A stretch of DNA of 64,000 nucleotides from a virus. Positions 1-64,000 of this stretch are shown here, piece after piece. A program made the position numbers and the translations under genes. The notes under the pieces are model-generated. The model made no database searches. It was not told the origin of the DNA and worked only from the letters and a program-made list of their open reading frames with translations. Position 1 is the stretch's first letter, and every line of letters begins with the position of its first letter. The stretch lies in UHGV virus genome UHGV-0277313. The stretch is one strand, 5' to 3'.

Positions 1-1
1 A

Positions 2-400
2 GGATATTCACGAAAACAATATAATTCTAGCCTATCTGGACAAACTATCAATTTTACAGTAGGTCAACCTATATCGTCATATTGCCAAAATGGTCAAAAT
101 TCATCTTTTCTTGCTCAAATCGGTGGAATGGGTTTTGCAGGAATAGCTGCAACAGGCGGTGCATCTCAACCTGGTGGAGTCGGCGGTGCAGCTTCAGGAG
201 GTGATGTTAATACAAATGGTTCACAAGGAGAGCAAGGTTGCTGGCTAGCTTGGGGCGGCGGCAGTGGTGGTCAAGGTAGAGGTGCAACAGGTCATACAAT
301 AAATGGTGTTCAATATGGGTTTGGTGGAACATGTACTGGCGTAGGTTCCCCAACATCTGGTAGTGGTTGTGTCATCGTTGAGTTAATTTATTGGGCATGA
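2..400 (+). CDS. Glycine-rich structural-type protein, 5'-partial. The frame is open from the window edge; the first in-window ATG is at 128.
   Basis: No stop codon in frame from nt 2 to 400. The Gly-rich composition (GGGSGGQG) matches the Gly-rich family elsewhere in the window. Confidence 0.4.
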   Translation, partial: GYSRKQYNSSLSGQTINFTVGQPISSYCQNGQNSSFLAQIGGMGFAGIAATGGASQPGGVGGAASGGDVNTNGSQGEQGCWLAWGGGSGGQGRGATGHTINGVQYGFGGTCTGVGSPTSGSGCVIVELIYWA

Positions 401-479
401 TTCTTTACTTTTTTAGTTGATTATTTTTAATGATTATGTTAATGTAAATCCATTGTTTGAGAATTAGAAGGAGAGAACA

Positions 480-779
480 GTGGACTTTACTTTGGCTGCT
501 ATGGCAAGTGTTCCATATTCTGCTAACAAGTTGTTTTTATTAGCAACTTGTTTGGTATCGTGTATTTATTCAACGGTTTATTTAATACACTCCAAAGATA
601 AACTAGTTACAGAAAGTAACTATAAATTTCTTTTATGTATTTTAATAGTAGCAATCGTCGATGCAACTTTTATTTTCTTGTGCTGGGATAGGTTGACTTT
701 TGATGAAATATGTGGAATGTTTATATGTGCACCTATTGTTTATTTGATCACATCTGTGTTAAAAAAGGTTAATAAATGA
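480..779 (+). CDS. Small hydrophobic (membrane) protein
   Basis: 99-aa ORF with several hydrophobic stretches. An AGAAGGAG Shine-Dalgarno-like sequence lies upstream, and the start (GTG at 480) is read as M. Confidence 0.35.
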   Translation: MDFTLAAMASVPYSANKLFLLATCLVSCIYSTVYLIHSKDKLVTESNYKFLLCILIVAIVDATFIFLCWDRLTFDEICGMFICAPIVYLITSVLKKVNK

Positions 780-1132
780 AACATTTTTATTGGTATGGTG
801 GTTATATTAAAAATAAAAAGCAATATCAACGTGTTGAATTCATAATTGCACAAGAAGATAAAAAACTGTATCAGTTCGTTGATTACAAACTTTTTAAAGA
901 GATTAAAACTGAAACAAAAGATATTTGGAAAAACGCATCTAAATTAATTCAGGAAGCAGGACATTGGAGTGATGAAGCGGATGCGGCTTTAGCCTTTAAT
1001 GGTTATTTGTGGTCTGAAATAACAGAACAAGAATTTAAAGAAATCTATCAGACAGGGACTGTTGAGGAAAAAGACTTGCGAATGATTTATTTGCAGTGGC
1101 TAAAGGATACAGGAATTAACAGAATCAGATGA
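776..1132 (+). CDS. Hypothetical protein
   Basis: 118-aa ORF. Its ATGA start overlaps the stop of the upstream ORF. Confidence 0.45.
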   Translation: MKHFYWYGGYIKNKKQYQRVEFIIAQEDKKLYQFVDYKLFKEIKTETKDIWKNASKLIQEAGHWSDEADAALAFNGYLWSEITEQEFKEIYQTGTVEEKDLRMIYLQWLKDTGINRIR

Positions 1133-1185
1133 TAAAAGTTTATAAGACCAAATTGAATTTAACATATAATTAGCGTAAGCAATTT

Positions 1186-2268
1186 ATGGCTAATGCTGGT
1201 TGTGCTCGTTGGGCTTATAACTATGTTGTCGGTAAAGAAACTGAATCTTTAAAGAGCAATAAATATATTCCTGTTAATGATTTAAGAAAAGAAGTTACAA
1301 AATTAAAACAAACAGATGAATTAAATTGGTTATTTAATTATGATTGTGATATTGTTAAGCAATCAATGAAAGATGCTGATAAAGCATTCAGAACATTTTT
1401 TAAGAATAAACAGAAATTTGGATTTCCTAAATTTCATTCTAAACATTCATCTAAACAATCTTTTTATGTTGATGGTGTTAAATTAAAAGTTTGGTCGAAT
1501 AAAATCAGAGTACCAAAAGTAGGTTATGTTAAGTTATATGAAAAAGATTATATTCCAACGGATGTTAAAAGTTATACCAATCCAAGAATTTTATTTGATG
1601 GAATAAGTTGGTATATTTCTGTTGGTGTAAAAGAAGATGATCCTAAAAAGATTACAAATAATGTTGTTATTGGCATTGATTTAGGATTAAAGGAATTAGC
1701 AACATGTTCCAATGGACTTGTTATCCATAATATATCCAAATCAAAAAGATATAAAAAGTTAGAAAAGAAATTAAAAAGACAACAAAGGCAAATGTCAAGA
1801 TCCTTAGAAAGGAATAAGATTGGAAAGAAATTTGTCAAGACAAAGAACTTTGAGAAATATAGAAAGAGATATTTAAAGACAAGTATTAAGATGAATAATC
1901 TGAAGATAGATTATTTCAATAAATCTATTGTAGATATCATGAAAACCAAGTGTTGTACAATAGTTCTCGAAGATTTAGCTGTAAAGAATATGCAGAAAAA
2001 TAGAAAAATATCTAATGCTTTTCAGAAATCTGCTATTTCTCAGTTTAGATCAAGATTGATTCAGAAAGCTGAAATGCTTGGTGTCAGTATATCTATCGCA
2101 GATAGATTCTTTCCAAGTTCAAAGATGTGTTCTCATTGTGGACATATTAAAAAAGATCTGACATTGTCAGATAGAATATATCATTGTGATATATGTGGGT
2201 TTGAGGTTGATCGTGATTTAAATGCTGCGATCAATCTCAAGAATACCGTGAGATCCACGGGAATTTAA
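1186..2268 (+). CDS. tnpB: TnpB (IS200/IS605 OrfB family) RuvC-like RNA-guided nuclease
   Basis: RuvC-I motif IGIDLGLKELATCSNG and RuvC-II motif IVLEDLAVKNM. Zinc finger CSHCGH...HCDICG followed by RuvC-III motif DRDLNAAINL. An upstream in-frame 14-codon extension (from ATG 1129) ends at an amber codon inside the conserved N-terminal motif. Confidence 0.85.
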   Translation: MANAGCARWAYNYVVGKETESLKSNKYIPVNDLRKEVTKLKQTDELNWLFNYDCDIVKQSMKDADKAFRTFFKNKQKFGFPKFHSKHSSKQSFYVDGVKLKVWSNKIRVPKVGYVKLYEKDYIPTDVKSYTNPRILFDGISWYISVGVKEDDPKKITNNVVIGIDLGLKELATCSNGLVIHNISKSKRYKKLEKKLKRQQRQMSRSLERNKIGKKFVKTKNFEKYRKRYLKTSIKMNNLKIDYFNKSIVDIMKTKCCTIVLEDLAVKNMQKNRKISNAFQKSAISQFRSRLIQKAEMLGVSISIADRFFPSSKMCSHCGHIKKDLTLSDRIYHCDICGFEVDRDLNAAINLKNTVRSTGI

Positions 2269-2366
2269 GCCTTCTATTGATTTGTTAAGATTATACTTGA
2301 CAAATTCATGTAGGAATTATAAGATTAAATACTTAGTTATAACTTATAAAGATCGGAAAAAGAATA

Positions 2367-3326
2367 ATGAGTAATGTTGATCTAATTGAATGGTGGTTGC
2401 ATCAATTTAAATTTACCGAACAAGATATGAACTTGTTGCAATCGTATGAAACTGATTTTATTATTACAAATAAAGATTACGATATTGTAAGAGAAAAAGC
2501 TTTGTCGATGTTGCCTGTACATTCAATTGATTATCATATTCATTTTGATACTTGTGCAACAAACATAATTGATAATTTATTTTTCAAGTATGTCGATGAT
2601 GACACATTAGTCATTACAACAATGAGCGAACATCCTTCTGTAAAAAAGAATTTAGAGAAGTGCAAGAATGTAATATACATGTGTTGTAACGGAAAAGTGA
2701 TTGAAGATTTTTATAAGCAATCGGACAAAATAGCTAATTTTAAAAAGGTATTTGTTTATAATATAGCTTTATCTGTTGGTGATGGGCATATAACATATAA
2801 TGACAATTTATTGGAGCTGAAAAGGAATCTAGATTCATTAGGTATCAAATCAGTTTTTGTATTAGATGCTGTACAAGAATTGTTTATGTTGCCGCGTGAT
2901 TATTCAATCTATGATTATATTATTGGTACTGCACATGCATTCGTCACGAAATACGATACTGGAGTACTTTTAAGTAAAGAGTATATACCGTCAGCTAAAT
3001 CGTGTTTATCACAAGGTGATCAGTATTTAGATTTATTGTCAATGTTGATAAAACATAAAGAACAATTATATCAATTTAAATATGTAATGGTGCAAGTATT
3101 TGGAAAATATTTATCGACAGATAGCGCTTTAAGTGTAACAGAAAACGGGCCGTATGTATTCAACTTGATTGATAAAAAGAATCGATTGGTTGGAATTACT
3201 GAAGCAGATCCAATTGCACAACCTGAAAATACTAATGCAACATTAAGAGCTTGCGAATCTTTATTGGACCAAAATACGTTTATAAATAAAGTGGAAACGA
3301 TTAAATATCTGTTGTCGGAGAACTAA
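2367..3326 (+). CDS. IscS/NifS-like class-V PLP-fold protein lacking the PLP lysine (paralog 1 of 3)
   Basis: FDTCATN, ITTMSEHPSV (compare IscS ITSxxEHxAV) and LDAVQE...IIGTAHAF (IscS DATQ...SGHK, with K replaced by A). Paralogous to 23936..24874 and 24874..25833. Confidence 0.5.
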   Translation: MSNVDLIEWWLHQFKFTEQDMNLLQSYETDFIITNKDYDIVREKALSMLPVHSIDYHIHFDTCATNIIDNLFFKYVDDDTLVITTMSEHPSVKKNLEKCKNVIYMCCNGKVIEDFYKQSDKIANFKKVFVYNIALSVGDGHITYNDNLLELKRNLDSLGIKSVFVLDAVQELFMLPRDYSIYDYIIGTAHAFVTKYDTGVLLSKEYIPSAKSCLSQGDQYLDLLSMLIKHKEQLYQFKYVMVQVFGKYLSTDSALSVTENGPYVFNLIDKKNRLVGITEADPIAQPENTNATLRACESLLDQNTFINKVETIKYLLSEN

Positions 3327-3328
3327 AC

Positions 3329-4186
3329 ATGAATGAAAAGAAAGAATTAATAAATATTTTTGATTATGATTTGTTTGATTGGGCAGATATGAAAACACAT
3401 TCAATCTCAACTAGTAAATCAACACAAGAAGAAGATAAAAAGTCGTTTATTAAAGCATATAAATTAAATGAAGTAGAAGTAGCTATTGAGCCGCAAAGCT
3501 ATCCTGAATTTCTAAAAACAGGGTCAGTAGGAATTGTTTATAGTGGCGGTTATGATTCAACTGTCTTAATGCTTCAAGCGTTAATGAACGGGGAAACAGT
3601 TAAACCGATTATATTTAATTTTGCACAGGATGATATAATTAAAGCAGTAAACTTGTCTATTTTAAAAAATAGATTTGGTGAGAATTTATTGGAACCTATT
3701 TGGTTCAATTTTTTCGGTTTGCAAGGCGGAATGTGCGGAACACAATGTACACAACAGTTGGCAATTCACAATATGTTGACATATTTGTCTAATGATGTTT
3801 TGAAAAGTTTGAAAGAGATTCAGGTAGGATACGTAATGAACGATGACGCTGTTTCTTTTCAAGAGGAATTGAAAGATGTTGTATCAATTGGATTTAAGAT
3901 TCAAGATAAAGTCAATGTTCCTATTACATATCCTTTAATACAAAAACATAAATATTATATAGATGATTTTATTCAACAACATTTAGGGTTCAATCATTTA
4001 TGTTTGTCTTGCCAGTTGCCAAGTTTTAATTATTATAAAGATTCTGATGCTTTATATATTATCACGGCAACTTGTAATGGCTGTACATCTTGTATGCATT
4101 CACAGTTATATAATTTGAATTTTTATCGTGGTAATTGTGTTGTTTTAGCAACAAGAATCCCATTTGCTAAACGATCTTGTTTTTGA
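3329..4186 (+). CDS. PP-loop ATP pyrophosphatase (QueC/ExsB-like) with Cys-rich C-terminus
   Basis: SGGYDS PP-loop motif. C-terminal CLSC...TCNGCTSC cysteine cluster. Confidence 0.55.
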   Translation: MNEKKELINIFDYDLFDWADMKTHSISTSKSTQEEDKKSFIKAYKLNEVEVAIEPQSYPEFLKTGSVGIVYSGGYDSTVLMLQALMNGETVKPIIFNFAQDDIIKAVNLSILKNRFGENLLEPIWFNFFGLQGGMCGTQCTQQLAIHNMLTYLSNDVLKSLKEIQVGYVMNDDAVSFQEELKDVVSIGFKIQDKVNVPITYPLIQKHKYYIDDFIQQHLGFNHLCLSCQLPSFNYYKDSDALYIITATCNGCTSCMHSQLYNLNFYRGNCVVLATRIPFAKRSCF

Positions 4187-4223
4187 TAGACTAAAAAGAA
4201 ACTAATTGATTTATAGGTGATAA

Positions 4224-4988
4224 ATGATTTTTGCTGATACAGAAACAACTGATTTGACTGAACCAAAAGTCTGTTCAATCGCAATGATTAAAGTTGATCA
4301 GTTTGGGAGCATTGTTGATACTTTGTATGAAATGATAAACCCTGAAAAAGAAGTATCATTAAATGCAAGTCAGGTTAATGGTTTTTCTTTAGAATTATTA
4401 CAATCATATAAAACATTTCGTGAATTGGCTGATAAAATCATTAATTTCGTTGGTGATGAAGTTGTTGTTTTCCATAATGCAGATTTTGATATGAGTGTAT
4501 TAAATAAAGAATTTACTGAATGTGGTAAAAATGTTGATTGGAAAATTATTGATACGTTACGTTTATCTTGTGATATCTTAAATAGTAAACATAAATATGT
4601 CAAACATAATTTAAATGCTTTAACTGAATATTATAATTTGTCGAATTTACGTGATGACAAACATGATGCTTTAATAGATACAAAAATGTTGAAAGAAATC
4701 TATTGTTGTTTGATGAAAGATTATAAAGAAATTAAAAACACAAAAGATTTTTGGACACAGAGAGGTCTAGTTGAATTAGCACATTACCCTAAATCAAAAG
4801 TGTGTATTGGAGGAATGTGTTATAAAACATGTGATCCTAATAGAACACGTGAATATTGGCGTGGTTATGTTTGGTTAAATTCAGGTGATGTTGTTGAGCC
4901 TATATATACAAACAAAATAACATTTAATACACGTGATGGAAAAATGACTTTTGATTTAGCATCTATTTCTATTTTGAAAATAAAATAG
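4224..4988 (+). CDS. DEDDh 3'-5' exonuclease (DnaQ/Pol III epsilon-like)
   Basis: Exo I FADTETTDL, Exo II VVFHNADFDMSVL and Exo III HDALIDTKML motifs are all intact. Confidence 0.75.
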   Translation: MIFADTETTDLTEPKVCSIAMIKVDQFGSIVDTLYEMINPEKEVSLNASQVNGFSLELLQSYKTFRELADKIINFVGDEVVVFHNADFDMSVLNKEFTECGKNVDWKIIDTLRLSCDILNSKHKYVKHNLNALTEYYNLSNLRDDKHDALIDTKMLKEIYCCLMKDYKEIKNTKDFWTQRGLVELAHYPKSKVCIGGMCYKTCDPNRTREYWRGYVWLNSGDVVEPIYTNKITFNTRDGKMTFDLASISILKIK

Positions 4989-4991
4989 TTA

Positions 4992-5020
4992 TTGACATTT
5001 ATTCTTTAATGATATAGCAT
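4992..5020 (+). promoter_or_regulatory. Sigma70-like promoter (TTGACA, ~17-nt spacer, weak -10) upstream of 5049
   Basis: TTGACA at 4992-4997. GAAGGAAGGTG Shine-Dalgarno sequence follows before the start. Confidence 0.35.
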
Positions 5021-5048
5021 ATAACTATATACAGAAGGAAGGTGTATT

Positions 5049-5462
5049 GTGATGAAAATTCGTTTAAGTCAAGAAGAAATGAAACAAGTAACAATCTTGC
5101 GTAATATCTTTAAAGGAAGATATGTTGAATGTTTTTTAAATTCTTCTGATAAGAACACAAGCGTTGTTCGTGTTTTGAAGAAACAAGAAAGAGTTTTTCA
5201 AGGAAGCTATTGGAATCAATCACATGAACCTCTTCGTGCAGACGTTAATGTGTTTTACTTTAGTTCATCTGATGCAGTTTCGTTGTATGTGAAGGCATTT
5301 TATGACAACAAGGAAATTGGGTTCAATATTGAAATTGATATAAATGATTTACGACAGGTTACAAAACAGACTGTATTAACGGATTTAAAGTTAACACCTT
5401 TAGTTAAAGGTGTGGTTATAAAATTAAAAGATTTGGGACAAACAACATTGGAATCAATTTAA
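5049..5462 (+). CDS. Small protein of the conserved C-terminal-tail family (ends ...LKDLGQTTLESI)
   Basis: Shine-Dalgarno GGAAGGTG upstream. C-terminal nonapeptide fits h-G-x3-L-[EDN]-x-[IV]. Confidence 0.6.
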   Translation: MMKIRLSQEEMKQVTILRNIFKGRYVECFLNSSDKNTSVVRVLKKQERVFQGSYWNQSHEPLRADVNVFYFSSSDAVSLYVKAFYDNKEIGFNIEIDINDLRQVTKQTVLTDLKLTPLVKGVVIKLKDLGQTTLESI

Positions 5463-5474
5463 GGGTAACTAGTT

Positions 5475-5786
5475 ATGATTAAACCTATTGAAGAAAATAT
5501 TGAGCTGTTGGAAAATCTTTTGAAAAAACATTTAAAAGGTTTTGTACAATTTTCTGAAAAAGATGATAATGTTGAAATTGACAATGGTTTCATTTGTTTT
5601 AAAATGATTCAAGTTACAGATGGTTTTTCTGGTTATTCTTTAAATATGCGTATGTTGCTATCCGAATTGATGTTAATAACTAAAAAAACACAATCAAATG
5701 AAATTGAGTTACATTATAATTGGGACAATGATTTTGTGGATGTTTCTATAAAAGAGGCTGGTGTATATACGCTTGAGACTGTTTAA
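5475..5786 (+). CDS. C-terminal-tail family protein (ends ...IKEAGVYTLETV)
   Basis: Tandem to 5049..5462. Shared C-terminal motif. Confidence 0.55.
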   Translation: MIKPIEENIELLENLLKKHLKGFVQFSEKDDNVEIDNGFICFKMIQVTDGFSGYSLNMRMLLSELMLITKKTQSNEIELHYNWDNDFVDVSIKEAGVYTLETV

Positions 5787-6145
5787 TGATTGATGACGCG
5801 CTTTCTAAAAAGATTGCAAAATTAGCAACAAAGTTACACAATAAAAAATTTGTTGATGAAGATAATAATGAATTCGTTGTTCGTATATCCCCGAAAATTT
5901 ATGAAACACATACAAAAAAATATATAGACTTTTGGTTGGATAGTAATTACTATTTGCTACGGATTTTAGCTGTTCATAAAAATTTTTTATTTAGAAGAAG
6001 AAAGTGGTTTCATATTCAAATACCTATTGATGATTTTGCAAATATAGATTTAGATTTATCATCAATCACATTTACAAAATGTAAAGATAGTGTTATCAAA
6101 TTAAAATTTGTTGATATTGGAACAGCTTGTTTGAATGAAATTTAA
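5786..6145 (+). CDS. C-terminal-tail family protein (ends ...VDIGTACLNEI)
   Basis: Start overlaps the stop of 5475..5786. Shared C-terminal motif. Confidence 0.55.
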   Translation: MIDDALSKKIAKLATKLHNKKFVDEDNNEFVVRISPKIYETHTKKYIDFWLDSNYYLLRILAVHKNFLFRRRKWFHIQIPIDDFANIDLDLSSITFTKCKDSVIKLKFVDIGTACLNEI

Positions 6146-6147
6146 TG

Positions 6148-6176
6148 TTGACATTGTGCAAAATTTAATATAATAT
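6148..6176 (+). promoter_or_regulatory. Sigma70-like promoter TTGACA-N17-TAATAT
   Basis: TTGACA at 6148-6153 and TAATAT at 6171-6176. An AGGAGAAAG Shine-Dalgarno sequence follows. Confidence 0.5.
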
Positions 6177-6205
6177 ATTTATATAGTTTTAGGAGAAAGT
6201 GGCAT

Positions 6206-6649
6206 ATGAGAATTTTTGTTGTTCCAAGAAAGTATATCAAAATGTTTATGCATACAGATATGTTTTTTAAACATAATAACTTTATCAGTATTGGTGAAGT
6301 TGCAGGTTATGAAGGAGTACCTGTTAATACTGAAAATGTTTTAAAACTTGTGTTCGACGATATGTCAGATAAAGAAACAGTTGGAACATTGTTTACCGAA
6401 GAACATGCCATTCAAATTAAAAACTTTGTTGATCGTATTGATAAAAGTAAAACTTTGTATGTTAACTGTTTCGCAGGTATATCAAGAAGCGGTGCAGTTG
6501 GTACGGTGATTAACGATTATGTCAACTGTTATCTTAACGGGTTGAAAAAGAATGAAGATTGGTATTCATTCTTTGACGATAATAAACAAATCAAACCAAA
6601 TGCTTATATTATGAGGGTTATGAATAAAACGTTTGGATTGACATATTAA
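6206..6649 (+). CDS. Cys-based protein phosphatase (CX5R, dual-specificity/tyrosine phosphatase-like)
   Basis: VNCFAGISRSGAVG matches the CxAGxxRSG signature. Confidence 0.55.
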   Translation: MRIFVVPRKYIKMFMHTDMFFKHNNFISIGEVAGYEGVPVNTENVLKLVFDDMSDKETVGTLFTEEHAIQIKNFVDRIDKSKTLYVNCFAGISRSGAVGTVINDYVNCYLNGLKKNEDWYSFFDDNKQIKPNAYIMRVMNKTFGLTY

Positions 6650-6663
6650 ATTAGGAGGGTAAA

Positions 6664-6945
6664 ATGAAATTGTGCAAAGATAAATTCAAAGAAAAGGTTG
6701 GTTATTTTTATCTTGATGCTATTGATTGGGTTTGTAATGACACAGATCTTAACAATTTCATTTTACCTGAAAAGACAGAATTTATGTCAATTAAAGAAAT
6801 GATTCGATATGCTATTGATAATGTCCCTGCATCTGCAACAGAATCATTTGCACAATTTCATTACATTAAAAATGATGTGATAAAAGAAGAAACAGCGTTG
6901 CTGTTTAAATATTACAACGGTTCGCTTAAAACATTTCAAATCTAA
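6664..6945 (+). CDS. Hypothetical protein
   Basis: Shine-Dalgarno AGGAGGG precedes ATG 6664. Confidence 0.5.
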   Translation: MKLCKDKFKEKVGYFYLDAIDWVCNDTDLNNFILPEKTEFMSIKEMIRYAIDNVPASATESFAQFHYIKNDVIKEETALLFKYYNGSLKTFQI

Positions 6946-6947
6946 AT

Positions 6948-7691
6948 TTATCCTGTTGATTTCATGTATGTAAAATCAAGAATTACACAACCAACTATTC
7001 CGTTTGTATATGCTGCGCCGTAGCTAGGTTGAAAACCCCCTGCTCCATAGCCTGTAGTTGTATCATCATATGCACTAGGTGTTGGCGCAAACACACTGAC
7101 TGAACCATATGGAACGGTATAGCCATTTTTATTTAAACTGTTACCTCCTGTTGCTGTACCACCATTTGCTGCATGGCCGTTGTCATACCAACCGCTCATT
7201 CCACCTTGACCGCCTGTTGCTTGCATGTTAATATTTGTTCCAACACAGCTAGAAGTACCACCATCAGCACCTTTATGACCACCCGCTGAAGTAGGCCCGC
7301 CAGCTGCTGCACCTGCGGCGCACGCTCCAGCTTTACCAACAATACAAGTTAAACTCTGAAGACTTAAATCTTTTGCTGCTGTGCCAGTAAAGACGCTTTT
7401 ACATACAGCGCCACTGCCACCTGAACGACCACACCATTTATTACCGTGATAGAATGTGCTTTCACCGCTACCACCACCGCCGCCGACGACCGTAATTGTT
7501 AACGACAATAATTCTTTAGGTAAAGTAAAGCTATACGTTCCAGCAACGTTAAATGTTTTGTTTTCAGTTGTTTGAACTTTAGTAACATAAACCAGCTGTT
7601 TACCTTTGTAGACTCTCCTAATATTTTTATTATCAGAAGATATTTTTGTTAAATTTTTATTAGACTTTTTTATTGTCATCATTCTTCTCAC
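6948..7691 (-). CDS. Gly/Cys-rich structural-type protein (KVYKG...TITVVGGGGGSG family)
   Basis: N-terminal RVYKGKQLVY motif, then LTITVVGGGGGSG and a long Gly/Ala/Cys-rich region. Paralogs lie at 27744, 33744, 27270, 26638 and 40198. Confidence 0.6.
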   Translation of the reverse strand: MRRMMTIKKSNKNLTKISSDNKNIRRVYKGKQLVYVTKVQTTENKTFNVAGTYSFTLPKELLSLTITVVGGGGGSGESTFYHGNKWCGRSGGSGAVCKSVFTGTAAKDLSLQSLTCIVGKAGACAAGAAAGGPTSAGGHKGADGGTSSCVGTNINMQATGGQGGMSGWYDNGHAANGGTATGGNSLNKNGYTVPYGSVSVFAPTPSAYDDTTTGYGAGGFQPSYGAAYTNGIVGCVILDFTYMKSTG

Positions 7692-7751
7692 TAATTACTA
7701 TTTATCGTAAGAACAAAGATTTATGTGATAAACAAATAACACTAAACAAAA

Positions 7752-7775
7752 ATGCCGGGCTAAAGTGCTCGGCAT
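7752..7775. terminator. Rho-independent terminator hairpin, bidirectional (A-run / T-run flanks)
   Basis: ATGCCGGGC-taaagt-GCTCGGCAT stem-loop flanked by AAAAA and TTTTT. Confidence 0.6.
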
Positions 7776-7800
7776 TTTTGTTTATTTATCTAATTCAATC

Positions 7801-8160
7801 TCAAAATTCAAAGACATAAGGTAATTCATCTTCACGAATTTCGAAAATCTTATCATGTGTCTTTACGAATCCATGTTCAACCAGATATTCAACAAAACCA
7901 TAAAAAGGTGATTTTGCATCTTTCAACAAAGCGTCTTTATACATTTTTCTTAAGTTGAAATCTTTAATAACAAGAAAAGTTGTATGTTTTGCATCAGCAT
8001 CATTGTCGGCAAATTCATTTAATTCAATTAATTCGCCAGCATGACAATCGAAGCCTTCAGGCTCATATGTATCCCAATCACGTTCGATTTGATCTTCGTT
8101 AAGATATGAACGAACAAATTTACGATAGGATTCTTCGATTTTATTTTTAGAATCAGTCAT
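7801..8160 (-). CDS. Hypothetical protein
   Basis: 119-aa ORF followed by a terminator hairpin. Confidence 0.5.
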   Translation of the reverse strand: MTDSKNKIEESYRKFVRSYLNEDQIERDWDTYEPEGFDCHAGELIELNEFADNDADAKHTTFLVIKDFNLRKMYKDALLKDAKSPFYGFVEYLVEHGFVKTHDKIFEIREDELPYVFEF

Positions 8161-8346
8161 TATTAAAACCTTTAGTTAAGTTGCAACTGAATAAAGAACA
8201 AACTTAAAGACAATCAGCTTGACTTTTGTTTTTTAATTTGATATTTTAAAAACTTCACACAAACCAATGAAAATTGAAGAAAATTTCTTGCAAAATTTCA
8301 TCGTTTGAGTTAATATAGAATAAATTGAGAAAAGAAGAAACGGAAA

Positions 8347-9540
8347 ATGATTCGCAGTTCAGCATTGACGTTAAAATTTGCAACAAGCAAAAAGCTGAAC
8401 ACCTTGGATTTGGTGTTTGACGAGTATGTCCGTGTTGTGAATTTGTATATTGATGCCTTGAGCCAATCAAAAGAACTGCCTAAATTCATCAATTTCAAAG
8501 TGGATACTTGGATTTCTGTTCAGCTCCAGCAAGTAGCTGGCAAACAAGCAGTGGAAATAATAAAATCTACCAGAAAGAAAGATCGAGAGATTAGATTGAA
8601 GAAATACAAGAAAACCTACAAGTATTTCTTAAATAAACAACGACAAAAGAAATTCATTAGCACGAAATTCAGCGAATTGAGATTGAATTACAAAATAAAA
8701 CCAAGGTATGATGGGAAAGTAATTCCGTTTGATCAACGCCAGTTTTCTTTATGTAAGTCAAATAATTCGTTTGACTTCTGGGTTCATTTGCGTTGCCTTG
8801 GTAATAAATTTATTTTGGATTTGCCTTTGAAAAATCACAAGCACAATAAACAGTTTATAGATTGGAAACGAGTGGGTTCTTGTAGGTTGCTTAGAAACAA
8901 TGGGAAATACAAAATTGAGTTGATTTATGAAAAAGAAGCTCCTAAATTAGCTAAACCAACAAAAATACTTGCAATAGATGCAGGAATTAATTGCTTGATG
9001 TCTTGCTCAGATGGACGACAGCTTGGTTTAGAACTGAAGAAATTACTCAATGAATTGAATCAGAAACAACAGAAATCTAAATCATACACTCGTAAATTGA
9101 ACCAAATACATAACTATGTCCGTTGGTGCGTGAACCAGCTAAATTGGGGTAATTTATCTGATTTGGTGATTGAAAATCTGAAATACATTCAGATTGATAC
9201 GAAGAAGCGAGTTAATAAAGTAACTTGTAAGTTGCTTTCCAAATGGAATTTGGGTTTATGGCGTAAAGCCATAGAACAAAAATGTGAAGAAAACTGTGTT
9301 TATTTGCATTATGTTAATCCCAAAGACACAAGCAGAACTTGTCCTAAATGCGGAAGCATTGACAAGGAAAACAGAAACGGTGAATTATTTCATTGCATAA
9401 ATTGTGGCTATGAAGCAAATGCTGACCTCAATGCAGCAATGAATATACTCACCCGGTTTTATCAGGAGAAACCTTTGCAGGTTGATATAGTCCTTGATTC
9501 TGCGAAAACTAATTTTAGTGATTTCATTAATTTTCATTAA
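8347..9540 (+). CDS. tnpB: TnpB-like RuvC nuclease (IS605 OrfB / IS607-type)
   Basis: RuvC-I motif ILAIDAGINCLMSC and RuvC-II motif LVIENLKYI. Zinc finger CPKCGS...HCINCGY and RuvC-III motif NADLNAAMNIL. Confidence 0.8.
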   Translation: MIRSSALTLKFATSKKLNTLDLVFDEYVRVVNLYIDALSQSKELPKFINFKVDTWISVQLQQVAGKQAVEIIKSTRKKDREIRLKKYKKTYKYFLNKQRQKKFISTKFSELRLNYKIKPRYDGKVIPFDQRQFSLCKSNNSFDFWVHLRCLGNKFILDLPLKNHKHNKQFIDWKRVGSCRLLRNNGKYKIELIYEKEAPKLAKPTKILAIDAGINCLMSCSDGRQLGLELKKLLNELNQKQQKSKSYTRKLNQIHNYVRWCVNQLNWGNLSDLVIENLKYIQIDTKKRVNKVTCKLLSKWNLGLWRKAIEQKCEENCVYLHYVNPKDTSRTCPKCGSIDKENRNGELFHCINCGYEANADLNAAMNILTRFYQEKPLQVDIVLDSAKTNFSDFINFH

Positions 9541-9583
9541 AATTGGTAACTATTGTAATTCCAATAACGAATTGAGGTTTAAT

Positions 9584-10492
9584 ATGACATTTAATGACTT
9601 TTTGAAAATTAATGAAATCAAGGCATTGTTTAATTGCCCTGAAAATCTGATCTATCACCCTGAAGGCAATACAGGTGGTCATGTTGTCAAAGCATTAGAA
9701 TGGTTAAATGCCAATTGCCCTTCTGAATACAAACACGATTGTTATATTGCAACATTGCTTCATGATATAGGAAAACCTTTAACGGAAAAGGAAAAGTTTC
9801 CTAAACATCCTAAACATGATGTATTGGGTGCTGAATTTATTACAAACAATTCAAATTTTCGTAAGGCTGTAGAGGATATTTACGGTGTTGTTGATTGGAA
9901 ATTTGTCGAAAATGTTTGCCGTTATCACATGGTTTTTTGGCATTTTAAAGATAGAAATAAACGTGCATCTAGCTTTTTAACTTTATTAGAAGATGTAGGC
10001 TATAAAAATATTGATAAATTTTTATGGTGTGTATTCGCTGATAATTGTAGTAATGACAATGTGAATGATAAAAGCTATGTAACATTGTTTCAGTTGTGTA
10101 AAGACTTGTTTAAAGACTTGAAAAACATGTGCGACAAAGTCATAGAACCTAGTCATAAATATAAACAATGGAAGAATATGTATTGGGAAACTAAAGTGCG
10201 AGTCTGTTCGGATGTTGTTAATACATTTAATAAAGAATCCAAAATTGTTGTGTTTGATGATTTGGTTCAATCTTTCATGAATATGCTAAAGAAAAAAGAA
10301 GGCAGTCAAATTAGCAATGATTCTGTTTCAATAAACAAAGAAAATTCGACATTATGGTTTAATGTTAACAATGTAAATTATGTTATTGAAGTTTTTGATT
10401 TGCAAAAATGTAATTGTCGAGTCATTGCACCTGATTTATTTGAATTTAGATTTAGCACAGATTTCAACGTTTGGTTTGTTCGATTTAAATAA
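9584..10492 (+). CDS. HD-domain phosphohydrolase
   Basis: H...LLHDIGKP...HPKHD...H pattern. GAGGT Shine-Dalgarno precedes ATG 9584; the track ORF starting at 9494 overlaps tnpB. Confidence 0.55.
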   Translation: MTFNDFLKINEIKALFNCPENLIYHPEGNTGGHVVKALEWLNANCPSEYKHDCYIATLLHDIGKPLTEKEKFPKHPKHDVLGAEFITNNSNFRKAVEDIYGVVDWKFVENVCRYHMVFWHFKDRNKRASSFLTLLEDVGYKNIDKFLWCVFADNCSNDNVNDKSYVTLFQLCKDLFKDLKNMCDKVIEPSHKYKQWKNMYWETKVRVCSDVVNTFNKESKIVVFDDLVQSFMNMLKKKEGSQISNDSVSINKENSTLWFNVNNVNYVIEVFDLQKCNCRVIAPDLFEFRFSTDFNVWFVRFK

Positions 10493-10872
10493 TGCTTTTT
10501 AAAAATCTTTTATTTAGTACATCGTGGATAACAAATGAAAAAGTTGATGAATTTGTAAATTCAATAAATGGTTTACAATGTGAAGCACATGTATCATTCG
10601 AAGGGCAAAGAGATGCGGTTATTAATCAGACTTCTAAAGTTGCAATCGCAAGTGATTACGACGTTTATTTCATAAATTTAAATTGCGTAATCAACAATAA
10701 AAAAGCTAAATTTAGTTTAATAGAAACGTTTTGTTTTGATCGAGGTTGGTTTGATAACACTAAATCTTTTGTTGGAAAGGAATATAAAATATTGTATAAA
10801 GATACAGTTAAAGGGCGTGTTCAATTTATCAGTGAAAAAGATGTAGGTGAAAGTTTGTTGGGAGACGTTTAA
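10492..10872 (+). CDS. C-terminal-tail family protein (ends ...KDVGESLLGDV)
   Basis: Shared C-terminal motif. Tandem cluster of three. Confidence 0.55.
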   Translation: MLFKNLLFSTSWITNEKVDEFVNSINGLQCEAHVSFEGQRDAVINQTSKVAIASDYDVYFINLNCVINNKKAKFSLIETFCFDRGWFDNTKSFVGKEYKILYKDTVKGRVQFISEKDVGESLLGDV

Positions 10873-11276
10873 TGGAAGATATAGACATTGCAAAAAGAAA
10901 TTTTTCAAAGATATGTGACAAGTTTTTAGGACAAACTATAACTTGTCAATTTAAAGGATATATTGTTACACAGATTAAACGAATAAATATTCATTTGAAT
11001 GAAAATTTTCACTTTTACGAATGGATTGAACAACCTATTGGGAATGCATTACCTCAATTTAAGGATTGTTTTGAAATTCCTTTTGAAGCTGAAAGCGAAG
11101 TAAAAGGTAATGACGTAGTAAAAGGTAATTGTGTGCAATTTCCAGTATTTGTAAATACGAATGTTTTATTCAAAAATAATAGACAATTGATTTTTAAATA
11201 TGGATTGATTTTTGATTGCTTATATTGTGAAGTAGAAGCAGAAGAAGTTGGATTATCTGTTTTAAACGAGGTTTGA
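10872..11276 (+). CDS. C-terminal-tail family protein (ends ...EEVGLSVLNEV)
   Basis: Shared C-terminal motif. Confidence 0.55.
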   Translation: MEDIDIAKRNFSKICDKFLGQTITCQFKGYIVTQIKRINIHLNENFHFYEWIEQPIGNALPQFKDCFEIPFEAESEVKGNDVVKGNCVQFPVFVNTNVLFKNNRQLIFKYGLIFDCLYCEVEAEEVGLSVLNEV

Positions 11277-11735
11277 ATGAAATTAAAATATGTTTATTGG
11301 TGTTTATTTTTATCGCCTCAACTTGCTATGTTGATAGGGGACTGTTGGCATTTTGCACCTGCCATAATTTTATTCCCGTTGCTTCCTATATTTACTATTG
11401 ATTTTAGTTTCAATCATTGTACAAACTATTTAACAGTACACAATGTTACTGTAAAACGTTTGGTTGTAAAGGGCAATGTTTTTTATGAGATAACAAATGA
11501 TTTTTATTATAGGCTTTCAGTTAATGAAAAAATTAATGAGTTACAAATTTTAACAACCAGTTTATCAGATTTTGATATGTTTATGTTTGATATTTTATTT
11601 AAACATGTTATTAATAATTGGGTCAAAAAACAGTTTAACGGGGAGTTAAAAATAAAATATATAAAATTACCTAATCAAATATGTTATAGACTTGAAAAAG
11701 TAGATATTGGTAATGTTTGTCTTAATTCAATTTAG
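11277..11735 (+). CDS. C-terminal-tail family protein with hydrophobic N-terminus (ends ...VDIGNVCLNSI)
   Basis: Shared C-terminal motif. The N-terminal 45 aa are hydrophobic. Confidence 0.5.
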   Translation: MKLKYVYWCLFLSPQLAMLIGDCWHFAPAIILFPLLPIFTIDFSFNHCTNYLTVHNVTVKRLVVKGNVFYEITNDFYYRLSVNEKINELQILTTSLSDFDMFMFDILFKHVINNWVKKQFNGELKIKYIKLPNQICYRLEKVDIGNVCLNSI

Positions 11736-11747
11736 AGGTGTGTGTAA

Positions 11748-12374
11748 ATGTCAACAGAATATTTTTATATTAAAGAATCGACAAAAGAATTATTTGATTT
11801 AGGAAATGGTGGTCATTATTATGATTTGTATGAATTAATCTTGAAAAAGATTAGGTCTTTTCAAAAGTCAGGAACATCGATTGATGTTGTAAAAGAAAAG
11901 TTAAAGCCGTACATTTTAGAAGAATTCCAGTATTTTGATCCTGATACAACTGAAGATGATTCATATTTATGTTTTTTTGTTGAACGAGTTATTCCTTCTT
12001 TGTTAAATTGGATTGATGACACAACAAACCTGATAAATGATTATGAATTAGTTGTATCTGTCGAAAAAGAATTTGGTAAAGAATTTTGTGAGAACTTCTA
12101 TGAAGAAAATCATAAAAGTTATGTAGATCAAGTATACAAAACTGTCGGTTCAATTTATGAAGATGAAACATTCGAAAATGGTATTATTGATCGTTCAGTT
12201 ACTTTTGATCGTGTGTTGATTGAATTGAAGCACGGGAAGACAGCATATCGTAAAAGTAAACCGAATATCATCTTTGGTTTGTTACCAAATGGCATATTTT
12301 CAGTTAATGATCATGGCGTTATCTTAATAAAAACAGATGATATTTTAGCAAATGATTGGATTGTTGTTGACTAA
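11748..12374 (+). CDS. Hypothetical protein
   Basis: Shine-Dalgarno GAGGTG. 208 aa. Confidence 0.55.
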   Translation: MSTEYFYIKESTKELFDLGNGGHYYDLYELILKKIRSFQKSGTSIDVVKEKLKPYILEEFQYFDPDTTEDDSYLCFFVERVIPSLLNWIDDTTNLINDYELVVSVEKEFGKEFCENFYEENHKSYVDQVYKTVGSIYEDETFENGIIDRSVTFDRVLIELKHGKTAYRKSKPNIIFGLLPNGIFSVNDHGVILIKTDDILANDWIVVD

Positions 12375-12426
12375 ATTATGAAAATGATATATTATTATTT
12401 CATGTAGTAAATTCGGAGACAAGTTC

Positions 12427-12726
12427 ATGACTGAAAATTTAACAAAATCGGTAGAGAATTTCATATTATCAAATAAGATATATGGTTATGAAGTTTTGTC
12501 TATCTGTTCTGTTGAAGAATCTTTTCAGAAAGATTATCTTGCTATTGAATTAACAATTAAAACAGATACTTCTTTTAATACTGTAGAACATTGTGTATGG
12601 ATTAGTAAAAAATATCTTGATGAAAAAGTGTATAAACATTTTAGGTATCAGCAACATAAAGATAAACAATGGGTAAGTGAAATTGTTCCGATTGAGATTG
12701 GTGAATTTGCTTTAGAGTCAATTTAA
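12427..12726 (+). CDS. C-terminal-tail family protein (ends ...IEIGEFALESI)
   Basis: Shine-Dalgarno GGAGA. Shared C-terminal motif. Confidence 0.55.
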   Translation: MTENLTKSVENFILSNKIYGYEVLSICSVEESFQKDYLAIELTIKTDTSFNTVEHCVWISKKYLDEKVYKHFRYQQHKDKQWVSEIVPIEIGEFALESI

Positions 12727-12736
12727 AGAGAAACGA

Positions 12737-12928
12737 ATGATTGTAAATTTAATAGAAAGTCAAATAGTCAACAGAATAGATTGTGAACATTTAAAACGTG
12801 TCGAAGATTTAGATAAGTTGGAATGTTTTAACGATTTAATAATGACAGATCTGAAAGAATGCGAAAAAGAACATCTGAAAATTTACAATAAACAAATCGA
12901 AAAAGCGGGAACTTTTAATGGCCAATAA
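12737..12928 (+). CDS. Small hypothetical protein
   Basis: 63-aa ORF between family members. Confidence 0.35.
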   Translation: MIVNLIESQIVNRIDCEHLKRVEDLDKLECFNDLIMTDLKECEKEHLKIYNKQIEKAGTFNGQ

Positions 12929-13253
12929 AAATAAAAAGCTTGAGAGAATATATCAATTATTAAATGAAAAGAATTCAACGTTTTGTTTATATGATCGAGA
13001 AGTATATTTAAAAACATGTCATATATTTCAATTCGATGAATACAATAATGAATACACTGTTGCTGGAGAAATTCATTTAGATAAAGAGCGAACAGAGCAG
13101 CCTTTAGGGTATATAGTTGTAAGAGTCAGTAAAGAAGCTTTAAAATCTTTTCCGTATGTGTTTGAAAAAGGAGATTTAAAGTTAACCGAAAAAGGGTTGT
13201 CTGTCTTCGTGGAAAGAAAAGAGGTTGGAAAAGTTGTTTTAGATAATGTTTAA
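12918..13253 (+). CDS. C-terminal-tail family protein (ends ...KEVGKVVLDNV)
   Basis: Shared C-terminal motif. Confidence 0.55.
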   Translation: MANKNKKLERIYQLLNEKNSTFCLYDREVYLKTCHIFQFDEYNNEYTVAGEIHLDKERTEQPLGYIVVRVSKEALKSFPYVFEKGDLKLTEKGLSVFVERKEVGKVVLDNV

Positions 13254-13257
13254 TTAG

Positions 13258-13286
13258 TTGACATATAGCTTTTTATATGATATATT
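13258..13286 (+). promoter_or_regulatory. Sigma70-like promoter TTGACA-N17-TATATT
   Basis: TTGACA at 13258-13263 and TATATT at 13281-13286. Confidence 0.5.
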
Positions 13287-13756
13287 ACAAAATATAAATT
13301 CTCATCCAAATGTTATTTTTAAAATATATCTTGATTTCTAAATTGATATGAGGTAATCTAAAAGAATAGAAGTTTATCTATAAAGTTTTAAAATTAAGTT
13401 GGAAGGTTTGTGATTTTGTTATACAAGGTGACTAAATCAATGGAAGAAAGAGGATACTTTGTTTAGGTTACAAATTCAACTTGATTTTAAATACAAAAGA
13501 AAATCTGAGTGAAATAAAGGTTTTCTCCTTAGAAATAAGGTTGTTTTTAGATTCATGTCATCTAAATCTATATAAATTTTATAATAGTTTAGAGTGGTGA
13601 GTTATTTTAAGAGAGGTATTTTTGTTTTGCTAAGTTTAGGTGTTGTCTTTACTGTTGTTGCAGTATTAGGTTTCGTTTGGGCAATCAAATTGTCTAAAGT
13701 TGTAGAAAAGGCTGATAAAGCCGATCATGAAAATAAAAACTAATTGAGGTGTGGAA

Positions 13757-14905
13757 ATGTCTTTTAAAAGCTTGACAATCGTTACGATCGTAGTGTGTTT
13801 AGTGCTTTTTGTTTGTTTAGCAGGAGGTCTGTTTGAAACAAACAGTTTTGGAAATTATCAGATTAAACAGGCGGCTGTTACTGGCCATGTAACCGTTCGG
13901 ACGGCGCCAGGTCTTTATTGGCAAGGATTTGGGCAAATCACTACATACCCTGTTTCTGAAGACCTTGATTTTGAAGATTCAAATATGACTGTACGTTTCA
14001 ATGATGGATCTGTTGCTAGTGTGAAAGGTACAGTCAAATACAAATTGCCAATGTTAGAAAAATTGCAGATGGAATTGCATCGTGACTATGGCTCGTTTAA
14101 AAATGTTGAAGAAGATTTGATTCGCAAAAATGTTGCTGAAGCATTGTCACAGGCCGCTACGTTGATGGTTGCTGAAGATTCATATTCTGCAAGACGTGCT
14201 GAATTTTCAGATGCGGCGAAGAAACAGTTGGAAAACGGCATTTTCAAAACGTCTACAAAAGTTGTTGATTCGACTGATGAAAATGGAACAAAATTCAAAC
14301 AGCGCATCATTAACATTGTTTATGATAATGAAGGGAACCCTATCGTTCAGAAGAAGTCGTTGTTGAAGCACTACGGAATTGAAATTCTTCAGTTTGTTGT
14401 AAATGATTTTGGCTACGATTCTAAAATTAACGATTTGATTTCGAAAAAGAAAGAAGCTGAACAGTTAAAAGTTGTTAGTACGGCAAACGCTGAACGTGCT
14501 AAACAGGATGCTTTAACAGCTGAAGCGCAAGGGAAGGCCAGAATTGCAGAAGCCCGTGCAAATGCTGAAGTACAGAAAACTACAGAAGTCGTAGAAGCAC
14601 AGAAACGTGCTGAAGTAGCTAAACTTGCGGCTGAACAGGCTAAATACGAAGCCTTGAAGGTCAAGCAGGAAGGTGAGGCTGAAGCATATGCAAATAAACT
14701 GAAAGTGCAAGCGGGTTTGACACCTTTAGAAAAAGCAACAATCGAAAAAGAAACCCGCATTGGAATTGCAAAAGCATTGGCTAGCGTTAAATTTCCTGAA
14801 CACATGATCATTTCAGGTGGTAGTTCAGGTACAAGTTCAACAAATCCTTTTGACGCAGTAGGACTTAAAGCACTCTACGAATTGTCAAATAGTTTGAATA
14901 AATAA
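13757..14905 (+). CDS. SPFH / band-7 (HflK/C-flotillin-like) membrane protein
   Basis: N-terminal transmembrane helix, then an SPFH-like region. Long Ala/Glu/Lys/Gln coiled-coil (AEAQGKARIAEARANAEVQK...). Shine-Dalgarno GAGGTG precedes ATG 13757. Confidence 0.65.
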   Translation: MSFKSLTIVTIVVCLVLFVCLAGGLFETNSFGNYQIKQAAVTGHVTVRTAPGLYWQGFGQITTYPVSEDLDFEDSNMTVRFNDGSVASVKGTVKYKLPMLEKLQMELHRDYGSFKNVEEDLIRKNVAEALSQAATLMVAEDSYSARRAEFSDAAKKQLENGIFKTSTKVVDSTDENGTKFKQRIINIVYDNEGNPIVQKKSLLKHYGIEILQFVVNDFGYDSKINDLISKKKEAEQLKVVSTANAERAKQDALTAEAQGKARIAEARANAEVQKTTEVVEAQKRAEVAKLAAEQAKYEALKVKQEGEAEAYANKLKVQAGLTPLEKATIEKETRIGIAKALASVKFPEHMIISGGSSGTSSTNPFDAVGLKALYELSNSLNK

Positions 14906-14911
14906 ACTCAA

Positions 14912-14947
14912 ACAGAAGCGAAGTTCAAATACTTCGCTTCTGTTTTG
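14912..14947 (+). terminator. Rho-independent terminator
   Basis: CAGAAGCGAAGT-tcaaat-ACTTCGCTTCTG followed by TTTTG. Confidence 0.7.
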
Positions 14948-14949
14948 TC

Positions 14950-14978
14950 TTGACATTGCATCTTAATCAGCATAGAAT
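14950..14978 (+). promoter_or_regulatory. Sigma70-like promoter TTGACA-N17-TAGAAT
   Basis: TTGACA at 14950-14955 and TAGAAT at 14973-14978. Confidence 0.5.
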
Positions 14979-15006
14979 GAATTTAAATAAACAAATAGGT
15001 GACAAA

Positions 15007-15348
15007 ATGACTAATTGCTTAATGAATGCTACATATACTAAAATGCAAGAAAGGTTGTTGTCTGATGATAACTTAAAAGCATTTACAGTATGTTGTGATA
15101 TAGTTAAAAATGAATTCTTTTTTATTGAACGTATTGATTCTGATGCCGTAATCACAAACAACAACAAATACAAAGACTATATTAGTTTGTGGGATTATCA
15201 AATCGAACAATTGTCAAATGAAGGCGTTGAATGGATTAGACGTTTATTAGATCGTGACAATATTTTAATTGTAACGAAATGCAACAACAAAGAAGACTGC
15301 ATTAAATTAATTAAAGAATTGGAAAAAGTCAAATTCAACGTTCATTAA
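15007..15348 (+). CDS. Hypothetical protein
   Basis: Shine-Dalgarno AGGTGA precedes ATG 15007, downstream of the promoter. Confidence 0.5.
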   Translation: MTNCLMNATYTKMQERLLSDDNLKAFTVCCDIVKNEFFFIERIDSDAVITNNNKYKDYISLWDYQIEQLSNEGVEWIRRLLDRDNILIVTKCNNKEDCIKLIKELEKVKFNVH

Positions 15349-15599
15349 ACATAATAATCTTTTGAATTCTGTTCGTTTAAAACTTCTTCTTCTTCATGAG
15401 CTTTTTGACAATGGTTTCGGGAACCCGTGAAAATAGAAAAGAACACGTCAAGAGAGAAACATATTATAATAAATATTATGTTGCCTTCATATGATTTTCT
15501 ATAGCTTCTTGCCGCAATAGTTTCATCAGGATGCCCAAACAAAATACTGTTAAAAAGTTGGCTGATAGCAATTAAAATGTTTTTGATATATTGTTTCAT
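15345..15599 (-). CDS. Small membrane protein
   Basis: 84 aa with hydrophobic segments. Confidence 0.4.
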   Translation of the reverse strand: MKQYIKNILIAISQLFNSILFGHPDETIAARSYRKSYEGNIIFIIICFSLDVFFSIFTGSRNHCQKAHEEEEVLNEQNSKDYYV

Positions 15600-15700
15600 C
15601 TATTCACCTATATTCTTTCTTTTAAGAACAAATAAAACTTGACAATTTCGTTTGCTTGTTTTATCTTTAGAGTGTAAATAGAAATTTGAGGTAATTTTAT

Positions 15701-16168
15701 ATGGGAAAGATTAATAAGAAATATAAAGCCAATATTTACCGTGATTCATGGGCGATCGATGTGGCTTTTTATGCATGGTTGTTGCCTAGATTAAAAGCTT
15801 TTAGAGATTATACAAATGGTTGGCCTAATCAATTGTATGATACGTTTGAAGATTTTATTGCTGATATCGATGAAAAAATCAAATGGCTAGAGTTTTTGTA
15901 TAAAGCAACATGTAATAGAAAAGATATTAAAATTACAAAAGAAGAAATTGATTCATTATTTAACGAAGAAATGAATGACAAATATTATGAAGGCGATTGG
16001 AGACATTGGCTTAATTTAAAGCCTTTACATATGAAATGTGGGGACTTTGAAAAAATATATGATGAAGATGAAAGTCACTATATTTGGAAACAGGAAATTT
16101 TAACAAATGTTTTAGGTAAAGCATTTGGTGAATGGTTTGGTAAAAATTATTCGACTTTATGGTGGTAA
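15701..16168 (+). CDS. Hypothetical protein
   Basis: TTGACA-N17-TATCTT upstream at ~15640. Shine-Dalgarno GAGGT. Confidence 0.55.
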   Translation: MGKINKKYKANIYRDSWAIDVAFYAWLLPRLKAFRDYTNGWPNQLYDTFEDFIADIDEKIKWLEFLYKATCNRKDIKITKEEIDSLFNEEMNDKYYEGDWRHWLNLKPLHMKCGDFEKIYDEDESHYIWKQEILTNVLGKAFGEWFGKNYSTLWW

Positions 16169-16174
16169 ACTTTA

Positions 16175-16372
16175 ATGAAGAATTTTATCTTGTGTTTATC
16201 TAAATTGCAACTATTGTTTGTTGTGGTTATGACAATAGTTGTCTTAACACAAGTTTTTAACGAAACCGAAGAAAGCCTTTTTATATTCAAAGTTTATATG
16301 TTGTTTAATGTTTTTTCTGTAGCTTTATGGTTGTTTGGTGATATTGTTGCAGAAGATTTAGAAAGCAATTGA
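16175..16372 (+). CDS. Small transmembrane protein
   Basis: 65 aa with two hydrophobic helices. Confidence 0.35.
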   Translation: MKNFILCLSKLQLLFVVVMTIVVLTQVFNETEESLFIFKVYMLFNVFSVALWLFGDIVAEDLESN

Positions 16373-16380
16373 TTGTTTAA

Positions 16381-16743
16381 ATGATTAGCAAAAAAGATTT
16401 TTTAGATTATAAAGATCCACATTTCCAAAAGATATTGAAAATTATTCAAAGTCATTGCTATACATATGTCACAGATTGTTTACACGATATCTGTGGTGGA
16501 AGCTGTAGAAATGGAAAGAACACATTTATTCAAAAATGGGATATTCAAGGTTGTAATACAGCAATAGATTCAGTTTGGGTTCAGGTTTATTCAAAAAGCA
16601 GGCATGCCTATTTTGCACATGAAGATTGTTTCAGAAGGGAACATTTATCTTTTAATGAATTAAACTTCTTAACAGATAAATATACAAAAACAAAATATAT
16701 TTCATTGAAAGAATGTGGTGAAGCTGTGTTGGAGTCGATTTAA
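16381..16743 (+). CDS. C-terminal-tail family protein (ends ...KECGEAVLESI)
   Basis: Shared C-terminal motif. Confidence 0.55.
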   Translation: MISKKDFLDYKDPHFQKILKIIQSHCYTYVTDCLHDICGGSCRNGKNTFIQKWDIQGCNTAIDSVWVQVYSKSRHAYFAHEDCFRREHLSFNELNFLTDKYTKTKYISLKECGEAVLESI

Positions 16744-17096
16744 TGAATGACGATTATAATTTATATGTAGGTGAGATTCTTCGATTTGGTGAAGGTGAAT
16801 ATGAAGATTATTTCACATTTGGTGATCGAGTGGTTTTGAAAGATTTTAATATTCAAGATGAAGCTAAATATTATCTTGATGAATCTCAAGTAATAGGAAT
16901 TTATGATTTCCTAAAAAGACTTGATTCAAAAGGTTTAACAAAAGAGGTAAACAACCGTACTTTCTATATTGGCGCTGGATACGTTGATAACAATCAAGAT
17001 TTTGATTGGTTTGAAAATTTGAGTCAAGAAGAAGTGCAAAAGAATATTGATAATTACTATGACGAGAGCGACGTAGAAGATGAAGAAGAGAATTAA
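16743..17096 (+). CDS. Acidic hypothetical protein
   Basis: ATGA overlap with the upstream stop. Confidence 0.5.
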   Translation: MNDDYNLYVGEILRFGEGEYEDYFTFGDRVVLKDFNIQDEAKYYLDESQVIGIYDFLKRLDSKGLTKEVNNRTFYIGAGYVDNNQDFDWFENLSQEEVQKNIDNYYDESDVEDEEEN

Positions 17097-17637
17097 GTTT
17101 CGAGTTTGGGATAAATGTAATCGAGAATATTGGTCATTCAATAAGATTGATGATAAGTATGATTGGTTAGTTGACGAACAAGATCCTATAGGAAAAGATT
17201 TCATTATCATCGAGAAAAATACTAGAATGTGTGATTCATGTGGCAATGAAATTTATGAAAATGATTTTGTTGATATTACAGATGTTGGCCTGTGCGTCAT
17301 GCGTAAAAACCAAAAAACAAATACATGGTCTTTTGTTTTGTCGATTAAAAATAAACCTGATCGTTGGTTTAGTGTAGAAGATGTAAAAGATAAAAATAAA
17401 CGCAGAGTAGGTGATATACATATGAATGATTTCTATCAGGCTAAACCTGTTGCGAGATGTGTAGGTGGATATCATTTACGGAAAGATTATATTGAGCGGG
17501 AAATCGATCACATATTATCTGGTTTAATGGAGCATGAAAATGTTTCTGTAAGTCGTAAGTTTCTTAAAAAGATTAAGACAAAATTGATGAGATTAAATGA
17601 AATTAAACATCAATCTAGTCGCATCACAAGACTTTAA
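17080..17637 (+). CDS. YopX-like protein
   Basis: N-terminal IKFRVWDK signature typical of YopX-family phage proteins. Confidence 0.45.
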   Translation: MKKRIKFRVWDKCNREYWSFNKIDDKYDWLVDEQDPIGKDFIIIEKNTRMCDSCGNEIYENDFVDITDVGLCVMRKNQKTNTWSFVLSIKNKPDRWFSVEDVKDKNKRRVGDIHMNDFYQAKPVARCVGGYHLRKDYIEREIDHILSGLMEHENVSVSRKFLKKIKTKLMRLNEIKHQSSRITRL

Positions 17638-17690
17638 CACAAACAATTTTTGTTCTTGATTGTACTAATATTTAACTATAGGTTGTTGAA

Positions 17691-18356
17691 ATGTTTGATC
17701 AAAATACAGTAATTCATTTTGAAAATGAAAACAAAGATGAAATTAAAAAGACGTTAGATGAATTGTTTTCATATGAAGAGACATTAGAAGATAATTCCAA
17801 TGTAAAACTTGACCTTAAAGGTAAAAGTCTTGATACAATTGCTTTTGTTTTGAAAGAAGCTTTGAACAATTCAGAATTGAAAAACGTTCAATTGTTAACT
17901 AATGTCCTTTGTTTATTGAAATCATATTTTACATTTGATTCTAGCTTTTTTGAATCAGAAGACATTTATGTTAATAAATCTGTTGAATTAATTGATTTGA
18001 AACGTCGTTTGAAAAGTGATATTGATAAAGTATCACGTCAGGTAGCTATCTATTTTCTGTCAATTTGTCGGTCTTTGAACAAGGTTGAATACACAATGCT
18101 TGATTCATATCGGCCGTTGCCAAACCTTTATCATACAATATTTTTAACGACTGATATGGTTACTATCAGCAGCATTTTATGTGACGTTAAAGATGGTTCT
18201 TTTTCTGAATGTTCATTAGTTCGTGATGCTAATTTGTATTTCAATTCAATCATGAGTAAGTACAGAATTGGGAATGAAATGATGAATGAATTTTTAAGAC
18301 CAATCTTAAAACAATTCCAAAAAGAAGACGGTGCTAAAAATGAAAAAGCTGATTAA
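17691..18356 (+). CDS. Hypothetical protein
   Basis: 221-aa ORF. Confidence 0.5.
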   Translation: MFDQNTVIHFENENKDEIKKTLDELFSYEETLEDNSNVKLDLKGKSLDTIAFVLKEALNNSELKNVQLLTNVLCLLKSYFTFDSSFFESEDIYVNKSVELIDLKRRLKSDIDKVSRQVAIYFLSICRSLNKVEYTMLDSYRPLPNLYHTIFLTTDMVTISSILCDVKDGSFSECSLVRDANLYFNSIMSKYRIGNEMMNEFLRPILKQFQKEDGAKNEKAD

Positions 18357-18996
18357 ATATAGTGAATTAATTGAATACGCATTAACATACATTGCATCAG
18401 TGTGTGAGAATATTGATGGGATGAAACCTTCTATTCCTGATGATGTTAAAAATGGTTATACACGTGTTTTAGCGAACAACGGCAAACATTCAATTACAAT
18501 GGTAGTATCAGATGGAACCGTTGCTCAAGTAGCATCTTCAACTGTTCGTTCTGAATTAACAAGCTTTCTATCAACACAAGGTGTTTATTCTAAAGCTGGA
18601 ACTTTGATTAATGCTAAAGGTGTGCTTAATTTCTTCAATTATTTAGCATCTTTTATCAGTGGTCATGTGTTTACAGTTGTGAATAATGTGTCAGGAAATA
18701 AATGCTGTGTGTATAAAGCAGGGAATGTTTCTGTGTCAGGGGTTTCGAGATTGTCAGAAGAAATAGATTCAGATCCTGAACGTCATAATGTAATCTTTAC
18801 AGCAACACATAATGAAAACAATCTTGCATCTCTGACAGAAGCACTAAAAAATGTAACTAGTGTAAAAAGTATTAATACGTTAATTAATTACGCTTGCTCA
18901 TCGTCTTCGTCATCATCAAGTTCATCTTGTAGTTGTTCAAGTAGTTCAAGTTGTTGCAGCTCGTCTTCTTCGTATATTGTCTATATGATGATTTAA
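18340..18996 (+). CDS. Hypothetical protein with poly-Ser/Cys C-terminal tail
   Basis: Ends CSSSSSSSSSSCSCSSSSSCCSSSSSYIVYMMI. Shine-Dalgarno GGTG precedes ATG 18340. Confidence 0.5.
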   Translation: MKKLIKYSELIEYALTYIASVCENIDGMKPSIPDDVKNGYTRVLANNGKHSITMVVSDGTVAQVASSTVRSELTSFLSTQGVYSKAGTLINAKGVLNFFNYLASFISGHVFTVVNNVSGNKCCVYKAGNVSVSGVSRLSEEIDSDPERHNVIFTATHNENNLASLTEALKNVTSVKSINTLINYACSSSSSSSSSSCSCSSSSSCCSSSSSYIVYMMI

Positions 18997-19008
18997 AGGT
19001 TTACAATA

Positions 19009-19569
19009 ATGGATATTACGTACAGCAATATTACGACAACAATGCTGAACAAACTGATTGCGATGTGTGATAATATCAATCGTTTTGGTTCTATTGACGC
19101 TTGCTTTAAAGCAGGATTTGAAACTGTTGTAAATGTTAATCATACATATAACGCACCTGGTGCCGGTGGAAGAGTTGAATATGTACCTATTTCTAAATAC
19201 AGTTTAACTGGCAATGCAATTCCGCAACAGTCAGCGGCAAATTTGACAAATGACTATAATGCATTTATTGCAAAATTAGGTTTAAATTTAAATGAAAAAT
19301 GTACCGTAAATGGTATGTTTTATTTGTTAGAAAACATTACTGAATTTGCTAAATGTAATATCTTTTTTGCAACAAGTATTTACACAGGAAATAAGTGGGT
19401 AGTTTATATTCCTTCAAATGAATCTGTACGTATACATGATATGTCTGAATTATCTGATGATATTGCTCGTGAAAACCCTGTTGTAAAAATCATTGAAGAA
19501 TATGTTTCAGGTATTCGTAATCGCATCAGGGCATACCCTGCGATTTATACGTATATTATTGTTCAATAA
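19009..19569 (+). CDS. Hypothetical protein
   Basis: 186-aa ORF. Confidence 0.5.
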   Translation: MDITYSNITTTMLNKLIAMCDNINRFGSIDACFKAGFETVVNVNHTYNAPGAGGRVEYVPISKYSLTGNAIPQQSAANLTNDYNAFIAKLGLNLNEKCTVNGMFYLLENITEFAKCNIFFATSIYTGNKWVVYIPSNESVRIHDMSELSDDIARENPVVKIIEEYVSGIRNRIRAYPAIYTYIIVQ

Positions 19570-19579
19570 GGAAATTTCG

Positions 19580-20218
19580 ATGAAAAAGTTTAATTTAAAA
19601 TTAGGTAATAACATTTGTCCTTTTTGTGGTAGTGAATTAACATATAATGACGAATATAAAATTGTTTACTGTAAGATATGTAAAGAAAAAGGTCATGCAG
19701 TACAATTTAAATATAAAGATGATCCACAAGAAGCATTTGATTATGCAAACACAAGAAACGGTGAAAATGAACTGTTGGAAAAACTTCAGGATTTGTATGC
19801 ATATCTTAAACAATTAGGTATTGAAGGTCAAAATCTTGAAGATATTTCAGTTGCATCAGAAGGTGAATTGCCAAACAACGGTTGGATTATTACTGAAGAA
19901 GCTGTTGCCTTGCCTTGCGAAGAACCTCATGATGTAATGTATTCACATTTGGTTACAGATAAATCTATCAATTTGTCTGATCGTCAAGCTGTTTGTAATT
20001 CTTTGCATTGTATTAATGTGACATACGTCATGAAAGTCCTTGACATTTATATTCCAAAAAGATATAATGCTAAACAGAAAGAAGTTTTAACGAAGGTTTG
20101 TTCAAAGTATCCAAAAGATACCAAAATTGAAGTTGAGTATTTGACAGATGCTAAAGGAAAACAGTTCGAAACTTTTGATGGAATAAGTGACTTTTTACTA
20201 TTTTTGGATACGATCTAA
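19580..20218 (+). CDS. Zinc-ribbon (CxxC...CxxC) protein
   Basis: ICPFCGS...YCKICKE motif at the N-terminus. Confidence 0.5.
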   Translation: MKKFNLKLGNNICPFCGSELTYNDEYKIVYCKICKEKGHAVQFKYKDDPQEAFDYANTRNGENELLEKLQDLYAYLKQLGIEGQNLEDISVASEGELPNNGWIITEEAVALPCEEPHDVMYSHLVTDKSINLSDRQAVCNSLHCINVTYVMKVLDIYIPKRYNAKQKEVLTKVCSKYPKDTKIEVEYLTDAKGKQFETFDGISDFLLFLDTI

Positions 20219-21081
20219 TGAACATTAAACCAATTACGGAATTTCTTCTTTGGGATAATTGCAATAATAATTGTAAATTTTGTTTTCAACGTAAGAATCC
20301 GCGATTGTTTTCATTAGATGGTCAAAAACAAATTCTTGATAATGTATTAAGTTTTCTTAATTCAGACGATTATATAAAAGGAAGTCATGTACTTGTTGTT
20401 GGCGGTGAGCTTTTCGACCGTGAACGCGAGTTCATGCTTCCTTTTTTTGAACAGATTATAGAAAAAATGTTATCTGATGATATAGATATTCTATATCTGA
20501 ATACGAATTTAATTTATGATGCAACATATTCGACGATGCTTAAACCTGTTTTAAAATTATTTGATGCAAATAATTTATTTGACAGGTTAAAGTTTACAAC
20601 ATCTTTTGATATTGCAGGAAGGTTTAAGACCAAACAGGCACGATCATTAGTATTAAGCAACCTTTTACTGCTAAAGGAAGATTTTCCAAAATTGCGAACT
20701 GTTGTTAATATAATTTTAACAAAACAGTTTTGTGAAAGTGTCATTTATGAAAAGTTTGAAATCTTTCATTTTATGGAATCTTTTGGAGTTAATACAAATC
20801 TAATTCCGTATATTGTTTTAGATAAAGAATTGTGCGCCGATCGGGAAACTATCTTTGCCGCTTTACGAAAGATTAATGAACAACATCCAGAATATATCAG
20901 ACAATACGTAGATAATATGGATTTGCGACATAAACGTTATTTGTATGCTTGTTACCCTGAACATTTACAATTATGTAGTTGTGAAGATTCAGAATGTGGT
21001 CATTCAATAAACTTTAAGAAATATAGTGATGATCCAGAAGCTTGTTTTGTATGTGATTTAAAAAAAGAGTTTGATCAATGA
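20218..21081 (+). CDS. Radical SAM enzyme (array A, 1 of 4)
   Basis: CNNNCKFC (Cx3Cx2C) and VVGGELF motifs. C-terminal cysteines CSCEDSECGHS...CFVCD. Confidence 0.7.
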   Translation: MNIKPITEFLLWDNCNNNCKFCFQRKNPRLFSLDGQKQILDNVLSFLNSDDYIKGSHVLVVGGELFDREREFMLPFFEQIIEKMLSDDIDILYLNTNLIYDATYSTMLKPVLKLFDANNLFDRLKFTTSFDIAGRFKTKQARSLVLSNLLLLKEDFPKLRTVVNIILTKQFCESVIYEKFEIFHFMESFGVNTNLIPYIVLDKELCADRETIFAALRKINEQHPEYIRQYVDNMDLRHKRYLYACYPEHLQLCSCEDSECGHSINFKKYSDDPEACFVCDLKKEFDQ

Positions 21082-22034
21082 CTAAAGTAAATACTAATGT
21101 TGTAGATTGTGGAGAACATCGATTCTTGCAATTCAATCTATGGAAAGATTGTAATAATAATTGTGAATTTTGTTTTTATCGTGGCCACAAATTATTATCA
21201 AATGAAAAGAAAATTTCATCAATTAATTTTGTTAAAGAAAGATTATTAGATTTTGAAGAGTCTGATTTCTATAATGAAATTGGTTTCATTGGCGGTGAGT
21301 TCTTTGATAATCAAATTGAAAATGAGTCTGTTAAAAAAGCTTTTTATGGATTGTTCGATATCCTAAAAGATAAACGTGAACGTGGAAAGCTTGATCGTAT
21401 TTACATTACAACAAACTTAATATTCGATTCACATAAATTATTGCGGCCATTTCTTGACTATTTAAAAGAATTGAACCTTTTAGATATCACATTATTATGC
21501 ACATCGTATGATTTAAAATACAGATTTCATAATGAAAAAGCATTGCAGTATTGGCAAGATAATATGATTAATTTGTCAAAAGATTACAATACAATGATTC
21601 ATACAGAAATTATTGTAACGCAAGCTTTTATTGATGCTGTCATGAGTGGTTCATTTGACATCGAAGATTTCTGTGATAAATATAATACACGAATCGATTA
21701 TATCGAACCTTCTTCAGGTTTCTATTTCTATGATAAAAAGGAATGCGAGAAAGAAGTTAAAGACTTTTTCCCTAAACGTGAGGATTTCTTAAACTTTATT
21801 AGATATACCGCAATTGATAATAATTGGATTGATTTAACAAAATTCTTGTCAATGCGAATCAGATCAGATACGTTGTACTGTCATTTAAAAGGTCAATGGA
21901 GAAAGCTGGAAGGTCGTAGGTCACAATATATATGCCCGACTTTAGGATTGTATGACGTAACGTATGAGAATGGTTATTGTGATTCGACAGAATCAATGGT
22001 CGATGATGTAAATGCATTTTTAGGGAGTGTATGA
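21078..22034 (+). CDS. Radical SAM enzyme (array A, 2 of 4)
   Basis: CNNNCEFC and FIGGEFF motifs. Start overlaps the upstream stop. Confidence 0.7.
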   Translation: MTKVNTNVVDCGEHRFLQFNLWKDCNNNCEFCFYRGHKLLSNEKKISSINFVKERLLDFEESDFYNEIGFIGGEFFDNQIENESVKKAFYGLFDILKDKRERGKLDRIYITTNLIFDSHKLLRPFLDYLKELNLLDITLLCTSYDLKYRFHNEKALQYWQDNMINLSKDYNTMIHTEIIVTQAFIDAVMSGSFDIEDFCDKYNTRIDYIEPSSGFYFYDKKECEKEVKDFFPKREDFLNFIRYTAIDNNWIDLTKFLSMRIRSDTLYCHLKGQWRKLEGRRSQYICPTLGLYDVTYENGYCDSTESMVDDVNAFLGSV

Positions 22035-22966
22035 TGGGGAAAATGGTTCAATATTCGATGTGGTCAAATTGCAGTAATCATTGTGATTTTTGTTTAATTC
22101 GTGATCATCATCATTATACAAAAAAAGAACAGATTGCGAATATACGTAGAATTCGTGAGAATATAAAACATGTTGACTGGCAGAATGAATTTTCATACGG
22201 AATTTCTTTATTAGGTGGTGAGCTTTATTTTATTACTGATAAAGAAGTGCAAGATGAATTTATGTTGTTAATTGATGATATCATTGAAAATATCTTGTTA
22301 AAAGTGGATAATAAATTCTGCCGATATTCATCTGTTACTAACGGTTTATATGAGCCTTCTTTCCTGTTTCGCGTAATTGATGAAATAAAAAATAGAGCAG
22401 GTATTGAAAAAGTTGACATTAACTTTTCATATGATTTGAAATATCGTTATCATTCAGAAGCTAGAAGAAAATTGGCTTTGGAAAATATTAACAAATTTCA
22501 TGACAGATATGATTATAGAGTTGGCGTACAAATGATTGTTACACAACATTTGATTAATTTGTGTAAATCAGGTGAATTTAATGTAGCAGAATTTGTTGAA
22601 AAAGAAATTCCTGGATGTGTATTGTCTTTATTATACCCGCACCCTGTTCAAACTGGTAATGTATTGCCGGATTTCTTTTTTACACGCGATGACCTGTTTT
22701 GGTTCGTTAATTATTTAAGAGAGAATTGTTTGGATACATATTATAATTTCCTATACAGTACAAAAAATTCTGGTACGTTTAAATATACAGGTTTTCTTGA
22801 CAGATCGTCTAAAGGTATGAAACAATTGGATCAGCAGCCAACATTGTCTGATGGTAAAGAAGAATTAAGTGAATGTGGTCATTCTGTTTTGTATAAATGC
22901 TATTCAGATAGTGATGAATGTATGTTATGTGACTTGGAATTATTAGAAGCGGATATTAATTCATGA
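22031..22966 (+). CDS. Radical SAM enzyme (array A, 3 of 4)
   Basis: CSNHCDFC and LLGGELYF motifs. C-terminal ECGHS...CYSDSDECMLCD. Confidence 0.7.
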   Translation: MMGKMVQYSMWSNCSNHCDFCLIRDHHHYTKKEQIANIRRIRENIKHVDWQNEFSYGISLLGGELYFITDKEVQDEFMLLIDDIIENILLKVDNKFCRYSSVTNGLYEPSFLFRVIDEIKNRAGIEKVDINFSYDLKYRYHSEARRKLALENINKFHDRYDYRVGVQMIVTQHLINLCKSGEFNVAEFVEKEIPGCVLSLLYPHPVQTGNVLPDFFFTRDDLFWFVNYLRENCLDTYYNFLYSTKNSGTFKYTGFLDRSSKGMKQLDQQPTLSDGKEELSECGHSVLYKCYSDSDECMLCDLELLEADINS

Positions 22967-23943
22967 ATAAAGAAAATGATAACAGACAAGAATGTCAATT
23001 TGAAGTTTGGACTGAATGCAATTCTAAATGTGTGTTTTGTTATTTAAGTACAAATAACATTAAAACATTAGATGAAATTAAAATAAAACAGATGAATGAA
23101 ATCATCGATAGCATGAAAGCCGATGACTTTTGTGAAAAGTTTAATAAAGTTGCATTCATTGGCGGTGAATTTTATCAAGGTCAACTATCAAATCCTGAAG
23201 TCAAGTCTAAATTTATGGAAATGATGGATGTTGCAGCAGATTTACTAAACAGTGGTAAAATTACTGAAGTTTGGACTTGTGCAACTTTAACAATTGGTGA
23301 TCAGAAGGATATGTATGAAGTCTTGAAGAAATTCAATGACATATCAAGAGTTTGGGTGTTGACATCATACGATACTATAGGAAGATTTCATACACCTAAA
23401 ATGAAACAGACGTGGCTTGATAACATGCAGAAGTTACGTGACACATACAAAGATATTAAGATTAACATTACATCAATCTTAACTGGTGATTTTATTGATA
23501 AATATCTTGAAGGAACTTTAGATTTATGGGAAATTGCTAATCAGTATAATGCAGCAATTTTCTTAAAACCAGCATGCCCTATTGATAGAAACGAAAAGTC
23601 ACAATACACTAAAGAAGAAACCAATCAAATTATACCAAACTTTTTCCCAACACGTGACAAATTTATTGAGTTTCTATATAAATTTAAAATGAATGAGCCT
23701 GAATTCATGTATGATAAATTATTCAACATGAAATATAGAAGCGATTATTTATATCGTTTTGAAGAAGGTGAAATGCATTGTTCGCATCGAGTAAAAGAAA
23801 CACAGCAAGAGTTTTATGATAAACAAATAGCTGATAATGTTGTTAATAAATGCGGACATAGTTCACAATATCAAATATATCTTGATAGTGATGAATGTGC
23901 TGTTTGTGATAAAGAAATGATTAAGGAAATGGTGAATGATTGA
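22963..23943 (+). CDS. Radical SAM enzyme (array A, 4 of 4)
   Basis: CNSKCVFC and FIGGEFYQ motifs. C-terminal KCGHS...DSDECAVCD. Confidence 0.7.
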   Translation: MNKENDNRQECQFEVWTECNSKCVFCYLSTNNIKTLDEIKIKQMNEIIDSMKADDFCEKFNKVAFIGGEFYQGQLSNPEVKSKFMEMMDVAADLLNSGKITEVWTCATLTIGDQKDMYEVLKKFNDISRVWVLTSYDTIGRFHTPKMKQTWLDNMQKLRDTYKDIKINITSILTGDFIDKYLEGTLDLWEIANQYNAAIFLKPACPIDRNEKSQYTKEETNQIIPNFFPTRDKFIEFLYKFKMNEPEFMYDKLFNMKYRSDYLYRFEEGEMHCSHRVKETQQEFYDKQIADNVVNKCGHSSQYQIYLDSDECAVCDKEMIKEMVND

Positions 23944-24874
23944 GTCTATTCTAGAAAAAGTATCTTTTAACAATGCCGAATTTGCATTTTATAAAGAGTC
24001 ACTTAAAAGTTACAATGCAAAAGAAATCATGTCTGAACATGATTATGAATCAGTTGATAAAGCATTGAAAGAATTTCTTCCTTGCAAAATTAATGACGAT
24101 TATCATTTTACATTTTCAACAACCGCAACTGATTTAATTAAACAGTTATTTAAAAAGTATGTTGATGATGACACATTGGTTTTGACAACAAATAGTGAAC
24201 ATCCTAAAGTTCAGGAAATTTTAAAGAAATGCAAAAACGTAGTTAAAGCTTTTGATAAAGAAAGTTTACAACAGTTTACAGTTGATAATAAATATAAACG
24301 CGTTTTTATTTATATGATTGGGACAATGTGTGCAACAGGCCACATTGTTTATGATCAGGAGTTTGAATCAATCATTGAACGTGCAAAAGCTTCAGGTAAA
24401 GAAGTCATTACAGTCATTGATGCAGTTCAAGAACTATTCCTATTACACCGTGATTATAACAAATTCGATTATATTATTGGTACAGCACATGCCTTAATTC
24501 CTGAATATAATGTTGGTTTAATGTTGTCAAAAGACACATCAGTTGGAAAACATTTGATGATTGCGCAACCTTTTGTAACGATGTTAAAATGGCTTTTAAA
24601 GCGCAAAGAATACCTATATCAATTCAGTACTTTTATGAGTATGGAATTTGGCAATACCCGTAATACACAATTCTATCATGATTTTGGTATCAGTCATCTA
24701 TTCTTTATTAAAACCAGAAATGGTGAATTTAATCAGATGCAAGAAGAAGATACTGTAAAAGATAATATCGACAATGTTGGTGTATTATTTAGAGGTTGTT
24801 GGTCTGTTGTAGATCGTGAAACTTTTGATAATCTTTTACAAACAACAAAATTCATTGTTGAAGGGAATATCTAA
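23936..24874 (+). CDS. IscS/NifS-like PLP-fold protein lacking PLP lysine (paralog 2)
   Basis: LTTNSEHPKV and VIDAVQELF...IIGTAHALIP motifs. Confidence 0.5.
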   Translation: MIESILEKVSFNNAEFAFYKESLKSYNAKEIMSEHDYESVDKALKEFLPCKINDDYHFTFSTTATDLIKQLFKKYVDDDTLVLTTNSEHPKVQEILKKCKNVVKAFDKESLQQFTVDNKYKRVFIYMIGTMCATGHIVYDQEFESIIERAKASGKEVITVIDAVQELFLLHRDYNKFDYIIGTAHALIPEYNVGLMLSKDTSVGKHLMIAQPFVTMLKWLLKRKEYLYQFSTFMSMEFGNTRNTQFYHDFGISHLFFIKTRNGEFNQMQEEDTVKDNIDNVGVLFRGCWSVVDRETFDNLLQTTKFIVEGNI

Positions 24875-25833
24875 TGAAATTAATTACTAATTGGTTGAAT
24901 AGTTTTGATTATTCAAAAAATGAATTAGAACAATTGGCAAGAATACGGATATCCGATGATATCATTATAGATAACTTTGATGAAGAAAAAGTTCGAACTT
25001 TTTCAATGATACCGTTTGATAGCTTTAAATATAATCATCTGACTGTTGATACATGTGCAACAAATATCATTAATAATTTATTTGATAAATATGTTGATGA
25101 CGATACTTTGGTTATTACAACAGGAAGTGAACATCATTCTGTTAGAAACAATCTAAACAAATGCCAAAATGTTGTTAATTTTGTTTGTCGTGGGGAAATC
25201 CGTCAAGATATAGATATAATTAACACAATAAAACCTTTTAAAAAAGTATTCATTTATATGATTGCTTTAAGTGTCGGCGACCCACATTATCTTAACAATT
25301 GTATTGTGGAGCAATTACAAAACATTCTAAAAGAAAACAATAAACAATTCGTTACTGTATTAGATGCTGTACAAGAATTGTTTTTATTACCACGAGATTA
25401 TTCAATCTATGATTATGTTGTAGGCACTTCACATGCGTTAATACCGAATTATGATATGGGAATGTTATTCGGTAAAGAAGAGCTTTCATATAAAGCGGGA
25501 AATTGGTTGAAAGATTTTAACGATTGTCTGGAAATTCTTTTAAGAAACCGCGACAAATTATATCAATTGAACGTTGTAATGCGTCAACACTTTGCCAAAT
25601 ATACATGTTTCGATAAAGATTTAATTGATTCAAGTCGTGCACCGTATGTTTATAATTTGTGTGATTATAAAAAACGTTTAGACGGTTTAAACGATGTCGA
25701 TTACGAACGAGGAGCAGTAGCTCCTGGTGATTACACACCTGTTACTTTTAGGGCATGCCCGTTTTTAGCACATCAAGAAAAGTTCCTTGATAGAATACAA
25801 ACGATTGATAATATCCTTGAATCAGATATGTGA
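24874..25833 (+). CDS. IscS/NifS-like PLP-fold protein lacking PLP lysine (paralog 3)
   Basis: VDTCATN, ITTGSEHHSV and VLDAVQELF...VVGTSHALIP motifs. Confidence 0.5.
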   Translation: MKLITNWLNSFDYSKNELEQLARIRISDDIIIDNFDEEKVRTFSMIPFDSFKYNHLTVDTCATNIINNLFDKYVDDDTLVITTGSEHHSVRNNLNKCQNVVNFVCRGEIRQDIDIINTIKPFKKVFIYMIALSVGDPHYLNNCIVEQLQNILKENNKQFVTVLDAVQELFLLPRDYSIYDYVVGTSHALIPNYDMGMLFGKEELSYKAGNWLKDFNDCLEILLRNRDKLYQLNVVMRQHFAKYTCFDKDLIDSSRAPYVYNLCDYKKRLDGLNDVDYERGAVAPGDYTPVTFRACPFLAHQEKFLDRIQTIDNILESDM

Positions 25834-25837
25834 AGAT

Positions 25838-25864
25838 AAAGGCTGGAAACTAAATCCAGCCTTT
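25838..25864. terminator. Bidirectional terminator hairpin
   Basis: AAAGGCTGGA-aactaaa-TCCAGCCTTT. Confidence 0.65.
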
Positions 25865-25868
25865 ATAT

Positions 25869-26483
25869 TTATTGAATTGCTTTATCTATATTGACAACAC
25901 GTTGTTGTTGATCCATTGTACGATAAAGTTGTTTGTCAAACCAATCTAAACCTTCAGGTGTGTTCGGAACAATTATAAATTTTAAATCATCTTTAAAACG
26001 TATCGAGTTGTCTTCGATAAAAGGTTTGAACATATCTTTCACACAAATGAATTTCCAATTATTCAAGACATATTTGCGTAATTCAGAATAAATTCCGAAA
26101 GCGTCAAGGTGATCTAAACGAAGAAGAGTGTCATTAATTTTGTCATAATCTTCTTCAGTAATTGTTGACATTGAACAACCGCAAACAATTTGTGATTGTT
26201 TTGTTTTATCAAAACTTAATTGATTAACTGTTAAAATAACTAAATGAGTTTTATCAAAAAATATACGCATTTTCACAAAACTAAAAACACCTTTTTCTGA
26301 CACATCATTTTTAGAATGAAAAGAAAATTCTTTGATATCTTCTAGATTCCATTGAGAGCCATCAACATATGGCGAAATGTAACCAAAATCTTCTTTTGCA
26401 TACTTTAGATGTTTTTCTTCTAAAGGTTGTTCGTAACTATCTTCCATGTATTCAAGAAAGGTTTCAATAAACGTCTTTTTCAT
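25869..26483 (-). CDS. Hypothetical protein
   Basis: Shine-Dalgarno GAAGGTGA precedes the ATG at 26483; the track ORF extends to 26561. Confidence 0.5.
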   Translation of the reverse strand: MKKTFIETFLEYMEDSYEQPLEEKHLKYAKEDFGYISPYVDGSQWNLEDIKEFSFHSKNDVSEKGVFSFVKMRIFFDKTHLVILTVNQLSFDKTKQSQIVCGCSMSTITEEDYDKINDTLLRLDHLDAFGIYSELRKYVLNNWKFICVKDMFKPFIEDNSIRFKDDLKFIIVPNTPEGLDWFDKQLYRTMDQQQRVVNIDKAIQ

Positions 26484-26637
26484 AAAAATCACCTTCATAT
26501 TCTTATATAAAATAAAGAACGAACAGTGAAAGTCTAACACATATTTAAGACACAAAAACACGTTATTTAAGTTTTTGTTTTTATCATATTTAAATTATTT
26601 AATAAATAAAGTGTGTTTTTAAACCCCGCTTTCCTTT

Positions 26638-27255
26638 TTATATTGCAATTATTTTTACATAGCCACCTATAGCAGGAAACGAAGCATTATTTTGTCCTGC
26701 ATTGTTATTCCCTGAAGCGCCAGGACCTGTTATTGTTCCATCATATGTTGAAACTGTACGTGTTGAACCAGGCGTATTCCAAGAATCATAAATAGCAAAC
26801 CATTTACCATTTACAGGTGTTGCATTACTTATTATTTGAAAATTTGTCCATAGATTAGTATCGAAACCGCCTGTTGAATACCCAATAGCTTTTGTACCAT
26901 CACCAACTTTTCCAGAGTTAAAGGCAGCGCCTACTTGGGATAAATCACCTTGTGGGGAAATAAAAATATTGGACGAATAATCCGGCAACGTTCCAACACC
27001 AGAAGCCACACCGGTATTTGTCGGTGCAGCAATATTTCCATAACTAAAATTTGAGTTATCACCACCATTACCAACAACTATATACAGTTTTTGCCCTGCA
27101 TGTTTAGGTTTTATTCGTATAATTCCACAACCTGAACCACTTGCCGTTGATCTTGACCAATAGAGCTTATAACGTTTATCTGTATGTTTGTTTAACTTGT
27201 TTGTACGATTATGTCTTTTTGGTTTATTATCAATAAAGTTACTGATATTTATCAT
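26638..27255 (-). CDS. Gly-rich structural-type protein
   Basis: LYIVVGNGGDNS... Gly/Thr/Asn-rich sequence. Immediately downstream of 27270..27527. Confidence 0.5.
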   Translation of the reverse strand: MINISNFIDNKPKRHNRTNKLNKHTDKRYKLYWSRSTASGSGCGIIRIKPKHAGQKLYIVVGNGGDNSNFSYGNIAAPTNTGVASGVGTLPDYSSNIFISPQGDLSQVGAAFNSGKVGDGTKAIGYSTGGFDTNLWTNFQIISNATPVNGKWFAIYDSWNTPGSTRTVSTYDGTITGPGASGNNNAGQNNASFPAIGGYVKIIAI

Positions 27256-27269
27256 GAAAATTTCCTTTT

Positions 27270-27527
27270 TTATAAGTCAACAACTGCACCAACTACAGGT
27301 GAACCCCCACCGACAACAACTATCTCAACCATTTGTGATGTCGGTAACATTATTTCATAGGTACTAAAACCACCACCACCATTATTACCAAACTTTTCAA
27401 ACAAAACAGTTCCAGAAGGTAAAGCTTTTTGATATATCAAAGTTTGACCTTGATAAATTTCTTTGATTACTCTGTCACCAAAAGTAACTAAAGGAACTTT
27501 ATTTCCTTGATAAATTATCATATGCAA
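27270..27527 (-). CDS. Small Gly-rich protein (IYQG...VVVGGG family)
   Basis: IYQGNKVPLV...IYQGQTLIY then VEIVVVGGGSP. Confidence 0.5.
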   Translation of the reverse strand: MHMIIYQGNKVPLVTFGDRVIKEIYQGQTLIYQKALPSGTVLFEKFGNNGGGGFSTYEIMLPTSQMVEIVVVGGGSPVVGAVVDL

Positions 27528-27583
27528 CTCTTTCTAGTAATATAAACACAATTGTATCTCTATACAACTAAAAAGAAGAACAA

Positions 27584-27603
27584 AACGTCGTACGACTTAA
27601 TTA
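27584..27603 (-). promoter_or_regulatory. Palindrome-box motif (TTAAGTCGTACGACGTTTTGTTC on the minus strand) directed at 27270..27527
   Basis: Copy of TCGTACGA plus a GAAG/GTTC-type extension. One of the pair in the divergent intergenic region. Confidence 0.45.
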
Positions 27604-27685
27604 TGAAAATTTAAAAATAGAATGTAACAACAAATGGTGCATCAGAATGTCCATCAATAAAAATAACATGATTCATTTTAAATTA

Positions 27686-27705
27686 AGTCGTACGACTTGA
27701 AGGTC
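27686..27705 (+). promoter_or_regulatory. Palindrome-box motif AGTCGTACGACTTGAAGGTC ~38 nt upstream of 27744
   Basis: Exact GTCGTACGAC palindrome followed by TTGAAGGTC. Confidence 0.5.
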
Positions 27706-27743
27706 TATTGATCAAATGATGTTTTAGAATACAGGTTTGTTTA

Positions 27744-28382
27744 ATGTCAATCAATAATCAAGGTCGAAAAATAAAAGTAATTTATAAAGGTTCAACAAAG
27801 TTTGGACGTGTTTATAAAGGTGAACAGATAATTTTTGGAACAAAGTTTCATGATGTAAAAACTTTTACAGCGTCCGGAAGTTTTATCTTTCCAAACAGAC
27901 TGATTTCATTGACTATTACAGTTGTTGGTGGCGGTGGTGCATCTGGTGGTTGGTCAAATGATAGGCACGGTTGGTACACACCAAAACCTGGTCAAAACGG
28001 CGGAAAAGCTATACATTCACTGTCTAATGCAATTGATTATTCAAATAAAACTGTAACGTTTATTGTTGGTGATGGTGGAAAAGCTGGTGCTCAAGCCTGG
28101 TCTGGAAAATTTAACGGGTTTTATGCTTCTACCAAAGGCGGCGACAGTTCAGTTCCATTGTTTAATTTGGTTGCGACAGGTGGTTATCAAGGGTGGACTG
28201 CAGGAAACCCTCAATCTACTGATAACCAACCTGGTACGGCATCTGGTGGCAATACGTTCAATGGTGTTTCAACAGATGCATATCCTGCAAATGGTGGTGG
28301 CGCCCCAATTTCTTCATCGGTTGGTGCTGGCATTAATGGTGTTGTCGGTAAAGTAGTTTTTGATTATTACTATTGGAAATAA
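27744..28382 (+). CDS. Gly-rich structural-type protein (KVIYKG...TITVVGGGGASG)
   Basis: Paralog of 6948..7691 and 33744..34385. Confidence 0.6.
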   Translation: MSINNQGRKIKVIYKGSTKFGRVYKGEQIIFGTKFHDVKTFTASGSFIFPNRLISLTITVVGGGGASGGWSNDRHGWYTPKPGQNGGKAIHSLSNAIDYSNKTVTFIVGDGGKAGAQAWSGKFNGFYASTKGGDSSVPLFNLVATGGYQGWTAGNPQSTDNQPGTASGGNTFNGVSTDAYPANGGGAPISSSVGAGINGVVGKVVFDYYYWK

Positions 28383-28449
28383 CCTTGATTTTGTTCGTTT
28401 TTTATGCTATCTTAAAACAATCTAAAACTAATTGAAAGGTTTTTTAATA

Positions 28450-29373
28450 ATGAATAAAGACGAACTATCATTACTTCCTGATTGTATAAAACAACAGGTT
28501 GAAAAATGTCTGAAATTTGAAGAAGATTGCAAGAAGCAAGATGAAATTGAATTTCGTGAATTTGCCAAAACACACAATAACCTATCAGCAAGCGAATTTG
28601 TATTACAGTATTATAATATAACAAAAAAGACATTGACAAATGAACGGTTGTATTGGTATTTGCAAGTTTATGGCACAAATACATATGGCGCAAGTGTTGC
28701 TAAATTTGTATTAGATAACATTGGTTTGCATGATAATGCTGTTGTAACTGTTGAAAATAAACCAAAAGAATGTTTAAAAGAGTTTAAGGATCCAGTTGTT
28801 CCTCCTTGTACAATAACTTGTACTTGTGAACAACCGTCTATAACAATACAAGAAAATGTTTGTTGGGATTTATTTTCTGAACGAATTGAAGAAAGTAAAA
28901 CATTTCAAAAGTTCAGTCAAAAAACTGTTGATTATAATGAAGAAATTTATCAGATGTCAAGGGCTATTTATCAAGCTTGTAAAATGCAAGAAGATAAATC
29001 AACTACAATTATAGATCTATTTAACATGCTTTATCAAAATGATGGATCTAAAAAGCTTGAAGACAATGATAATTATAAATTTCTTGCTGAATTAATTAAG
29101 GTCATGTCATCATATGGAATAATTAAACGTAAGGCATTGACTTTTAAAATTGTCGAAAATCTTTTTACGTATGATCGTGTAAAAATTTGTATTATAAAAA
29201 CATGTTGCTATTCTGAACTGTTTACTAAAGAAGAAAAAATTAACTATTTGCAACAAGTTGGTACATTGAATGTTGTTGAATTAACAAGTATTTTCAAACA
29301 GGCACACGAAAAAACAACTGAACTTTTAGAAAGTTTAGAGTTAAAGAAAAAGCGTAAAAGAAGAAGCAAATAA
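28450..29373 (+). CDS. Hypothetical protein with basic C-terminus
   Basis: Shine-Dalgarno AAAGG precedes ATG 28450. Ends KKKRKRRSK. Confidence 0.5.
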   Translation: MNKDELSLLPDCIKQQVEKCLKFEEDCKKQDEIEFREFAKTHNNLSASEFVLQYYNITKKTLTNERLYWYLQVYGTNTYGASVAKFVLDNIGLHDNAVVTVENKPKECLKEFKDPVVPPCTITCTCEQPSITIQENVCWDLFSERIEESKTFQKFSQKTVDYNEEIYQMSRAIYQACKMQEDKSTTIIDLFNMLYQNDGSKKLEDNDNYKFLAELIKVMSSYGIIKRKALTFKIVENLFTYDRVKICIIKTCCYSELFTKEEKINYLQQVGTLNVVELTSIFKQAHEKTTELLESLELKKKRKRRSK

Positions 29374-29797
29374 AATAATTAAGCGGGTAACTTTATTTGT
29401 TACCCGCTTTTCTTTTTATATAGCTAATTTAAATTCCGGTGATTTAATTGCAGAAAGAAAATCTGGAAATTGTTTTACAACTGGTTCAATCATTTCGTCT
29501 TTTCTACACATACAGGTTATTCCATTGCTGTATAGGTAAAAACAAAACTCATCTGATACTTTAGTAATTAAGAATCTTTCTCCACAAAAGGTTTCTCTCA
29601 ATTGGAAGGCTTTAGGAAGTGCGATTTTAGACATAGGGGTTTCACCTTGTTTACAGTTGCACGGACATTATCAAGAACATCAACATCAACGTAATTCAAT
29701 CAGTTTTTGAATGACAGTTGCCCTTAATCAAATAATATTGTTGACAAATCTATCAATGCAATGATAATTTTTTAATTTGACAAAAATTAAACAAAAT

Positions 29798-30385
29798 TTA
29801 AGCACTAAACGACAGTTTATTGTACAACATAAATAATAAACGAACAGTTTTAAAGCATGAATTGTCAGAAGGTGTTGGCAAATCAAATGCTGTACATATT
29901 GTGTTAAATTTAAAATCAGGGATTGTTGGACGAATGTCCAACATTGCAATATTTGCTAATTGCATAACATCTAAAGCTGGTGAATAGAAATAATCAAAAA
30001 ATCTATTATGTTGTTCTCCTGATTCATTAACAGTTACACCATATCGTTTAAACATGTTTAGTATAAAGTCGTATACAAAAGGTGCATTATAGGCAACAAT
30101 CATAAACTTTTCATTTTGTGAATAATGTTTCTTTAATATTTCTTCAACGTGTTTAAATGCAAACTCTTGTGGAATATATTTTTGTATATCCTCTATTTTT
30201 TCATTGTTTATCGTTAAAGCTTTTGGATCAAACTCAACATCGCCTGGATTCATTTTTGTATACATTTGGTCAATTACTTTGCCATTCTTTTCAACCAAAA
30301 TTGCAATTTCAGTAATACCGTGTTTCCAAGGAATTGTTCCTGTTGTTTTTATAGATGTGAATAGTTTTATCATTTTGATTTCCAA
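29798..30385 (-). CDS. DEDD-exonuclease-fold protein with degenerate Exo I motif (likely inactive)
   Basis: LFTSIKTTG aligns to F-D-T-E-TTG with both acidic residues replaced. Exo II-like VAYNAPFVYDFIL is retained. Confidence 0.4.
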   Translation of the reverse strand: MEIKMIKLFTSIKTTGTIPWKHGITEIAILVEKNGKVIDQMYTKMNPGDVEFDPKALTINNEKIEDIQKYIPQEFAFKHVEEILKKHYSQNEKFMIVAYNAPFVYDFILNMFKRYGVTVNESGEQHNRFFDYFYSPALDVMQLANIAMLDIRPTIPDFKFNTICTAFDLPTPSDNSCFKTVRLLFMLYNKLSFSA

Positions 30386-30506
30386 TGTTTATTGAAACTT
30401 TTGAAAGATTATCACATTAAAAATTATAGTGCAAGTCTTATTTTGAAATTCAAATTTCATAATTAATGATATACCAACTGAACAATGGACAGTCAAATAA
30501 ATTAAA

Positions 30507-30530
30507 AGGGCAGGTTTATTTACCTGCCCT
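30507..30530. terminator. Bidirectional terminator hairpin
   Basis: AGGGCAGGT-ttattt-ACCTGCCCT flanked by AAAA and TTCTTT. Confidence 0.7.
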
Positions 30531-30534
30531 TTCT

Positions 30535-30843
30535 TTATGCAATTTTCTCAAATTTACAGTCACGAACAATATATACAACAGGTTTTTTCTTTTTTGCTTC
30601 AACAATAAAAATAAAACCTTCATTGTTTTTATCTACAAATTCTTTAGCCTGTTTCAATGAACCATAAACAGGATATTCAATATCATCGTCAACTGTAATT
30701 ACATCACCTAAAATATTGTCAATATCCTGAAATGCAAACTGATAAAAGTCTGATGCAAATTCATCAACATCATTTGCTTTTAAAAACATTTCTTTCATAT
30801 ATTCAATCAAATCACGAGGTGTTTCGAAATGTGGTTTTGTCAT
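30535..30843 (-). CDS. Hypothetical protein
   Basis: 102-aa ORF. Terminator immediately downstream. Confidence 0.5.
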   Translation of the reverse strand: MTKPHFETPRDLIEYMKEMFLKANDVDEFASDFYQFAFQDIDNILGDVITVDDDIEYPVYGSLKQAKEFVDKNNEGFIFIVEAKKKKPVVYIVRDCKFEKIA

Positions 30844-30983
30844 CTTAACTTCCTTTTTTGTTTAACCAATGTAGACACTTTAGAATAACATTTTCAAAAT
30901 GTCAAGCTTTATTTGCAAACATATCTAAAAAACATTCATCACGTTCTTTTTATAAAGATTTTTATATTTAAACAGGTGTGAAT

Positions 30984-32087
30984 ATGAGCATTCGTGTTAA
31001 CGGTAAAGTGATTGCAAGTAATGGAGATGTTAAAACAGAAACTGATAACCTGGTAACCACTGATACTAATCAGACTATTACCGCAACTAAAGTATTCACT
31101 GCTGAACAGCAGAAGAAATCAACAGTTATCGATATTACAACACAGCCAGAAAATTACACTTCAAATAACGCTTTTCGTTTTCTAGATAAAAACGATCAAA
31201 TTTCTGGTTATATTGAAAATGGTCAGATGGCTTCTGGCGAAATTACAACAGGGATCCATGCAAAAAATAAAGATGGCTATCAACCTCATGTAAGTATTTT
31301 TGCACCTTTATCAGGTACAACCGGAGCTTATGCAATCGCACCTAGGACACCTGAAGACGCTCCTGATAATGCTATTACTACCATTGATTATGTGAAGAAT
31401 AACTATGTAGATAAGACGAGTAATCAGACGATTTCTGGTGTTAAAACATTCACGGCAAGTAGACCTGTTGAAATTATAGCTGATACCAATCAGCAAATAG
31501 TTCCTACTACCGACACATCTTGTGTGCTTGGATTATACCGTAATGCTACATATACAAAGGGAGATGGATTTTCGAGTTGGATACAAGGAGTTCGTGCTTC
31601 TAACGGGTTATCAACGAGCGGGATGTATGTAAGACGATTTCTTGAAAGTGATAGTCAGCCAATTGTAAACTATATTTCTGTACAAATAACAGCAGATGGA
31701 AGCCCTTTTGCCGTTACAAAAACACCCCCTGCTTATTGCGTTAATGAAGAAATAGTAACTGCTGCGTGGTTTAAGCAGTCAAACTGTAGCGTAAGAACAG
31801 TCATAGAAACATATCACAATGGCACTGAATGGTATCGCGTCTGGAGTGATGGCTGGAAAGAACAAGGTGGTGTTGTTTTAACTGGAAATTCGGCAACCCC
31901 CGTAACCGTGACACTTTTAACACCCTTTTCTGACGCAAATTATACTCTTCAAGCTACTTGCAACCCTCTAACAGTACAATGGGCACAAATGGTAGATTTG
32001 CAGATTGTAAATAAAACTGCAACATCTTTTGGGATAATCGCTAACCCGTCAAACAACAATAACAACTGGTTCGCCTGTGGTTATTAA
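30984..32087 (+). CDS. Tail-fibre-like protein
   Basis: VTTDTNQTITATKVFT and TSNQTISGVKTFT fibre repeats. YTKGDGFSSWIQGVRASNG...VRRFLESD shared with 40654..41397. Confidence 0.6.
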   Translation: MSIRVNGKVIASNGDVKTETDNLVTTDTNQTITATKVFTAEQQKKSTVIDITTQPENYTSNNAFRFLDKNDQISGYIENGQMASGEITTGIHAKNKDGYQPHVSIFAPLSGTTGAYAIAPRTPEDAPDNAITTIDYVKNNYVDKTSNQTISGVKTFTASRPVEIIADTNQQIVPTTDTSCVLGLYRNATYTKGDGFSSWIQGVRASNGLSTSGMYVRRFLESDSQPIVNYISVQITADGSPFAVTKTPPAYCVNEEIVTAAWFKQSNCSVRTVIETYHNGTEWYRVWSDGWKEQGGVVLTGNSATPVTVTLLTPFSDANYTLQATCNPLTVQWAQMVDLQIVNKTATSFGIIANPSNNNNNWFACGY

Positions 32088-32099
32088 GGAGAGACAACA

Positions 32100-32426
32100 A
32101 TGAAACTTTACAAAAACGAAATGACAAATGCGAAATACGCCGACCTTGCTGTTTATTGTAACAAGAATGGCAAAGTCATTGAAGACAAAGGTGATTATCT
32201 GGAAGCGGTTAATCCTCCTGAACCGGGTATTGAAGAAAAGAAAGCTCAAGTTCGTTCCATCCGTAATCAATACTTGGAACAGACAGATAAATTCATGATT
32301 ACTGACTATCCTATCACTGATGAAGAACGTGAGATTTATAAACAGTATCGTACTTATTTGCGTGATTACACACTGACAGAAAACTGGTGGGAAAGTAATC
32401 CGTTGAAGTTCGAGGAATGGAAATAA
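32100..32426 (+). CDS. Hypothetical protein
   Basis: Shine-Dalgarno AAGGAGAGA precedes ATG 32100. Confidence 0.55.
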   Translation: MKLYKNEMTNAKYADLAVYCNKNGKVIEDKGDYLEAVNPPEPGIEEKKAQVRSIRNQYLEQTDKFMITDYPITDEEREIYKQYRTYLRDYTLTENWWESNPLKFEEWK

Positions 32427-33286
32427 TTAAACCCTGTTACAATTATAAATTTTGGATTGAACATATGAATAATACTAATACTAATGCTATTGAAGCAACG
32501 TTTAGACACAAAATTCTAGAATCAGTTTTGAATCTTCTAGAAGATACTGATTTATCTTTTGATGCTAACGAACAAAAAGACATCTCTAAAATGCTAATAC
32601 AAATGGCTAGTGAAGTTGGCGAACAAGTGCCTGAACAAATACAGGTACTTGCAAATTCAGATGATAGTAATGTTCAGGAATCGAATGTTATTGATATTTT
32701 GAAATCATTTGCTAAAAAAGTCATTCCGGCATTTTTATTAAGCACAGTATTGTTCAGTCCTTCAGCAAATGCTATGAATATACCGTCACAAGTATCAATG
32801 CAAAGTGGTTATATACAAGGTGTTTATGATATTGATACTAGAGAATATACAACAAAAAAGTGTAATGACATTGCAAATCAATTGACGTTAAAATGGAAAT
32901 CTTCACAAGATAGTGAAGAAATCTTTAAAGATTTAAGTCAATTAAGCGGTTGTGAATTTAGTCCTGTTCAAACAACATTCTTACAATCCGAGCTTGATGC
33001 TTATGAAAATTTAGCTTCAAAATATATTGATGTAACTATTGAAGTAGTTAAAGATGCACAAACGAATGAGTTAACAGATCAGTTTTCTGTTGAAATCAAT
33101 GCATTATCATCAAAAGATTCAGCAACACTTGAGAATGGTTCTTCACACGAAGCTTATGATTTATTAAGTAATAAAATTGTAGGCTTTAAAGATCATATTA
33201 CATACGATAATTTTATGAACATGATTAAGTCGTGCGATTCAAAAAAGCTTCAAGATTTAGTTAACAAAAGTATAGAAAATAATTAA
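32417..33286 (+). CDS. Hypothetical protein
   Basis: 289-aa ORF. Start uncertain (alternative ATG at 32465). Confidence 0.35.
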   Translation: MEIIKPCYNYKFWIEHMNNTNTNAIEATFRHKILESVLNLLEDTDLSFDANEQKDISKMLIQMASEVGEQVPEQIQVLANSDDSNVQESNVIDILKSFAKKVIPAFLLSTVLFSPSANAMNIPSQVSMQSGYIQGVYDIDTREYTTKKCNDIANQLTLKWKSSQDSEEIFKDLSQLSGCEFSPVQTTFLQSELDAYENLASKYIDVTIEVVKDAQTNELTDQFSVEINALSSKDSATLENGSSHEAYDLLSNKIVGFKDHITYDNFMNMIKSCDSKKLQDLVNKSIENN

Positions 33287-33308
33287 TTTTAATTAAAGGT
33301 ATTTTAAA

Positions 33309-33686
33309 ATGTTTAAAGCAATTAAAGACGAAAAGATTATCGCAGTTAATGAATCAGGTGAATTTCCTTGCATGATTTATGATTCCGTTGAAGAAGATAC
33401 TGAACATACACTTTCTGACTATGTTCATTGCAATGGTGAATTCGTTTTGACAACATCTGATCCTGCAATTGCACAATATAAAGAAATTAAACGTTCTGAA
33501 CGTGACGCTATGATTGAAAAATATGAATGGCGTCTATCACGTTATGAACGTCAAAAAGCAATTAATATTGAAACTACAGATTCTGAAGAAACGTATCTTA
33601 ATCTGTGTAAATACATTCAGGATTTGAGAGATATCACCAAAAAAGATAAATGGTGGCAACTTGAATTAAAAGAATTTGCAGAATAA
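33309..33686 (+). CDS. Hypothetical protein
   Basis: Shine-Dalgarno AAAGG. Followed by a terminator. Confidence 0.5.
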   Translation: MFKAIKDEKIIAVNESGEFPCMIYDSVEEDTEHTLSDYVHCNGEFVLTTSDPAIAQYKEIKRSERDAMIEKYEWRLSRYERQKAINIETTDSEETYLNLCKYIQDLRDITKKDKWWQLELKEFAE

Positions 33687-33709
33687 AGTTTTAACATATC
33701 AATAAAAGG

Positions 33710-33745
33710 CCAGTAGTTAAATTAATTGCTGGTCTTTATTTTTTT
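33710..33745 (+). terminator. Rho-independent terminator
   Basis: CCAGUAGUU...AAUUGCUGG stem with G-U pairs, then TCTTTATTTTTTT. Confidence 0.5.
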
Positions 33746-34385
33746 ATATTGTTCTAATCTCGACCCAACCAGACTGTCCTGTTGCACCAACGATTGTTGT
33801 GGATTGGTTTGTCCCACTCCCACCAGCACCTGGCCCTGTTAATGTTCCATCAACAAGTGAATAACCCCCGTGACCTCCAGCAACCCAACCGTCACCATTG
33901 TTACCTACCGAATTTCTGATTATTCGATAAAACGATCCTTGAACTGTAGCTGCAGCTCCCCCAGCACCATGCCCAATACCACCATTTCGTTGGCTATCAC
34001 CACCGCCTCCTCCTGAAATTGACACAAGACCAGATATAGATGAGCCACCACCATTTTGTGCCCATACGTTTCTATTTCCACCAGCACTTCCAGCTCCAAT
34101 GACAATTGACAATACAGTGTTTTTAATTAATTTTATATCACCAATAAATAAACCACTACTACCACCAGATGCAGTTGCTCCACCTCCACCACCACCAACA
34201 ACAGTGATACGATAGTTTTGTGATGTTGGGATTGTAAATGAATAGGTTCCTGAATTACGTATAGAAAATAAAACGGTATTTACAGGAAGAATTTGAAACA
34301 TTAATGAAGAAGCATGATAAACTTTTCCAATATTTCGACTACCTTTAATGGTGCAAATCAATTTATTTCCTTTATATATTGGCAT
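33744..34385 (-). CDS. Gly-rich structural-type protein (IYKGNK...RITVVGGGGGGATASGG)
   Basis: Paralog of 6948..7691 and 27744..28382. Confidence 0.6.
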   Translation of the reverse strand: MPIYKGNKLICTIKGSRNIGKVYHASSLMFQILPVNTVLFSIRNSGTYSFTIPTSQNYRITVVGGGGGGATASGGSSGLFIGDIKLIKNTVLSIVIGAGSAGGNRNVWAQNGGGSSISGLVSISGGGGGDSQRNGGIGHGAGGAAATVQGSFYRIIRNSVGNNGDGWVAGGHGGYSLVDGTLTGPGAGGSGTNQSTTIVGATGQSGWVEIRTI

Positions 34386-34442
34386 AGTTTAGATGTTCCT
34401 TCAAATGATGAATTATAATTAACATATAGTTCAAGAACGTTG

Positions 34443-34462
34443 AATCGTACGATTGTTTTATA
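34443..34462 (-). promoter_or_regulatory. Palindrome-box motif (AATCGTACGATTCAACGTTC on the minus strand) directed at 33744..34385
   Basis: TCGTACGA core with a GTTC-type extension. Confidence 0.4.
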
Positions 34463-34480
34463 AAATTGAAATTTAAAATG

Positions 34481-34500
34481 TATCGTACGAATCGAAGGTC
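34481..34500 (+). promoter_or_regulatory. Palindrome-box motif TATCGTACGAATCGAAGGTC ~35 nt upstream of ATG 34535
   Basis: TCGTACGA plus GAAGGTC. Confidence 0.45.
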
Positions 34501-34534
34501 TTTAAATAAAAGGATTGTTAAATTAGGAAAAGCA

Positions 34535-35731
34535 ATGTCTAACTATCAATTAACTCAATCGGTCGTTCAAGGTTTACTAAAAGACAAAAACACAATAATT
34601 GATAAATTTAATTCGAATAAAATTGTTTCAATTCAGCAAGATATTAAGTTAGAATTAAATGACGGTACTCTGATTTTAAAAGCTGGAAGTAAAGTATATA
34701 TACCTAATGGTAAGAATAGTGATGATAGCAATAAATTTGATGCAGTTACTATTGAGAATGATGTAACTTATTCTGCCGTATATACATCGGCCGTTAAATG
34801 TTATGCTGTATACGATTATTCAGCAAAAAGATTGCAAATAATTTCTTTAACTGATAATAGATTATCTTATGATTCTACAACAAATAAAGTAATTCATACA
34901 GAAATAACTGATAATGTTTTATCTTTTCCATTTGCTTTAGTAGTAAGAGATACAACTGGTATAGGTAGTGTTAACCAAATCTTCAATGGTTTTGGATACA
35001 TTGGCTCGACTTGTTATATTTTACCAGGTATTACCGGATATATTCCACAAGGATTAAATTCAGACGGAACTTTAATTAATGAAATAATCACACAAACAAA
35101 AGTGTCTTGTACAACAGTTACTTCATCATGGGGAACTGGTTCAGAATTATTCTTCTTTAATGGCATCGATAGCTATATTCATAGAGCTTCAAAAAATTGT
35201 TTTTATCAAGCAACACAACCTATAGTGAACGATGTTGACAATTATTGGTATAACACTGAAACTGGGAAATTTTATGAAACAAAAAATTCTGGATCATCTT
35301 GGTCTGAATTTAAAGCTATTCCTGCATTTACGATTACTTTTGATGAAGGGAAGATTACATCTTTAAAATCTTGTGGTGTACATGAATTAGTCAATTCAAA
35401 TGCAACGAATTTATCTGACTATGGAAGACAAGTTATTTCAGGTTTAGGAAAGCCTTCTAGCAAATATATTGATCTGACTGTCGGGGCTTCTGGAACGACT
35501 TATATCGCTCCAATGAATGGCTATCTTTATTGTAGTGGTCATGCCGATGCTTCACCTGCATATATATCAATTGATATTCCAAACTTACAATATTGTGGAA
35601 TAAATGGTGATGAAGGACAGGATTTAACAACAAATCAAATAGCATTAAAAATTGGTGATAAATTTACTCTACGCTATAGTAACACAACAATTAATGCTTT
35701 TAGGTTTGTTTATGATGAAGGGTGCTCTTAA
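34535..35731 (+). CDS. Tail-fibre-like protein (paralog of 38503..39789)
   Basis: DIKLELNDGTLILKAGSK, IFNGFGYIGST, YIDLTVGASGTTYIAPMNGY and RFVYDEG motifs. Shine-Dalgarno AGGAAAAG precedes ATG 34535; the track ORF from 34466 runs through the motif box. Confidence 0.55.
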   Translation: MSNYQLTQSVVQGLLKDKNTIIDKFNSNKIVSIQQDIKLELNDGTLILKAGSKVYIPNGKNSDDSNKFDAVTIENDVTYSAVYTSAVKCYAVYDYSAKRLQIISLTDNRLSYDSTTNKVIHTEITDNVLSFPFALVVRDTTGIGSVNQIFNGFGYIGSTCYILPGITGYIPQGLNSDGTLINEIITQTKVSCTTVTSSWGTGSELFFFNGIDSYIHRASKNCFYQATQPIVNDVDNYWYNTETGKFYETKNSGSSWSEFKAIPAFTITFDEGKITSLKSCGVHELVNSNATNLSDYGRQVISGLGKPSSKYIDLTVGASGTTYIAPMNGYLYCSGHADASPAYISIDIPNLQYCGINGDEGQDLTTNQIALKIGDKFTLRYSNTTINAFRFVYDEGCS

Positions 35732-35825
35732 ATAGTCTGTCAGGTTGTACAACATTTGATTTAACCAGAACAGAGTTTCACCTTAGGCAATGCAAGATAT
35801 GAAACCGTTAATTGTTTTCAAATTT

Positions 35826-35904
35826 AGAAACCTTATAAAATTTTATGATTTTATTTATGTTGAATCATAGAAAATTAAAAATCAAGACTTGTTTTAAAAA
35901 TAAT
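35826..35904 (+). repeat. Solitary copy (~75% identity) of the ~80-nt 5' leader found upstream of the TnpB-like gene 36479..37792
   Basis: AAACCTTAtaAAATTTTATgaTTTtATTTATGTT...TCAAGACTTgTTTTAAAAATAATa matches 37796..37875. Confidence 0.5.
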
Positions 35905-36001
35905 AAGATCCAAAGTTAACTTTTGAAAAAGAGAATGTTTGTTTTTGAACCATCTCAATTTTTCTATTGATTTTCTTATTCATATCTTATAATATAATTA
36001 T

Positions 36002-36415
36002 ATGAAAGGAATAAAGAAGATGCAAAGAATTCAAAAATTGAAATACACCTTGAAACATAAAATTGCTTTTCTTAAAGTTGAAAAGCAAATCACTGGTCAC
36101 ATTTCATTTAAGGGAATTGTTCATGATTTGGATAAAGTCTTTATGTTCCTTTTTTGTCCTTGGTTGACAACGAAAGAAATTCAAAAGATTCATCGTCAAA
36201 ATCAAAAACATCACATTGAAAATGTTTCACAAAAAACAGAAAAGGATTATCTGGAAGCAATCATTGATTGGGAATGTGCAAGATATACAAAGCCGGATAA
36301 ACCTTTAAATGCTTATGAAACACTTATGAAGTTTTATCCGAATTACAAAGAAGTTTATTTACCTCTTATTTTGCAATATCTTCCGCAGGAAGTTATCGAT
36401 TACAAATCAAAATAA
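36002..36415 (+). CDS. Hypothetical protein (passenger ORF next to the TnpB-like gene)
   Basis: Shine-Dalgarno GAAAGGAA precedes ATG 36002. 137 aa. Confidence 0.5.
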   Translation: MKGIKKMQRIQKLKYTLKHKIAFLKVEKQITGHISFKGIVHDLDKVFMFLFCPWLTTKEIQKIHRQNQKHHIENVSQKTEKDYLEAIIDWECARYTKPDKPLNAYETLMKFYPNYKEVYLPLILQYLPQEVIDYKSK

Positions 36416-36478
36416 ATTGTAGTGTTTGAGAAAAAGATCAGTTTGAAATTTGCTTCTCACTGATCTCTTTAAAATAGC

Positions 36479-37792
36479 TCAACATTCTAAACTATTATAA
36501 ATTTTATATAAATTTACAAAAGATTTAGATGACTTGAGTCTAAAAACTTCAGATTTAAACAAACCCAAAGAACGTCTGTATTTCACTCCAGATGTTTTTG
36601 CTATATCAAAGAGTTCTTTCCAAGAACTATAAACCCAGCTTGCTGATTCCTTCCATAGGTTGAACAAACTTTCAGCTTTTATAAGTTCTGGATAAAACCG
36701 ACCTTTGATATAACGGAAATTCGCACGACGTGCAATTTCCAAACTTGCTGCTATCGGGTCTGGTGCTTCGTTAAGCACATTCCCAATGAATGAAGAATAA
36801 ACTGGATTGACTTCTATGAAGTCTATTTTGTTAAGCAAGCATAGTTTCTTTAAAGCAGAAACCAAGCTATCTCTTTTCCATTTATTCTTCGTTAATCTAT
36901 TGAATGATTTACCTTTTCCTGAATTACCAATTTTGAAATTCAAATCTTCAATGCCAAATTTACCAACATGGAAAAATTTGCATTTTTTGATTATATCTTT
37001 CGCAATCTCTTTAAGCTCAAAGATTTGCTTGTTGTTTTGGTGCTTAGAGTCTTTATGAGAAGAAGATTTATGAAAATTTTTGGTAAAATAGGAAAGGTCA
37101 TACTGCTCTTTAAGTAATATCTTCCTCTTATCACCAGTCCATTTAGAAATAGAAAATCCAATATAATTTGGATTCATATCAATTGCGCCAATAACATTTA
37201 ATTTTCCATTATAATTGGAACAATAGATTTTGAAATCATCGAAAGCAATACAGATTTTATCTAATTTTAATTCAACACTAAAATTAGATAACTTCTGCTT
37301 GACTTGCTCTTCTAAGCTGATTAGTTCATATAAGTAATTCTTATGAAAGATAGGTAACTTCAAATAGATATGTTTAGTTTTAGAAAACTTAAAGATAATC
37401 TGGTTATTTGAGATATCCAACTTGAATTTACGATTTCCACCTTTTGGCGTTTCACCTTGAGAATAAATCCCTAAAAATCTATTTTCTTTGAAAATATTTT
37501 TATTTAACTTATGTTTTAATCTCTGAAAGAAATTAAATTTACCTCCAAATATAACATTTTCTTTATTTGCTGCAAGCAAATAACTTGCTTTCTTAATAGC
37601 ACACTGAATAAACCACGAATCCGAAGGAACATTTGATAAGCTTTTAGAAAGCAATCTAATGTCTTTTTCAGATTTTTCATCTTGAAAACGGTTATATGCA
37701 AATCTTACCATATTAGACGACTTACGAATTTCATCTCTGATGAAGATTCGATCATCGTCTGAACAAGTATAAGGTAAGCTAATTGTTTTCAA
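36479..37792 (-). CDS. TnpB/Fanzor-like RuvC-fold nuclease lacking the zinc finger (paralog a)
   Basis: RuvC-I VIGAIDMNPNYIGF and RuvC-II FGIEDLNFK. EVNPVYSSFIGN sits in the position of the TnpB VDPxYTSQxC motif but has no CxxC. RuvC-III-like APDPIAASLEIARRA. TTG start. ~85% aa identity to 46869..48176. Confidence 0.6.
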   Translation of the reverse strand: MKTISLPYTCSDDDRIFIRDEIRKSSNMVRFAYNRFQDEKSEKDIRLLSKSLSNVPSDSWFIQCAIKKASYLLAANKENVIFGGKFNFFQRLKHKLNKNIFKENRFLGIYSQGETPKGGNRKFKLDISNNQIIFKFSKTKHIYLKLPIFHKNYLYELISLEEQVKQKLSNFSVELKLDKICIAFDDFKIYCSNYNGKLNVIGAIDMNPNYIGFSISKWTGDKRKILLKEQYDLSYFTKNFHKSSSHKDSKHQNNKQIFELKEIAKDIIKKCKFFHVGKFGIEDLNFKIGNSGKGKSFNRLTKNKWKRDSLVSALKKLCLLNKIDFIEVNPVYSSFIGNVLNEAPDPIAASLEIARRANFRYIKGRFYPELIKAESLFNLWKESASWVYSSWKELFDIAKTSGVKYRRSLGLFKSEVFRLKSSKSFVNLYKIYNSLEC

Positions 37793-37795
37793 TTT

Positions 37796-37875
37796 ATAAA
37801 CCTTAGGAAATTTTATAGTTTAATTTATGTTAAATTAGATTTAGTTAGATGTCAAGACTTATTTTAAAAATAATC
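37796..37875 (-). repeat. Conserved 5' leader of the TnpB-like gene (ends in the TATTTTTAAAATAAGTCTTGA motif)
   Basis: Matches the leader of 46869..48176 (46788..46868) and the solitary copy at 35826..35904. Confidence 0.5.
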
Positions 37876-37964
37876 TCTTTGATTTTAACTAAGTCTTCTT
37901 GAATTGACATTTTAAGATTTCCAACTTCATATTAAAAAGATGGATAGAATTAAGTATAAAAACA

Positions 37965-38005
37965 AAGGAGAGGCTTAGGATTTTTATTTCCTAAGCCTCT
38001 TCCTT
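37965..38005 (-). terminator. Strong hairpin terminator downstream of the small ORF 38021..38176
   Basis: GGAGAGGCTTAGGA-ttttta-TCCTAAGCCTCTTCC, a 14-bp stem followed by a T-run on the minus strand. Confidence 0.6.
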
Positions 38006-38020
38006 CATTTTGAAGATTTT

Positions 38021-38176
38021 TTAATAATCTTCGTACCAATCACCTTGGCCATTTACCCGACGATGATAATCTTCGTTGCTTTCGTGGGATTTCCGTGTTG
38101 TGCCTTGTTCCCGTTCCAGCCGTTTGAATCTTTCGTAAGAGCTTTCTTCTTTATCTTCATCATAGGTGTAACTCAT
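38021..38176 (-). CDS. Small highly charged protein (51 aa; MSYTYDEDKEESSYERFKRLEREQG...DWYEDY)
   Basis: Perfect AAGGAG Shine-Dalgarno 8 nt before the ATG. Hairpin terminator downstream. Absent from the track, which lists only ORFs of 60 aa or more. Confidence 0.5.
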   Translation of the reverse strand: MSYTYDEDKEESSYERFKRLEREQGTTRKSHESNEDYHRRVNGQGDWYEDY

Positions 38177-38430
38177 TTTCTTTTCTCCTTTTCCTTTCTC
38201 CAGGGGAAATCAATTTCCCTTTACATATATAACATAACCTTTTTTGGAGAAGAAATCAAGAACTTTTTTATATTTTTATTATAATTTTTCTTGATTTCTC
38301 TGCAAATCTTCAATTAAACACAGAGAGCTAAATGAAAGCTAACGTTTTAAGTTGAATCGAAATAGTCATTTCGAATTTCATAACAAATGAAGATTAAATT
38401 AAAAACTTATGCTCTTAAATAATCTGCTAA

Positions 38431-38450
38431 ATCGTACGACAGATTTAATA
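38431..38450 (+). promoter_or_regulatory. Palindrome-box motif (AATCGTACGAC..., weak second half) upstream of 38503
   Basis: TCGTACGAC core ~62 nt upstream of the ATG. Confidence 0.35.
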
Positions 38451-38502
38451 ATAAATATTTAATTTAATGTTCTTTTATTAGTTAAAATAAAGGAGCATTA
38501 AA

Positions 38503-39789
38503 ATGGTGTCATATACAGTTAAACAAACAGTTGTTGAAAACTTAAATGCAGATCTTGATGGAAAACAACCAGCTGGTGATTATCCTACAAATGCTTCTTT
38601 AACAGAATCTCTTCAATCCAATCTGTTTAATTATACAACGAACCGAATCCTTGAAATTCCACAAGATATTAAGTTAGAATTAAATGACGGTACTCTAACT
38701 TTAAAAGCAGGAAGCAAGCTTAGAAGATTAACAGGCGAAGAATATATAGTAAAAAATGATTTTAGCTTAAATACTTCTTATTACGGCTTTAATCAAACTT
38801 GTCTAATCATCCCTAGTCCAGATAATGATTTACCGAATACTGGTTTGGAGACTCCTAATATAGATATATGCGTGTCTGGAACTACGATACCAACCAGTAC
38901 CGCAGGCCAGTATTGTTTGTTTTTTAAAACAGATACAAAAGAATACTATTGGACAAGTGATAATGGTGTAACTTGGGAACGACGAGCTTATGCAGAATTT
39001 TTCCCTATCGCTATTGCTAAGGTCGGTACTGAAAACTGGACTTCTATCGAACAGGTTTTTAATGGATTTGGATACATCGGTTCAACAGTATTCGCATTAC
39101 CTGGTGTTAAGTACCAATTTGCTGACGGTCGTAATGAAGATGGAACGTATAAATCAATAACAAAAACATTTGATAATGTTTCATTAGTCAGCTACTCATA
39201 CCAAATCACAGGTACGGAAAGGCAACCATTGTCAATAAACGATCAAGGTACCTTGATTCGGACTTATAGGTATGTTATGCAAAATAACCAGCCAGCTCTA
39301 GGTGATACTGTTTTGTACAAACCAGAAATAAATGAAACCTTTAGAAGTGATGGTTCTGGTGTTTTTGCTAAATCAAGAGAAATTATCATAGCCACTGGTA
39401 TCTCAACAAACAGTGCATTTAATATTACTTCTTTTGAACCATTGGATGTTCCAACAATCAACTCTTATCAACGCACCGAATTAGCAGGAATGGGTATGCC
39501 AAGCAATAGGTACATTGAACTGACCTTAGGTGCAACTAACACTGCTTATGTTGCTCCTGCGAATGGATGGTTCACTTGTGTTAAACGAGCTGCATCTGCT
39601 GGTCAATATTTATATTTAAGGACGTTGAATAGCAATATAGGAAATCAGACAAGTATATCTAATGCTGGTGACTACGCAGTTGTTGCTATACCTATTTCTG
39701 CGGGTGATAGTTGCATTGTTATCTATACAGCAACAGGTGAAGGTGCTGCAGAACGTTTCCGTTTCGTCTATGCTCAAGGCGAACAATAA
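38503..39789 (+). CDS. Tail-fibre-like protein (paralog of 34535..35731)
   Basis: Shine-Dalgarno AAGGAG. DIKLELNDGTLTLKAGSK, VFNGFGYIGST, YIELTLGATNTAYVAPANGW and RFRFVYAQG motifs. Confidence 0.6.
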   Translation: MVSYTVKQTVVENLNADLDGKQPAGDYPTNASLTESLQSNLFNYTTNRILEIPQDIKLELNDGTLTLKAGSKLRRLTGEEYIVKNDFSLNTSYYGFNQTCLIIPSPDNDLPNTGLETPNIDICVSGTTIPTSTAGQYCLFFKTDTKEYYWTSDNGVTWERRAYAEFFPIAIAKVGTENWTSIEQVFNGFGYIGSTVFALPGVKYQFADGRNEDGTYKSITKTFDNVSLVSYSYQITGTERQPLSINDQGTLIRTYRYVMQNNQPALGDTVLYKPEINETFRSDGSGVFAKSREIIIATGISTNSAFNITSFEPLDVPTINSYQRTELAGMGMPSNRYIELTLGATNTAYVAPANGWFTCVKRAASAGQYLYLRTLNSNIGNQTSISNAGDYAVVAIPISAGDSCIVIYTATGEGAAERFRFVYAQGEQ

Positions 39790-39859
39790 TTTCAGGTTGA
39801 CAATTAATTTTGTTTCATATATAATTCTTTTTATAAACATAAAAGAAAGGATTAAAGAT

Positions 39860-40201
39860 ATGAAACTTGAAGATCTGTTTGATAAAATTGATGCATTACG
39901 CTTAAACAAAGAAGCAAAATATGAATTAAAAAGTGCAATTGAAAATGTCATAGACAGTTGTTGTGCCGAAGCTTTGAGAAAACAGCAAGAAAAACTTGAG
40001 CAACAAATTGAAAGTCTGAAACAACCGAGTGAAAGCTTTTTGGCACAATTAGAAACTGCAATTGCAAAACACCCTGAATTTATTACTGGAATCATTGACA
40101 ATCGAATTGAACAAGGTTTAAGTGTCCGATCTGAATATGTTATGGATGTTAACGATGGACACGAAGAAATTAGTTTGCGCTATTTCGGCCGTGAGCTTTA
40201 A
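39860..40201 (+). CDS. Coiled-coil hypothetical protein downstream of the fibre gene
   Basis: Shine-Dalgarno AAAGGA precedes ATG 39860. The track ORF from 39662 overlaps the fibre gene. Confidence 0.45.
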   Translation: MKLEDLFDKIDALRLNKEAKYELKSAIENVIDSCCAEALRKQQEKLEQQIESLKQPSESFLAQLETAIAKHPEFITGIIDNRIEQGLSVRSEYVMDVNDGHEEISLRYFGREL

Positions 40202-40515
40202 GCTTTCATTGGGTAAAATCGTAAAATTGCAGGTGCTGTTCCGCGAATAGAAATGACATCACCTGCAGAAACCCATGCATACCCGTTACCACCACACGAA
40301 CCTGAATCACCTAAATCAAACATTCTAGCAACTTCAACATTGTTAACAAGTAACCAGGTGTCACTATTCGATGAGACCTGCCAGCACCAAACTAAACCAT
40401 GTGACGGACAAGTATAAGGTGCAGTAATAACAACACCTTTTGCATAATCAGGCAGAAAGAGATTGATGTTTGTTTCTTTTCCTGACAAACGTGTACTTCC
40501 TTTAAAAATCGGCAT
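40198..40515 (-). CDS. Small Gly/Cys-containing protein (MPIFKGS... family)
   Basis: N-terminal MPIFKGSTRL resembles MPIYKGNKL of 33744..34385. Contains GDSGSCGGNGYAW. Confidence 0.5.
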   Translation of the reverse strand: MPIFKGSTRLSGKETNINLFLPDYAKGVVITAPYTCPSHGLVWCWQVSSNSDTWLLVNNVEVARMFDLGDSGSCGGNGYAWVSAGDVISIRGTAPAILRFYPMKA

Positions 40516-40556
40516 TGTATTTTTCCTAATTCATTTGTTTTCAATAATTGCAGAAC

Positions 40557-40576
40557 TTTAAGTCGTACGAGTAAAA
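40557..40576 (-). promoter_or_regulatory. Palindrome-box motif (ACTCGTACGACTTAAAGTTC on the minus strand) directed at 40198..40515
   Basis: TCGTACGAC plus TTAAAGTTC. Confidence 0.45.
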
Positions 40577-40599
40577 ATTTTTAATTCATAAAATAAACT

Positions 40600-40619
40600 A
40601 TTCGTACGACTTGAAGTTC
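40600..40619 (+). promoter_or_regulatory. Palindrome-box motif ATTCGTACGACTTGAAGTTC ~35 nt upstream of 40654
   Basis: TCGTACGAC plus TTGAAGTTC. Confidence 0.45.
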
Positions 40620-40653
40620 TTAAATGTAGTAATGTCAATAAAGGTTAAATGCA

Positions 40654-41397
40654 ATGTCAACATTCACATTGAAACAAGAAACGATCACAGGTCTATCTGA
40701 CAGTTTAGATATTAAACAAGATAAAAACAATGCTGTTACAACCGATTCAAACCAAACGATTACATGTGATAAAACATTTACAACACAAATGCCTTTAAGG
40801 TTTCAAGTGGAAGCTAATCAACAACACACACCGTCTGAATATGTTGTTAGACAATTCGGTTTGCTTCAAAATAAAACATACACAAAAGGTGATGGTTTTT
40901 CATCTTGGATACAAGGTTATCGAGGAAGTGATGGATATACAGTTTCAAGCTTGCATGTTCGCCGTTTTCTTGAAGACGATGAAAATGAGATTGTTGCTGA
41001 ATTAAATATTGCAGTGGAACCAAACGGAAACACTGTAGCAACATGCCCTTCACCTATTGATCAAGCTAATGGTGATCAAATAGCAACAGCATCATGGTCA
41101 CGAAAAATAATTTCAATGGTTCCAGGAAACTATATCAATTTGACTTTAGGCGCTTCAGATAGCAAATATACTGCGCCAGCAAATGGTTATGTTGTTCTTC
41201 AAAAAAGCTCCACAAAACAAGGGCAAGAAATAAGATTGACAAATTCAACAAACAGACTTGTTGGGTATGCGACATCAGGAATTGATACAAATCGTGCTTT
41301 AGGTTGTGTAGTACATTGTCGAAAAGGGGATATTATCAACGTGTTTTATTCTGCTGATGGCAACACTGAATGGTTTAGGTTTGTTTATACTGCATAA
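40654..41397 (+). CDS. Tail-fibre-like protein
   Basis: NNAVTTDSNQTITCDKTFTT and YTKGDGFSSWIQGYRGSDG...VRRFLEDD motifs. C-terminal YINLTLGASDSKYTAPANGY...EWFRFVYTA is shared with 34535 and 38503. Confidence 0.6.
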   Translation: MSTFTLKQETITGLSDSLDIKQDKNNAVTTDSNQTITCDKTFTTQMPLRFQVEANQQHTPSEYVVRQFGLLQNKTYTKGDGFSSWIQGYRGSDGYTVSSLHVRRFLEDDENEIVAELNIAVEPNGNTVATCPSPIDQANGDQIATASWSRKIISMVPGNYINLTLGASDSKYTAPANGYVVLQKSSTKQGQEIRLTNSTNRLVGYATSGIDTNRALGCVVHCRKGDIINVFYSADGNTEWFRFVYTA

Positions 41398-41419
41398 ACA
41401 CCAATAAATAAAAAGACTC

Positions 41420-41448
41420 TTGACAAATTTCAAAACATATGTTATTCG
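41420..41448 (+). promoter_or_regulatory. Promoter-like element TTGACA-N17 (weak -10), copy 1 of a duplicated ~40-nt element
   Basis: AAAGACTCTTGACAAATTTCAAAACATATGTTA matches 41676..41712. Confidence 0.4.
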
Positions 41449-41495
41449 TAACATAAATATTGATTTTTAATTTTCTATAATGTTGAGGTACAAAA

Positions 41496-41642
41496 ATGAG
41501 TCACTACTATTCTGAAGAAATCTATGATTTGGAAATGGAAATCATAAAGCTGAAGCGTGAAAATGATGAACTTCGTAAACAGCTGAAGGAAAAAGAATCG
41601 CGAATCATAGAACTGGAACAAGTTAAGAGTGAAGCTAAATGA
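41496..41642 (+). CDS. Small coiled-coil protein (48 aa)
   Basis: Shine-Dalgarno GAGGT precedes the ATG. Heptad-like EIIKLKRENDELRKQLKEKE. Lies between the two promoter-like repeats. Confidence 0.4.
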   Translation: MSHYYSEEIYDLEMEIIKLKRENDELRKQLKEKESRIIELEQVKSEAK

Positions 41643-41682
41643 ATGCAAGATAATTATTTGTTCACATTATTCTTTAAAAGAC

Positions 41683-41711
41683 TTGACAAATTCTAAAACA
41701 TATGTTAAGTT
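41683..41711 (+). promoter_or_regulatory. Promoter-like element TTGACA-N17-TAAGTT, copy 2
   Basis: AAAGACTTGACAAATTCTAAAACATATGTTAAGTT. Shine-Dalgarno AAAGGAAAAGGTG follows before 41749. Confidence 0.45.
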
Positions 41712-41748
41712 CATAATATCATTTAAAGGAAAAGGTGTTGAATAAACT

Positions 41749-42249
41749 ATGGAATGGACAGAAGATATTGTTGAAGAATTGAAAAAGTTGTGGGCTGAAG
41801 GTCATACAACACAGAGAATTGCTGATATGATGCACACAACAAAAGGCACCATTATTGGCAAAGTGCATCGTCTTCAGCTTCCTTCACGTATAAAAAAAGA
41901 TAAGCACGTTTGTACTTGTCACTGTGAAAAACATGATAAAAAGAAATCACCTTGTATTGAGATTAAAGAAACAAGCATTGGTGGACATTCTAATGTAACT
42001 GACGAAACTGCATTCAACAACTTGTATGAAAGTTCGATAAAGAATGATGATCGTTGTCACAGCAAGTATGGCAAGACGTTGTATGAATTGAAACATAATG
42101 AATGCAGATGGCCTATTGGAGATCCGAAATCACCTGAATTTCATTTTTGTGGTGAAAAAACAGTTAACGGAAAACCTTACTGCGCCAAACATTGTGCATT
42201 TGCATATGTTACAGTTAGTTCAAATAAAGACTTGAAAGATATTTCTTAA
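41749..42249 (+). CDS. gcrA: GcrA-like cell-cycle-type transcriptional regulator
   Basis: N-terminal MEWTEDIVEELKKLWAEGHTTQRIADMM...TIIGKVHRLQL. C-terminal CRWPIGDP...FCGE...KPYCAKHCAFAY. Confidence 0.6.
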   Translation: MEWTEDIVEELKKLWAEGHTTQRIADMMHTTKGTIIGKVHRLQLPSRIKKDKHVCTCHCEKHDKKKSPCIEIKETSIGGHSNVTDETAFNNLYESSIKNDDRCHSKYGKTLYELKHNECRWPIGDPKSPEFHFCGEKTVNGKPYCAKHCAFAYVTVSSNKDLKDIS

Positions 42250-42253
42250 ACAA

Positions 42254-42276
42254 AAGGCCGAATAGAATCGGCCTTT
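42254..42276. terminator. Bidirectional terminator hairpin
   Basis: AAGGCCGA-atagaa-TCGGCCTT followed by TTTTCTT. Confidence 0.65.
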
Positions 42277-42279
42277 TTC

Positions 42280-42783
42280 TTATTCTGGAATAAAATAAAA
42301 CACATTTGCATCAGGGTTTGCAGGTAATGTTGACACAATTTGCATTTTGGAATTAAACCATTTATTAGTTAATATTTGGTTATCATTACTTCCATCAACT
42401 GGCGGCGTTGGTGCAGTAGCAAATGTTGAACCATCACTTCCACGAACACCAACAGCTAAATTGGCATAATGATCAGTCCCTTCAACATTATGATGTGCAG
42501 TTAATTGCATAACTGCATCTTTTGTTGGCGCACCACTATTCAGAAAAGACTCACAATAACCTGTATTTAAATCACCTTTTCTAAAAATTAATGATCCTGA
42601 CCATGTGTTTGAATCTGAAGCTTTTGATGCCATAATAACATCTGTACGTACAGTATCTGTTGACATATCGAATGTTTTCAAAGACTTGATTGTTTGAGGT
42701 TCATTAAGTGTTACAGCACTGTCTAAATCTGTTTTTAAATCTTTGACTGAATTGATTTCTAGTTTATGTGATGTAATCGGCAT
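42280..42783 (-). CDS. Tail-fibre-like protein (short)
   Basis: LNEPQTIKSLKTFD fibre repeat. NDNQILTNKWF resembles the IATTAW motif. Confidence 0.5.
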   Translation of the reverse strand: MPITSHKLEINSVKDLKTDLDSAVTLNEPQTIKSLKTFDMSTDTVRTDVIMASKASDSNTWSGSLIFRKGDLNTGYCESFLNSGAPTKDAVMQLTAHHNVEGTDHYANLAVGVRGSDGSTFATAPTPPVDGSNDNQILTNKWFNSKMQIVSTLPANPDANVFYFIPE

Positions 42784-42851
42784 GTGAATACCTTTCTAAA
42801 AGAACACTATAAAATAGAACATTTTAAACAGTTGTCACACAGAGTTAAAGT

Positions 42852-43349
42852 TCAAATTAAATTCAATACAGATTCACCTGCTTGACGGTACAGATCTTCA
42901 ACTTGATTGAAACAATCAGATATGTGTTCAAAATTTATAATTTGTTTCTTAATGATAGGTCTTGATGGTATAAGATTGTTATTAACAACTAAATCATTTT
43001 TAGCAAACGTAAATTCAAAATTCTTTTTTAAAATGATTAATGAAGTCTGATTTATTTCAATAGCAAAGAAACTTTCTTTAACTTGTTTGATCTTTATCAA
43101 CAAGCAATTGCCATTCCAACCTGAATTACATAAAAAAGTTTCAAGTTTATTTAGAAAACCATAAACATCATAAGTTTCTAAATCAGGTCCACTTCTTCTG
43201 TTAAGTAAAGTAGGAAAATTTTTATAAAGCTCAACAATTGAAAATAATACTAGAGGGTAATTCTTATATTTTTGTAAGAAGATTTTCTCATTTATTTCAA
43301 AAACTTTATGATTTCCTTCTGTACCTAAATTGTAAATATTTCCTTGCAT
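42852..43349 (-). CDS. Hypothetical protein
   Basis: 165-aa ORF. Confidence 0.5.
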   Translation of the reverse strand: MQGNIYNLGTEGNHKVFEINEKIFLQKYKNYPLVLFSIVELYKNFPTLLNRRSGPDLETYDVYGFLNKLETFLCNSGWNGNCLLIKIKQVKESFFAIEINQTSLIILKKNFEFTFAKNDLVVNNNLIPSRPIIKKQIINFEHISDCFNQVEDLYRQAGESVLNLI

Positions 43350-43354
43350 TTAGC

Positions 43355-43843
43355 TCAACACAAACAATTATTAATATCTTCAAAAGAAGTTGTAATTGGA
43401 ACTGTTAATTCTTTTCCATTATAATTAATTAGATAATTTTTAGAAAATGAATTATAAACAATATACAACTTTACACCTTTTTCTATTAAATAATTAGGAA
43501 TATCACTAACATATTCCACACGATTCGCACATTGAATTTGTTGAAAATCAGTCAACGTATAAGAGTATTCCGTATAAACAGGTTTTTTTGTTGGTATATA
43601 ATTGATAGTTCTTCTTTCTTGTTTTACACAAGCAGAGAACGAAACCAAATCACCCTTTTTGAACTTAACGTTATTATCAACAAGGTTACAGTTTACCTTC
43701 AATTTATCAAGCATTTTAATACCATCAAGCATTACGCCTTTTAACAACATATATTCACCATCATTGTAAATACTATATTCATGAAAAGTTGCAACATACT
43801 TCATACGGCGGTTTGAACCGATTGAACACAAATCTTTGAACAT
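43355..43843 (-). CDS. Hypothetical protein
   Basis: 162-aa ORF. Its stop lies 5 nt upstream of the start of 42852..43349. Confidence 0.5.
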   Translation of the reverse strand: MFKDLCSIGSNRRMKYVATFHEYSIYNDGEYMLLKGVMLDGIKMLDKLKVNCNLVDNNVKFKKGDLVSFSACVKQERRTINYIPTKKPVYTEYSYTLTDFQQIQCANRVEYVSDIPNYLIEKGVKLYIVYNSFSKNYLINYNGKELTVPITTSFEDINNCLC

Positions 43844-43983
43844 ACTTTTTCCTTTTTATTTTTATGTTAATCATATAAATTAAATTATCAGAATAAAGCA
43901 CAAAAGTCAATTTTAAATATTTTATGAATAAAGCTTTATTGTGTTCTTTTAATTGCTTGGAATATAACTTAACAGGTGATAAA

Positions 43984-44679
43984 ATGGCAACACACAAAAT
44001 CGATAGCAAACAAATTGATCCGGCAACTGTTGCAACAACAGGTTATGTATCGAACTCAATAGATGAATTCGCTGGTACAGTAAATGTATCTTCTATTATG
44101 CGTACATCCGGTGACCAAACTATTTCAGGCACCAAAAGTTTTAGTGGCAAGCTAAACTATACTGCCACTATTGACGCTGCTGCAAACGATCAGCAACCTG
44201 CCACAACAGCATGGTGTAATTCAGCAAGTAGTATTGTTCACAAGACTGGCGATGAAACAATCAACGGGAATAAAACATTTTCTGAAACAATTAACGGTAC
44301 AGCAATGTATGCTAATTGGGGTGACCTTGCTGAAATGTATAATACAGATTTTAATTATAAAGAAGGTACTTTAGTTCAATTTGGCGGTGAAAAAGAAATG
44401 ACACTTGCTATTTCTGAAGCAAATGGTGTAATATCTTCTCAACCCGGTTTATTGATCAATAACAACAAGGAAGACAACATGCAACCGATCGCTTTAATAG
44501 GTAAAGTTCCTGTTCGTGCTGTTGGTATTGTACATAAATTTGACAGAATCACATTGTCTGATATTCCTGGCGTTGCTAAAGTTGCTAAAGATGGTGATAA
44601 AGTTATTGGTGTAGCTTTAGAAAATAAATTAGATGATGATGAAAATTTGGTTTTGTGTTCAGTTAAACTAAAATTCTGA
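43984..44679 (+). CDS. Tail-fibre-like protein
   Basis: Shine-Dalgarno AGGTGA precedes ATG 43984. GDQTISGTKSFSG, NDQQPATTAWCN and GDETINGNKTFS motifs. Confidence 0.55.
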   Translation: MATHKIDSKQIDPATVATTGYVSNSIDEFAGTVNVSSIMRTSGDQTISGTKSFSGKLNYTATIDAAANDQQPATTAWCNSASSIVHKTGDETINGNKTFSETINGTAMYANWGDLAEMYNTDFNYKEGTLVQFGGEKEMTLAISEANGVISSQPGLLINNNKEDNMQPIALIGKVPVRAVGIVHKFDRITLSDIPGVAKVAKDGDKVIGVALENKLDDDENLVLCSVKLKF

Positions 44680-45089
44680 TGAAGAAACATCTATTAGATA
44701 AAAGAAATTTATCATATTTGATCAACGACTGGGATGATTTAAATCTTCCGTTTACTATAAACGATAATGATATTGCATCTCAAGTCGTTGATTTCTTTTG
44801 TAAACAATCTGAATTAGTATATCCGGCAAAATCATATTTTGTTGCTATCGTTTATGCAAAATGTCTTGAAAACTTCTTTCATGAAGATTTTTATGAATGT
44901 TTGTCTGATAAAGATCTATTACCTGATGATAAGTTTTTCAAAACATATATTGACTCTCAAGAAATTTATGATAAGATATTAACACAAATTAAAGACCCGT
45001 TAACATATAAATCTGTCGAAAAGACTGTAAGTTATTTTAAAAAGGAATTTCTTATTGGAACTAATAATCAAACCAACAGGCCGTTGTAA
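44679..45089 (+). CDS. Hypothetical protein
   Basis: ATGA overlap with the upstream stop. Confidence 0.45.
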   Translation: MKKHLLDKRNLSYLINDWDDLNLPFTINDNDIASQVVDFFCKQSELVYPAKSYFVAIVYAKCLENFFHEDFYECLSDKDLLPDDKFFKTYIDSQEIYDKILTQIKDPLTYKSVEKTVSYFKKEFLIGTNNQTNRPL

Positions 45090-46014
45090 CTTTAATTGCA
45101 AATTCTGTAGCGCTAATTTATTAAGCATTAAGCATCAAACAAAAGTACCAAATGAATTAATCAAAATAATTCAAACTATAAAGCCAAACAGTCTTATTTT
45201 TACAGGTGGGGATCCTTTATTAGTTGGCCCTGGATATTATTATGAAATTTTATCTTTAGGTAATTTTTCTATTTCATTAACAACAAACCTAAAAGATTAT
45301 TACATTCAATCAAAAAAATGGATTGATTTATTCAAAAATAAGCGTGTCGGAATTTGCACATCTTTTCAATACGGAAATGAACGCATGTGGAATTCTGAAC
45401 AGGTTTATAGTGAAGATGTATTTAAAAAAGTTATGAAAAGATTTAAAGAAGATGTTGGTTATACACCTTCGTTTATTTCAGTCATTTCTAAATCAAATGA
45501 GGATAAAGCATTAGATCATTTATATCTTGCAAAGGAGTTGAAAACTAAATGCAAGATTAACGGCGTCTTGCCGATCGGATTGTCAAAAGAATATTACCCT
45601 TTATATAAAATGATCGATATTTGGTTGCAAATAAAAGAAAATAATCTTGAAAAATATTGGGACAACAAAATTCAATTTCACAATGGCGGTTGCAATTTTA
45701 ATACAAACTTAATATGCTCAAGCACCATTCGCTCTTTCTGGCTTGATAACAACAATAACATACATTATAATAATTGCGAAGATTGTGCTGTACGTGGCTC
45801 TCGTATTCCTTTAGATACCAACATAGTTATCCCTAAAGAAGAAAATCTGAAGCCAGAACAATTGATTTCTCAAGACTGTTTATGTTGTGAACTATGCAGG
45901 CTATGCAATGCTTGTAAATCAACAAGACAATCAATTCTTGATAAACAGACTTTTTGTTCTGAAATGAAAAAACGGAAACAGAAGATATTGGATGCTAAAT
46001 GGAAAATCTATTAA
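45055..46014 (+). CDS. Radical SAM/SPASM-like enzyme (array B, 1)
   Basis: IKPTGRCNFNCKFC and FTGGDPLL motifs. C-terminal CLCCELCRLCNACKS. Confidence 0.65.
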   Translation: MELIIKPTGRCNFNCKFCSANLLSIKHQTKVPNELIKIIQTIKPNSLIFTGGDPLLVGPGYYYEILSLGNFSISLTTNLKDYYIQSKKWIDLFKNKRVGICTSFQYGNERMWNSEQVYSEDVFKKVMKRFKEDVGYTPSFISVISKSNEDKALDHLYLAKELKTKCKINGVLPIGLSKEYYPLYKMIDIWLQIKENNLEKYWDNKIQFHNGGCNFNTNLICSSTIRSFWLDNNNNIHYNNCEDCAVRGSRIPLDTNIVIPKEENLKPEQLISQDCLCCELCRLCNACKSTRQSILDKQTFCSEMKKRKQKILDAKWKIY

Positions 46015-46802
46015 CTGCACTGTATGTAATTCCGAATTATCAATGCAATCTGGCATGTCCACATTGTACATTGCACAATTATAATATAGAGTACGATGAA
46101 GAAACATTTATAGATACATTGGTTAAAACGAACGCCAAAAAATGCATTCTATTTGGTGGTGAGCCATTGTTGTATTTTGAAAGATTTAAACGTATTTTGG
46201 AAACTAAAAAGATTCACTCAATATCAACAAATCTTTTATTACTATCAAGAGAATCACTCAATTTAATTAAACATTACAATATTAGTATTGCAACTTCTTG
46301 GAATTTAAAAAGATTCACAAACGATCAATTAAATAAATGGTTTGACAATATTAAAAATGTACAATGTGATGTTTTAATAACAATGACAGACGATTTGATA
46401 ACTAAAAGCGGTACAGAAAAAATGTTTGAAATTTTAGAACATTTAGAAAATTTTGGTACTGTAAAAAATATTATTTTCGAACAAGTTGTCGATGATAGAA
46501 TGGATGAACAACATTATGAACAAGTTGACAACTGGTTGTGCAATATACATGATAATTGGCATTTTAAAATGAATAATGCTATCGAAGATAAACTAGATAA
46601 ATGCATTCTGGATTGTTCAAAAGTTAAAACACTTGAACCTAACGGTATCTTGCATAATGGTTGCCCACAATTTAAAACAGTTCATATTGTTAACAAATGT
46701 TTAAGTTGTGAATTAAATAAAATTTGTAAACCATGTATTTTACAAAAACATTGCACGTTTCCTACAAAACTTTACAACAAATTAAAGGTTATTTTAAAAT
46801 AA
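45999..46802 (+). CDS. Radical SAM/SPASM-like enzyme (array B, 2)
   Basis: CNLACPHC and LFGGEPLLY motifs. C-terminal CLSCELNKICKPCILQKHC. Confidence 0.65.
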   Translation: MENLLTALYVIPNYQCNLACPHCTLHNYNIEYDEETFIDTLVKTNAKKCILFGGEPLLYFERFKRILETKKIHSISTNLLLLSRESLNLIKHYNISIATSWNLKRFTNDQLNKWFDNIKNVQCDVLITMTDDLITKSGTEKMFEILEHLENFGTVKNIIFEQVVDDRMDEQHYEQVDNWLCNIHDNWHFKMNNAIEDKLDKCILDCSKVKTLEPNGILHNGCPQFKTVHIVNKCLSCELNKICKPCILQKHCTFPTKLYNKLKVILK

Positions 46803-46868
46803 GCCTTGATTTTTAAATTTTTATAATTTATAATAAATAAAAATAAAGAATTTTATAAGGTTTATAAA
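46788..46868 (+). repeat. Conserved 5' leader of the TnpB-like gene (begins TTATTTTAAAATAAGCCTTGA)
   Basis: Same length and ~70% identity to the revcomp of 37796..37875. Overlaps the 3' end of the rSAM gene. Confidence 0.45.
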
Positions 46869-48176
46869 TTGAAAACAATTAGTTTGCCATATACTTGTTC
46901 AGAAGACGACCGAAACTTCATCAAAGATGAAATTCGGAAATCGTCTAATATGGTAAGATTTGCTTTCAACAGATTCAAAGATTCTAAGTCTGAAAAAGAC
47001 ATTAGATTGCTTTCTAAAAGCTTATCAAATGTTCCTTCGGATTCTTGGTTTATTCAATGTGCAATCAAGAAAGCAAATTATCTGTTATTAACCAATAAAG
47101 AAAAAGTTATTTTCGGAGGAAAATTTTATTTTTATCAAAGATTAAAACATAAATTAGATAAAGACAGGTTTAAATCAAGTAGATTGCTTGGGATTTATTC
47201 TCAAGGTGAAACACCGAAAGGTGGAAATAGAAAATTCAAACTAGATATAGCGAACAATCTAATCATTTTCAAATTCTCAAGATATAAATACATCAATCTC
47301 CAGTTACCTAAACTTCGTAAGAATTATCTTTATGAACTAATCAACTTAGAAGAGCAATGTAATCAGAAGTTATCTAATTTTAGTGTTGAATTAAAATTAG
47401 ATAAAATCTGCATAACGTTTGATGATTCCAAAATCTATACAAGTAATTATAATGGAAAATCAAATATAGTCGGTGCTATTGATATGAATCCTAATTATAT
47501 TGGATTTTCTATTTCTAAATTTTCAAATGGAAAAAGGAAGATTTTGCTCGAAGAGCAATATGATTTGTCTTACTTTACAAGAAATCTTCATAAAGCAACA
47601 GATGATGCTAAAGGTAAGCACCAAAACAGCAAACAGATATTTGAGCTTAAAGAGATTGTGAAAGATATAATCAAGAAATGCAAATTTTTCCACGTTGGAA
47701 AATTTGGCATTGAAGATTTGAATTTCAAACAAACAAATTCAGGAAAAGGTAAATCATTCAATAGATTAACGAAGAATAAATGGAAAAGAGAGGCACTGGT
47801 TTCTGCATTGAAGAAACAATGCTTACTTAACAAAATAGACTTCATAGAAGTTAATCCAGCTTATTCTTCATTTATTGGGAACCTATGTAATAATGCACCA
47901 GACCCAATAGCAGCAAGTTTGGAAATTGCTCGTAGGGCAATGTTCAAGTATATCAAAGGTCAGCTCTATCCAGAACTTATAAAAGTTGAAAGCTTGTTCA
48001 ACCTATGGAAGGAATCAGCAAGCTGGGTTTATTCGAGCTGGAAAGAACTGTTTGATATAGTAAAAACATCTAAAGTGAAATATAGACGTTCTTTGGAATC
48101 TTTTGATTCTGAAGTTTTTAGACTCAAGTCATCTAAATCTATGGTAAATTTATATAAAATTTATAATTGTTTATAA
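46869..48176 (+). CDS. TnpB/Fanzor-like RuvC-fold nuclease lacking the zinc finger (paralog b)
   Basis: Same motifs as 36479..37792 (IVGAIDMNPNYIGF, FGIEDLNFK, EVNPAYSSFIGN, APDPIAASLEIARRA). TTG start. Inserted between rSAM genes. Confidence 0.6.
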   Translation: MKTISLPYTCSEDDRNFIKDEIRKSSNMVRFAFNRFKDSKSEKDIRLLSKSLSNVPSDSWFIQCAIKKANYLLLTNKEKVIFGGKFYFYQRLKHKLDKDRFKSSRLLGIYSQGETPKGGNRKFKLDIANNLIIFKFSRYKYINLQLPKLRKNYLYELINLEEQCNQKLSNFSVELKLDKICITFDDSKIYTSNYNGKSNIVGAIDMNPNYIGFSISKFSNGKRKILLEEQYDLSYFTRNLHKATDDAKGKHQNSKQIFELKEIVKDIIKKCKFFHVGKFGIEDLNFKQTNSGKGKSFNRLTKNKWKREALVSALKKQCLLNKIDFIEVNPAYSSFIGNLCNNAPDPIAASLEIARRAMFKYIKGQLYPELIKVESLFNLWKESASWVYSSWKELFDIVKTSKVKYRRSLESFDSEVFRLKSSKSMVNLYKIYNCL

Positions 48177-48195
48177 TAGTGAGTTATTTTAATAA

Positions 48196-49302
48196 ATGAA
48201 TCCTTTAGAGTTTTATAAAAATAGTGATTACTATGAAATTGCTTGCATGTTATTTGAACCTTGCAATTTAAAATGTAAATTTTGTTTTGAAGATCATAAA
48301 AACAAAACAATCGACACAGATTACATTGAGAATATTTATAAAATAATTGATGAAAAGTTTTCGATTGATTATGAAAAATACAAACATTCTTTAAAGACAC
48401 TTTATATAATGATGTGGGGTGGCGAGATTTTTTATGACGCACTACCTGATGAAGTTTTTAAATCATATTACAAATTTGTCGATAATATAAAAGATTTGTT
48501 TGATAAAAAATTTCCAAATGTTAAAGTTATCTTTTCATGGTTATCAAACGGTGTATTTACAAACTATAAACGTGTCGAAGATATTGTCAAATATTCAAAA
48601 GGAATTATTAACTTTAGTTATGATCCTGTTAACAGATTCTCAACACATAAACAAAAAGATTTAATGGTAAAGACCGCAACCTATTTTAAAAAAATTGGTT
48701 TAGCTGATAAAATATCAATTACATTAACAAAAGACTCTATTAAAGGTTTTATTGAAAATGATGATTCATTAAAATACTTTAACAATATTGGATTCTTAAT
48801 TGATGTAAATTACTATATCGCAAATGTCAACTGGCAATCACTATTAGCGACAGACAATGAAATATTTACATTTTTTAAATGGGCAATAGATAACAAATTG
48901 TATAGAATAAAAGTATTGGAAAAATGTTTTGATTCTATTACAGGAAAGCCTTCATCTTCATATTGTAACTGTTTATGGTGTTCACAAATTACACATGGTC
49001 AATGGAGTATTGATTGTGCTAAATGTAGTTCGGTATTGCCACCAGAATTGTTTTACGGTGAATATACGCCACAAATAACAGAAGAAAATTCAAATCAAAT
49101 TAAGGCATCTATTGGATTAGTTAAACGAGGTTGTTTAGCTTGTGAATATCACCACATTTGTCAACACCCTTGTTGGATTTCCATAGTGTTTAAAGGATTT
49201 AAACCTTCAGTTTGCTTTTATAAACAAACTTATGATTATATAAAATCAAATGATGTTATTATTAATGATTTTTTGAAATGGAAACACAATGAAACAAAAT
49301 AA
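48196..49302 (+). CDS. Radical SAM/SPASM-like enzyme (array B, 3)
   Basis: CNLKCKFC and MWGGEIFYD motifs. C-terminal CNCLWCSQ...CAKCSS...GCLACEYHHICQHPC. Confidence 0.65.
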   Translation: MNPLEFYKNSDYYEIACMLFEPCNLKCKFCFEDHKNKTIDTDYIENIYKIIDEKFSIDYEKYKHSLKTLYIMMWGGEIFYDALPDEVFKSYYKFVDNIKDLFDKKFPNVKVIFSWLSNGVFTNYKRVEDIVKYSKGIINFSYDPVNRFSTHKQKDLMVKTATYFKKIGLADKISITLTKDSIKGFIENDDSLKYFNNIGFLIDVNYYIANVNWQSLLATDNEIFTFFKWAIDNKLYRIKVLEKCFDSITGKPSSSYCNCLWCSQITHGQWSIDCAKCSSVLPPELFYGEYTPQITEENSNQIKASIGLVKRGCLACEYHHICQHPCWISIVFKGFKPSVCFYKQTYDYIKSNDVIINDFLKWKHNETK

Positions 49303-50365
49303 TTTAAACAGTTTCGGTTTTGATTGTCTACTATTTGAACGTTGCAATCTTCATTGCACTTTTTGTCTTGAAGAACATTCTGTAAATGATATTGACATTC
49401 AATGGATCAGACAACTTCCGTCATTGTTATTAGAAAGATTTGAAAAAGAATATGAAAAACATTCTGAAACAAATCTTATTACTTTTCGTATTTGGGGAGG
49501 CGAATTGTTTTTTGATGCCATACCAAACGAATTATTTGAAGAATATAAGATGTTTGTTGAACAAACAAAACGTTTATTTAATAAAACTTTTCCTGAAATT
49601 AAATTAGATTTTGCATGGGTTTCAAATGGTGTATTTAAAAATATCGAACGTGTTATTAATTTATTAAAAGAAACTAATAGTGGAATTAATTTGAGTTACG
49701 ATCCTATAGGAAGGTTTCATAAAAAAGAATTAGAAGATTTAATGATTGAAAACGCTTTACACTTTCATTCATTGGGATTGTTGAATGAAATTTCAATCAC
49801 ATTAACTAAACATTGTATCAATGCATACGTAAACGATAAATCTCGACTTTTGGATTTAAAGTTCGCTAAAAAGATTGATATTAATTACTATATACCAAAC
49901 ATTAACTGGAAAACTTTACTTCCTTCTGACGACGATCTTTTCAACTTTTTTAAATGGGCAATCAATAATAAACTGTTTCAAATTATTGATCTGAATAGCT
50001 TGTTGTTAACACTGACTGGAAAAATGTCTAAATGTGTTAAAGGTTGCAACTGCCATAAACATTTATCAGCGTGTAAAAATTGTATTACATATAACTGTGT
50101 TAAAAGCTCAACAATATTTCCAAATGCAGATTTTTATGGTGATACAGTTATTACTGAAGACAACGTATCTGAAATTAAAAAATATAAAGGCATGTGCAAG
50201 CGAGGTTGCTTCTATTGTAAATATATAGATAAATGCCCCGGATGTTGCTGGACATCTATTATCTATAAAAATGCTACACTAGACGATTGCCCGTTCAAAA
50301 AAATTATAGAATATGTCGAACAAAATTCAAATATAAAAAATGAATTCATGCAATGGAAACTTTAA
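49289..50365 (+). CDS. Radical SAM/SPASM-like enzyme (array B, 4)
   Basis: CNLHCTFC and IWGGELFFD motifs. C-terminal CNCHKHLSACKNC...GCFYCKYIDKCPGCC. Confidence 0.65.
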   Translation: MKQNNLNSFGFDCLLFERCNLHCTFCLEEHSVNDIDIQWIRQLPSLLLERFEKEYEKHSETNLITFRIWGGELFFDAIPNELFEEYKMFVEQTKRLFNKTFPEIKLDFAWVSNGVFKNIERVINLLKETNSGINLSYDPIGRFHKKELEDLMIENALHFHSLGLLNEISITLTKHCINAYVNDKSRLLDLKFAKKIDINYYIPNINWKTLLPSDDDLFNFFKWAINNKLFQIIDLNSLLLTLTGKMSKCVKGCNCHKHLSACKNCITYNCVKSSTIFPNADFYGDTVITEDNVSEIKKYKGMCKRGCFYCKYIDKCPGCCWTSIIYKNATLDDCPFKKIIEYVEQNSNIKNEFMQWKL

Positions 50366-51252
50366 ACAATTTATCAATACAACCATCCTTTAAATGCAAT
50401 TGGAATTGTCAATTTTGTTATTTAGGTAATTTAAAAGCTGATACAACACTTTTAAATCTTAAAGTGTTAAAAGATAACCTATATGAAATTAAACAATTTT
50501 ACAAAATTAATCATGTACAAGTATTAGGTGGTGAGCCAAGCTTGCTTAATTGCTATTATTTGGAAGAGTTACAAGGATTAATTAAAGATTACCATGTTAC
50601 ATATGTCACTAATCTTTCAAACATGGAATTCGTAAATTTTTGCTTACAGCACAATGTGCAAATGACAATATCTGTCAATAAAGAAAGACAACACTTTGCA
50701 GAAACAGTAAAGAATTTAAAATTAATTAAAGGCTTGAAGAATATTCAGTTAAGCAGTGTCGTCTTACCTTCATTATTAAATGACGACATTAAAAATATTT
50801 TACAATTCTATAATTCTTTTGGGTTTGATGTATATTTCTTGAAGTATAATGCTTCAAAAACAAACAAACTTAATTACAACATAACAAATGAAGAGTACTA
50901 TAAATTTATTGATGAATTAATCAAACAATATCAGGTTGGGTGCTATAAATTTAAAATCAAAAATATTGATTTCTTGTTGCAAGACAATATTAATGCTATC
51001 AGTTGTGACTCGTTATTTATAAACCCTAATGGTAAATTTTCAACGATTACATATAATGACAACAACGAAGAGTATTTTGTTGAATTTGACACTGTTGAAC
51101 AATTTAATAAATTTTGTAACAGCACTAATGTAAAACAAAAAGATACGTGTAAACAATGCCTTTGTTATAAACAATGTGGTTCAAAAAATATTTATAGTTC
51201 GGATCAAAATAAATGCATGAATCTTTTTAAAATAAGAAATGAATTGCTATGA
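50353..51252 (+). CDS. Radical SAM/SPASM-like enzyme (array B, 5)
   Basis: CNWNCQFC and VLGGEPSLL motifs. C-terminal CKQCLCYKQCGS. Confidence 0.65.
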   Translation: METLNNLSIQPSFKCNWNCQFCYLGNLKADTTLLNLKVLKDNLYEIKQFYKINHVQVLGGEPSLLNCYYLEELQGLIKDYHVTYVTNLSNMEFVNFCLQHNVQMTISVNKERQHFAETVKNLKLIKGLKNIQLSSVVLPSLLNDDIKNILQFYNSFGFDVYFLKYNASKTNKLNYNITNEEYYKFIDELIKQYQVGCYKFKIKNIDFLLQDNINAISCDSLFINPNGKFSTITYNDNNEEYFVEFDTVEQFNKFCNSTNVKQKDTCKQCLCYKQCGSKNIYSSDQNKCMNLFKIRNELL

Positions 51253-52178
51253 AAAATTTAACACTATCAATAATGCCTTCATATAAATGCAATTTCAAGT
51301 GTCAATATTGTTATTTGGGTAATTTAATAAAAAATGACAACCTTTTAAATTTAGAAAATCTTGAGCATTCATTACTAGAATTAAAACAACTATATAACAT
51401 TAAAAATGTTAGTCTGTATGGTGGCGAACTATCATTACTTGATAACGTTTATTTACAACGTTTAGTGGATTTAATAAAAGTTAAATTACCTAAATCAAGT
51501 ATATCTTTAACAAGTAATTTTAGTAATGAAAATATATTAACTTTTTGTTTGCTTAATAATATCAAACTAAACGTTTCATTAAATGAAGAAAGATACCAAT
51601 ACTCAAAAACATTACAACAAATAAAGAAATATACAGGAACAAAGCTTTTTGATCTAACTGCTGTCGTATTACCATCTATTATAAACAAACATACAAATGA
51701 ACTTTATAAATTTTATAATGATTTAGGATTTGATGTTTTCTTTATTCAACATCATAATTCAATTCATCAAAAATCATATTCCATTTCACTAGATCAATTC
51801 TCAAAATTTTTATACGATTTCATTTGTTATCATTCAATGCAATCTGATGCTAAATTTAAAATCGAAAATTTAAATGTATTAAATGATACAGAGTTCAACC
51901 CAAACACAGAAAGCTATTTATTTATAAATCCAAACGGAAAATACTGTACAACTGTTTTTAAAGATAATATCGAACATTATGTAACATTCGACAACTTACA
52001 ACAATGGCAAACCTTTTGTGAAAAAAGCTATCAAATGTATGAAAATTCTTGTTCGACTTGTAAATTCTTTAACAGATGTAAAGCTGAACACCTTGAAACA
52101 TTAAACAATGATAATGAATGTTCCGGGTTAAAACACCTATTGACATCATTACAGAATCGTTCTATTATTAATTGGTGA
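51249..52178 (+). CDS. Radical SAM/SPASM-like enzyme (array B, 6)
   Basis: CNFKCQYC and LYGGELSLL motifs. C-terminal CSTCKFFNRCKAE. Confidence 0.65.
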   Translation: MKNLTLSIMPSYKCNFKCQYCYLGNLIKNDNLLNLENLEHSLLELKQLYNIKNVSLYGGELSLLDNVYLQRLVDLIKVKLPKSSISLTSNFSNENILTFCLLNNIKLNVSLNEERYQYSKTLQQIKKYTGTKLFDLTAVVLPSIINKHTNELYKFYNDLGFDVFFIQHHNSIHQKSYSISLDQFSKFLYDFICYHSMQSDAKFKIENLNVLNDTEFNPNTESYLFINPNGKYCTTVFKDNIEHYVTFDNLQQWQTFCEKSYQMYENSCSTCKFFNRCKAEHLETLNNDNECSGLKHLLTSLQNRSIINW

Positions 52179-52190
52179 GTCGTACGACGG
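52178..52190 (+). promoter_or_regulatory. Palindrome-box core AGTCGTACGACGG immediately upstream of 52200
   Basis: Same GTCGTACGAC palindrome as the fibre/Gly-rich promoters, but only 10 nt from the ATG. Confidence 0.3.
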
Positions 52191-52199
52191 ATTTTAAAT

Positions 52200-52826
52200 A
52201 TGGTAAATTCAAATACAAGAATTCAAAAAATTACAGCAAACTCAATTGTTGGTTTTATTTCACAATTTAATTCAACAGTTGTTGATCCTGCATACAATAC
52301 AGCAACGTATCATTCTGGTAACAAACCACATTTTTCAAAAACGGCTAACGGGTTAACAACACCACAATCAATACCTGATAATCAATTGTTAGGTACTGAA
52401 CGTACGTACTTGTCATCAAACGATACTAGAATAAATGCTGCTTCTTTATGTGCTGCATTATTAAGCATTACACAATCTTTAAGTAAGATTAGGAAGTTTC
52501 AATCACAATGGTATTTCAATACAAATGGTACACAAGCTTTAGTTGATAGTATGTCTGGAACAGGTATATTAACATTCCCTGACATTCCTGCTGGTACAAA
52601 AGAAGCCTCATGGACACGCGAAGGAAATACGAATATACAACTGTCGCCGCAAATGCTTTTTTCTGCAGGAAAGAAAATGATGGCTTCTGATGCGAATCAA
52701 ACAATTGTCAATTGTTTAAATGCTTGGGCTACTCAATGCCGTGATAATAATGAAATCATATACAAATTCTTTCAATGTTATTCAGATTGTCATGTAAATT
52801 GTTATGATTCACGAGGAAGAAGATGA
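52200..52826 (+). CDS. Hypothetical protein (possibly structural)
   Basis: 208-aa ORF preceded by the palindrome box. Confidence 0.5.
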   Translation: MVNSNTRIQKITANSIVGFISQFNSTVVDPAYNTATYHSGNKPHFSKTANGLTTPQSIPDNQLLGTERTYLSSNDTRINAASLCAALLSITQSLSKIRKFQSQWYFNTNGTQALVDSMSGTGILTFPDIPAGTKEASWTREGNTNIQLSPQMLFSAGKKMMASDANQTIVNCLNAWATQCRDNNEIIYKFFQCYSDCHVNCYDSRGRR

Positions 52827-53539
52827 TTAAAACTGGTTTGCCTTATGATTTTGAAACAATGCAACAAATAATGCAAGAAGGTGCAATTGTTGATGTAACT
52901 AATATCAGCTATCCATCTATTCCAAAGGAAGATAACGTAAAAACAAGTTTGATCTATTTAAGAAATACAAACTTTGATAATGTTCATTTGGATTTTCAGA
53001 AAGCTGATTATAATTTAAAATCAGAATTCTTAGATTGCTATTTTTCTGGCGGAAGCTTTCCTTGCAAACTTAAAGAATTGTCTGATACAATATTGCATGC
53101 AATATTTAAAATCCTAAATATCAATAATGAATTAGAAACCATATTAACCGAACAAGAAGAAACTTTATATATAAATTCACATAAAGAACAATTAAATGAA
53201 TTAATTCAGCTCTCAATATCTTTACCGTTATTTTTGATCAATCGTTTAGATAATATTGATTTTGAAATATCTTTTGACGATTTAGAAAAATCAAATGACG
53301 AAACTTGTAAAGATATCATTAATTTGATTATTGATTCGCCTGAATTTTGTCTTTTATATTCTAAAGATTTAGGAATGCAACCTAAATTTTATGAAAAGCT
53401 TTTTACATTAGATAACAATATTTTATTTGAGAATATCTGTAATCATACACCTTTTCAAACTTTGATGTTTGGAATCGCAGACGAACAAAATTGGAACGCA
53501 TTCGTAAATTCGATAAAGGAAGTAATAAATGTTTTATAA
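52823..53539 (+). CDS. Hypothetical protein
   Basis: ATGA overlap with the upstream stop. Confidence 0.5.
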   Translation: MIKTGLPYDFETMQQIMQEGAIVDVTNISYPSIPKEDNVKTSLIYLRNTNFDNVHLDFQKADYNLKSEFLDCYFSGGSFPCKLKELSDTILHAIFKILNINNELETILTEQEETLYINSHKEQLNELIQLSISLPLFLINRLDNIDFEISFDDLEKSNDETCKDIINLIIDSPEFCLLYSKDLGMQPKFYEKLFTLDNNILFENICNHTPFQTLMFGIADEQNWNAFVNSIKEVINVL

Positions 53540-54311
53540 TAATATTAATGTAAAAACAACTGATATTTGTCAACTTCTTCCTTTATGTATTAAAAAGACT
53601 GCAAATATTAATAAAAATTTTATTGGTGAAATACATATAGATGATGTTCAATCTATATATAAAACAACTAACAAAAGCATTACCTCAAAAGAGGAAGCTG
53701 AAAGAATCATTAATTCTACAAAAGCTATTAAATATTTTCAAGATTTTAAAACTTTGTTGCTCAATAATGAATTGGATTTATTCTTTGACAATTATTCAGG
53801 TGAAGACATTCTAGGTACATATTACTTATATCAAAATTCACAGTTCGAAAATTTTGCTTCATTGTTAAGTTCGGATTCTATTGTTTATTCAACTATAGAG
53901 AATACATATCATAAAAATACGCAGGTATTAGATGTAAACATACCTGTTGATTTATTTGATAACATTTTGATCCAATATGATGCACTATCTTATGATGCTG
54001 AAAACAATTTTATTAACGATTACTTTTCGCATGATGAAATTATTAATATGCTAAATGATACTGTTAATAAAGGATTAAAAACAGCATTACAAATGTTTTT
54101 GCAAAACGACGGCAGTTTGTTACCTTCTAATAATAAATGTGAACTACAAGCTTTATTATTAATGATGCTAAAAGTTCCATCAATACCTGTTAAATTATCA
54201 ATCCTTGATAACAGCAGGTACAATAGCACAAGAAATATTTTTAGACCGCACAAACAAATTAATAAACAAAAAATTCAAGAACTGATACAACCAAACTTTA
54301 TTTTGCCATGA
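53529..54311 (+). CDS. Hypothetical protein
   Basis: 260-aa ORF. Confidence 0.5.
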   Translation: MFYNNINVKTTDICQLLPLCIKKTANINKNFIGEIHIDDVQSIYKTTNKSITSKEEAERIINSTKAIKYFQDFKTLLLNNELDLFFDNYSGEDILGTYYLYQNSQFENFASLLSSDSIVYSTIENTYHKNTQVLDVNIPVDLFDNILIQYDALSYDAENNFINDYFSHDEIINMLNDTVNKGLKTALQMFLQNDGSLLPSNNKCELQALLLMMLKVPSIPVKLSILDNSRYNSTRNIFRPHKQINKQKIQELIQPNFILP

Positions 54312-55285
54312 ATGAATTAATAATCTATTTGAAACTTACTAACCGTTGTCAATTGCGTTGCCAACACTGTTATAATGCTGTTTCAAAATTTAATGACGAC
54401 TTATCTGTTGATACTTTAAAACAGGCAATTTCTTTTATCAATAACAAAACACTGACAAATAATGTAACATTAATATTACACGGCGGTGAACCTCTATATG
54501 GCGGAATACAAAAATCCAAATATGTCATTGATAATGTTGATAAAAAAGTCAATCTTTATATAACAACAAATTTAATGTACGATATTAATGAAGAGACGTT
54601 AAATTTCTTCAAACAATTCAAATTAATTTCAACATCATGGGATTACAAAATTCGTTTTCAAAATAAGCAACAATTAAAACTTTGGGAAGATAATGCTAAA
54701 AAACTAATAGAATCAAACATTAGTATTCAACCTATAATTTCGATCAATAAATATTTAATAAACGAATTAAAACCAGACACTTTGTTTGTTTATTTTAAAC
54801 AATTTGATATATCAAAATTAAATTTTGAACGGATTACAGAAACTGGTAATGCAGCTAAATTTAATGTCAAAGCAAATAATAGTGATATTGATAGATGGTT
54901 ATATGATGCATATATAGAAAATATCAATAAGTTTAATTTTACAATTCCATTGTTTGAAAGTTGTGAAGAAGCTGTCTTTCATAATAATTTGATAGGGTGC
55001 AGAAAACGGCAATGTCAAAAGAAAATAATTACAATCAATACAGATGGAACGATATGTGGTTGTCCAAACAGTTATCAATTTACATATGGTGATGTTTATG
55101 GAAGAACAAATGTTGATGTCTACAACTCTTTAATTACAAAAGAATTAATCAGGAATAACAATTGTTACATTTGCCCATACTTTAAATATTGTAACGGAGA
55201 TTGTTGCCAACTCAATTGGGATGAAACAGGTTGTCCTGGAATGCCGTCAATATTTAACTATTTGATAAATAAAGCCGGGAATTAA
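54308..55285 (+). CDS. Radical SAM/SPASM-like enzyme (array B, 7)
   Basis: NRCQLRCQHC and LHGGEPLYGG motifs. C-terminal GCRKRQC...CGCPNS...CYICPYFKYCNGDCC. Confidence 0.65.
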   Translation: MNELIIYLKLTNRCQLRCQHCYNAVSKFNDDLSVDTLKQAISFINNKTLTNNVTLILHGGEPLYGGIQKSKYVIDNVDKKVNLYITTNLMYDINEETLNFFKQFKLISTSWDYKIRFQNKQQLKLWEDNAKKLIESNISIQPIISINKYLINELKPDTLFVYFKQFDISKLNFERITETGNAAKFNVKANNSDIDRWLYDAYIENINKFNFTIPLFESCEEAVFHNNLIGCRKRQCQKKIITINTDGTICGCPNSYQFTYGDVYGRTNVDVYNSLITKELIRNNNCYICPYFKYCNGDCCQLNWDETGCPGMPSIFNYLINKAGN

Positions 55286-55292
55286 TCCCGGC
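55274..55292. terminator. Bidirectional terminator hairpin
   Basis: GCCGGGA-atta-ATCCCGGC, then CTTCCTTTT. Confidence 0.6.
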
Positions 55293-55299
55293 CTTCCTT

Positions 55300-55539
55300 T
55301 TAAATATCTTTCCGTTCAAAAACTTCATTAATGAATTCTTTATCATCAAACACTTTTGAAAGCTCTACAATTAGTGTCAACAACTGATCTTTTCTGAATG
55401 AATCATTGCTTGAATTTTTTAAAGACATTGTTAGAGCCATCATAGCATTTTTTGCGCCATCTATAAACGACTGTTTCTGTAAGTGTTCAACACCTTCGGC
55501 TAATTCCTTTTTCAAATCTTTCTTTTCTTTTTTGTTCAT
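55300..55539 (-). CDS. Hypothetical protein
   Basis: Shine-Dalgarno GAGGTG precedes the ATG at 55539; the track ORF extends to 55605. Confidence 0.45.
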   Translation of the reverse strand: MNKKEKKDLKKELAEGVEHLQKQSFIDGAKNAMMALTMSLKNSSNDSFRKDQLLTLIVELSKVFDDKEFINEVFERKDI

Positions 55540-55550
55540 GTAACACCTCA

Positions 55551-55847
55551 TTAATAAATATAAATGCAACCATTTGCCTTGTAATCGTCCTGAAGACACC
55601 ACCAATCTTCTACAGACAATTTTACACCTTGCTTTTTAAAGTAATGATACAATTCATCAATGACGTCTTTAGGCATGTCTAAATCAACTGGAATACCCCT
55701 GGAATCAACTTTGAACATATCAATCTTTTTATCAAGATCTTTCAACTTTGAAGATATCTCATCTTCTAAAACTGATGGATTAAAAACAGAGATCATGGCA
55801 ATTCCAACCATTGACAAACTATCAGATACCGCTTTAAAAATATTCAT
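55551..55847 (-). CDS. Hypothetical protein
   Basis: 98-aa ORF. Confidence 0.45.
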   Translation of the reverse strand: MNIFKAVSDSLSMVGIAMISVFNPSVLEDEISSKLKDLDKKIDMFKVDSRGIPVDLDMPKDVIDELYHYFKKQGVKLSVEDWWCLQDDYKANGCIYIY

Positions 55848-55911
55848 TACTATTTTCTCCTACAACAAAAACAATATAGCAAAACGCAAATAGTTTGTCA
55901 AGGAAAAAGAA

Positions 55912-55945
55912 AACAGTCTAGTAAAAGAATTACTAGACTGTCTCT
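55912..55945 (-). terminator. Hairpin (10-bp perfect stem), probable terminator for the minus-strand tdk operon
   Basis: CAGTCTAGTA-aaagaat-TACTAGACTG. T-run on the minus strand after the stem. Confidence 0.45.
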
Positions 55946-56323
55946 TTGGTATCAACCTCTTTTGTATCAACAGGCTGCTTCAGGAGTTGCACCTGAACCT
56001 TGCGCCAACAAGGTGTTCTCCAACAACCACAGATGCAGTAACTTTAAATGTCAATTCGTTTAGTTTACTAAACAATTGAATATTGCTCAACCACTTTTTT
56101 CACGTTAACCTATATCTTCACAGGCATTGACTAAAGTTACTGCATCCAAAAATGAAAGGATGGTTGAGTTTTAGCAAACTTAAAGGCAAAACAAACAAGG
56201 GAGACATCGACCTTATCTGTTTTTGTAACCTAAACAATGTGAAGTCATTGTCAGTGAAACAGAAAACTGTAGGTTACCTTCACCAATTATTAGAATAGTA
56301 AATATCCTTCAAAATGTCAATAA

Positions 56324-56902
56324 TTATTTTTTCTTTTTCACACTTTTCTTTTTTGAAGAATTAGAAGCTTTAGGTGTGTTCACTTTTTGAACAACTGGTG
56401 CTTCTATATGTACTTCTTCAGGTTCACTGTCTGACTCTTCAACAATTTCTGCTTCTGTATTTTCTACATCATCAACGTCAGAAGATTCATCGATTGATAT
56501 AGAAACTTCCCCTGTTGTATCTTCAAAATCTTCTTCACATTCAGTTCCACAAGAAGCTTCTTTTTCTAATGCTTCTAGATGTTCCTGCTGTGCCATTTCA
56601 GATAGTTTATCCATAGCTTTCTGATGACTATCTTCTAAAGTCATTTTACGCTTAAATTCTTCACAAGTAACACCTTCAATATCAATTTTAACGGTACACT
56701 CTTCAGAAATAAATTTATCCAATTCTGCACGAATTTGTGTCGGTGTTTTTTCACAACCTTCAGGCAACAACTCTTTTGTAATTTTACGTAAATTACGGTA
56801 AACATATTCTTCAGAAAAAGTTCCACCATTCGGATATAGTTTCAAAACTATTGCCGCAGCTTCATTCGACAATTGACGACCATTAATAAAAACTCTATTC
56901 AT
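56324..56902 (-). CDS. Hypothetical protein with acidic C-terminal half
   Basis: Shine-Dalgarno GGAG precedes the ATG at 56902. Co-directional with and immediately downstream of tdk. Confidence 0.5.
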   Translation of the reverse strand: MNRVFINGRQLSNEAAAIVLKLYPNGGTFSEEYVYRNLRKITKELLPEGCEKTPTQIRAELDKFISEECTVKIDIEGVTCEEFKRKMTLEDSHQKAMDKLSEMAQQEHLEALEKEASCGTECEEDFEDTTGEVSISIDESSDVDDVENTEAEIVEESDSEPEEVHIEAPVVQKVNTPKASNSSKKKSVKKKK

Positions 56903-56916
56903 TTTACATTCTCCAT

Positions 56917-57540
56917 TCACTTCTTATAAACTTCATTTGCACCAATGATTCCTTGCTCTCGTAAGTGTTTTTTAAAACAACGACGACAACAGGATTCATA
57001 TTTCACATCTTTACTTTCACAACCTGCGTTGCCAGCAAGATATTTACCACCTGACACCCTAATATGGTGCGTTGCACGACGACCACAATCACAAATACCA
57101 ATTGTTTCTTCTAGTTCATCAGCGATAGCCAATAATGCGGAACTTCCTTCAAACAGATCGCCTTCGGCAGTTGTTTTCAATCCATAACACATCACTGGAA
57201 TATTTAAGTCATCAACAACATCACTTAAATAATAAATATCTTCTTTCTTACAAAATTGTGATTCATCAACGAATATGATATCGAGATTTTCAACATCAAC
57301 AAATTTAGGAAGATCTTTAAAATTACCTGAATCCAAAAATAGACATTCTGGCCCTTCTGGAATAGGCCGTGAACATGTTGAACCAAACTGACCGTGTCCA
57401 AATGCCCCATTTCTTGTATCTGTTGTTGGTTTAATAATTAAAGTCTTTTTACCTTTTTCTTTATATGAATGATTTTTACAAATCAACAAAGAACTCTTGC
57501 TGGAACCCATTGTTCCGTAGATAAAAAATAATTTAGCCAC
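56917..57540 (-). CDS. tdk: Thymidine kinase
   Basis: P-loop YGTMGSSKSSLL, IIFVDESQF, and C-terminal zinc ribbon CDCG...CRRC. Confidence 0.9.
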   Translation of the reverse strand: MAKLFFIYGTMGSSKSSLLICKNHSYKEKGKKTLIIKPTTDTRNGAFGHGQFGSTCSRPIPEGPECLFLDSGNFKDLPKFVDVENLDIIFVDESQFCKKEDIYYLSDVVDDLNIPVMCYGLKTTAEGDLFEGSSALLAIADELEETIGICDCGRRATHHIRVSGGKYLAGNAGCESKDVKYESCCRRCFKKHLREQGIIGANEVYKK

Positions 57541-57596
57541 AATTTAGCCTTTCTGGAGTGTTTGTTTAGATAAAATCAGAACTATTGAAACATCAG

Positions 57597-58241
57597 TCAA
57601 TTTTTTAAAATGACATCCAAAACTAACTGCTGATATTCCTCTAATGTACCGTTATTATACAATGTAAAATCTTCTAAACATAAACCTGCCAAAGATCTTT
57701 CAGATGCATGAACATTCTTTAATGTTTCAGGTAAATCAACTTCTTCACCTTTACTTTTAGCCACATTATACTTTTGTGCATCAATGTACCACGCTGGCAA
57801 TCCCCCTCTTTTAACCCTATAAACGATACCACCCAAATCATGAATCATTTTAACTTCATTAGGAAAGCGAACATCTGTAATTAAATAGGTACCATCATAG
57901 TCAGAGTTTGATAATCTATGTTTAACTACATATACCCAAAAAGCATTGTCGATAGTATTTCTAAAACATTCTGTCCCGATTAATTGCAAAGCAAGTCGAG
58001 GTGTAAACTCTTTTCCTAAAGCTTCAGACCAGAATTCATCTTTCGCTTCTCTAAACTGTCTTGATTCAACAGTATCTCCTTGAAGCAATTTCCTACCCCA
58101 GCCAAAAGACACAGATGCAACATCCTTAACTGCATCCCCAAAAGAAATTTTTCTAAATTTACAACTATTTTTTATTAAAGTATCAGCTGCAGTATCTTTT
58201 CCCGAACCTGCAAGTCCAGAAAAACCTATAATTTTAGTCAT
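57597..58241 (-). CDS. P-loop nucleotide kinase, T4 gp1-like deoxynucleoside monophosphate kinase
   Basis: N-terminal MTKIIGFSGLAGSGKDTAADTL resembles the dNMP kinase N-terminus. Confidence 0.6.
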   Translation of the reverse strand: MTKIIGFSGLAGSGKDTAADTLIKNSCKFRKISFGDAVKDVASVSFGWGRKLLQGDTVESRQFREAKDEFWSEALGKEFTPRLALQLIGTECFRNTIDNAFWVYVVKHRLSNSDYDGTYLITDVRFPNEVKMIHDLGGIVYRVKRGGLPAWYIDAQKYNVAKSKGEEVDLPETLKNVHASERSLAGLCLEDFTLYNNGTLEEYQQLVLDVILKN

Positions 58242-58605
58242 TATTTTTACTCGACTCTTTTAAAGTAACTCTTGCACGATAGGGTGTTTCAACAATATAA
58301 AAAGCAAAACGAGGATCGTTTCTAATCTCTTTCATGTCAAAATCCTTTTTCCAAAGCTTGTCTGTATACGGAATCGTATTCATTATAGCTTTACCTTCTT
58401 CATTTAATGAATACCCTTTATTGTCTGTAACAGTGACACAAATATCATCAAGGATAAATGTCTTTTGTTTGGGTGAAGCCTTTTTCAGCTCTTCAACCAA
58501 AGCAATTTCACAACGATCCTTATATTCCGTTAACTCTTTAATCTTTTCACGAAGACGTTTAATTGCAAATGCTTTATCACGTAAATCTTTTGTCGCTTCA
58601 AACAT
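58234..58605 (-). CDS. Hypothetical protein
   Basis: 123-aa ORF overlapping the kinase start by 8 nt. Confidence 0.45.
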   Translation of the reverse strand: MFEATKDLRDKAFAIKRLREKIKELTEYKDRCEIALVEELKKASPKQKTFILDDICVTVTDNKGYSLNEEGKAIMNTIPYTDKLWKKDFDMKEIRNDPRFAFYIVETPYRARVTLKESSKNND

Positions 58606-58774
58606 TTTTCATTCCTTTATAAAATTGCAACTTAAGAAAGTTAACATAAAACACATTTACTGTCAATTCAAATTTTAAAAATTAATTTCAAATGTCAATG
58701 AAAAAACCTACGTGACGTTCAAGAAGTTGCCTTCGATGTTCTTAAGAAAAGGTTGAATTAAAGGACTTCTTACC

Positions 58775-60526
58775 ATGGCTAGCACAGATATTGAAACCAA
58801 AACTCTTGTCATTAATAAATTAGATACAGCAAAATTAAAAGAATTACAAACAGCTGGCGAAATTAAGAATAATGAAGTTTATGTCACAACTGATCCACTT
58901 TATCATGACTTAAGCAATATCGCTCCAATGGCTGTTAGTAAAGCTTTAGTTACTAATGATAAAGGACTTATTGCTTCATCTGAAACAACCTCTGAAGAAA
59001 TTGGTTTTGTTCACGGTGTAACAAGCGGTATTCAAGAACAAATCAATACAAAAGCTAACCAAACAGAAGTCACAAATAATCTAGCTCTAAAAGCTAACAT
59101 TGAATCACCAGAACTGACTGGCAAACCTTTAGCGCCGACAGCTGATGCCGGAACTAATGATAAACAGATTGCTACTACAGAATTTGTTACAACAGCAATC
59201 AGTAATGCAACCCCTGGTGTTGATAATGTAACAATCGAATCTTTTGATAATTCTGCTGCTGCAGGTGGTTCGACACACGATATTCGTGTTAAAGACGGCG
59301 GCCTCTCTATTGGAAAATTATCATCAACTGATCTCGTTTTAAAAACTGGTGAAGTTCAAACGGGTGCTAAATTACCTTCTTATGATAAAGTAAAAGAAAT
59401 GGTTGATAATGCAACACCAGTTGTTGATTCTAAAACAATTTCATATAATGAACAAACTAAATTACAAAGTATTGGCGTTATTAACAAAAACACAAACGAC
59501 TCAATGTATCATTGGGTTGGTACACTACAAGAATATAATGCTGCTGTCGAAAATGGAACAATTAAAGAAAATTGGGTTTGCTGCATTACCGACGATTACA
59601 TTGAAGGAAAAACTTTTGCTGGTGAAATAATTCAAGTCACAAAAACTTTCGAAGAAGAAAGTAATCATATTGCTTTTACTGAAAAATGTATGACAAAAAA
59701 TTATATTTCAGTATTTCAGGATCGTATTTTTATTTACCCTGATGAATATACTTTAGACGATAATTTCTTGGGCATTACTTTCACAAAAAATATGGCTGTC
59801 GGAAGTGTTGTTACAGTCAATTACTTTAAAGGCATACCATCAACAAAAATCGATGAAGTAATTGCAATCGGTGAAAAGATTCCGACTCCAACAGAAAACG
59901 ATACATATTTGAATTATACTGACAATCAAGTATCGTGGAAAGCCAATCCATATACTAAAACAGAGGTTGATGATAAAATCACAACTGTTACAAATGCCAC
60001 ATACTCAAAAACAGAAATTGACGAAAAAATAACGAATGTTGAAAAGGCTGGCTTTGTTAAAATTTGGGCTGGTGAAACAGCTCCAGAAGGTTATTTATTA
60101 TGCGATGGTTCAGCGATTAGCAGAACAACATACTCTGCGCTATTTGCCGCAATTGGGACGTTATATGGCGTTGGGGATGGAAGTTCAACATTCAATTTAC
60201 CTAATTTTAATGACCGATATGCCATAGGTTCAAATGTGTCAGGAAAGTACATTAGTGAATGTCTTCCTAATATTACTGGTCAGTTTGTTCCTTCTCAAGG
60301 AGATAACGACTCATATGCACGTTTTGGAACAGGTAGCAATAAAATTGTAACAGGTTGTTTTTATACAGCAAACGATGTAGGCTCTGGTTCAACACTAGAT
60401 GAAACCACTGGCAATTATACAGGCGGTTCTTTACATTTTGATGCATCACACTCTTCAAGTATTTATAAAAACAATGCAAAAGTACAACCTGATTCAATAT
60501 GTGTTATTTATTGCATACGTTATTAA
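58775..60526 (+). CDS. Tail fibre protein with phage tail-collar domain. Constant N-terminal part (to ~60213) plus currently expressed C-terminal cassette A.
   Basis: TNDKQIATTEFVTTAI fibre motif. Tail-collar signature FVKIWAGETAPEGYLLCDGSAISRTTYSALFAAIGTLYGVGDGSSTFNLPNFNDRY. Ends ...ICVIYCIRY. Confidence 0.8.
   Translation: MASTDIETKTLVINKLDTAKLKELQTAGEIKNNEVYVTTDPLYHDLSNIAPMAVSKALVTNDKGLIASSETTSEEIGFVHGVTSGIQEQINTKANQTEVTNNLALKANIESPELTGKPLAPTADAGTNDKQIATTEFVTTAISNATPGVDNVTIESFDNSAAAGGSTHDIRVKDGGLSIGKLSSTDLVLKTGEVQTGAKLPSYDKVKEMVDNATPVVDSKTISYNEQTKLQSIGVINKNTNDSMYHWVGTLQEYNAAVENGTIKENWVCCITDDYIEGKTFAGEIIQVTKTFEEESNHIAFTEKCMTKNYISVFQDRIFIYPDEYTLDDNFLGITFTKNMAVGSVVTVNYFKGIPSTKIDEVIAIGEKIPTPTENDTYLNYTDNQVSWKANPYTKTEVDDKITTVTNATYSKTEIDEKITNVEKAGFVKIWAGETAPEGYLLCDGSAISRTTYSALFAAIGTLYGVGDGSSTFNLPNFNDRYAIGSNVSGKYISECLPNITGQFVPSQGDNDSYARFGTGSNKIVTGCFYTANDVGSGSTLDETTGNYTGGSLHFDASHSSSIYKNNAKVQPDSICVIYCIRY
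60187..60213 (+). repeat. Invertase crossover site 1 (AACATTCAATTTACCTAATTTTAATGA) inside the fibre gene, encoding TFNLPNFND
   Basis: Exact 27-nt inverted copy at 60800..60826. Further copies at 63115, 63395 and 63978. Confidence 0.75.
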
Positions 60527-60799
60527 TATTTTATACAGAAACAAACAACAACAGCCGATTGTTGTACAGGCACATTGTCTTTGTAGGCATTGTTTAATGT
60601 TTCAATGCGTGTGTAAACACCATCAGATGCTTTGGTATTGGAAATAGCCCCGCTATACCCTTGCGCGATGATGCTTTTGTTTCCACCGTCACCTGACCCG
60701 CCACCCCAATATGAATAGAGCGTTGATTGTGGATTCGGCAAGCTTTCCGCAAGATACGCCCCAACACCTCCACGATTTCCTCTTCCCTGCGGGATCCTG
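60523..60799 (-). CDS. Alternative tail-fibre C-terminal cassette B (silent, inverted)
   Basis: Reading from site 2 on the minus strand continues the fibre frame: FNLPNFNDRIPQGRGNRGGVGAYLAESLPNPQ...VVVCFCIKY. Confidence 0.65.
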
Positions 60800-60826
60800 T
60801 CATTAAAATTAGGTAAATTGAATGTT
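60800..60826 (-). repeat. Invertase crossover site 2 (inverted exact copy of site 1)
   Basis: The revcomp equals site 1 over 27 nt. Confidence 0.75.
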
Positions 60827-61156
60827 AGTTTTGCTGAAAATGATTGCTATTTCATTTAAAAATATCAGATTTATATAAAAACATTTGTAATTAAACCGTC
60901 TTAACAATTAATCAAATAAACACTAATACACAATAGAATTAAAATATTAAACAATATCACAAATAAAAAATTTTTATAATATTGAAAATTTTTATTTAAT
61001 ATGTGATTCTTAAATCATTAATCAACAAATTGAAAGATTGTAATAATGTCAAAACATCGAGTATACCCTTCTGCTGCTTTAAATCGTAAATACAAGAAAA
61101 ATGCTGAAAAGAAGAGGAAAGAATTTGAAAAAGTTCAAGAAGTATCAAAGAGAAAA

Positions 61157-61834
61157 GTGTATTGTTATTTACGTGTTTCAACAGATATGCAAAATGTTGA
61201 ATCGCAAAAGATTGGAGTAAAAGAATTAGCTAAACGGAAACAATTGATTGTTGATGAATATGTAATTGACGATGGCATTTCAGGAACAGTTAAAGCAGAA
61301 AATAGAAATTTAGGTAAATTGTTAAATAAATTAAAAAAGAATGACATTTTAATTTGTTCTGAACTGTCTAGACTATCACGTTCAATGGTTGAACTTTTAT
61401 CTTTATTGAACAAAGCTTTAAAAACTGGCGTTAAAATTTATTCGGTAAAAGAAAATTATGAATTAGGTGATGACATTACATCTCAAGTCATTGCATTTGC
61501 ATTTTCTTTATGTGCTGACATTGAACGAAGAATGATTAGTGCACGTACTAAAGAAGGTTTAGCGAACGCAAAGGCTAAAGGAAAAGTTTTAGGAAGACCA
61601 AAGGGGTACGTCTGTAAACATCATGTAACAGATGGCAAAAAATACAAGTATTTAAAATTAAGGCTTTTAGGTTTTTCTAAAATAAAAATAGCTAAAAGGT
61701 TCCGAATATCATATAAAACTATTCAGAATTGGGTTAAGCAAAATAAATTAGATGATTATCTAAAACATGTTAAAGTAAAGACAAACTATAAAAAGTTTGA
61801 TTTATTTGCTTTATCACTCATCAACCATATCTAA
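61157..61834 (+). CDS. Serine recombinase, Gin/Hin/Cin-type DNA invertase
   Basis: N-terminal VYCYLRVSTDMQNVESQK with catalytic Ser. Resolvase core, then C-terminal HTH KIAKRFRISYKTIQNWV. GTG start after Shine-Dalgarno AGAGAAAAG; the track ORF starts at 61046. Confidence 0.75.
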   Translation: MYCYLRVSTDMQNVESQKIGVKELAKRKQLIVDEYVIDDGISGTVKAENRNLGKLLNKLKKNDILICSELSRLSRSMVELLSLLNKALKTGVKIYSVKENYELGDDITSQVIAFAFSLCADIERRMISARTKEGLANAKAKGKVLGRPKGYVCKHHVTDGKKYKYLKLRLLGFSKIKIAKRFRISYKTIQNWVKQNKLDDYLKHVKVKTNYKKFDLFALSLINHI

Positions 61835-62188
61835 TCTTTTTTTAACTTCTGCTTTAGTCAAAAACCGTTTTATAACTCTTGAAAAGTCATCATTGTCAAC
61901 CAAATCGTTTCTTTCTAAATCATCGACCAAATATCGCCCTGCTTTACTATCTAAAAAGTCGCGAGTTAATTCTGGAGACATGTCACATTCTGATTGCAAA
62001 TGTTCAGAAACAATATTCCAATAAGTTTGCAACAATTCTTCAGGGATATCAACTTCCTTTAGTTCACCCCAAAAACCATGTTCTTCATTTTCAGTTGGGA
62101 GAATTACGAAATCAACACCTTCGTCTTTTTCTAATTCTTCCATAAAGGATTTTAAATAAATTTTGATTTGTTCTAGATCTGGTTGCAT
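61814..62188 (-). CDS. Acidic protein downstream of the fibre-like gene (possible tail-fibre assembly/chaperone)
   Basis: 124 aa. Positioned like Tfa genes, immediately 3' of 62193..63038. No recognisable motif. Confidence 0.3.
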   Translation of the reverse strand: MQPDLEQIKIYLKSFMEELEKDEGVDFVILPTENEEHGFWGELKEVDIPEELLQTYWNIVSEHLQSECDMSPELTRDFLDSKAGRYLVDDLERNDLVDNDDFSRVIKRFLTKAEVKKRLDMVDE

Positions 62189-62192
62189 TAAA

Positions 62193-63038
62193 TTAACCCC
62201 AATTTCTTAATGTGATTTTAACAGCATCTGTCCATGTAGCAACACTTCCGTCAGTAGTTAATAATTTTCCACTATTGCCTGTTTGACTAGGAATTGCATC
62301 AACTTTATCTATTGCATTCTTAACAAATGCGGTTGTTGCTATTTTTGTAGAATTGTCACCTTCTAATACTGTAGGAGCTTTAGGCTCACCAGTAAATTCA
62401 GGATTATTTAATGTTGCATAAGAAGATAGGTCGATATCGCCAGCAAGTTTATCCCAAAAACCAGCTAATTCACCAACTGGTGCAACCCATGCATAATTAT
62501 CTCCAGTATCTTTAACATTATACACATCACCTTCTGTTAAATTTTCTGAAGGTAAATCAGTTTTAGTTTCAACAGATCCTTTATAACGATATACTGACGA
62601 AATCTTGCTTGAAATCTCATCTTTTGTGAAGGCGTCTGTTATACCGTATCCTGCTAAAGTGCTGGCTTTATTAGCTTTTTCTGAATCGTAATTGTCGTAT
62701 TTAGTTACTTTATCAGCTGAAATGCCAGAATTAACAGCAATAATTTGCGTTTCATTTAACGCGTTTTGTTTGGAATCTAAATTTAAATCAACCCATGAAG
62801 CACTAGTTCCATCAGTTGTTAGAACATTTCCTGATTGATTAGTTTGATCAGGCAGTGCATCAATGCTTGAAATCGCTGTTGTAACGTATTCTGTTGTCGC
62901 AACGTTTTTGGAATTGTCTGATAATTCTTTAGTCGGTGCCTGTAATGAACCAGTAAACTCTTTATCACCAGTAATTGTTTGTGCTGTATCAATAGTTAAT
63001 AAAGTATTCGAATTTAAAGTAATCAACCCATGTGTCAT
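62193..63038 (-). CDS. Tail-fibre-like protein located inside the invertible region
   Basis: Repeats LPDQTNQSGNVLTTDGTSASW and IPSQTGNSGKLLTTDGSVATW. NSTKIATTAFVKNAI motif. Confidence 0.6.
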   Translation of the reverse strand: MTHGLITLNSNTLLTIDTAQTITGDKEFTGSLQAPTKELSDNSKNVATTEYVTTAISSIDALPDQTNQSGNVLTTDGTSASWVDLNLDSKQNALNETQIIAVNSGISADKVTKYDNYDSEKANKASTLAGYGITDAFTKDEISSKISSVYRYKGSVETKTDLPSENLTEGDVYNVKDTGDNYAWVAPVGELAGFWDKLAGDIDLSSYATLNNPEFTGEPKAPTVLEGDNSTKIATTAFVKNAIDKVDAIPSQTGNSGKLLTTDGSVATWTDAVKITLRNWG

Positions 63039-63114
63039 ATTACAAGCTCCTAATTTGAGTTATAATTAAGAACAAATTTAAAATCTTTAAACCGTAAACT
63101 TCAAAATTTAAACT

Positions 63115-63139
63115 AACATTCAATTTACCTAATTTTATA
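63115..63139 (+). repeat. Invertase crossover site 3
   Basis: AACATTCAATTTACCTAATTTTATA is identical to site 1 except for the last bases. Confidence 0.65.
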
Positions 63140-63385
63140 GGGACTTTTCTTCCTAATTCTCAACAGCAGACTGTGGCTATTTCTTCAACTGGCGAACCGC
63201 TTGTATATGTCGGTACAAAAAATATCACAACAACATTTCACAACAGAGTCGATGGGGACCCATCTTTTTCAGGAATAGTTATCGGAACAAATGCAGATAG
63301 TGGTGCTTATAAATATCAATCTGGTTTGACTGGCAACTTATCTTTATCAGGAGAATCCGGAGTTAATTACTATATTAAATATTAA
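63140..63385 (+). CDS. Alternative tail-fibre C-terminal cassette C (silent)
   Basis: In frame with the site: FNLPNFIGTFLPNSQQ...GVNYYIKY. No independent start signal. Confidence 0.5.
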   Translation, partial: GTFLPNSQQQTVAISSTGEPLVYVGTKNITTTFHNRVDGDPSFSGIVIGTNADSGAYKYQSGLTGNLSLSGESGVNYYIKY

Positions 63386-63394
63386 ATATTAACT

Positions 63395-63418
63395 TTTAAT
63401 TTACCTAATTTTAATGAT
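63395..63418 (+). repeat. Invertase crossover site 4
   Basis: TTTTAATTTACCTAATTTTAATGA. Confidence 0.65.
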
Positions 63419-63703
63419 AGAATTCCTCAAGGTAATGGTAATCGTGGTGGAGTTGGCGCACTGTTGAATGAAAGCTTGCCAAATATCAAAGGAAGCTTGG
63501 TTGATGATTTAGTTAATTCTACTCAAACTGCATCTGGTGCATTTAGCATATCAGCTATTAGATCAGATACAACAGGGGCTGCAACTGGAACTCTTAGAGT
63601 CGCCACATTAAATTTTGACGCTTCCAGCTCTTCTAACACATACAAAGACAATGCGCCAGTTCAGCAAGCGGCTGTTATTGTTTGTTTCTGTATAAAATAT
63701 TAA
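63419..63703 (+). CDS. Alternative tail-fibre C-terminal cassette D (silent)
   Basis: FNLPNFNDRIPQGNGNRGGVGALLNESLPNIKG...VIVCFCIKY. Close paralog of cassette B. Confidence 0.6.
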   Translation, partial: RIPQGNGNRGGVGALLNESLPNIKGSLVDDLVNSTQTASGAFSISAIRSDTTGAATGTLRVATLNFDASSSSNTYKDNAPVQQAAVIVCFCIKY

Positions 63704-63977
63704 TAACGTATGCAAAATATAATCGAAATATTTGCAGGAACGACAAGCGAAACATTTTTATAAATTGACGACGATTTAGACGCGTCCATCAACAATCTTG
63801 TTGGGTGTGTTTCTGGAGTTGATCCATAATATTGCTGAACAGAACTATCGGCTGTAAAACAACCCACTGTATTATATAAAATGGAGTGGTCTATATTTAC
63901 TTCACCCGTAATGTTCGGAAGTTCGCCAGCTGACGTAATACCGACTTTATGATCTGTTCTTTGCCACACCGTTTTAG
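63700..63977 (-). CDS. Alternative tail-fibre C-terminal cassette E (silent, inverted)
   Basis: Minus-strand frame from site 5 reads FNLPNFNAKTVWQRTDHKVGITSAGELPNITG...SIIFCIRY. Confidence 0.6.
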
Positions 63978-64000
63978 CATTAAAATTAGGTAAATTGAAA
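63978..64000 (-). repeat. Invertase crossover site 5 (inverted; runs to the window edge)
   Basis: CATTAAAATTAGGTAAATTGAAA is the revcomp of TTTCAATTTACCTAATTTTAATG. Confidence 0.6.

Follow-up and report, generated by a model that had tools for sequence, protein, structure and literature searches.

The ~80-bp leader repeat found in UHGV virus genome UHGV-0277313, across the whole 64-kb stretch analysed here (the window), is very probably the left end (LE) of an IS607-family insertion sequence of ~1.40 kb that lacks tnpA. Each complete element comprises, in order, the ~80-bp LE, a gene for a TnpB-family protein of 435-437 amino acids, and a right end (RE) whose tip, ...GAGTTATTTTA, sits 15 nt past the stop codon. 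The window contains two full copies of the element (A and B), one 3'-truncated stump and one miniature copy (Table 1).

Table 1. Element copies and neighbouring features in the window
Feature	Coordinates	Strand	Evidence
Element B, complete tnpA-less IS607-like insertion sequence	46790..48191	+	Empty site in relative; homology with A and L004
LE of B	46790..46868	+	Junction comparison, profile search
tnpB-like gene of B, 435 aa, TTG start	46869..48176	+	Fold model, Foldseek, catalytic residues
Conserved structured RNA (candidate scaffold) and RE of B	48065..48191	+	RNAalifold consensus, covariance model
Element A, second complete copy	36470..37872	-	Homology with B, LE/RE profiles, covariance model
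RE of A	36470-36596	-	LE/RE profiles
Gene of A, 437 aa	36479..37792	-	Homology with B
LE of A	37793-37872	-	LE/RE profiles
Stump: solitary LE and five codons of the gene, no RE	35809..35903	-	BLAST, profile search
Miniature copy, 296 bp, gene-less	13314..13609	+	BLAST, LE/RE profiles, covariance model, empty site
ORF137, 137 aa, in the flank, with the RE of A on one side and the stump's outer edge on the other	36002..36415	+	Junction positions
Block without counterpart in relative, 2.7 kb	35741..38433		Junction alignment with L003

Leader copies, junctions and empty sites

An initial annotation of this DNA had described three leader copies, and BLAST and profile searches recover all of them at the positions it gave. 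BLAST within the window aligns 35809-35904 with 37780-37874 at 81% identity (E 1e-20) and with 46881-46792 at 84.6% identity (E 2e-23). The copies score 63-82 bits against each other (81.5 and 63.5 bits for the leader of B against the other two), whereas the best hit in each of 50 first-order-Markov simulated 64-kb windows has a mean of 31.6 bits (sd 3.0, maximum 41.9), showing that the similarity survives an AT-rich background. A leader profile run over the 64 kb returns only three strong sites, all with element copies; a fourth hit, at 13314-13372, is weak (E 0.003), and another, at 41443-41482, is marginal (E 0.12). The exact LE pattern is present at just two loci in viral contigs.

The repeat extends ~17 nt beyond the limits first drawn for it, through the first five codons of the gene (TTG AAA ACA ATT ...), so that the solitary copy includes a stump of the gene. 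Beyond this stump BLAST and the profiles detect neither gene body nor RE, and the 68 nt past it (35741-35808) give no significant match as a degenerate right end. The solitary leader had been read as either a decayed insertion or a second boundary; the former holds, but it does not bound a 2-kb unit. The two full copies are 82.8% identical in DNA over 1404 bp and 83% identical in protein, with the DNA homology (36469-37869 against 46792-48192) covering the leader, the gene and ~15 nt past the stop. The miniature copy retains ~60 nt of the LE (profile E 0.003) and ~135 nt of the RE and RNA scaffold (profile E 9e-10).

The unit is a discrete insertion with sharp ends common to all copies. Homology among A, B and the copies at loci L004 and L103 ends at identical bases, and the sites of copy B and of the miniature copy are cleanly empty in a relative phage that is ~90% identical. 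Copy B is absent from IMGVR_UViG_3300013426_000013 (L002), in which 5002-6792 and 6791-8603 correspond to the flanks of B at window positions 45000-46790 and 48188-50000, respectively; the miniature copy is missing in relative L094. Compared with the empty site that the window would predict, the relative's site has one mismatch and an indel of 1 nt within a run of T. Comparison with relatives that lack the unit, the check proposed at the outset, thus yields a 1.40-kb unit running from leader to RE, and the absence of the leader along with the gene at the copy-B empty site bears out its assignment to the gene unit. As first noted, the third leader copy overlaps the last four codons of a radical SAM ORF (45999..46802). 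The LE of B adds three codons and a new stop to this ORF, which ends ...AAG GTT TAA at the relative's empty site and ...AAG GTT ATT TTA AAA TAA in the window.

At all 14 independent RE junctions the sequence is GAG(T/C)TATTTTA (the remnant in L003 has GGGTTATTTTA instead), and the base after it varies. A metagenome scan with the RE gave eight stretches that end at the match and of which the right junctions alone are usable. All seven LE junctions read R-T-TA-TTTTT, with the variants TTGTT (L004), TTTT (B) and TTTTTT (L103). Element B is flanked at either junction by TA/TTA, and no target-site duplication longer than TTA was found at the element junctions, including both empty sites. The TTA common to all junctions and the lack of a long target duplication fit a 2-bp serine-recombinase crossover, the core of which would be TA or TT within TTA by analogy with the GG of IS607. 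The two element ends have only short AT-rich words in common; GA(C/G)TTATTTTA lies at the RE tip, and an inverted copy of it is found 8-18 nt inside the LE. The insertion sites of A, B, the miniature copy, L004, L103 and the eight metagenomic junctions are unrelated and have no common flanking homology.

The nuclease, the 3' RNA and the recombinase of relatives

The element protein is, from structural modelling, a predicted RuvC nuclease of the TnpB/Cas12f fold that has no zinc finger. An AlphaFold model of the gene B protein (pLDDT 93.3) gives full-length Foldseek matches to Cas12f, Cas12k, ISFba1 TnpB and Fanzor2 (E 2e-9 to 8e-5, TM ~0.5). In 71 homologues neither D205 nor D345 varies and conservation of E282 is 90% or more, and the D-E-D triad is intact in both A and B. 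The C4 zinc finger is missing, with ~10 cysteine-free residues (SSFIGNLCNNAPD) leading from VNPAYSS to the RuvC-III aspartate; TnpB branches without a zinc finger are already known (PMC10691335). We do not claim membership of the published zinc-finger-less clade RIIIr-4, which has a histidine at RuvC-III where the protein here has an aspartate.

TIGR01766 matches the protein at 30.1 and 21 bits (E 5e-7 for the gene B protein), under its cut-off of 32. Pfam-A, including OrfB_IS605 and OrfB_Zn_ribbon, gives no hit for the nuclease and PHROGs likewise nothing useful. Searching PDB sequences with the single nuclease sequence found nothing, and the family profile finds Cas12f there at no better than E 0.009. 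The precomputed label of the nuclease is PF27229 SSO2105_N, and a literature search for PF27229 or SSO2105 found no paper. Over 950 cluster representatives belong to the family, which occurs in Lak megaphages as well as in Campylobacter phages.

A conserved RNA with covarying pairs occupies the final ~125 nt of the element and is, on the evidence of the alignments, a candidate omega/reRNA scaffold. In the RNAalifold consensus, helix 1 pairs 48065-48072 with 48083-48090 and an outer helix pairs 48121-48127 with 48179-48185, the gene stop codon being at 48174-48176. Partners pair in 91.9% of alignment cells, compared with 32-48% when they are slid, in an alignment that is fitted to the model for most helices. 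On an independent, protein-guided codon alignment helix 1 is paired in 89.7% (versus 26-48%), and helix 2 receives no support. A covariance model of the RNA matches the 3' end in nearly all family genes; it scores 170 bits on element A (36472-36631) and 80.5 bits on the miniature copy (13473-13607, E 1e-12). Rfam returns no family, RAGATH-18 included, either across the whole window at the gathering score or for 46700-48300 at E up to 10. In TnpB systems the guide RNA is drawn from the element's 3' end and ~16 nt of the adjoining flank (PMC13565253), and the covarying RNA here lies in the place expected for one.

Some related loci encode an IS607-type serine recombinase immediately before the nuclease gene. 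At L005, where tnpB is 81% identical and the RE is the same, a 200-aa recombinase overlaps the tnpB start and has HTH_17/MerR at residues 6-37 and Resolvase at 57-190 (E 7.6e-19). A recombinase of this type lies directly upstream of tnpB in full-length form at 14 of 79 loci and as a partial copy at one more (tblastn). Resolvase is found in 12 of 48 distinct upstream neighbours and is the sole recurrent partner among the 25 listed of their 31 families; no Y1 HUH transposase is among those listed. L061 is an L005-type derivative from which tnpA has been deleted. The LE of the window type can be aligned over its full length with that of L005 (z 2.1-5.5 relative to shuffles), although the homology is modest. 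No tnpA was found in the 64-kb window or at L103, a locus on another scaffold of the same sample, and the window copies are therefore non-autonomous. IS607 has neither terminal inverted repeats nor target duplication, exchanges an identical 2-bp core and needs tnpA alone to transpose (PMC6188088).

Mode of spread and other readings of the leader

We infer that the window copies were inserted by a serine recombinase acting in trans. The LE would supply recombinase binding sites as well as a promoter and ribosome-binding site for tnpB, and the window-type LE may have arisen by loss of tnpA, with the tnpB start moving into the former tnpA start position. The 3' RNA would be transcribed into the flank and guide the nuclease to the empty site, where the cut could either restore the element or allow it to home into a co-infecting relative.

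The element might instead spread, mainly or even exclusively, as a stand-alone gene for an RNA-guided homing nuclease that uses no recombinase, the guide RNA cutting the empty allele of a co-infecting phage and recombinational repair copying the element in. That such systems might home into co-infecting phages has been recognised (PMC13565253). In its favour are the absence of tnpA from the window, from L103 and from most family loci, the preservation of the catalytic triad in both copies, and the 20 nt past the RE of B (48192-48211), 19 of which agree with the relative's empty site, next to a T-rich motif. However, the copies occupy unrelated sites without common flank homology, and new sites require transposition; the fixed ends with a common TTA are the signature of site-specific strand exchange; and the miniature copy has been inserted despite having no gene. 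Homing as the main or sole route consequently appears unlikely to us and is best seen as a complement to transposition, not as exclusive of it.

A related and still tentative possibility, to which we give slightly more weight, is that in jumbo phages the tnpA-less copies function as RNA-guided devices for homing or competition. Expression of the nuclease would then start from the LE promoter, the 3' RNA would continue into the flank and, when a relative co-infects, its unoccupied allele would be cut by the complex. The miniature copy, which has an LE with the presumed promoter and a scaffold, might act as a stand-alone guide-RNA gene with the nuclease provided in trans; if true, this would represent a primitive step, still without an array, in the direction of CRISPR-like targeting.

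The leaders at 35.8 and 37.8 kb were originally taken as the ends of a 2-kb composite carrying the TnpB-like gene with ORF137 as a passenger, and they do lie in direct repeat, 1.97 kb apart, with both ORFs inside. Against this, homology between the paralogues, the 14 RE junctions and the empty site of B all define a unit of 1.40 kb: B, an independent insertion, has no ORF137 and ends 15 nt past its stop, A has its own complete RE at 36470, ahead of ORF137, and the solitary leader breaks off after five gene codons. ORF137 itself falls outside both elements, is absent beside 79 other family loci and is unlinked to the family elsewhere; it has 45%-identical homologues in Lak megaphages and sub-threshold Pfam hits only. 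The block missing in the relative L003 is also larger than the proposed composite, with edges (35741 and 38433) that differ from the positions of the leader copies. It holds the stump, ORF137, element A, a 51-aa ORF and a terminator, and is flanked by a 17-bp direct repeat, TGCTCTTAAATA(G/A)TCTG (window 34970-35764 = L003 9154-9945; window 38410-38721 = L003 9907-10219). We consider a 2-kb composite highly improbable.

We give equally little credence to the leader being a generic phage promoter or regulatory cassette that is reused before several genes and is not part of a mobile element. From its outer end the LE consists of the junction TTA, a 14-bp palindrome (TTATTTT/AAAATAA in B), sigma-70-like hexamers (TTGATT-N17-TATAAT in B), an AAGG ribosome-binding site and the TTG start. 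The sigma-70-like hexamers hold a conserved position across copies, and it is on this position that we call them promoter-like; such hexamers are no commoner in the leader than in shuffled AT-rich sequence, and promoter and terminator scans show no enrichment over shuffles in the AT-rich DNA here. A cassette would account for the conserved hexamers and for the weakly similar 40 nt (41443-41482) ahead of a small ORF, but not for the profile search finding the leader with element copies only, its loss together with the gene at the empty site, or the same TTA junction starting it in seven independent insertions.

Least probable of all is a leader that encodes a 5' guide RNA (IscB-like) or other structured RNA: although it is conserved non-coding sequence adjoining an RNA-guided-nuclease-like gene, its four copies fold like shuffles (z -1.67, +0.52, +0.75 and +0.11) with no common structure, Rfam gives no match, and the covarying structure is instead at the 3' end, where TnpB guide RNAs lie. 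Of the two roles first suggested for the leader, element terminus and omega-RNA-like region, we accordingly retain the first, as a left end, and drop the second.

Relation to known elements

The element is an addition to a known kind of mobile element and not a new system, and it has a named relative in ISCaje4. It resembles the IS607 family (IS607 of Helicobacter pylori, IS1535, ISC1926) in that its relatives have an HTH-plus-catalytic TnpA encoded upstream of, and overlapping, tnpB, in having no long terminal inverted repeats or target duplication but a short stretch common to the junctions that may be an identical core, and in that movement in that family needs no tnpB and tnpB-only copies are common. 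It differs from characterised members in its presumed core, TTA (TA or TT) rather than GG, in a TnpB that has no C4 zinc finger and is not recognised by the Pfam OrfB models, in a 3' RNA that matches neither RAGATH-18 nor another Rfam family, in the lack of tnpA from the window copies and in its replicon, a phage of ~300 kb.

ISCaje4 (Campylobacter phage CP220, NC_027997, 128167-129880) is likewise phage-borne and encodes a protein of the same family, with 36% identity over 99% of the length, a resolvase-like tnpA remnant upstream and an end that the 3' RNA covariance model matches at 48.6 bits. It is nevertheless distant in sequence, is assigned in its record to the IS200/IS605 family and has kept an 80-aa tnpA fragment. 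With the TnpB proteins of the IS200/IS605 elements ISDra2 and ISFba1 the nuclease has in common the overall fold (8iaz is a full-length Foldseek match) and the DED triad, and in both cases a structured RNA extends over the 3' end of the gene to the RE, with the guide (here presumptive) coming from the flank. In contrast to these, no Y1 (HUH) partner appears here among the listed families of the upstream neighbours, the zinc finger is missing, and the similarity falls under curated thresholds.

Fanzor2/IS607-like elements of giant eukaryotic viruses also combine a TnpB-family nuclease with a serine recombinase in large viral genomes, and the modelled fold of the nuclease here matches 9b0l (Foldseek). 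Those nucleases have a relocated RuvC-II glutamate and a zinc finger, whereas the present one has a canonical triad and is found in a bacteriophage. The T4-like homing endonuclease genes (seg, mob) are, similarly, small selfish nuclease genes between conserved phage genes whose presence varies among close relatives; they rely on protein-based recognition and lack defined ends, unlike the element here, which has fixed ends and targeting that is presumably RNA-guided.

A puzzling repeat is in this way accounted for as ordinary transposon anatomy, with the boundaries of the unit corrected, its ends given exactly, and a miniature derivative and two empty sites described. The element points to a large branch of TnpB nucleases carried by phages, which are compact (~435 aa) and without a zinc finger; the insertion motif of the branch is T-rich, and it has a conserved 3' RNA of its own. 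This branch may be of interest both in mining for small genome editors and in research on the selfish elements of jumbo phages.

The leader as the left end of a 1.40-kb element

The leader is found at all three positions reported in the initial annotation. In a BLAST search within the window, 35809-35904 matches 37780-37874 at 81% identity (E 1e-20) and 46881-46792 at 84.6% (E 2e-23). The window has a G+C content of 31%, and the similarity holds against an AT-rich background: aligned with the leader of copy B, the other two copies reach 81.5 and 63.5 bits, whereas the best matches average 31.6 bits (s.d. 3.0; maximum 41.9) across 50 windows of 64 kb simulated to have the dinucleotide statistics of the original. 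A leader profile run over the 64 kb is strong only at the three copies, with further sites that are weak (13314-13372) or marginal (41443-41482), and the leader is thus no generic motif of AT-rich DNA or of promoters.

DNA homology between the two tnpB-like units (36469-37869 and 46792-48192, BLAST) comprises the leader, the gene and ~15 nt past the stop codon. The radical SAM genes that flank copy B adjoin each other in a comparison phage ~90% identical to the window (contig IMGVR_UViG_3300013426_000013, 313,762 bp): window 45000-46790 corresponds to 5002-6792 and window 48188-50000 to 6791-8603 of its stretch L002. Copy B is therefore an insertion of ~1.40 kb. The empty site reads AAAGGTTTAAGAAATG and the occupied site AAAGGT-TA-TTTTAAAATAAG ... 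GAGTTATTT-TA-ATAAATG. The relative's own copy (L004) and a same-sample copy (L103) have their termini at the same bases as the window copies. These shared ends and the empty site show that the leader is the left terminus (LE) of the element, one of the roles first proposed for it; the leader also includes the start context of the gene. The overlap between this leader and the 3′ end of a radical SAM gene arose because copy B was inserted at the stop codon of that gene, to which the LE gives three additional codons and a new stop.

Features of the element family in the window and in other loci
Feature	Position	Strand	Remark
Leader copies	35826-35904, 37796-37875, 46788-46868		
Element A	36470-37872	-	
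tnpB-like gene A	36479..37792	-	83% identical to gene B
Element B	46790-48191	+	
tnpB-like gene B	46869..48176	+	83% identical to gene A
Solitary leader	35809-35903	-	
Miniature element	13314-13609		296 bp; outer ~60 nt of LE and last ~135 nt of right end (RE); found by search with unit B
17-bp direct repeat	35724-35740 and 38417-38433		TGCTCTTAAATA(G/A)TCTG; bounds 2.7-kb block
L103 copy	LE 3839-3914; RE end 5240		TTG start 3920
Paired copies, L024	806-2098 and 3001-4212		
Paired copies, L060	3-1127 and 2995-4249		

At least five radical SAM genes follow one another in one orientation (from window 45055 to past ORF 49289..50365, an extent based on L001, which reaches further than the window sequence examined), and element B lies between two of them in that orientation. 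Its RE contains an outward-facing sigma-70-like match, TTTATA-N17-TATAAT (48149-48177), just upstream of the next radical SAM gene, whose native upstream context was displaced by the insertion. L103 (1438-5240; same sample, scaffold_19, 276,920 bp) holds a third full copy, and here too, as in copy B, the LE runs over the stop codon of the ORF upstream (3073..3849). The copy is preceded at 1.1 kb by a paralogue with 32% identity and followed by intein-containing helicase and DnaB-like genes.

Copy A, its flank and a miniature derivative

The two leaders at 36-38 kb had been read as bounds of a 2-kb unit with a passenger ORF, which is wrong: the complete RE of copy A at 36470 precedes that ORF (36002..36415; 137 aa, ORF137), and ORF137 adjoins none of the 79 other viral loci of the family. 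In element orientation the order is LE, gene and RE, then a 564-bp flank with ORF137 on the other strand, and finally the solitary LE plus 15 nt (outer edge 35903). The repeat includes the first five codons of the gene, and the solitary copy therefore carries a gene stump. Homologues of ORF137 were found only in Lak megaphages (45% identical; all Lak megaphage genomes searched), with 68% DNA identity over ~210 nt; its Pfam matches (DUF5662, Methyltransf_35) are all sub-threshold. The relative lacks a larger 2.7-kb block here (window 35741-38433), and the 17-bp repeat that bounds it is a duplication of the final codons and stop of ORF 34466..35731. Either an insertion duplicated its target here, or the relative may have lost the block through a deletion between the two repeat copies; both are possible.

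Between the LE of copy A and a 51-aa ORF (38021..38176) is a strong bidirectional terminator hairpin (37967-38002; 14 pairs, 7 of them G-C). Family copies are also paired within 1-2 kb, in tandem or inverted, in other jumbo-phage contigs, and the pairs in L024 and L060 echo the layout of copy A and the stump.

The miniature element carries no gene and is missing from the relative, where L094 2476-2835 and 2869-4150 correspond to window 12927-13286 and 13625-14906. L094 holds a second empty site, and 13314-13609 is a miniature non-autonomous derivative.

Window 41411-41710 contains a ~265-bp segment with a small ORF (41497..41643), on each side of which stands a ~35-bp copy of one TTGACA promoter region (41411-41445 and 41675-41710). 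In the relative this region is single and there is no insert (L003 15244-15280). Over its initial 40 nt the insert shows weak similarity to the LE (nhmmer E 0.12).

Junctions and probable partner recombinase

At 14 of 14 independent right junctions the element ends in GAG(T/C)TATTTTA (in the L003 remnant, GGGTTATTTTA), and the next base varies; at seven left junctions it starts R-T-TA-TTTTT, from which L004, B and L103 differ slightly in the T run. The alignments at both ends thus have TTA in common, without a longer duplication. Neither inverted repeats nor target duplications are found with IS607 elements, whose strand exchange uses an identical 2-bp core that is GG in characterised members (PMC6188088); the shared TTA fits this exchange logic with a core other than GG.

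L005, which has an 81% identical gene and the same RE, encodes a 200-aa protein that combines an HTH_17/MerR domain at its N terminus with a Resolvase domain (E 7.6e-19); its coding region overlaps the start of the tnpB-like gene. In 14 of 79 viral loci a homologue of this protein directly precedes the gene, and one more locus has a partial one. Resolvase is found in 12 of 48 distinct upstream neighbours and is the only recurrent family; Y1 transposase is not among the families listed for these neighbours. This recombinase gene, tnpA, is absent from the window and from L103, and L061, a deletion derivative, keeps the LE and the last ~25 nt of tnpA. The window-type LE aligns end to end with that of L005 (z 2.1-5.5), with the tnpB start at the tnpA-start position, which suggests that it arose by clean loss of tnpA. 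Campylobacter phage CP220 carries a named relative, ISCaje4, whose TnpB shows 36% identity and which also retains a resolvase-like tnpA remnant. The element is probably of the IS607/ISCaje4 kind.

We infer that the leader carries putative recombinase binding sites, a putative AAGG ribosome-binding site and a putative promoter, TTGAYW-N17-TAnnAT, whose position is conserved in all leader copies, but such matches are common in this DNA.

The predicted 3′ RNA and the TnpB-like nuclease

The alternative proposal of an omega-RNA-like leader is incorrect: as RNA the leader folds no better than shuffled sequence, and a covarying RNA is predicted at the 3′ end of the gene. The last ~125 nt of the element give a consensus of stacked helices ending 4-6 nt short of the right junction. 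A covariance model built from seven sequences matches the 3′ end of nearly every family gene, as well as the miniature copy and ISCaje4. In the model-fitted alignment 91.9% of cells are paired, versus 32-48% with partners slid, and 569 show double changes versus 68-143. This alignment is fitted to the model, and for that reason helix 1 was scored again on a codon alignment guided by the protein, where 89.7% are paired versus 26-48%, with pair types that include CG 24, AT 19 and GC 5; helix 2 failed this stricter test. Helix 1 has more G-U pairs than A-C mismatches, in favour of a sense-strand RNA. The predicted RNA matches no Rfam family, and is placed and oriented as TnpB guide RNAs are (PMC13565253). 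The putative guide of copy B (48192-48211) matches the unoccupied site L002 6795-6814 at 19 of 20 positions, so that a candidate B-derived RNA could in principle target the relative.

The tnpB-like protein has no match in local Pfam or PHROGs and scores just under the cut-off of TIGR01766 (TnpB-related). Its family is large (959 proteins at E up to 0.001 among 50%-identity cluster representatives), with many close homologues on contigs of 150-310 kb. An AlphaFold model from 71 homologues (pLDDT 93.3) matches Cas12f, Cas12k, ISFba1 TnpB and mimivirus Fanzor2 over its full length in Foldseek. D205, E282 and D345 are conserved in the nuclease family, with no zinc finger separating RuvC-II from RuvC-III; virus-enriched TnpB branches without a zinc finger have been described (PMC10691335). 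The element is of interest for its predicted nuclease without a zinc finger, its probable TTA core in place of GG, its distinct candidate 3′ RNA and its miniature derivative.

Follow-up and report, generated by a model that had tools for sequence, protein, structure and literature searches.

The stretch of DNA analyzed here, which we call the window, comprises 64,000 nucleotides of a low-GC jumbo phage genome of ~313 kb. Within it, positions 44679-55285 form a co-directional, tightly packed block of + strand genes in which, one inserted element excepted, neighbors overlap by 4-35 nt apart from a single 21-nt gap. A terminator-like GC-rich hairpin (55274..55292, +) closes the block, and the genes 3' of the hairpin lie on the opposite strand. 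Seven of the genes, B1 (45055..46014), B2 (45999..46802), B3 (48196..49302), B4 (49289..50365), B5 (50353..51252), B6 (51249..52178) and B7 (54308..55285), all on the + strand, encode proteins of 267-368 aa that carry a CxxxCxxC motif beginning at residue 11-23 and a GGE or GGD motif (7/7 for both); these are the seven radical SAM open reading frames (ORFs) that an earlier note on this DNA had listed, and every one of them is present. The first gene of the block is a 136-aa ORF (44679..45089, +) that overlaps the start of B1; it had no match in Pfam or NCBIfam, a 44% identical homolog adjoins the corresponding genes of locus L051 and it is a possible member of the module described below. A BppL_N fiber-like gene lies next to the block at 43924-44679, and a QueC-like gene is found elsewhere in the window at 3329-4186.

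All seven proteins matched PHROG 1802, 'radical SAM domain-containing protein', with E-values of 2e-12 to 2e-38, and the Pfam Radical_SAM model with E-values of 4e-13 (B1) to 2e-3; the Pfam gathering score was reached by B1, B2, B5 and B6, with B3, B4 and B7 below it. Alignment with homologs showed the radical SAM motifs to be kept in all seven. A CxxxCxxC within the first 60 residues occurs in 11 of the 89 ORFs called in the window; when residues were shuffled, the mean was 0.09 such ORFs and none of 2000 trials gave more than 2. The count of 11 radical SAM genes in 64 kb given earlier thus stands, but it is less exceptional than claimed, since other jumbo phages with this module usually have radical SAM clusters of 3-5 genes.

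The genes had been taken for a single array of paralogs; instead they fall into five subfamilies (B1, B2, B3/4, B5/6 and B7), and only B3/B4 (40% identity) and B5/B6 (37% identity) are tandem duplicates. Their C-termini are Cys-rich, as had been noted, with seven, six or four conserved Cys depending on the subfamily. B1, with CxxxCxxC at residue 11 and GGD at residue 51, has the full SPASM-type set, C221, C241, C275, C278, C284, C287 and C301 being kept in 10/10 homologs. The full 7-Cys SPASM set is also found in B2 (CxxxCxxC at residue 16; at least seven conserved C-terminal Cys) and in B7, whose canonical domain and N-terminal motif comprise the invariant C14/C18/C21, C236, C252, C286, C289, C295, C299 and C309. 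Subfamily B3/4 has six conserved C-terminal Cys, which in B3 (CxxxCxxC at residue 23) are C259, C313, C316, C322, C326 and C340 (10/10 homologs). In B5 (CxxxCxxC at residue 15) the conserved C-terminal Cys are only C266, C269, C275 and C288, a reduced auxiliary-cluster motif of the form CX2CX5C...C, and B5 and B6, each retaining just four, therefore have no full SPASM domain. Because the CxxxCxxC begins so close to the N-terminus, none of the seven proteins has an N-terminal RiPP recognition element (RRE). Judged by their sequences, B1-B7 are radical SAM enzymes whose C-terminal domains are of the SPASM type, with a reduced motif in B5 and B6.

Between B2 and B3 lies the inserted element, a 1397-bp, tnpA-less member of the IS607 family (46791..48187, +; boundaries +/-3 nt) that carries the gene for a 435-aa TnpB-like RuvC nuclease (46869..48176, +). 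The protein is related to TnpB (TIGR01766, E 5e-7), matched none of the TnpB or Cas12 proteins of solved structure in sequence comparisons and has an intact RuvC triad, with D205 and D345 invariant and E282 nearly invariant. No Cys pairs lie between RuvC-II and RuvC-III, so its earlier description as zinc-finger-less is correct. An omega RNA was looked for and not detected. The conserved sequence upstream of the gene begins at 46791, 12 nt before the stop codon of B2, which bears out the reported overlap of a conserved leader with the 3' end of B2. The uninterrupted B2-B3 junction for which the earlier note had proposed a search was found in a sister phage (L042/L045) and in an independent assembly of it (L059), where window position 46790 joins 48188; in the sister phage B2 abuts B3 with no insert. 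The last three codons of B2 and its stop codon are supplied by the element, so that B2 has 267 aa ending in ...KLKVILK here versus 264 aa ending in ...KLKV in the sister phage. A second tnpA-less IS607-type copy (36469..37869, -) is located outside the radical SAM block, 9 kb away on the other strand and in an unrelated context, and is 83% identical in nucleotides and 83% in amino acids to the copy at 46792-48192. The sister phage carries a different member of the family at another gene junction, and the TnpB-like family is multicopy in many large phage contigs and genomes.

In six relatives a serine-recombinase tnpA, composed of a MerR-HTH and a resolvase-type serine recombinase, is located directly upstream. 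The element ends that were compared showed no terminal inverted repeats and no clear-cut target duplication; IS607 elements have neither (PMC6188088), and a virus-enriched TnpB clade, RIIIr-4, has been described as without the C4 zinc finger (PMC10691335). The element resembles this family and this clade in the tnpA of its relatives, in the compared ends, at which no such repeats were seen, and in the missing C4 zinc finger, and differs from IS607 elements in that both copies in the window are without tnpA. The earlier note had offered insertion or functional linkage of the gene to the array; insertion is supported and linkage is not, because B2 abuts B3 in the sister phage. A role for the gene as an RNA-guided regulator or domesticated component of the array would agree with its co-orientation and its place at an intergenic junction where no gene is broken, and nuclease-dead TnpB relatives (TldR) act as phage regulators. 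We give this almost no credence, as the RuvC triad is intact, the same junction is empty in the sister phage, a diverged opposite-strand copy sits in unrelated surroundings, the family is multicopy and linked to IS607 tnpA, and the gene is absent from all other module loci examined. The comparison indicates that the element was inserted recently at the stop codon of B2, after the split from the sister phage, adding three codons to B2 and leaving the operon otherwise intact.

The gene that follows B6 (52200..52826, +) was missed in the earlier reading. It encodes a 208-aa protein ending in CYSDCHVNCYDSRGRR, here called the 'CH-repeat tail' protein, which is the hallmark of the module and the candidate substrate of its enzymes. 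The protein had no match in Pfam, NCBIfam or PDB and belongs to a family of ~200-aa proteins with 821 representatives and without prior annotation, which is essentially restricted to phages (4 MAG contigs among 185,579 species genomes). The last 16 residues of the family are near-invariant in hundreds of divergent phages, C-H-x-S-C-H-x-S-C-H-x-S-R-x-R-R-COOH, with exactly three C[HY]xx repeats ahead of RxRR-COOH in 136 of the 143 members examined; outside this motif the proteins are only ~20-25% identical, and a folded domain is predicted. The window protein has Tyr in place of two of the three His but retains every Cys together with the Ser and RGRR end. Directly downstream is a conserved 238-aa partner (52823..53539, +) that matches phage orthologs only and is of the same family as the ~240-aa genes found immediately 3' of the tail gene in all loci (hhalign probability 97.9%). 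The AF2 model of the partner has a pLDDT of 86.8, and neither this model nor that of the tail protein matched a solved fold. Between the partner gene and B7 lies a 260-aa ORF (53529..54311, +) that gave no match in family searches and no detectable kinship with the ~370-aa gene at the equivalent position in other loci.

The same module occurs in Agrobacterium phage Atu_ph07, in Ralstonia phage RSL2-like phages and in many uncultured large phages, with one-to-one subfamily orthologs in Atu_ph07 (gp171, gp168, gp165 and gp164), RSL2 and the uncultured loci L046-L058. Orthologs of B1 are Atu_ph07 gp165 and genes of L048-L058, those of B3 are Atu_ph07 gp168 and RSL2 ORF072, and those of B5 are Atu_ph07 gp164 and genes of L048, L049, L054, L056 and L058. 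B7 represents the most widely conserved subfamily; Atu_ph07, Phosso, RSL2, RSF1, FLC6, S13 and pPa_SNUABM_DT01 each carry one gene that shares 28-32% identity with it. Homologs of the tail protein (Atu_ph07 gp170, RSL2 ORF068, loci L046-L058) adjoin the radical SAM genes, and in every locus examined (~13 distinct loci) the tail gene lies within 8 kb of 2-5 of them. In most of these loci it is directly 3' of the B7-type gene; the two are non-adjacent in the window and in L051/L052, which counts against our best explanation. The module of other phages also contains further enzymes that modify proteins (JmjC/cupin, 2OG oxygenases, GNAT and methyltransferase), with DHFR genes within the RSL2-type module, and tail and baseplate genes (Phage-Gp8, T4-gp15, virion structural protein) stand beside it. 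The papers on RSL2, RSF1, FLC6, S13 and Atu_ph07 list radical SAM, Fe-S oxidoreductase, cupin and 2OG oxygenase genes, give the module no function and annotate the tail protein and the partner as 'hypothetical' (PMC8066314, PMC11898562). These clusters share the B1, B3/4, B5/6 and B7 orthologs, the tail protein and the partner with our block, whereas the window version adds the B2 subfamily, two tandem duplications and the IS insertion, and no cupin or 2OG oxygenase was detectable within its 64 kb.

None of the seven enzymes reached the curated NCBIfam cut-off of any family. Their top NCBIfam and PDB matches are RS-SPASM RiPP maturase families, all far under the family cut-offs (for B2, PapB with E 5e-9), and their full-length matches are the peptide/protein-modifying SPASM enzymes PapB, DynA, TIGR04083, AnSME and 8VPO, the last a cyclopropylglycine synthase (PMC10878394). 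A profile of the B7 family can be aligned from end to end with two RS-SPASM enzymes, 8VPO and AnSME (4K36/4K37); in AnSME the match spans residues 13-334 (E 2e-10). The earlier assignment to AnSME-type SPASM enzymes holds as far as this alignment, the SPASM-type domains and the lack of an RRE go; the domain is incomplete in the four-Cys B5 and B6, and the AnSME model TIGR03942 gave 40.5 bits versus a cut-off of 349. In B7, moreover, Pro stands at the position of the catalytic Asp277 of AnSME, within an invariant C-P-N, and the chemistry therefore cannot be read from AnSME. Alternatively, the enzymes may act in the synthesis or modification of nucleic acids or small molecules, for instance in DNA hypermodification or in making a cofactor or an antiviral-nucleotide-like compound, with the tail protein a mere structural neighbor. 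Phage radical SAM enzymes are known from thymidine hypermodification (PMC8989533), and the QueC-like gene, the DHFR genes of the RSL2-type module and weak matches to MoaA, viperin, QueE and NrdG models point the same way. These matches, at 17-33 bits versus cut-offs of 131-325, cover only the shared SAM-binding N-terminus, whereas the full-length matches are to peptide/protein-modifying enzymes, and this reading does not account for why the tail protein and partner strictly co-occur with the enzymes; we regard it as quite unlikely.

As substrates the earlier note had proposed the products of interleaved fiber-like and Gly/Cys-rich structural genes; the ORF at 52200-52826, with its conserved CxxxCxxxC-SRGRR C-terminus, is instead the best candidate. 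From synteny and the conservation pattern we infer that the tail protein is a substrate of the RRE-less radical SAM enzymes. The module would then resemble RS-SPASM RiPP maturases (PapB of ranthipeptides, CteB/SCIFF, DynA/DarE, 8VPO, QhpD) in its radical SAM + SPASM architecture and in a candidate Cys-rich repeat target that the product of a linked gene carries at its very C-terminus. It differs from them in the absence of an RRE, in a 'precursor' protein of ~200 aa for which a folded domain is predicted, and in being phage-encoded, with 4-7 radical SAM genes amid tail and baseplate genes. AnSME (PDB 4K36-4K39; TIGR03942) is, like B7, a small RRE-less radical SAM enzyme whose SPASM domain has seven Cys, and its substrate is, as proposed here, a protein and not a short peptide with a leader; it is one enzyme, whereas five enzyme subfamilies are proposed to act together in the module. 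The sulfatase motif is C-x-[PA]-x-R, to which the last tail repeat, C-H-[GS]-S-R, bears a loose likeness; no sulfatase is among the genes identified nearby.

Alternatively, the Cys/His-rich tail could coordinate a metal or an Fe-S cluster and stay unmodified. The tail protein would then be an accessory factor, serving as an electron donor, cluster donor or scaffold, and the true substrates would be virion proteins (fibers, baseplate) or others. With three Cys and, as a rule, three His, all at fixed spacing, the tail offers a plausible ligand set, radical SAM enzymes require a reductant, and the module adjoins tail and baseplate genes, including the BppL_N fiber-like gene. Against this, the window protein has lost two of the three His to Tyr while all its Cys, its Ser and the RGRR terminus are retained, and an invariant extreme C-terminus that includes R-x-R-R-COOH is more typical of a recognized core peptide; to our knowledge, no Fe-S binding motif of the form CHxSCHxSCHxS has been described. 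We consider such an accessory role improbable, while granting it some weight.

Our preferred explanation, which we hold to be probable as a whole, is that 44679-55285 encodes a conserved multi-enzyme modification module with the tail protein as substrate and the TnpB-like gene as a passenger. Each enzyme would cleave SAM reductively and remove a hydrogen atom from the tail protein within its Cys/His/Ser repeat; the outcome may be thioether-type cross-links or Cys/Ser oxidation, as with SPASM peptide/protein maturases. The role of the ~240-aa partner may be that of a scaffold or chaperone. Where the host is aerobic, cupin/JmjC proteins and 2OG-Fe(II) oxygenases of the phage would contribute further steps, and in the low-GC phage studied here extra radical SAM genes may take the place of the oxygenases absent from the window.

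The block at 44679-55285 carries a conserved, phage-restricted module in which radical SAM/SPASM enzymes occur together with a protein ending in a Cys/His/Ser repeat and with a partner protein. The ORF listing places the enzymes on the plus strand at 45055-46014 (B1), 45999-46802 (B2), 48196-49302 (B3), 49289-50365 (B4), 50353-51252 (B5), 51249-52178 (B6) and 54308-55285 (B7). All seven ORFs contain the CxxxCxxC motif that binds the SAM-cleaving [4Fe-4S] cluster, starting at residue 11-23, and this motif is invariant in each radical SAM subfamily alignment. The glycine-rich SAM-binding motif is present as GGE or GGD at residues 51-75 of B1, B2, B3, B5 and B7, and was read from the ORF translations as WGGELFF in B4 and YGGELSL in B6. 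The seven proteins also match PHROG 1802 and Pfam Radical_SAM (PF04055), with B1, B2, B5 and B6 reaching the Pfam gathering score and B3, B4 and B7 lying under it at 19-26 bits. The ORF listing, the cysteine motif and the two family matches confirm the seven radical SAM genes that the earlier note had read from the sequence. Together with the four genes at 20218-23943, these make up 11 ORFs, of 89 in the window, that have a CxxxCxxC motif within the first 60 residues, versus a mean of 0.09 ORFs in residue shuffles. The inserted element aside, neighboring genes of the block overlap by 4 to 35 nt with one gap of 21 nt, and a GC-rich hairpin (55274-55292) forms the end of the block.

The earlier note had described these genes as an array. 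They do not form a single set of paralogues; they fall into five subfamilies, and the only close pairs among them are B3/B4 (40% identity) and B5/B6 (37%). A megablast search of the 10-kb region against the INPHARED phages gave no match and protein-level searches were therefore used, and these identified orthologues of every one of the five subfamilies in distant jumbo phages. For B7 there is one such gene, 28-32% identical, in each of Atu_ph07, Phosso, RSL2, RSF1, FLC6/8, S13 and pPa_SNUABM_DT01. The counterparts in Agrobacterium phage Atu_ph07 are gp171 (B7), gp168 (B3/4), gp165 (B1) and gp164 (B5/6), those in Ralstonia phage RSL2 are ORF067 (B7) and ORF072 (B3/4), and the same families are present, with three to five radical SAM genes per locus, in the module loci of uncultured phages (L046-L058). 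The FLC6 and S13 genome papers list radical SAM genes plus a cupin and 2OG-Fe(II) oxygenases, with no function assigned (PMC8066314, PMC11898562). Rather than an array, we see here a lineage-expanded, oxygenase-free form of a jumbo-phage modification module that is conserved but unstudied.

SPASM status was judged by the seven-Cys motif CX9-15GX4C ... CX2CX5CX3C ... C, which denotes two auxiliary clusters. In the subfamily alignments B1, B2 and B7 have seven conserved C-terminal Cys and the full motif, B3/4 have six, including CX2CX5CX3C, and B5/6 lack the seven-Cys motif and have four (CX2CX5C and one distal Cys, in 7/7 homologues), a reduced type whose pattern fits a single auxiliary cluster, twitch-like or reduced. 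The B7 sequence on its own found nothing in the PDB and a family profile was therefore needed; this profile aligned over its full length to 8VPO (E 8e-11) and to the AnSME entries 4K36/4K37 (E 2e-10), with weaker, partial matches to ChlB, CteB, MoaA, YydG and SuiB. The enzyme in 8VPO is of the cyclopropylglycine-synthase RS-SPASM type (PMC10878394). None of the radical SAM proteins reached an NCBIfam cut-off, the best matches (DynA, PapB, TIGR04083, AnSME, AmcB) scoring 32-52 bits against cut-offs of 300-650. Compared with AnSME itself (TIGR03942), B7 scores 40.5 bits against the curated cut-off of 349.45, and the catalytic Asp beside an auxiliary-cluster Cys is replaced by Pro within an invariant C-P-N; because the AnSME base is absent, we do not file B7 as an AnSME. 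Unlike RiPP radical SAM maturases (PapB, DynA, DarE, CteB and others), the phage enzymes belong to no curated equivalog and have no N-terminal RRE (PqqD-like), for which the position of the CxxxCxxC motif leaves no room, and no PqqD-like match was found among the scanned neighbor genes. Viperin-like, MoaA-like, QueE-like and NrdG-like roles were rejected, as these matches were N-terminal only and far under cut-off.

The hallmark of the module is a protein which we call the tail protein, for its C-terminal tail. When viral contigs were scanned with the motif as guide and the encoding contigs were looked up, it was present in every module locus, linked to the radical SAM genes and carrying a near-invariant C-terminal (CHxS)3RxRR. 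In our phage it is a 208-aa ORF at 52200-52826 that ends in CYSDCHVNCYDSRGRR; Atu_ph07 gp170 and RSL2 ORF068, each beside the B7-type gene, end in CHSSCHASCHNSRSRR and CHSSCHTSCHGSRGRR, respectively. The single-sequence homologue search returned only 4 close relatives, a profile search gave 258 clusters at 90% identity, and an exhaustive HMMER search gave 821 representatives at 50% identity (485 with E <= 1e-10), none of which is named or has a Pfam domain. Exactly three C[HY]xx repeats are present in 136 of 143 further representatives from the exhaustive search. Among the 137 representatives ending in RR, the C and H of each repeat are kept in 131-132 and Arg at -4, -2 and -1 in 137/137, while the remainder of the protein is about 20-25% identical. 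Across 185,579 species genomes the family is encoded by only four contigs, all four from MAG bins. The AF2 model of the tail protein (pLDDT 67) matched no solved fold, and searches of Pfam, NCBIfam and PHROGs matched neither the tail protein nor its partner, nor the 260-aa ORF at 53529-54311. Two variants, at L052:7974-8591 and L051:7644-8525, come from modules that resemble the window's in being oxygenase-free. Each has four repeats, which in one are CHxx units followed by GSRSRR; the other ends in CHSNNGCYK, without RxRR.

The partner gene (52823-53539) lies immediately 3' of the tail gene, and in all loci its product belongs to the same family (hhalign probability 97.9%). The model of the partner, at pLDDT 86.8 a confident one, matched no solved structure, and its only BFVD matches were uncharacterised orthologues from Atu_ph07, RSF1 and uncultured phages. 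Elsewhere the module adds JmjC/cupin proteins, 2OG-Fe(II) oxygenases, a GNAT and a methyltransferase. HMMs made from the module's own cupins and oxygenases found nothing convincing in the 64-kb window, and our phage, its sister phage and two loci of uncultured phages (L051, L052) share a module variant with radical SAM enzymes only, including subfamily B2. The GC content of the window is low (~30%) and near-identical contigs were binned with Erysipelotrichaceae and Melainabacteria MAGs, which would fit an anaerobic gut host without oxygenase chemistry. In one other variant, a 576-aa B12-binding radical SAM enzyme (L057:13515-15245) adjoins the tail protein and partner, which suggests that some lineages include methylation as an additional step.

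The tail is probably a substrate of the radical SAM enzymes. RiPP and cofactor precursors combine an extremely conserved C-terminal core with a body that diverges, and the typical targets of SPASM enzymes are Cys-containing peptides or proteins. We favor the tail as the substrate because its co-occurrence with the radical SAM genes is strict, because its conserved core on a divergent body resembles such precursors, because SPASM enzymes usually act on targets of this kind, and because the remaining module enzymes come from protein-modifying families. A protein with such a Cys-His repeat could also be a metal- or cluster-binding accessory factor, and the enzymes could act on a small molecule or nucleic acid; we consider both readings less probable than the tail as substrate. 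The chemistry on the tail might be thioether cross-linking, oxidation of Cys/Ser or a different reaction. A loose resemblance to the sulfatase motif C-x-[PA]-x-R is seen in the last repeat, C-H-[GS]-S-R. A wider proposal, which we advance tentatively and at somewhat less than even odds, is that jumbo phages of very different hosts use a dedicated pathway of 4 to 7 radical SAM enzymes to turn the invariant (C-H-x-S)3-R-x-R-R tail of a ~200-aa, phage-specific protein into a new cross-linked or oxidised structure. The product would be either a RiPP-like protein modification borne by phages or a cofactor derived from a peptide, and would serve the virion or the infection; a presumably anaerobic variant such as the present one would have exchanged the oxygenases for extra radical SAM enzymes.

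The element inserted in the block contains the TnpB-like gene, a 435-aa ORF listed at 46869-48176, between B2 and B3. Insertion of a mobile unit at this point, one of the two readings offered in the earlier note, is supported by the uninterrupted junction of the sister phage IMGVR_UViG_3300013426_000013 (313 kb, 80-85% identical across window 41676-58667), where window position 46790 is joined directly to 48188, and by an independent MAG contig with the same junction. B2 of the sister phage has 264 aa and ends in KLKV, with B3 beginning 3 nt later; the 1397-bp insert extends B2 by Ile-Leu-Lys and supplies a new stop codon. The sequence of the empty site is AAAGGTT and, across the junction, TAAGAAATG, and the element begins with TTATTTTAAAATAAGYCTTGA and ends with GAGYTATTTTAA; neither inverted repeats nor a clear duplication was seen at these ends. 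IS607 elements have been described as lacking inverted repeats or a clear target duplication (PMC6188088). A paralogue of the gene (83% identical) lies at 36479-37792 on the minus strand, with 46792-48192 and 37869-36469 as the DNA repeat pair, and many phage contigs of 180-390 kb carry more than one copy of the family. In one TnpB-family locus (L002) a 200-aa ORF with HTH/MerR and Resolvase domains overlaps the start of the TnpB-like gene, and homologous Resolvase ORFs lie upstream of it in five more (L015, L021, L025, L031, L034); no serine-recombinase tnpA was found in the 64-kb window. From the empty site, the copies and the tnpA-linked relatives it therefore follows that the TnpB-like gene is a passenger IS607-type element and no part of the radical SAM system. 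A regulatory link between its 77-nt leader and B2 was rejected because the leader is no more than the left end of the tnpA-less element: the second copy and L001 share it, and in L002 tnpA takes its place. We make no promoter claim for this leader, since sigma-70-like matches are no commoner in the block (78) than in shuffles (78.7).

The RuvC triad of the TnpB-like protein comprises D205 (IDMNPNYIG) and D345 (PDxxAASxEIxRR), which are invariant in 16 sequences, and E282, which is nearly so. TIGR01766 matches the protein with E 5e-7 and 30.1 bits versus a cut-off of 32, and the TnpB-family profile matched no PDB sequence. No family member has the Cys pairs of a C4 zinc finger between RuvC-II and RuvC-III, which bears out the reading of the gene as zinc-finger-less. 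A zinc-finger-less, virus-enriched TnpB clade (RIIIr-4) is known (PMC10691335), to which we liken the gene on those traits alone, viral and without a zinc finger. The 3' 180 nt of the element are somewhat more conserved (0.73-0.80 vs about 0.64), and a search for an omega RNA there gave no Rfam match and a fold z-score of only -1.1. At the B2/B3 junction, a phage genome offers a clean natural pair of filled and empty sites of a zinc-finger-less IS607-type element.

At a second filled/empty pair the polarity between the two phages is reversed. A different TnpB-like gene of the sister phage (L018:9919-11376; 448 aa, 32% identical) occupies the precise junction between the orthologues of window genes 23936-24874 and 24874-25833, where in the window itself the TAATG stop/start overlap (24872-24881) is intact, with no TnpB-like insert. 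To look in the sister phage for an empty site of the second TnpB copy, the protein encoded at 34466-35731 was used as query, and it found no relative. Canonical TnpB genes at 1186-2268 (+) and 8347-9540 (+) match Pfam OrfB_IS605, a Cas12f1-like TNB zinc-ribbon and PHROG 506, with no adjoining tnpA found; TnpB-type genes in the 64 kb number four in all.

Array A (20218-23943, +) encodes four radical SAM proteins distantly related to subfamily B3/4, three of which (not the 21078-22034 product) end in C..CGHS...Y.D.(D/E)(D/E)C..CD instead of a SPASM motif. The 221-aa protein at 18331-18996 (+; L018:3378-4034 in the sister phage) has a Ser/Cys-rich tail, NYACSSSSSSSSSSCSCSSSSSCCSSSSSYIVYMMI, identical in the sister phage despite ~82% overall nucleotide identity, and may be a candidate substrate of array A because its gene lies 1.2 kb upstream. 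Directly following array A are 23936-24874 and 24874-25833 (+), which with 2367-3326 (+) encode three paralogues of ~315 aa (36-43% identical) with no family match. The fibre-like protein at 43924-44679 (+) combines BppL_N repeats with a C-terminus that resembles the Peptidase_G2 intramolecular chaperone, and shares 41% identity with the C-terminal part of Atu_ph07 gp176, likewise just upstream of the module. The product of 41749-42249 (+) is a homologue of GcrA-like cell-cycle regulators (Pfam E 3e-32), and that of 3329-4186 (+) matches a QueC-like PHROG weakly over about 46 residues.

Much new peptide chemistry comes from radical SAM/SPASM enzymes, and we found no description of phage-encoded pathways of this kind in the literature searched. 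The analysis turns the "radical SAM domain proteins" of jumbo-phage annotations into a defined, testable system made up of five enzyme subfamilies, a partner that is conserved, and a candidate substrate family of 821 representatives whose core of 16 residues is near-invariant; cultured phages carrying the module (Atu_ph07, RSL2/RSF1, FLC6/S13 and pPa_SNUABM_DT01) exist for genetics. If the tail is modified, it would represent a new class of post-translational modification and a new aspect of jumbo-phage biology.

Follow-up and report, generated by a model that had tools for sequence, protein, structure and literature searches.

A probable recombinase-driven DNA switch offering five alternative receptor-binding tips to one phage tail-fibre gene

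Described multi-site switches and the phage locus

Min, from the plasmid prophage p15B, comprises a serine invertase and six mix sites that undergo multiple inversion (PMC6109161). The locus analyzed here lies in a window of 64,000 nucleotides (the whole stretch of DNA that was studied) from an uncultivated phage with a genome of 309–314 kb. It resembles Min in possessing a small serine recombinase, a tail-fibre gene that contains several crossover sites, some direct and some inverted, and a constant N-terminal part followed by alternative promoterless C-terminal segments, which give rise to many isomers. However, the phage recombinase is Mpi-like, about 31–32% identical to Gin/Hin-type enzymes and endowed with a 37-aa N-terminal extension, whereas the fibre is of another type and carries the site in its tail-collar motif. 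Moreover, unlike in Min, the array has at its middle an invertible segment that carries the recombinase gene together with another fibre-like gene, excision is seen at direct sites, and the carrier is an uncultivated phage of roughly 310 kb.

In the Gin (Mu), Cin (P1) and Pin (e14) systems, fibre C-termini are likewise swapped by serine-recombinase inversion of the G, C and P segments, and the hin gene of Salmonella also resides within its own invertible segment. These four systems are Fis- and enhancer-dependent and inversion-only (PMC3798978), with two sites and two states, whereas five to eight sites are found in the phage locus, neither an enhancer nor an accessory site was identified in it, and its direct sites recombine. 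The R64/IncI shufflon (Rci, sfx sites, pilV) similarly shuffles the C-terminal cassettes of an adhesin by multiple inversions, and a PilV–tail-collar fusion has been described as an inversion target by Milman et al. (PMC9881135). However, the shufflon employs a tyrosine recombinase to diversify, by inversion only, a pilus tip protein of a conjugative plasmid. The Rin shufflon of Bifidobacterium prophages, whose isomers were recognised via genome comparison (PMC6109161), shares with the present locus a phage receptor-binding protein with multiple C-terminal cassettes, as well as repeats that are short and asymmetric, but differs in its tyrosine recombinase, its 11-bp rix sites, the location of the recombinase gene next to the array instead of within it, and its occurrence in small temperate phages. 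Finally, Mpi of Bacteroides fragilis, a small serine recombinase that acts on many sites (PMC4747536), belongs to the curated protein family closest to the phage recombinase. Nevertheless, Mpi flips promoters in trans at 13 dispersed chromosomal loci, and the phage enzyme bears N- and C-terminal extensions and scores below the family cut-off.

Organization of the fibre gene, sites and central segment

The tail-fibre ORF (58775–60526) encodes a product of 583 aa. Its constant part (58775–60186, + strand; aa 1–470) matches tail-fibre PHROGs, ends within a tail-collar domain (Pfam Collar, aa 426–481, E 9e-22) and retains its sequence whichever C-terminus an isomer has. The site-encoded residues correspond to fibre aa 472–480, at the C-terminal end of the Collar domain. 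A preliminary description of this DNA had assigned the TFNLPNFND codons to 60187–60213; they are indeed in the fibre frame, which starts at 58775, but occupy 60188–60214.

The sites were demonstrated by direct search. The sequence AAC-NTTYAATTTACCTAATTTT is present in five copies in the window (0 expected by chance), and a search with TTCAATTTACCTAATTTTAATGA allowing at most 3 mismatches returned exactly five matches, at 60191(+), 60800(−), 63119(+), 63395(+) and 63977(−), compared with 0 in 100 shuffles, which upholds the five recurrences in both orientations first noticed by eye of a model. Perfect 28-nt inverted repeats were also returned by a repeat search (60187–60214/60799–60826 and 60804–60831/63110–63137). 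Site A (60187–60214, +) comprises AAC at 60187–60189, the putative crossover, and the conserved arm ATTCAATTTACCTAATTTTAATGAC; it encodes (S)TFNLPNFND and forms the boundary of both a 640-bp inversion (contig L002) and a 3,204-bp deletion (contig L026). Site B (60799–60826, −) repeats site A exactly in the opposite orientation, with 100% complementarity over 28 nt to 60187–60214. Site C (63115–63141, +; AACATTCAATTTACCTAATTTTATAGG) is used in contig L006, and site D (63391–63417, +; AACTTTTAATTTACCTAATTTTAATGA) is the one with which site A recombined to give L026 and L012, the deletion/circle pair. Site E (63977–64000, −) is truncated by the window end, its AAC falling at 64001–64003 in the alignment with L002, where the whole site and its flank are visible. 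Past site E, the flank is unrelated and carries a 194-aa ORF (+) rather than another fibre gene.

Conservation is almost absent from the left arms of the sites (about 1 bit at −3 to −6), whose dyad symmetry is weak (4.5/12 matches versus 3.7 ± 0.39 in shuffles). For a serine-recombinase site bound by a dimer, so poor a second half-site is atypical and speaks against the switch proposed below, although that of hixR is similar; shufflon sites also combine one conserved with one unconserved arm.

Each site is followed by a different C-terminal segment in the fibre frame, as previously proposed, and all five frames are open to their stop codons (112, 100, 89, 103 and 100 aa). Cassette 1 (60215–60526, +) is the currently expressed fibre C-terminus, ends in VIYCIRY and is attached to three distinct left contexts among other contigs. 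The remaining four are silent. Cassette 2 (60523–60798, −), arranged tail-to-tail with cassette 1, is open from site B to its stop and ends in VCFCIKY. Cassette 3 (63142–63385, +) ends in NYYIKY, cassette 4 (63418–63703, +), a paralogue of cassette 2 (51% aa), in VCFCIKY, and cassette 5 (63700–63976, −), tail-to-tail with cassette 4, in IIFCIRY. The terminal motif had been attributed to three of the five segments, a count that must be corrected to all five (...YCIRY, ...FCIKY, ...YYIKY, ...FCIKY, ...FCIRY).

A small serine recombinase with the RVSTDMQ motif and a C-terminal HTH is encoded between the sites (61046–61834, +), as had been noted. The protein of 262 aa begins with the basic 37-aa extension, followed by the catalytic domain (Resolvase, Pfam PF00239, E 2e-34) and the HTH, and matches PHROG 125 (DNA invertase). 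Its best family is NCBIfam NF009949, 'master DNA invertase Mpi family' (E 3e-64, profile positions 2–198 of 203), with a score of 216 bits that is below the family cut-off of 272. The earlier label 'Gin-type' is therefore too specific, since the Mpi family fits best and identity to Gin is only ~31% over the catalytic domain (4m6f, E 1e-13). The Mpi repeat consensus is ARACGTWCGT, a sequence absent from the 64-kb window.

Upstream of the recombinase gene, an AT-rich spacer (60827–61045; left context sp1) forms one end of the central invertible segment, presumably contains a promoter and stays with the recombinase in all isomers. The segment further encodes a 124-aa acidic protein (61814–62188, −; PHROG 8020, unknown function) and a 281-aa tail-fibre-like protein (62193–63038, −; PHROG 4209 tail fiber, E 6e-18). 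The latter has neither collar domain nor site, and shares the motif FTGxPxAPT...IATTEFV with the main fibre. A spacer upstream of its gene (63039–63114; left context sp2) forms the other end of the segment. In lineages 1 and 2, the 124-aa gene always accompanies the 281-aa gene; it is present in L001–L023 and absent from L024, where the homologue of the 281-aa protein has 553 aa.

Natural inversion isomers and the A × D excision

Inversion isomers were found directly in public metagenome assemblies, in agreement with the multi-cassette switch with direct and inverted sites put forward in the preliminary description and with the sequential inversions of the Min/shufflon kind that it implied (L002/L005, L006 and L001/L003). 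Contigs L002 and L005 are identical to the window (0 mismatches over 9,169 + 3,202 + 640 bp), except that 60187–60826 (640 bp, A–B) is inverted, and cassette 2 is fused to the fibre in a 571-aa product. In L006, the fibre is joined to cassette 3 (560-aa product, also found in L004) and sp2 to cassette 5, and the central segment with the recombinase and 281-aa genes is inverted relative to the fibre; the invertase and second fibre gene thus flip with the DNA, as predicted. In L001 and L003, from a strain 99.5% identical, cassette 5 is fused to the fibre (571-aa product) and the cassette groups are swapped. Moreover, in a sister lineage (lineage 2; 78% protein identity), at least eight isomers were counted for an array of six sites. 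An inversion-only model with exchange between opposed sites, in which lineage 1 can adopt 64 states and lineage 2 can adopt 384, reaches every complete observed arrangement in 1–4 steps.

Both reciprocal products of the direct sites A × D were detected in sample ERZ27290582. The unit bounded by these sites (60187–63390; 3,204 bp) contains cassettes 1, 2 and 3, the recombinase, and the 124-aa and 281-aa genes. In L026, a genome contig of 310,151 bp, window position 60213 is joined directly to 63391, with exactly 3,204 bp missing, and cassette 4 is fused to the fibre (574-aa product, P0121); among the isomers found, this fusion is present in the deletion product only. L012 is a contig of 3,345 bp whose 141-nt terminal overlap gives a circular path of 3,204 bp with the recombinase. 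As 313,355 − 310,151 is also 3,204, three size calculations agree, and hexamers are exchanged reciprocally between the two contigs. The inversions envisaged earlier thus stand, but the system is not inversion-only.

A pure invertase switch as in Min, in which the A × D product arose by a rare accident, or through an intermolecular event in concatemers (deletion plus tandem duplication), and not by designed excision, is a realistic possibility, although not the favoured one; it differs from the main explanation solely in whether excision belongs to the biology. Inversions alone account for at least 15 arrangements as against the single deletion seen, the deleted genome lacks the recombinase and the 281-aa fibre-like gene, and a tandem duplication would likewise assemble as a cycle. 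L012 could be such a duplication or a graph cycle instead of a circle. However, both reciprocal junctions are dominant in ERZ27290582 and were assembled without branching, and the number of sites and cassettes ranges from 5 to 8 between strains, as expected under block loss and gain.

The evidence comes entirely from contigs (megahit k141 and k119, SPAdes, Logan, JGI and NCBI), and the arrangements might be assembly artefacts at the repeat, with the circular contig as a graph cycle. Several contigs (L003, L005, L013 and L026) end at or beside the switch, and the three junctions of L012, a closed path, would not fit together in a linear genome that has the cassette block once. Nevertheless, the common repeat (22–28 nt) is shorter than every assembly k used (141, 119, SPAdes, Logan 31) and, therefore, spanning reads are needed for each junction. 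Moreover, junction types are concordant among five pipelines, and the deletion contig and circle from one sample agree to the base (3,204 bp, reciprocal hexamers), which makes artefacts scarcely credible.

It is also improbable that the rearrangements are real but old, fixed strain differences and the array a fossil with no present switching. Each long contig shows one arrangement, strains differ in cassette content (5, 5 and 8 sites), and L004 includes one decayed cassette. However, the isomers are otherwise identical over 13–20 kb, the samples of a single accession series (ERZ27290582/652/672/676) include four arrangements, numerous 2–5 kb contigs end exactly at sites (37 such blocks in lineage 2), and the recombinase and all cassettes of the window are intact. 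The site-broken contigs (L013 and four alike) and the L012/L026 pair point to heterogeneity within samples.

Position of exchange and proposed mechanism

In lineage 2, each of the six cassettes retains one site variant (position 13 A/G, positions 19–22) across 3–5 left contexts, and 2–4 variants are found per left context. In lineage 1, the hexamer after AAC follows the cassette at four independent junctions (sp2–cassette 5 in L006, c3e–cassette 1 in L012, fibre–cassette 4 in L026, and L002). Because site polymorphisms always travel with the cassette, the crossover is placed in the invariant AAC at the repeat edge. In hixL/hixR, the inverted repeat similarly comprises the core and inner half-site, with the crossover at its edge.

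Were the rearrangements produced by general homologous recombination, or by template switching, at the 22–28 bp repeats, the adjacent recombinase would be unrelated, e.g., a replication or packaging resolvase. The repeats are perfect across 22–28 nt, large replicating phage genomes recombine actively, and the putative link between enzyme and sites is drawn from sequence. However, all informative junctions confine the exchange to one repeat edge instead of scattering it over the repeat, in lineage 1 to the left of position 4 and in lineage 2 to the left of position 13, and a longer inverted repeat (82 nt, 90% identical; 60504–60585/63641–63722) is a breakpoint in no isomer. Moreover, the recombinase gene is kept together with sites and a collar-type fibre in four diverged recombinase lineages of 65–100% identity (L001–L006, L014–L023, L024 and L025), including the minimal loci L024 and L025. 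This explanation is thus very improbable.

We favour, instead, a programmed, conservative multi-site site-specific recombination that would switch the receptor-binding tip of the tail fibre. Each site has an unconserved left context on one side; on the other come AAC, which never varies, ~20 bp of conserved arm, and a cassette that has no promoter and encodes the final 80–103 residues beyond the tail-collar motif TFNLPNF. The five left contexts are the constant part of the fibre gene, both ends of the central segment with the recombinase, the cassette 3 end and the right flank. The Mpi-like recombinase, encoded mid-array, would exchange DNA within AAC and, therefore, a left context would be re-paired with a cassette each time, always in frame. 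Exchange between opposed sites would invert the intervening DNA, possibly including the segment with the recombinase, 124-aa and second fibre-like genes, and successive inversions could generate 64 arrangements, in which any of the five cassettes may follow the fibre gene. Between direct sites, exchange would excise DNA, as seen for A × D in the deleted genome (fibre–cassette 4) and the matching 3.2-kb circle. Only the cassette attached to the fibre constant part would be translated.

The locus is a Min/shufflon-like multi-site switch, the mechanism of which has precedents in phages Mu and P1 and in plasmid p15B, whereas the recombinase lineage, the site within the tail-collar motif and the evidence for excision besides inversion are novel. 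We infer the catalytic role of the recombinase, the rate of switching and an effect of the cassettes on host range. Thus, five alternative receptor-binding tips are very probably made available to one tail-fibre gene of this phage by a recombinase-driven DNA switch.

Fibre gene, sites and alternative cassettes

The tail-fibre gene of the switch region (58775–60526, + strand) encodes a protein of 583 aa with a Pfam tail-collar domain at residues 426–481. A 23-nt probe from this gene occurs in five copies in the 64-kb window, at 60191 (+), 60800 (−), 63119 (+), 63395 (+), and 63977 (−), and in no copy in 100 shuffles, which confirms the five-copy repeat in both orientations reported in the preliminary description. 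That account placed the codons for TFNLPNFND at 60187–60213, one base off their actual position (60188–60214). The copies, referred to here as sites A to E, have the form AAC-NTTYAATTTACCTAATTTT and are located within coding sequence, and A and B, as well as B and C, form perfect inverted repeats of 28 nt. Each copy opens into a different C-terminus in the fibre frame without a start codon of its own, as had been claimed: the frames were verified, and the five segments (cassettes 1–5, 89–112 aa) are each open from their own site to a stop codon. The cassettes exhibit pairwise identities of 13–51% and share a framework that runs from TFNLPNF through LPNITG and FDAS.SS.Y to [FY][CY]I[KR]Y; this terminal motif, previously attributed to three of the segments, closes all five. 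Moreover, among solved structures, the cassettes are similar to the distal regions of tail fibres, both long and short (8kec, E 3e-7; 9cuy, E 0.2). In public contigs, the same N-terminal part of the fibre is fused to cassettes 1, 2, 3, 4, and 5, generating products of 583, 571, 560, 574, and 571 aa, respectively; one constant part is, therefore, fused in verified frame with alternative promoterless C-terminal cassettes. The exact 583-aa protein of the window has no record in the contig collection.

Sites B and C flank three genes, which encode a Resolvase-domain protein of 262 aa whose C-terminal part contains a helix-turn-helix (HTH) (61046–61834, +), a 124-aa acidic protein (61814–62188, −), and a 281-aa tail-fibre-like protein (62193–63038, −). 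The first of them is the serine recombinase that had been noticed between the sites, with its RVSTDMQ catalytic domain and HTH. Its 3' end converges with that of the 124-aa gene in a 21-nt overlap (61814–61834). An 82-nt inverted repeat of 90% identity (60504–60585/63641–63722) spans the points at which cassettes 1/2 and 4/5 meet tail to tail with overlapping convergent stop codons (TTATTAA), and its presence at both junctions indicates that the two cassette pairs are paralogous blocks. A partial sixth site (CAATTTACCTAAATTT, 61306–61321, −) inside the recombinase gene matches 15 of 16 core positions and lacks the AAC-NTT part; considered as an additional site or enhancer, it was rejected, since it coincides with the NLGKL codons, survives in part in lineage 2 (carrying a 78%-identical recombinase), and has disappeared from a more diverged locus (L024) that retains the peptide, so that it is probably a chance resemblance. 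The possibility that the region comprises two separate two-state switches, with another fibre gene outside the window beyond site E, was ruled out by contig L002, where an unrelated 194-aa ORF (+ strand) follows this site.

Directly upstream of the fibre gene, a thymidine kinase and a dNMP-kinase-like gene are found (56917–58241, −), and GapR-like and GcrA-like DNA-binding proteins are encoded in the flanks of related loci (L001/L004). Elsewhere, the window contains two tandem arrays of 6–8 paralogous ORFs of ~300–370 aa (20218–25833 and 48196–55285), several of them with weak radical-SAM/4Fe–4S matches; L004 lacks window positions 44719–55259, including the second array. A 397-aa ORF (8347–9540, +) matches the phage transposase families PHROG 506 and 12300 and may be an insertion element within the phage genome.

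Natural isomers and the point of exchange

The exact recombinase sequence is present on 14 public contigs, including NCBI LR756497.1 (309,049 bp) and two ENA contigs of 313,355 bp, and the homologue of lineage 2 on many contigs of 312–314 kb (ENA, JGI/IMG-VR, and NCBI). Since the recombinase lies on these contigs of ~309–314 kb, the carrier is an uncultivated phage of ~310 kb. Some of its contigs are binned into MAGs labelled Erysipelotrichaceae or Melainabacteria, labels that say nothing reliable about the host, and a scan of bacterial genomes returned the same phage contigs in MAGs together with single unrelated matches, from which no host was assigned.

Isomers were compared by cutting the window region into blocks and mapping these onto other contigs. 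L002 and L005 correspond to the window with 60187–60826 inverted, with 0 mismatches over 9,169 + 3,202 bp, and their fibre ends in cassette 2. L006, identical to the window in sequence, carries a fibre–cassette 3 junction, and the end of the central segment at the 281-aa gene is joined to cassette 5; the entire segment with the recombinase, 124-aa, and 281-aa genes is inverted relative to the fibre, which bears out the earlier statement that the invertase and a second fibre-like gene flip with the DNA. In L001 and L003 (99.5–99.7% identical), the fibre ends in cassette 5 and two cassette groups are swapped around the central segment, and L004 (98–99% identical) contains eight sites and a fibre–cassette 3 junction. 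Inversion has thus occurred between sites A and B and between other pairs, including inversion of the segment that bears the recombinase. Five sites in the orientations +, −, +, +, and − are accompanied by four arrangements at 100% identity and by others in near-identical strains, as in a shufflon.

The number and content of cassettes differ between near-identical strains (5, 5, and 8 sites). L004 holds cassettes of both other strains (9157–9460; 13157–14139), and in its cassette c9, apparently frameshifted, the CI[KR]Y motif at the C-terminus is missing.

In lineage 2, sites, cassettes, and left contexts (the sequences that precede the sites) number six each, in at least eight different arrangements among ten contigs. 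In these contigs (L014–L023), the fibre constant gene is flanked by sites on both sides, e.g., at 7681 (−) and 9222 (+) in L014, and as both gene ends are among the left contexts, the fibre gene itself lies on an invertible block. This block moves and flips, adjoining either genome flank depending on the contig. In several isomers (L008, 2109–3143; L017, L019, and L022), the 281-aa ORF was called as 344–358 aa, running antisense through the adjacent site and cassette, probably an isomer-dependent gene-calling artefact.

The array was modelled as a set of blocks, each block end being classed as a left context or a cassette end, and only inversions between oppositely oriented sites were allowed. 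This model reaches 64 arrangements for the window type and 384 for lineage 2, every cassette can get behind the fibre, and each completely observed arrangement is 1–4 inversions away, in agreement with the sequential inversions of the Min/shufflon kind originally proposed. A fossil array, with arrangements that are old and fixed strain differences, is contradicted by isomers that show no other difference over 13–20 kb and by numerous short contigs with breaks at the sites.

The sites differ slightly in sequence, and in every recombinant these differences accompany the cassette and in no case the left context. The hexamer that follows AAC in the window strain reads ATTCAA in cassettes 1–3, TTTTAA in cassette 4, and TTTCAA in cassette 5, and the informative junctions of lineage 1 are TTTCAA between the 281-aa-gene-side spacer (sp2) and cassette 5 in L006, ATTCAA between the end of cassette 3 and cassette 1 in L012, and TTTTAA between the fibre and cassette 4 in L026. 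The sites of lineage 2 vary at position 13 (A or G) and at positions 19–22 (TTTT, TTTA, or CTGT); each of the six cassettes keeps one variant across 3–5 left contexts, and each left context is followed by 2–4 variants. The sequence directly left of AAC is unrelated between contexts. As the variants stay with the cassette and the left contexts are unrelated, this alignment of the sites, suggested in the preliminary description for defining the core, places the exchange within the invariant AAC, i.e., at 60187–60189 in site A, on the boundary of the Ser471 and Thr472 codons; the exchange is reciprocal and conservative. A 26-bp dyad, ACATTCAATTTA-CC-TAATTTTAATGA, with the crossover at CC (positions 14–15) was rejected because position 13, beside CC, and the hexamer at positions 4–9 move with the cassette.

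The conserved arm is present on one side of AAC only. Fifteen distinct left arms exhibit only an A-rich tendency at −3 to −6 (~1 bit), and they resemble the mirrored right arm only weakly (4.5/12 matches, with 3.7 ± 0.39 expected by chance). The site would, in this case, combine a 2-bp overlap (AA or AC) with two half-sites, one well specified, (C)NTTYAATTTAC(C), and an outer one that is poorly specified. The additional conserved bases CTAATTTT may be due simply to the LPNF codons. Salmonella hix sites are of comparable design: their core is AA, the inner half-site is conserved, and in hixR the outer one is poor. Homologous recombination between the repeats could also rearrange such an array, but it is unlikely here, since the exchanges are restricted to one repeat edge and the longer 82-nt repeat of 90% identity is never a breakpoint in any isomer.

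Single exact 22-nt matches to the site are found in unrelated MAGs and genomes (L027, L029, L030, L033, L035, L036, and L037), assigned to Rickettsiaceae, Bacilli, Alphaproteobacteria, Paceibacterota, Bacteroidetes OLB10, and Brachyspira pulli, with no recombinase homologue near them in the stretches fetched. In at least one case (L033), the match lies inside an ordinary collar-domain gene; thus, the site DNA is also present in genes that do not switch.

Recombination between the direct sites A and D

A megahit contig of 3,345 bp from sample ERZ27290582 (L012) contains three junctions, namely the recombinase-side spacer (sp1) with cassette 2, sp2 with cassette 3, and the end of cassette 3 with cassette 1, which the array model cannot reconcile with any single linear genome holding one copy of each block. 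The two ends of this contig share an identical stretch of 141 nt, equal to the assembler k, so that L012 represents a closed path of 3,204 bp. The fibre–cassette 4 variant (P0121, 574 aa) occurs on one contig only, of 310,151 bp, from the same sample (L026), in which window position 60213 is directly joined to 63391. Three sizes agree: 313,355 − 310,151, 63391 − 60187, and 3,345 − 141 all equal 3,204. L026 and L012 are, therefore, precisely the reciprocal pair that recombination of a window-type arrangement at the direct sites A and D yields, the deleted genome being devoid of cassettes 1–3, the recombinase, and both accessory genes, which the circle carries. A tandem duplication from an intermolecular A × D event in concatemers would give the same assembly; in either case, direct sites recombine. 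An assembly artefact, by which the arrangements would have been created in silico, is unlikely, since the repeat is shorter than every assembler k, five pipelines are in agreement, and the deletion contig and the circle agree to the base.

The deletion may be an accident of an otherwise pure inversion switch. A more far-reaching possibility, which is considered rather improbable at present, is that the 3.2-kb A–D unit is a self-excising and re-integrating circle and the array a cassette-exchange platform, nearer to an integron than to an invertase switch. Such a unit would include three tips and a second fibre-like gene along with its own recombinase. If this were true, the array would allow co-infecting huge phages to acquire, discard, and swap receptor-binding tips, the 5, 5, and 8 sites with overlapping cassette sets in related strains would be explained, and the Mpi-like recombinase would be free of the topological filter that confines Gin/Hin-type enzymes to inversion.

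Recombinase lineage and relation to known switches

The enzyme is a small serine recombinase with an N-terminal catalytic domain (PF00239, E 2e-34, residues 38–180), whose YLRVSTDMQ, containing the nucleophilic serine in the RVS(T) motif, aligns with YVRVSTNDQ of Gin. The C-terminal HTH is supported by matches to HTH_23, HTH_17, and HTH_28 at residues 203–235, which are below the Pfam cut-offs and consistent in position. The best curated family is Mpi, the master DNA invertase of Bacteroides fragilis (NCBIfam NF009949, 216.3 bits, E 3e-64, covered to position 198 of 203). Since the curated cut-off of this equivalog profile is 272 bits, the recombinase is a relative of Mpi and not an equivalog. 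Mpi acts on promoter-flanking repeats that contain ARACGTWCGT, a consensus with no match in the window. Thus, equivalog status fails both on score and on target sites, as the sites of the window lie inside coding sequence. In the annotated phage records, the best tblastn matches, Bacteroides phage B124-14 and human faecal phage fragments, are 45–48% identical, and the Hin/Gin-type genes of enterobacterial phages 31–33%. The Gin structure 4m6f is matched over the catalytic domain only (E 1e-13, ~31% identity counted from the alignment).

Only six protein clusters (65–98% identity) have both the basic N-terminal extension of 37 aa and the C-terminal tail, the next homologues being proteins of ~198 aa with ~50% identity. 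In the two diverged clusters examined, the recombinase again adjoins sites of the same sequence; its neighbours also include two cassettes and a 553-aa protein homologous to the 281-aa one in L024, and a short collar protein with a TFNLPNC site in L025. It is the sole recombinase in the module, and this persistent linkage, with no other recombinase nearby, suggests that this enzyme catalyzes the exchanges.

The switching of tail fibres through DNA inversion is textbook knowledge, mostly based on a few enterobacterial elements (Mu, P1, e14, and p15B). Shufflon-like switching of receptor binding employs a serine enzyme in p15B, Mu, P1, and e14, and a tyrosine enzyme in the bifidophage Rin system and the R64 shufflon (PMC9881135, PMC6109161). 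The Gin, Hin, Cin, Pin, and Min enzymes are closely related and of ~180–195 aa, in contrast to the 262-aa enzyme of the window; the preliminary label of a Gin-type serine invertase, therefore, holds for the serine recombinase but not for the Gin affiliation. Their 26-bp sites comprise two related 12-bp half-sites around a 2-bp core at which exchange occurs; in the window's sites, exchange maps to AAC beside one conserved arm. These Fis-enhancer-dependent systems are restricted to inversion, a restriction contradicted here by the A × D deletion/circle pair. The module is not an R64-type shufflon in the strict sense either, since its recombinase is of the serine type and not an Rci-type tyrosine recombinase. 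In function, it is comparable to Min or a shufflon, acting on a phage receptor-binding protein through multiple recombination.

A survey of gene-altering inversions found recombinases of the Mpi family enriched beside inversion targets in bacteria, and viruses were not scanned in that work (PMC9881135). Searches of the literature on phage invertons, Mpi with tail fibre, and LR756497 found no description of this switch; the huge-phage paper PMC7162821 makes no mention of inversions, tail fibres, or recombinases, and a 2026 cyanophage preprint cites only classical papers. Megablast of the region against annotated phage records gave no match, and tblastn with the recombinase found no annotated relative of the module there. 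The idea of the preliminary description is correct and now has strong natural evidence, to which are added the recombinase lineage, the site within the tail-collar motif, the invertible core that carries the recombinase, the excision product, and the invertible fibre gene of lineage 2.

Mechanistically, the Mpi-like recombinase would bind the conserved arm, pair two sites, and exchange strands at a 2-bp overlap in AAC. Translation would be limited to the cassette behind the constant part of the fibre, the cassettes are predicted to change receptor specificity, and progeny populations would be mixtures of isomers.

For metagenomics, the consequence of such switches is that "complete" huge-phage genomes are broken or permuted in assembly, and 14 fibre-protein clusters of 81–87% identity that resemble strain diversity are states of one locus. 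Dozens of public assemblies hold isomers, including the reciprocal deletion/circle pair, so that site usage, the exchange point, and inversion versus excision can be quantified from existing reads. For phage engineering, the locus supplies a compact recombinase, a ~23-bp site, and a library of interchangeable tips. The strategy of fibre switching has arisen here in a very large uncultivated phage with a recombinase of the Bacteroides Mpi lineage, and since its site forms part of the motif that is best conserved in the widespread tail-collar domain, this suggests a general route by which any collar-type fibre could become switchable.
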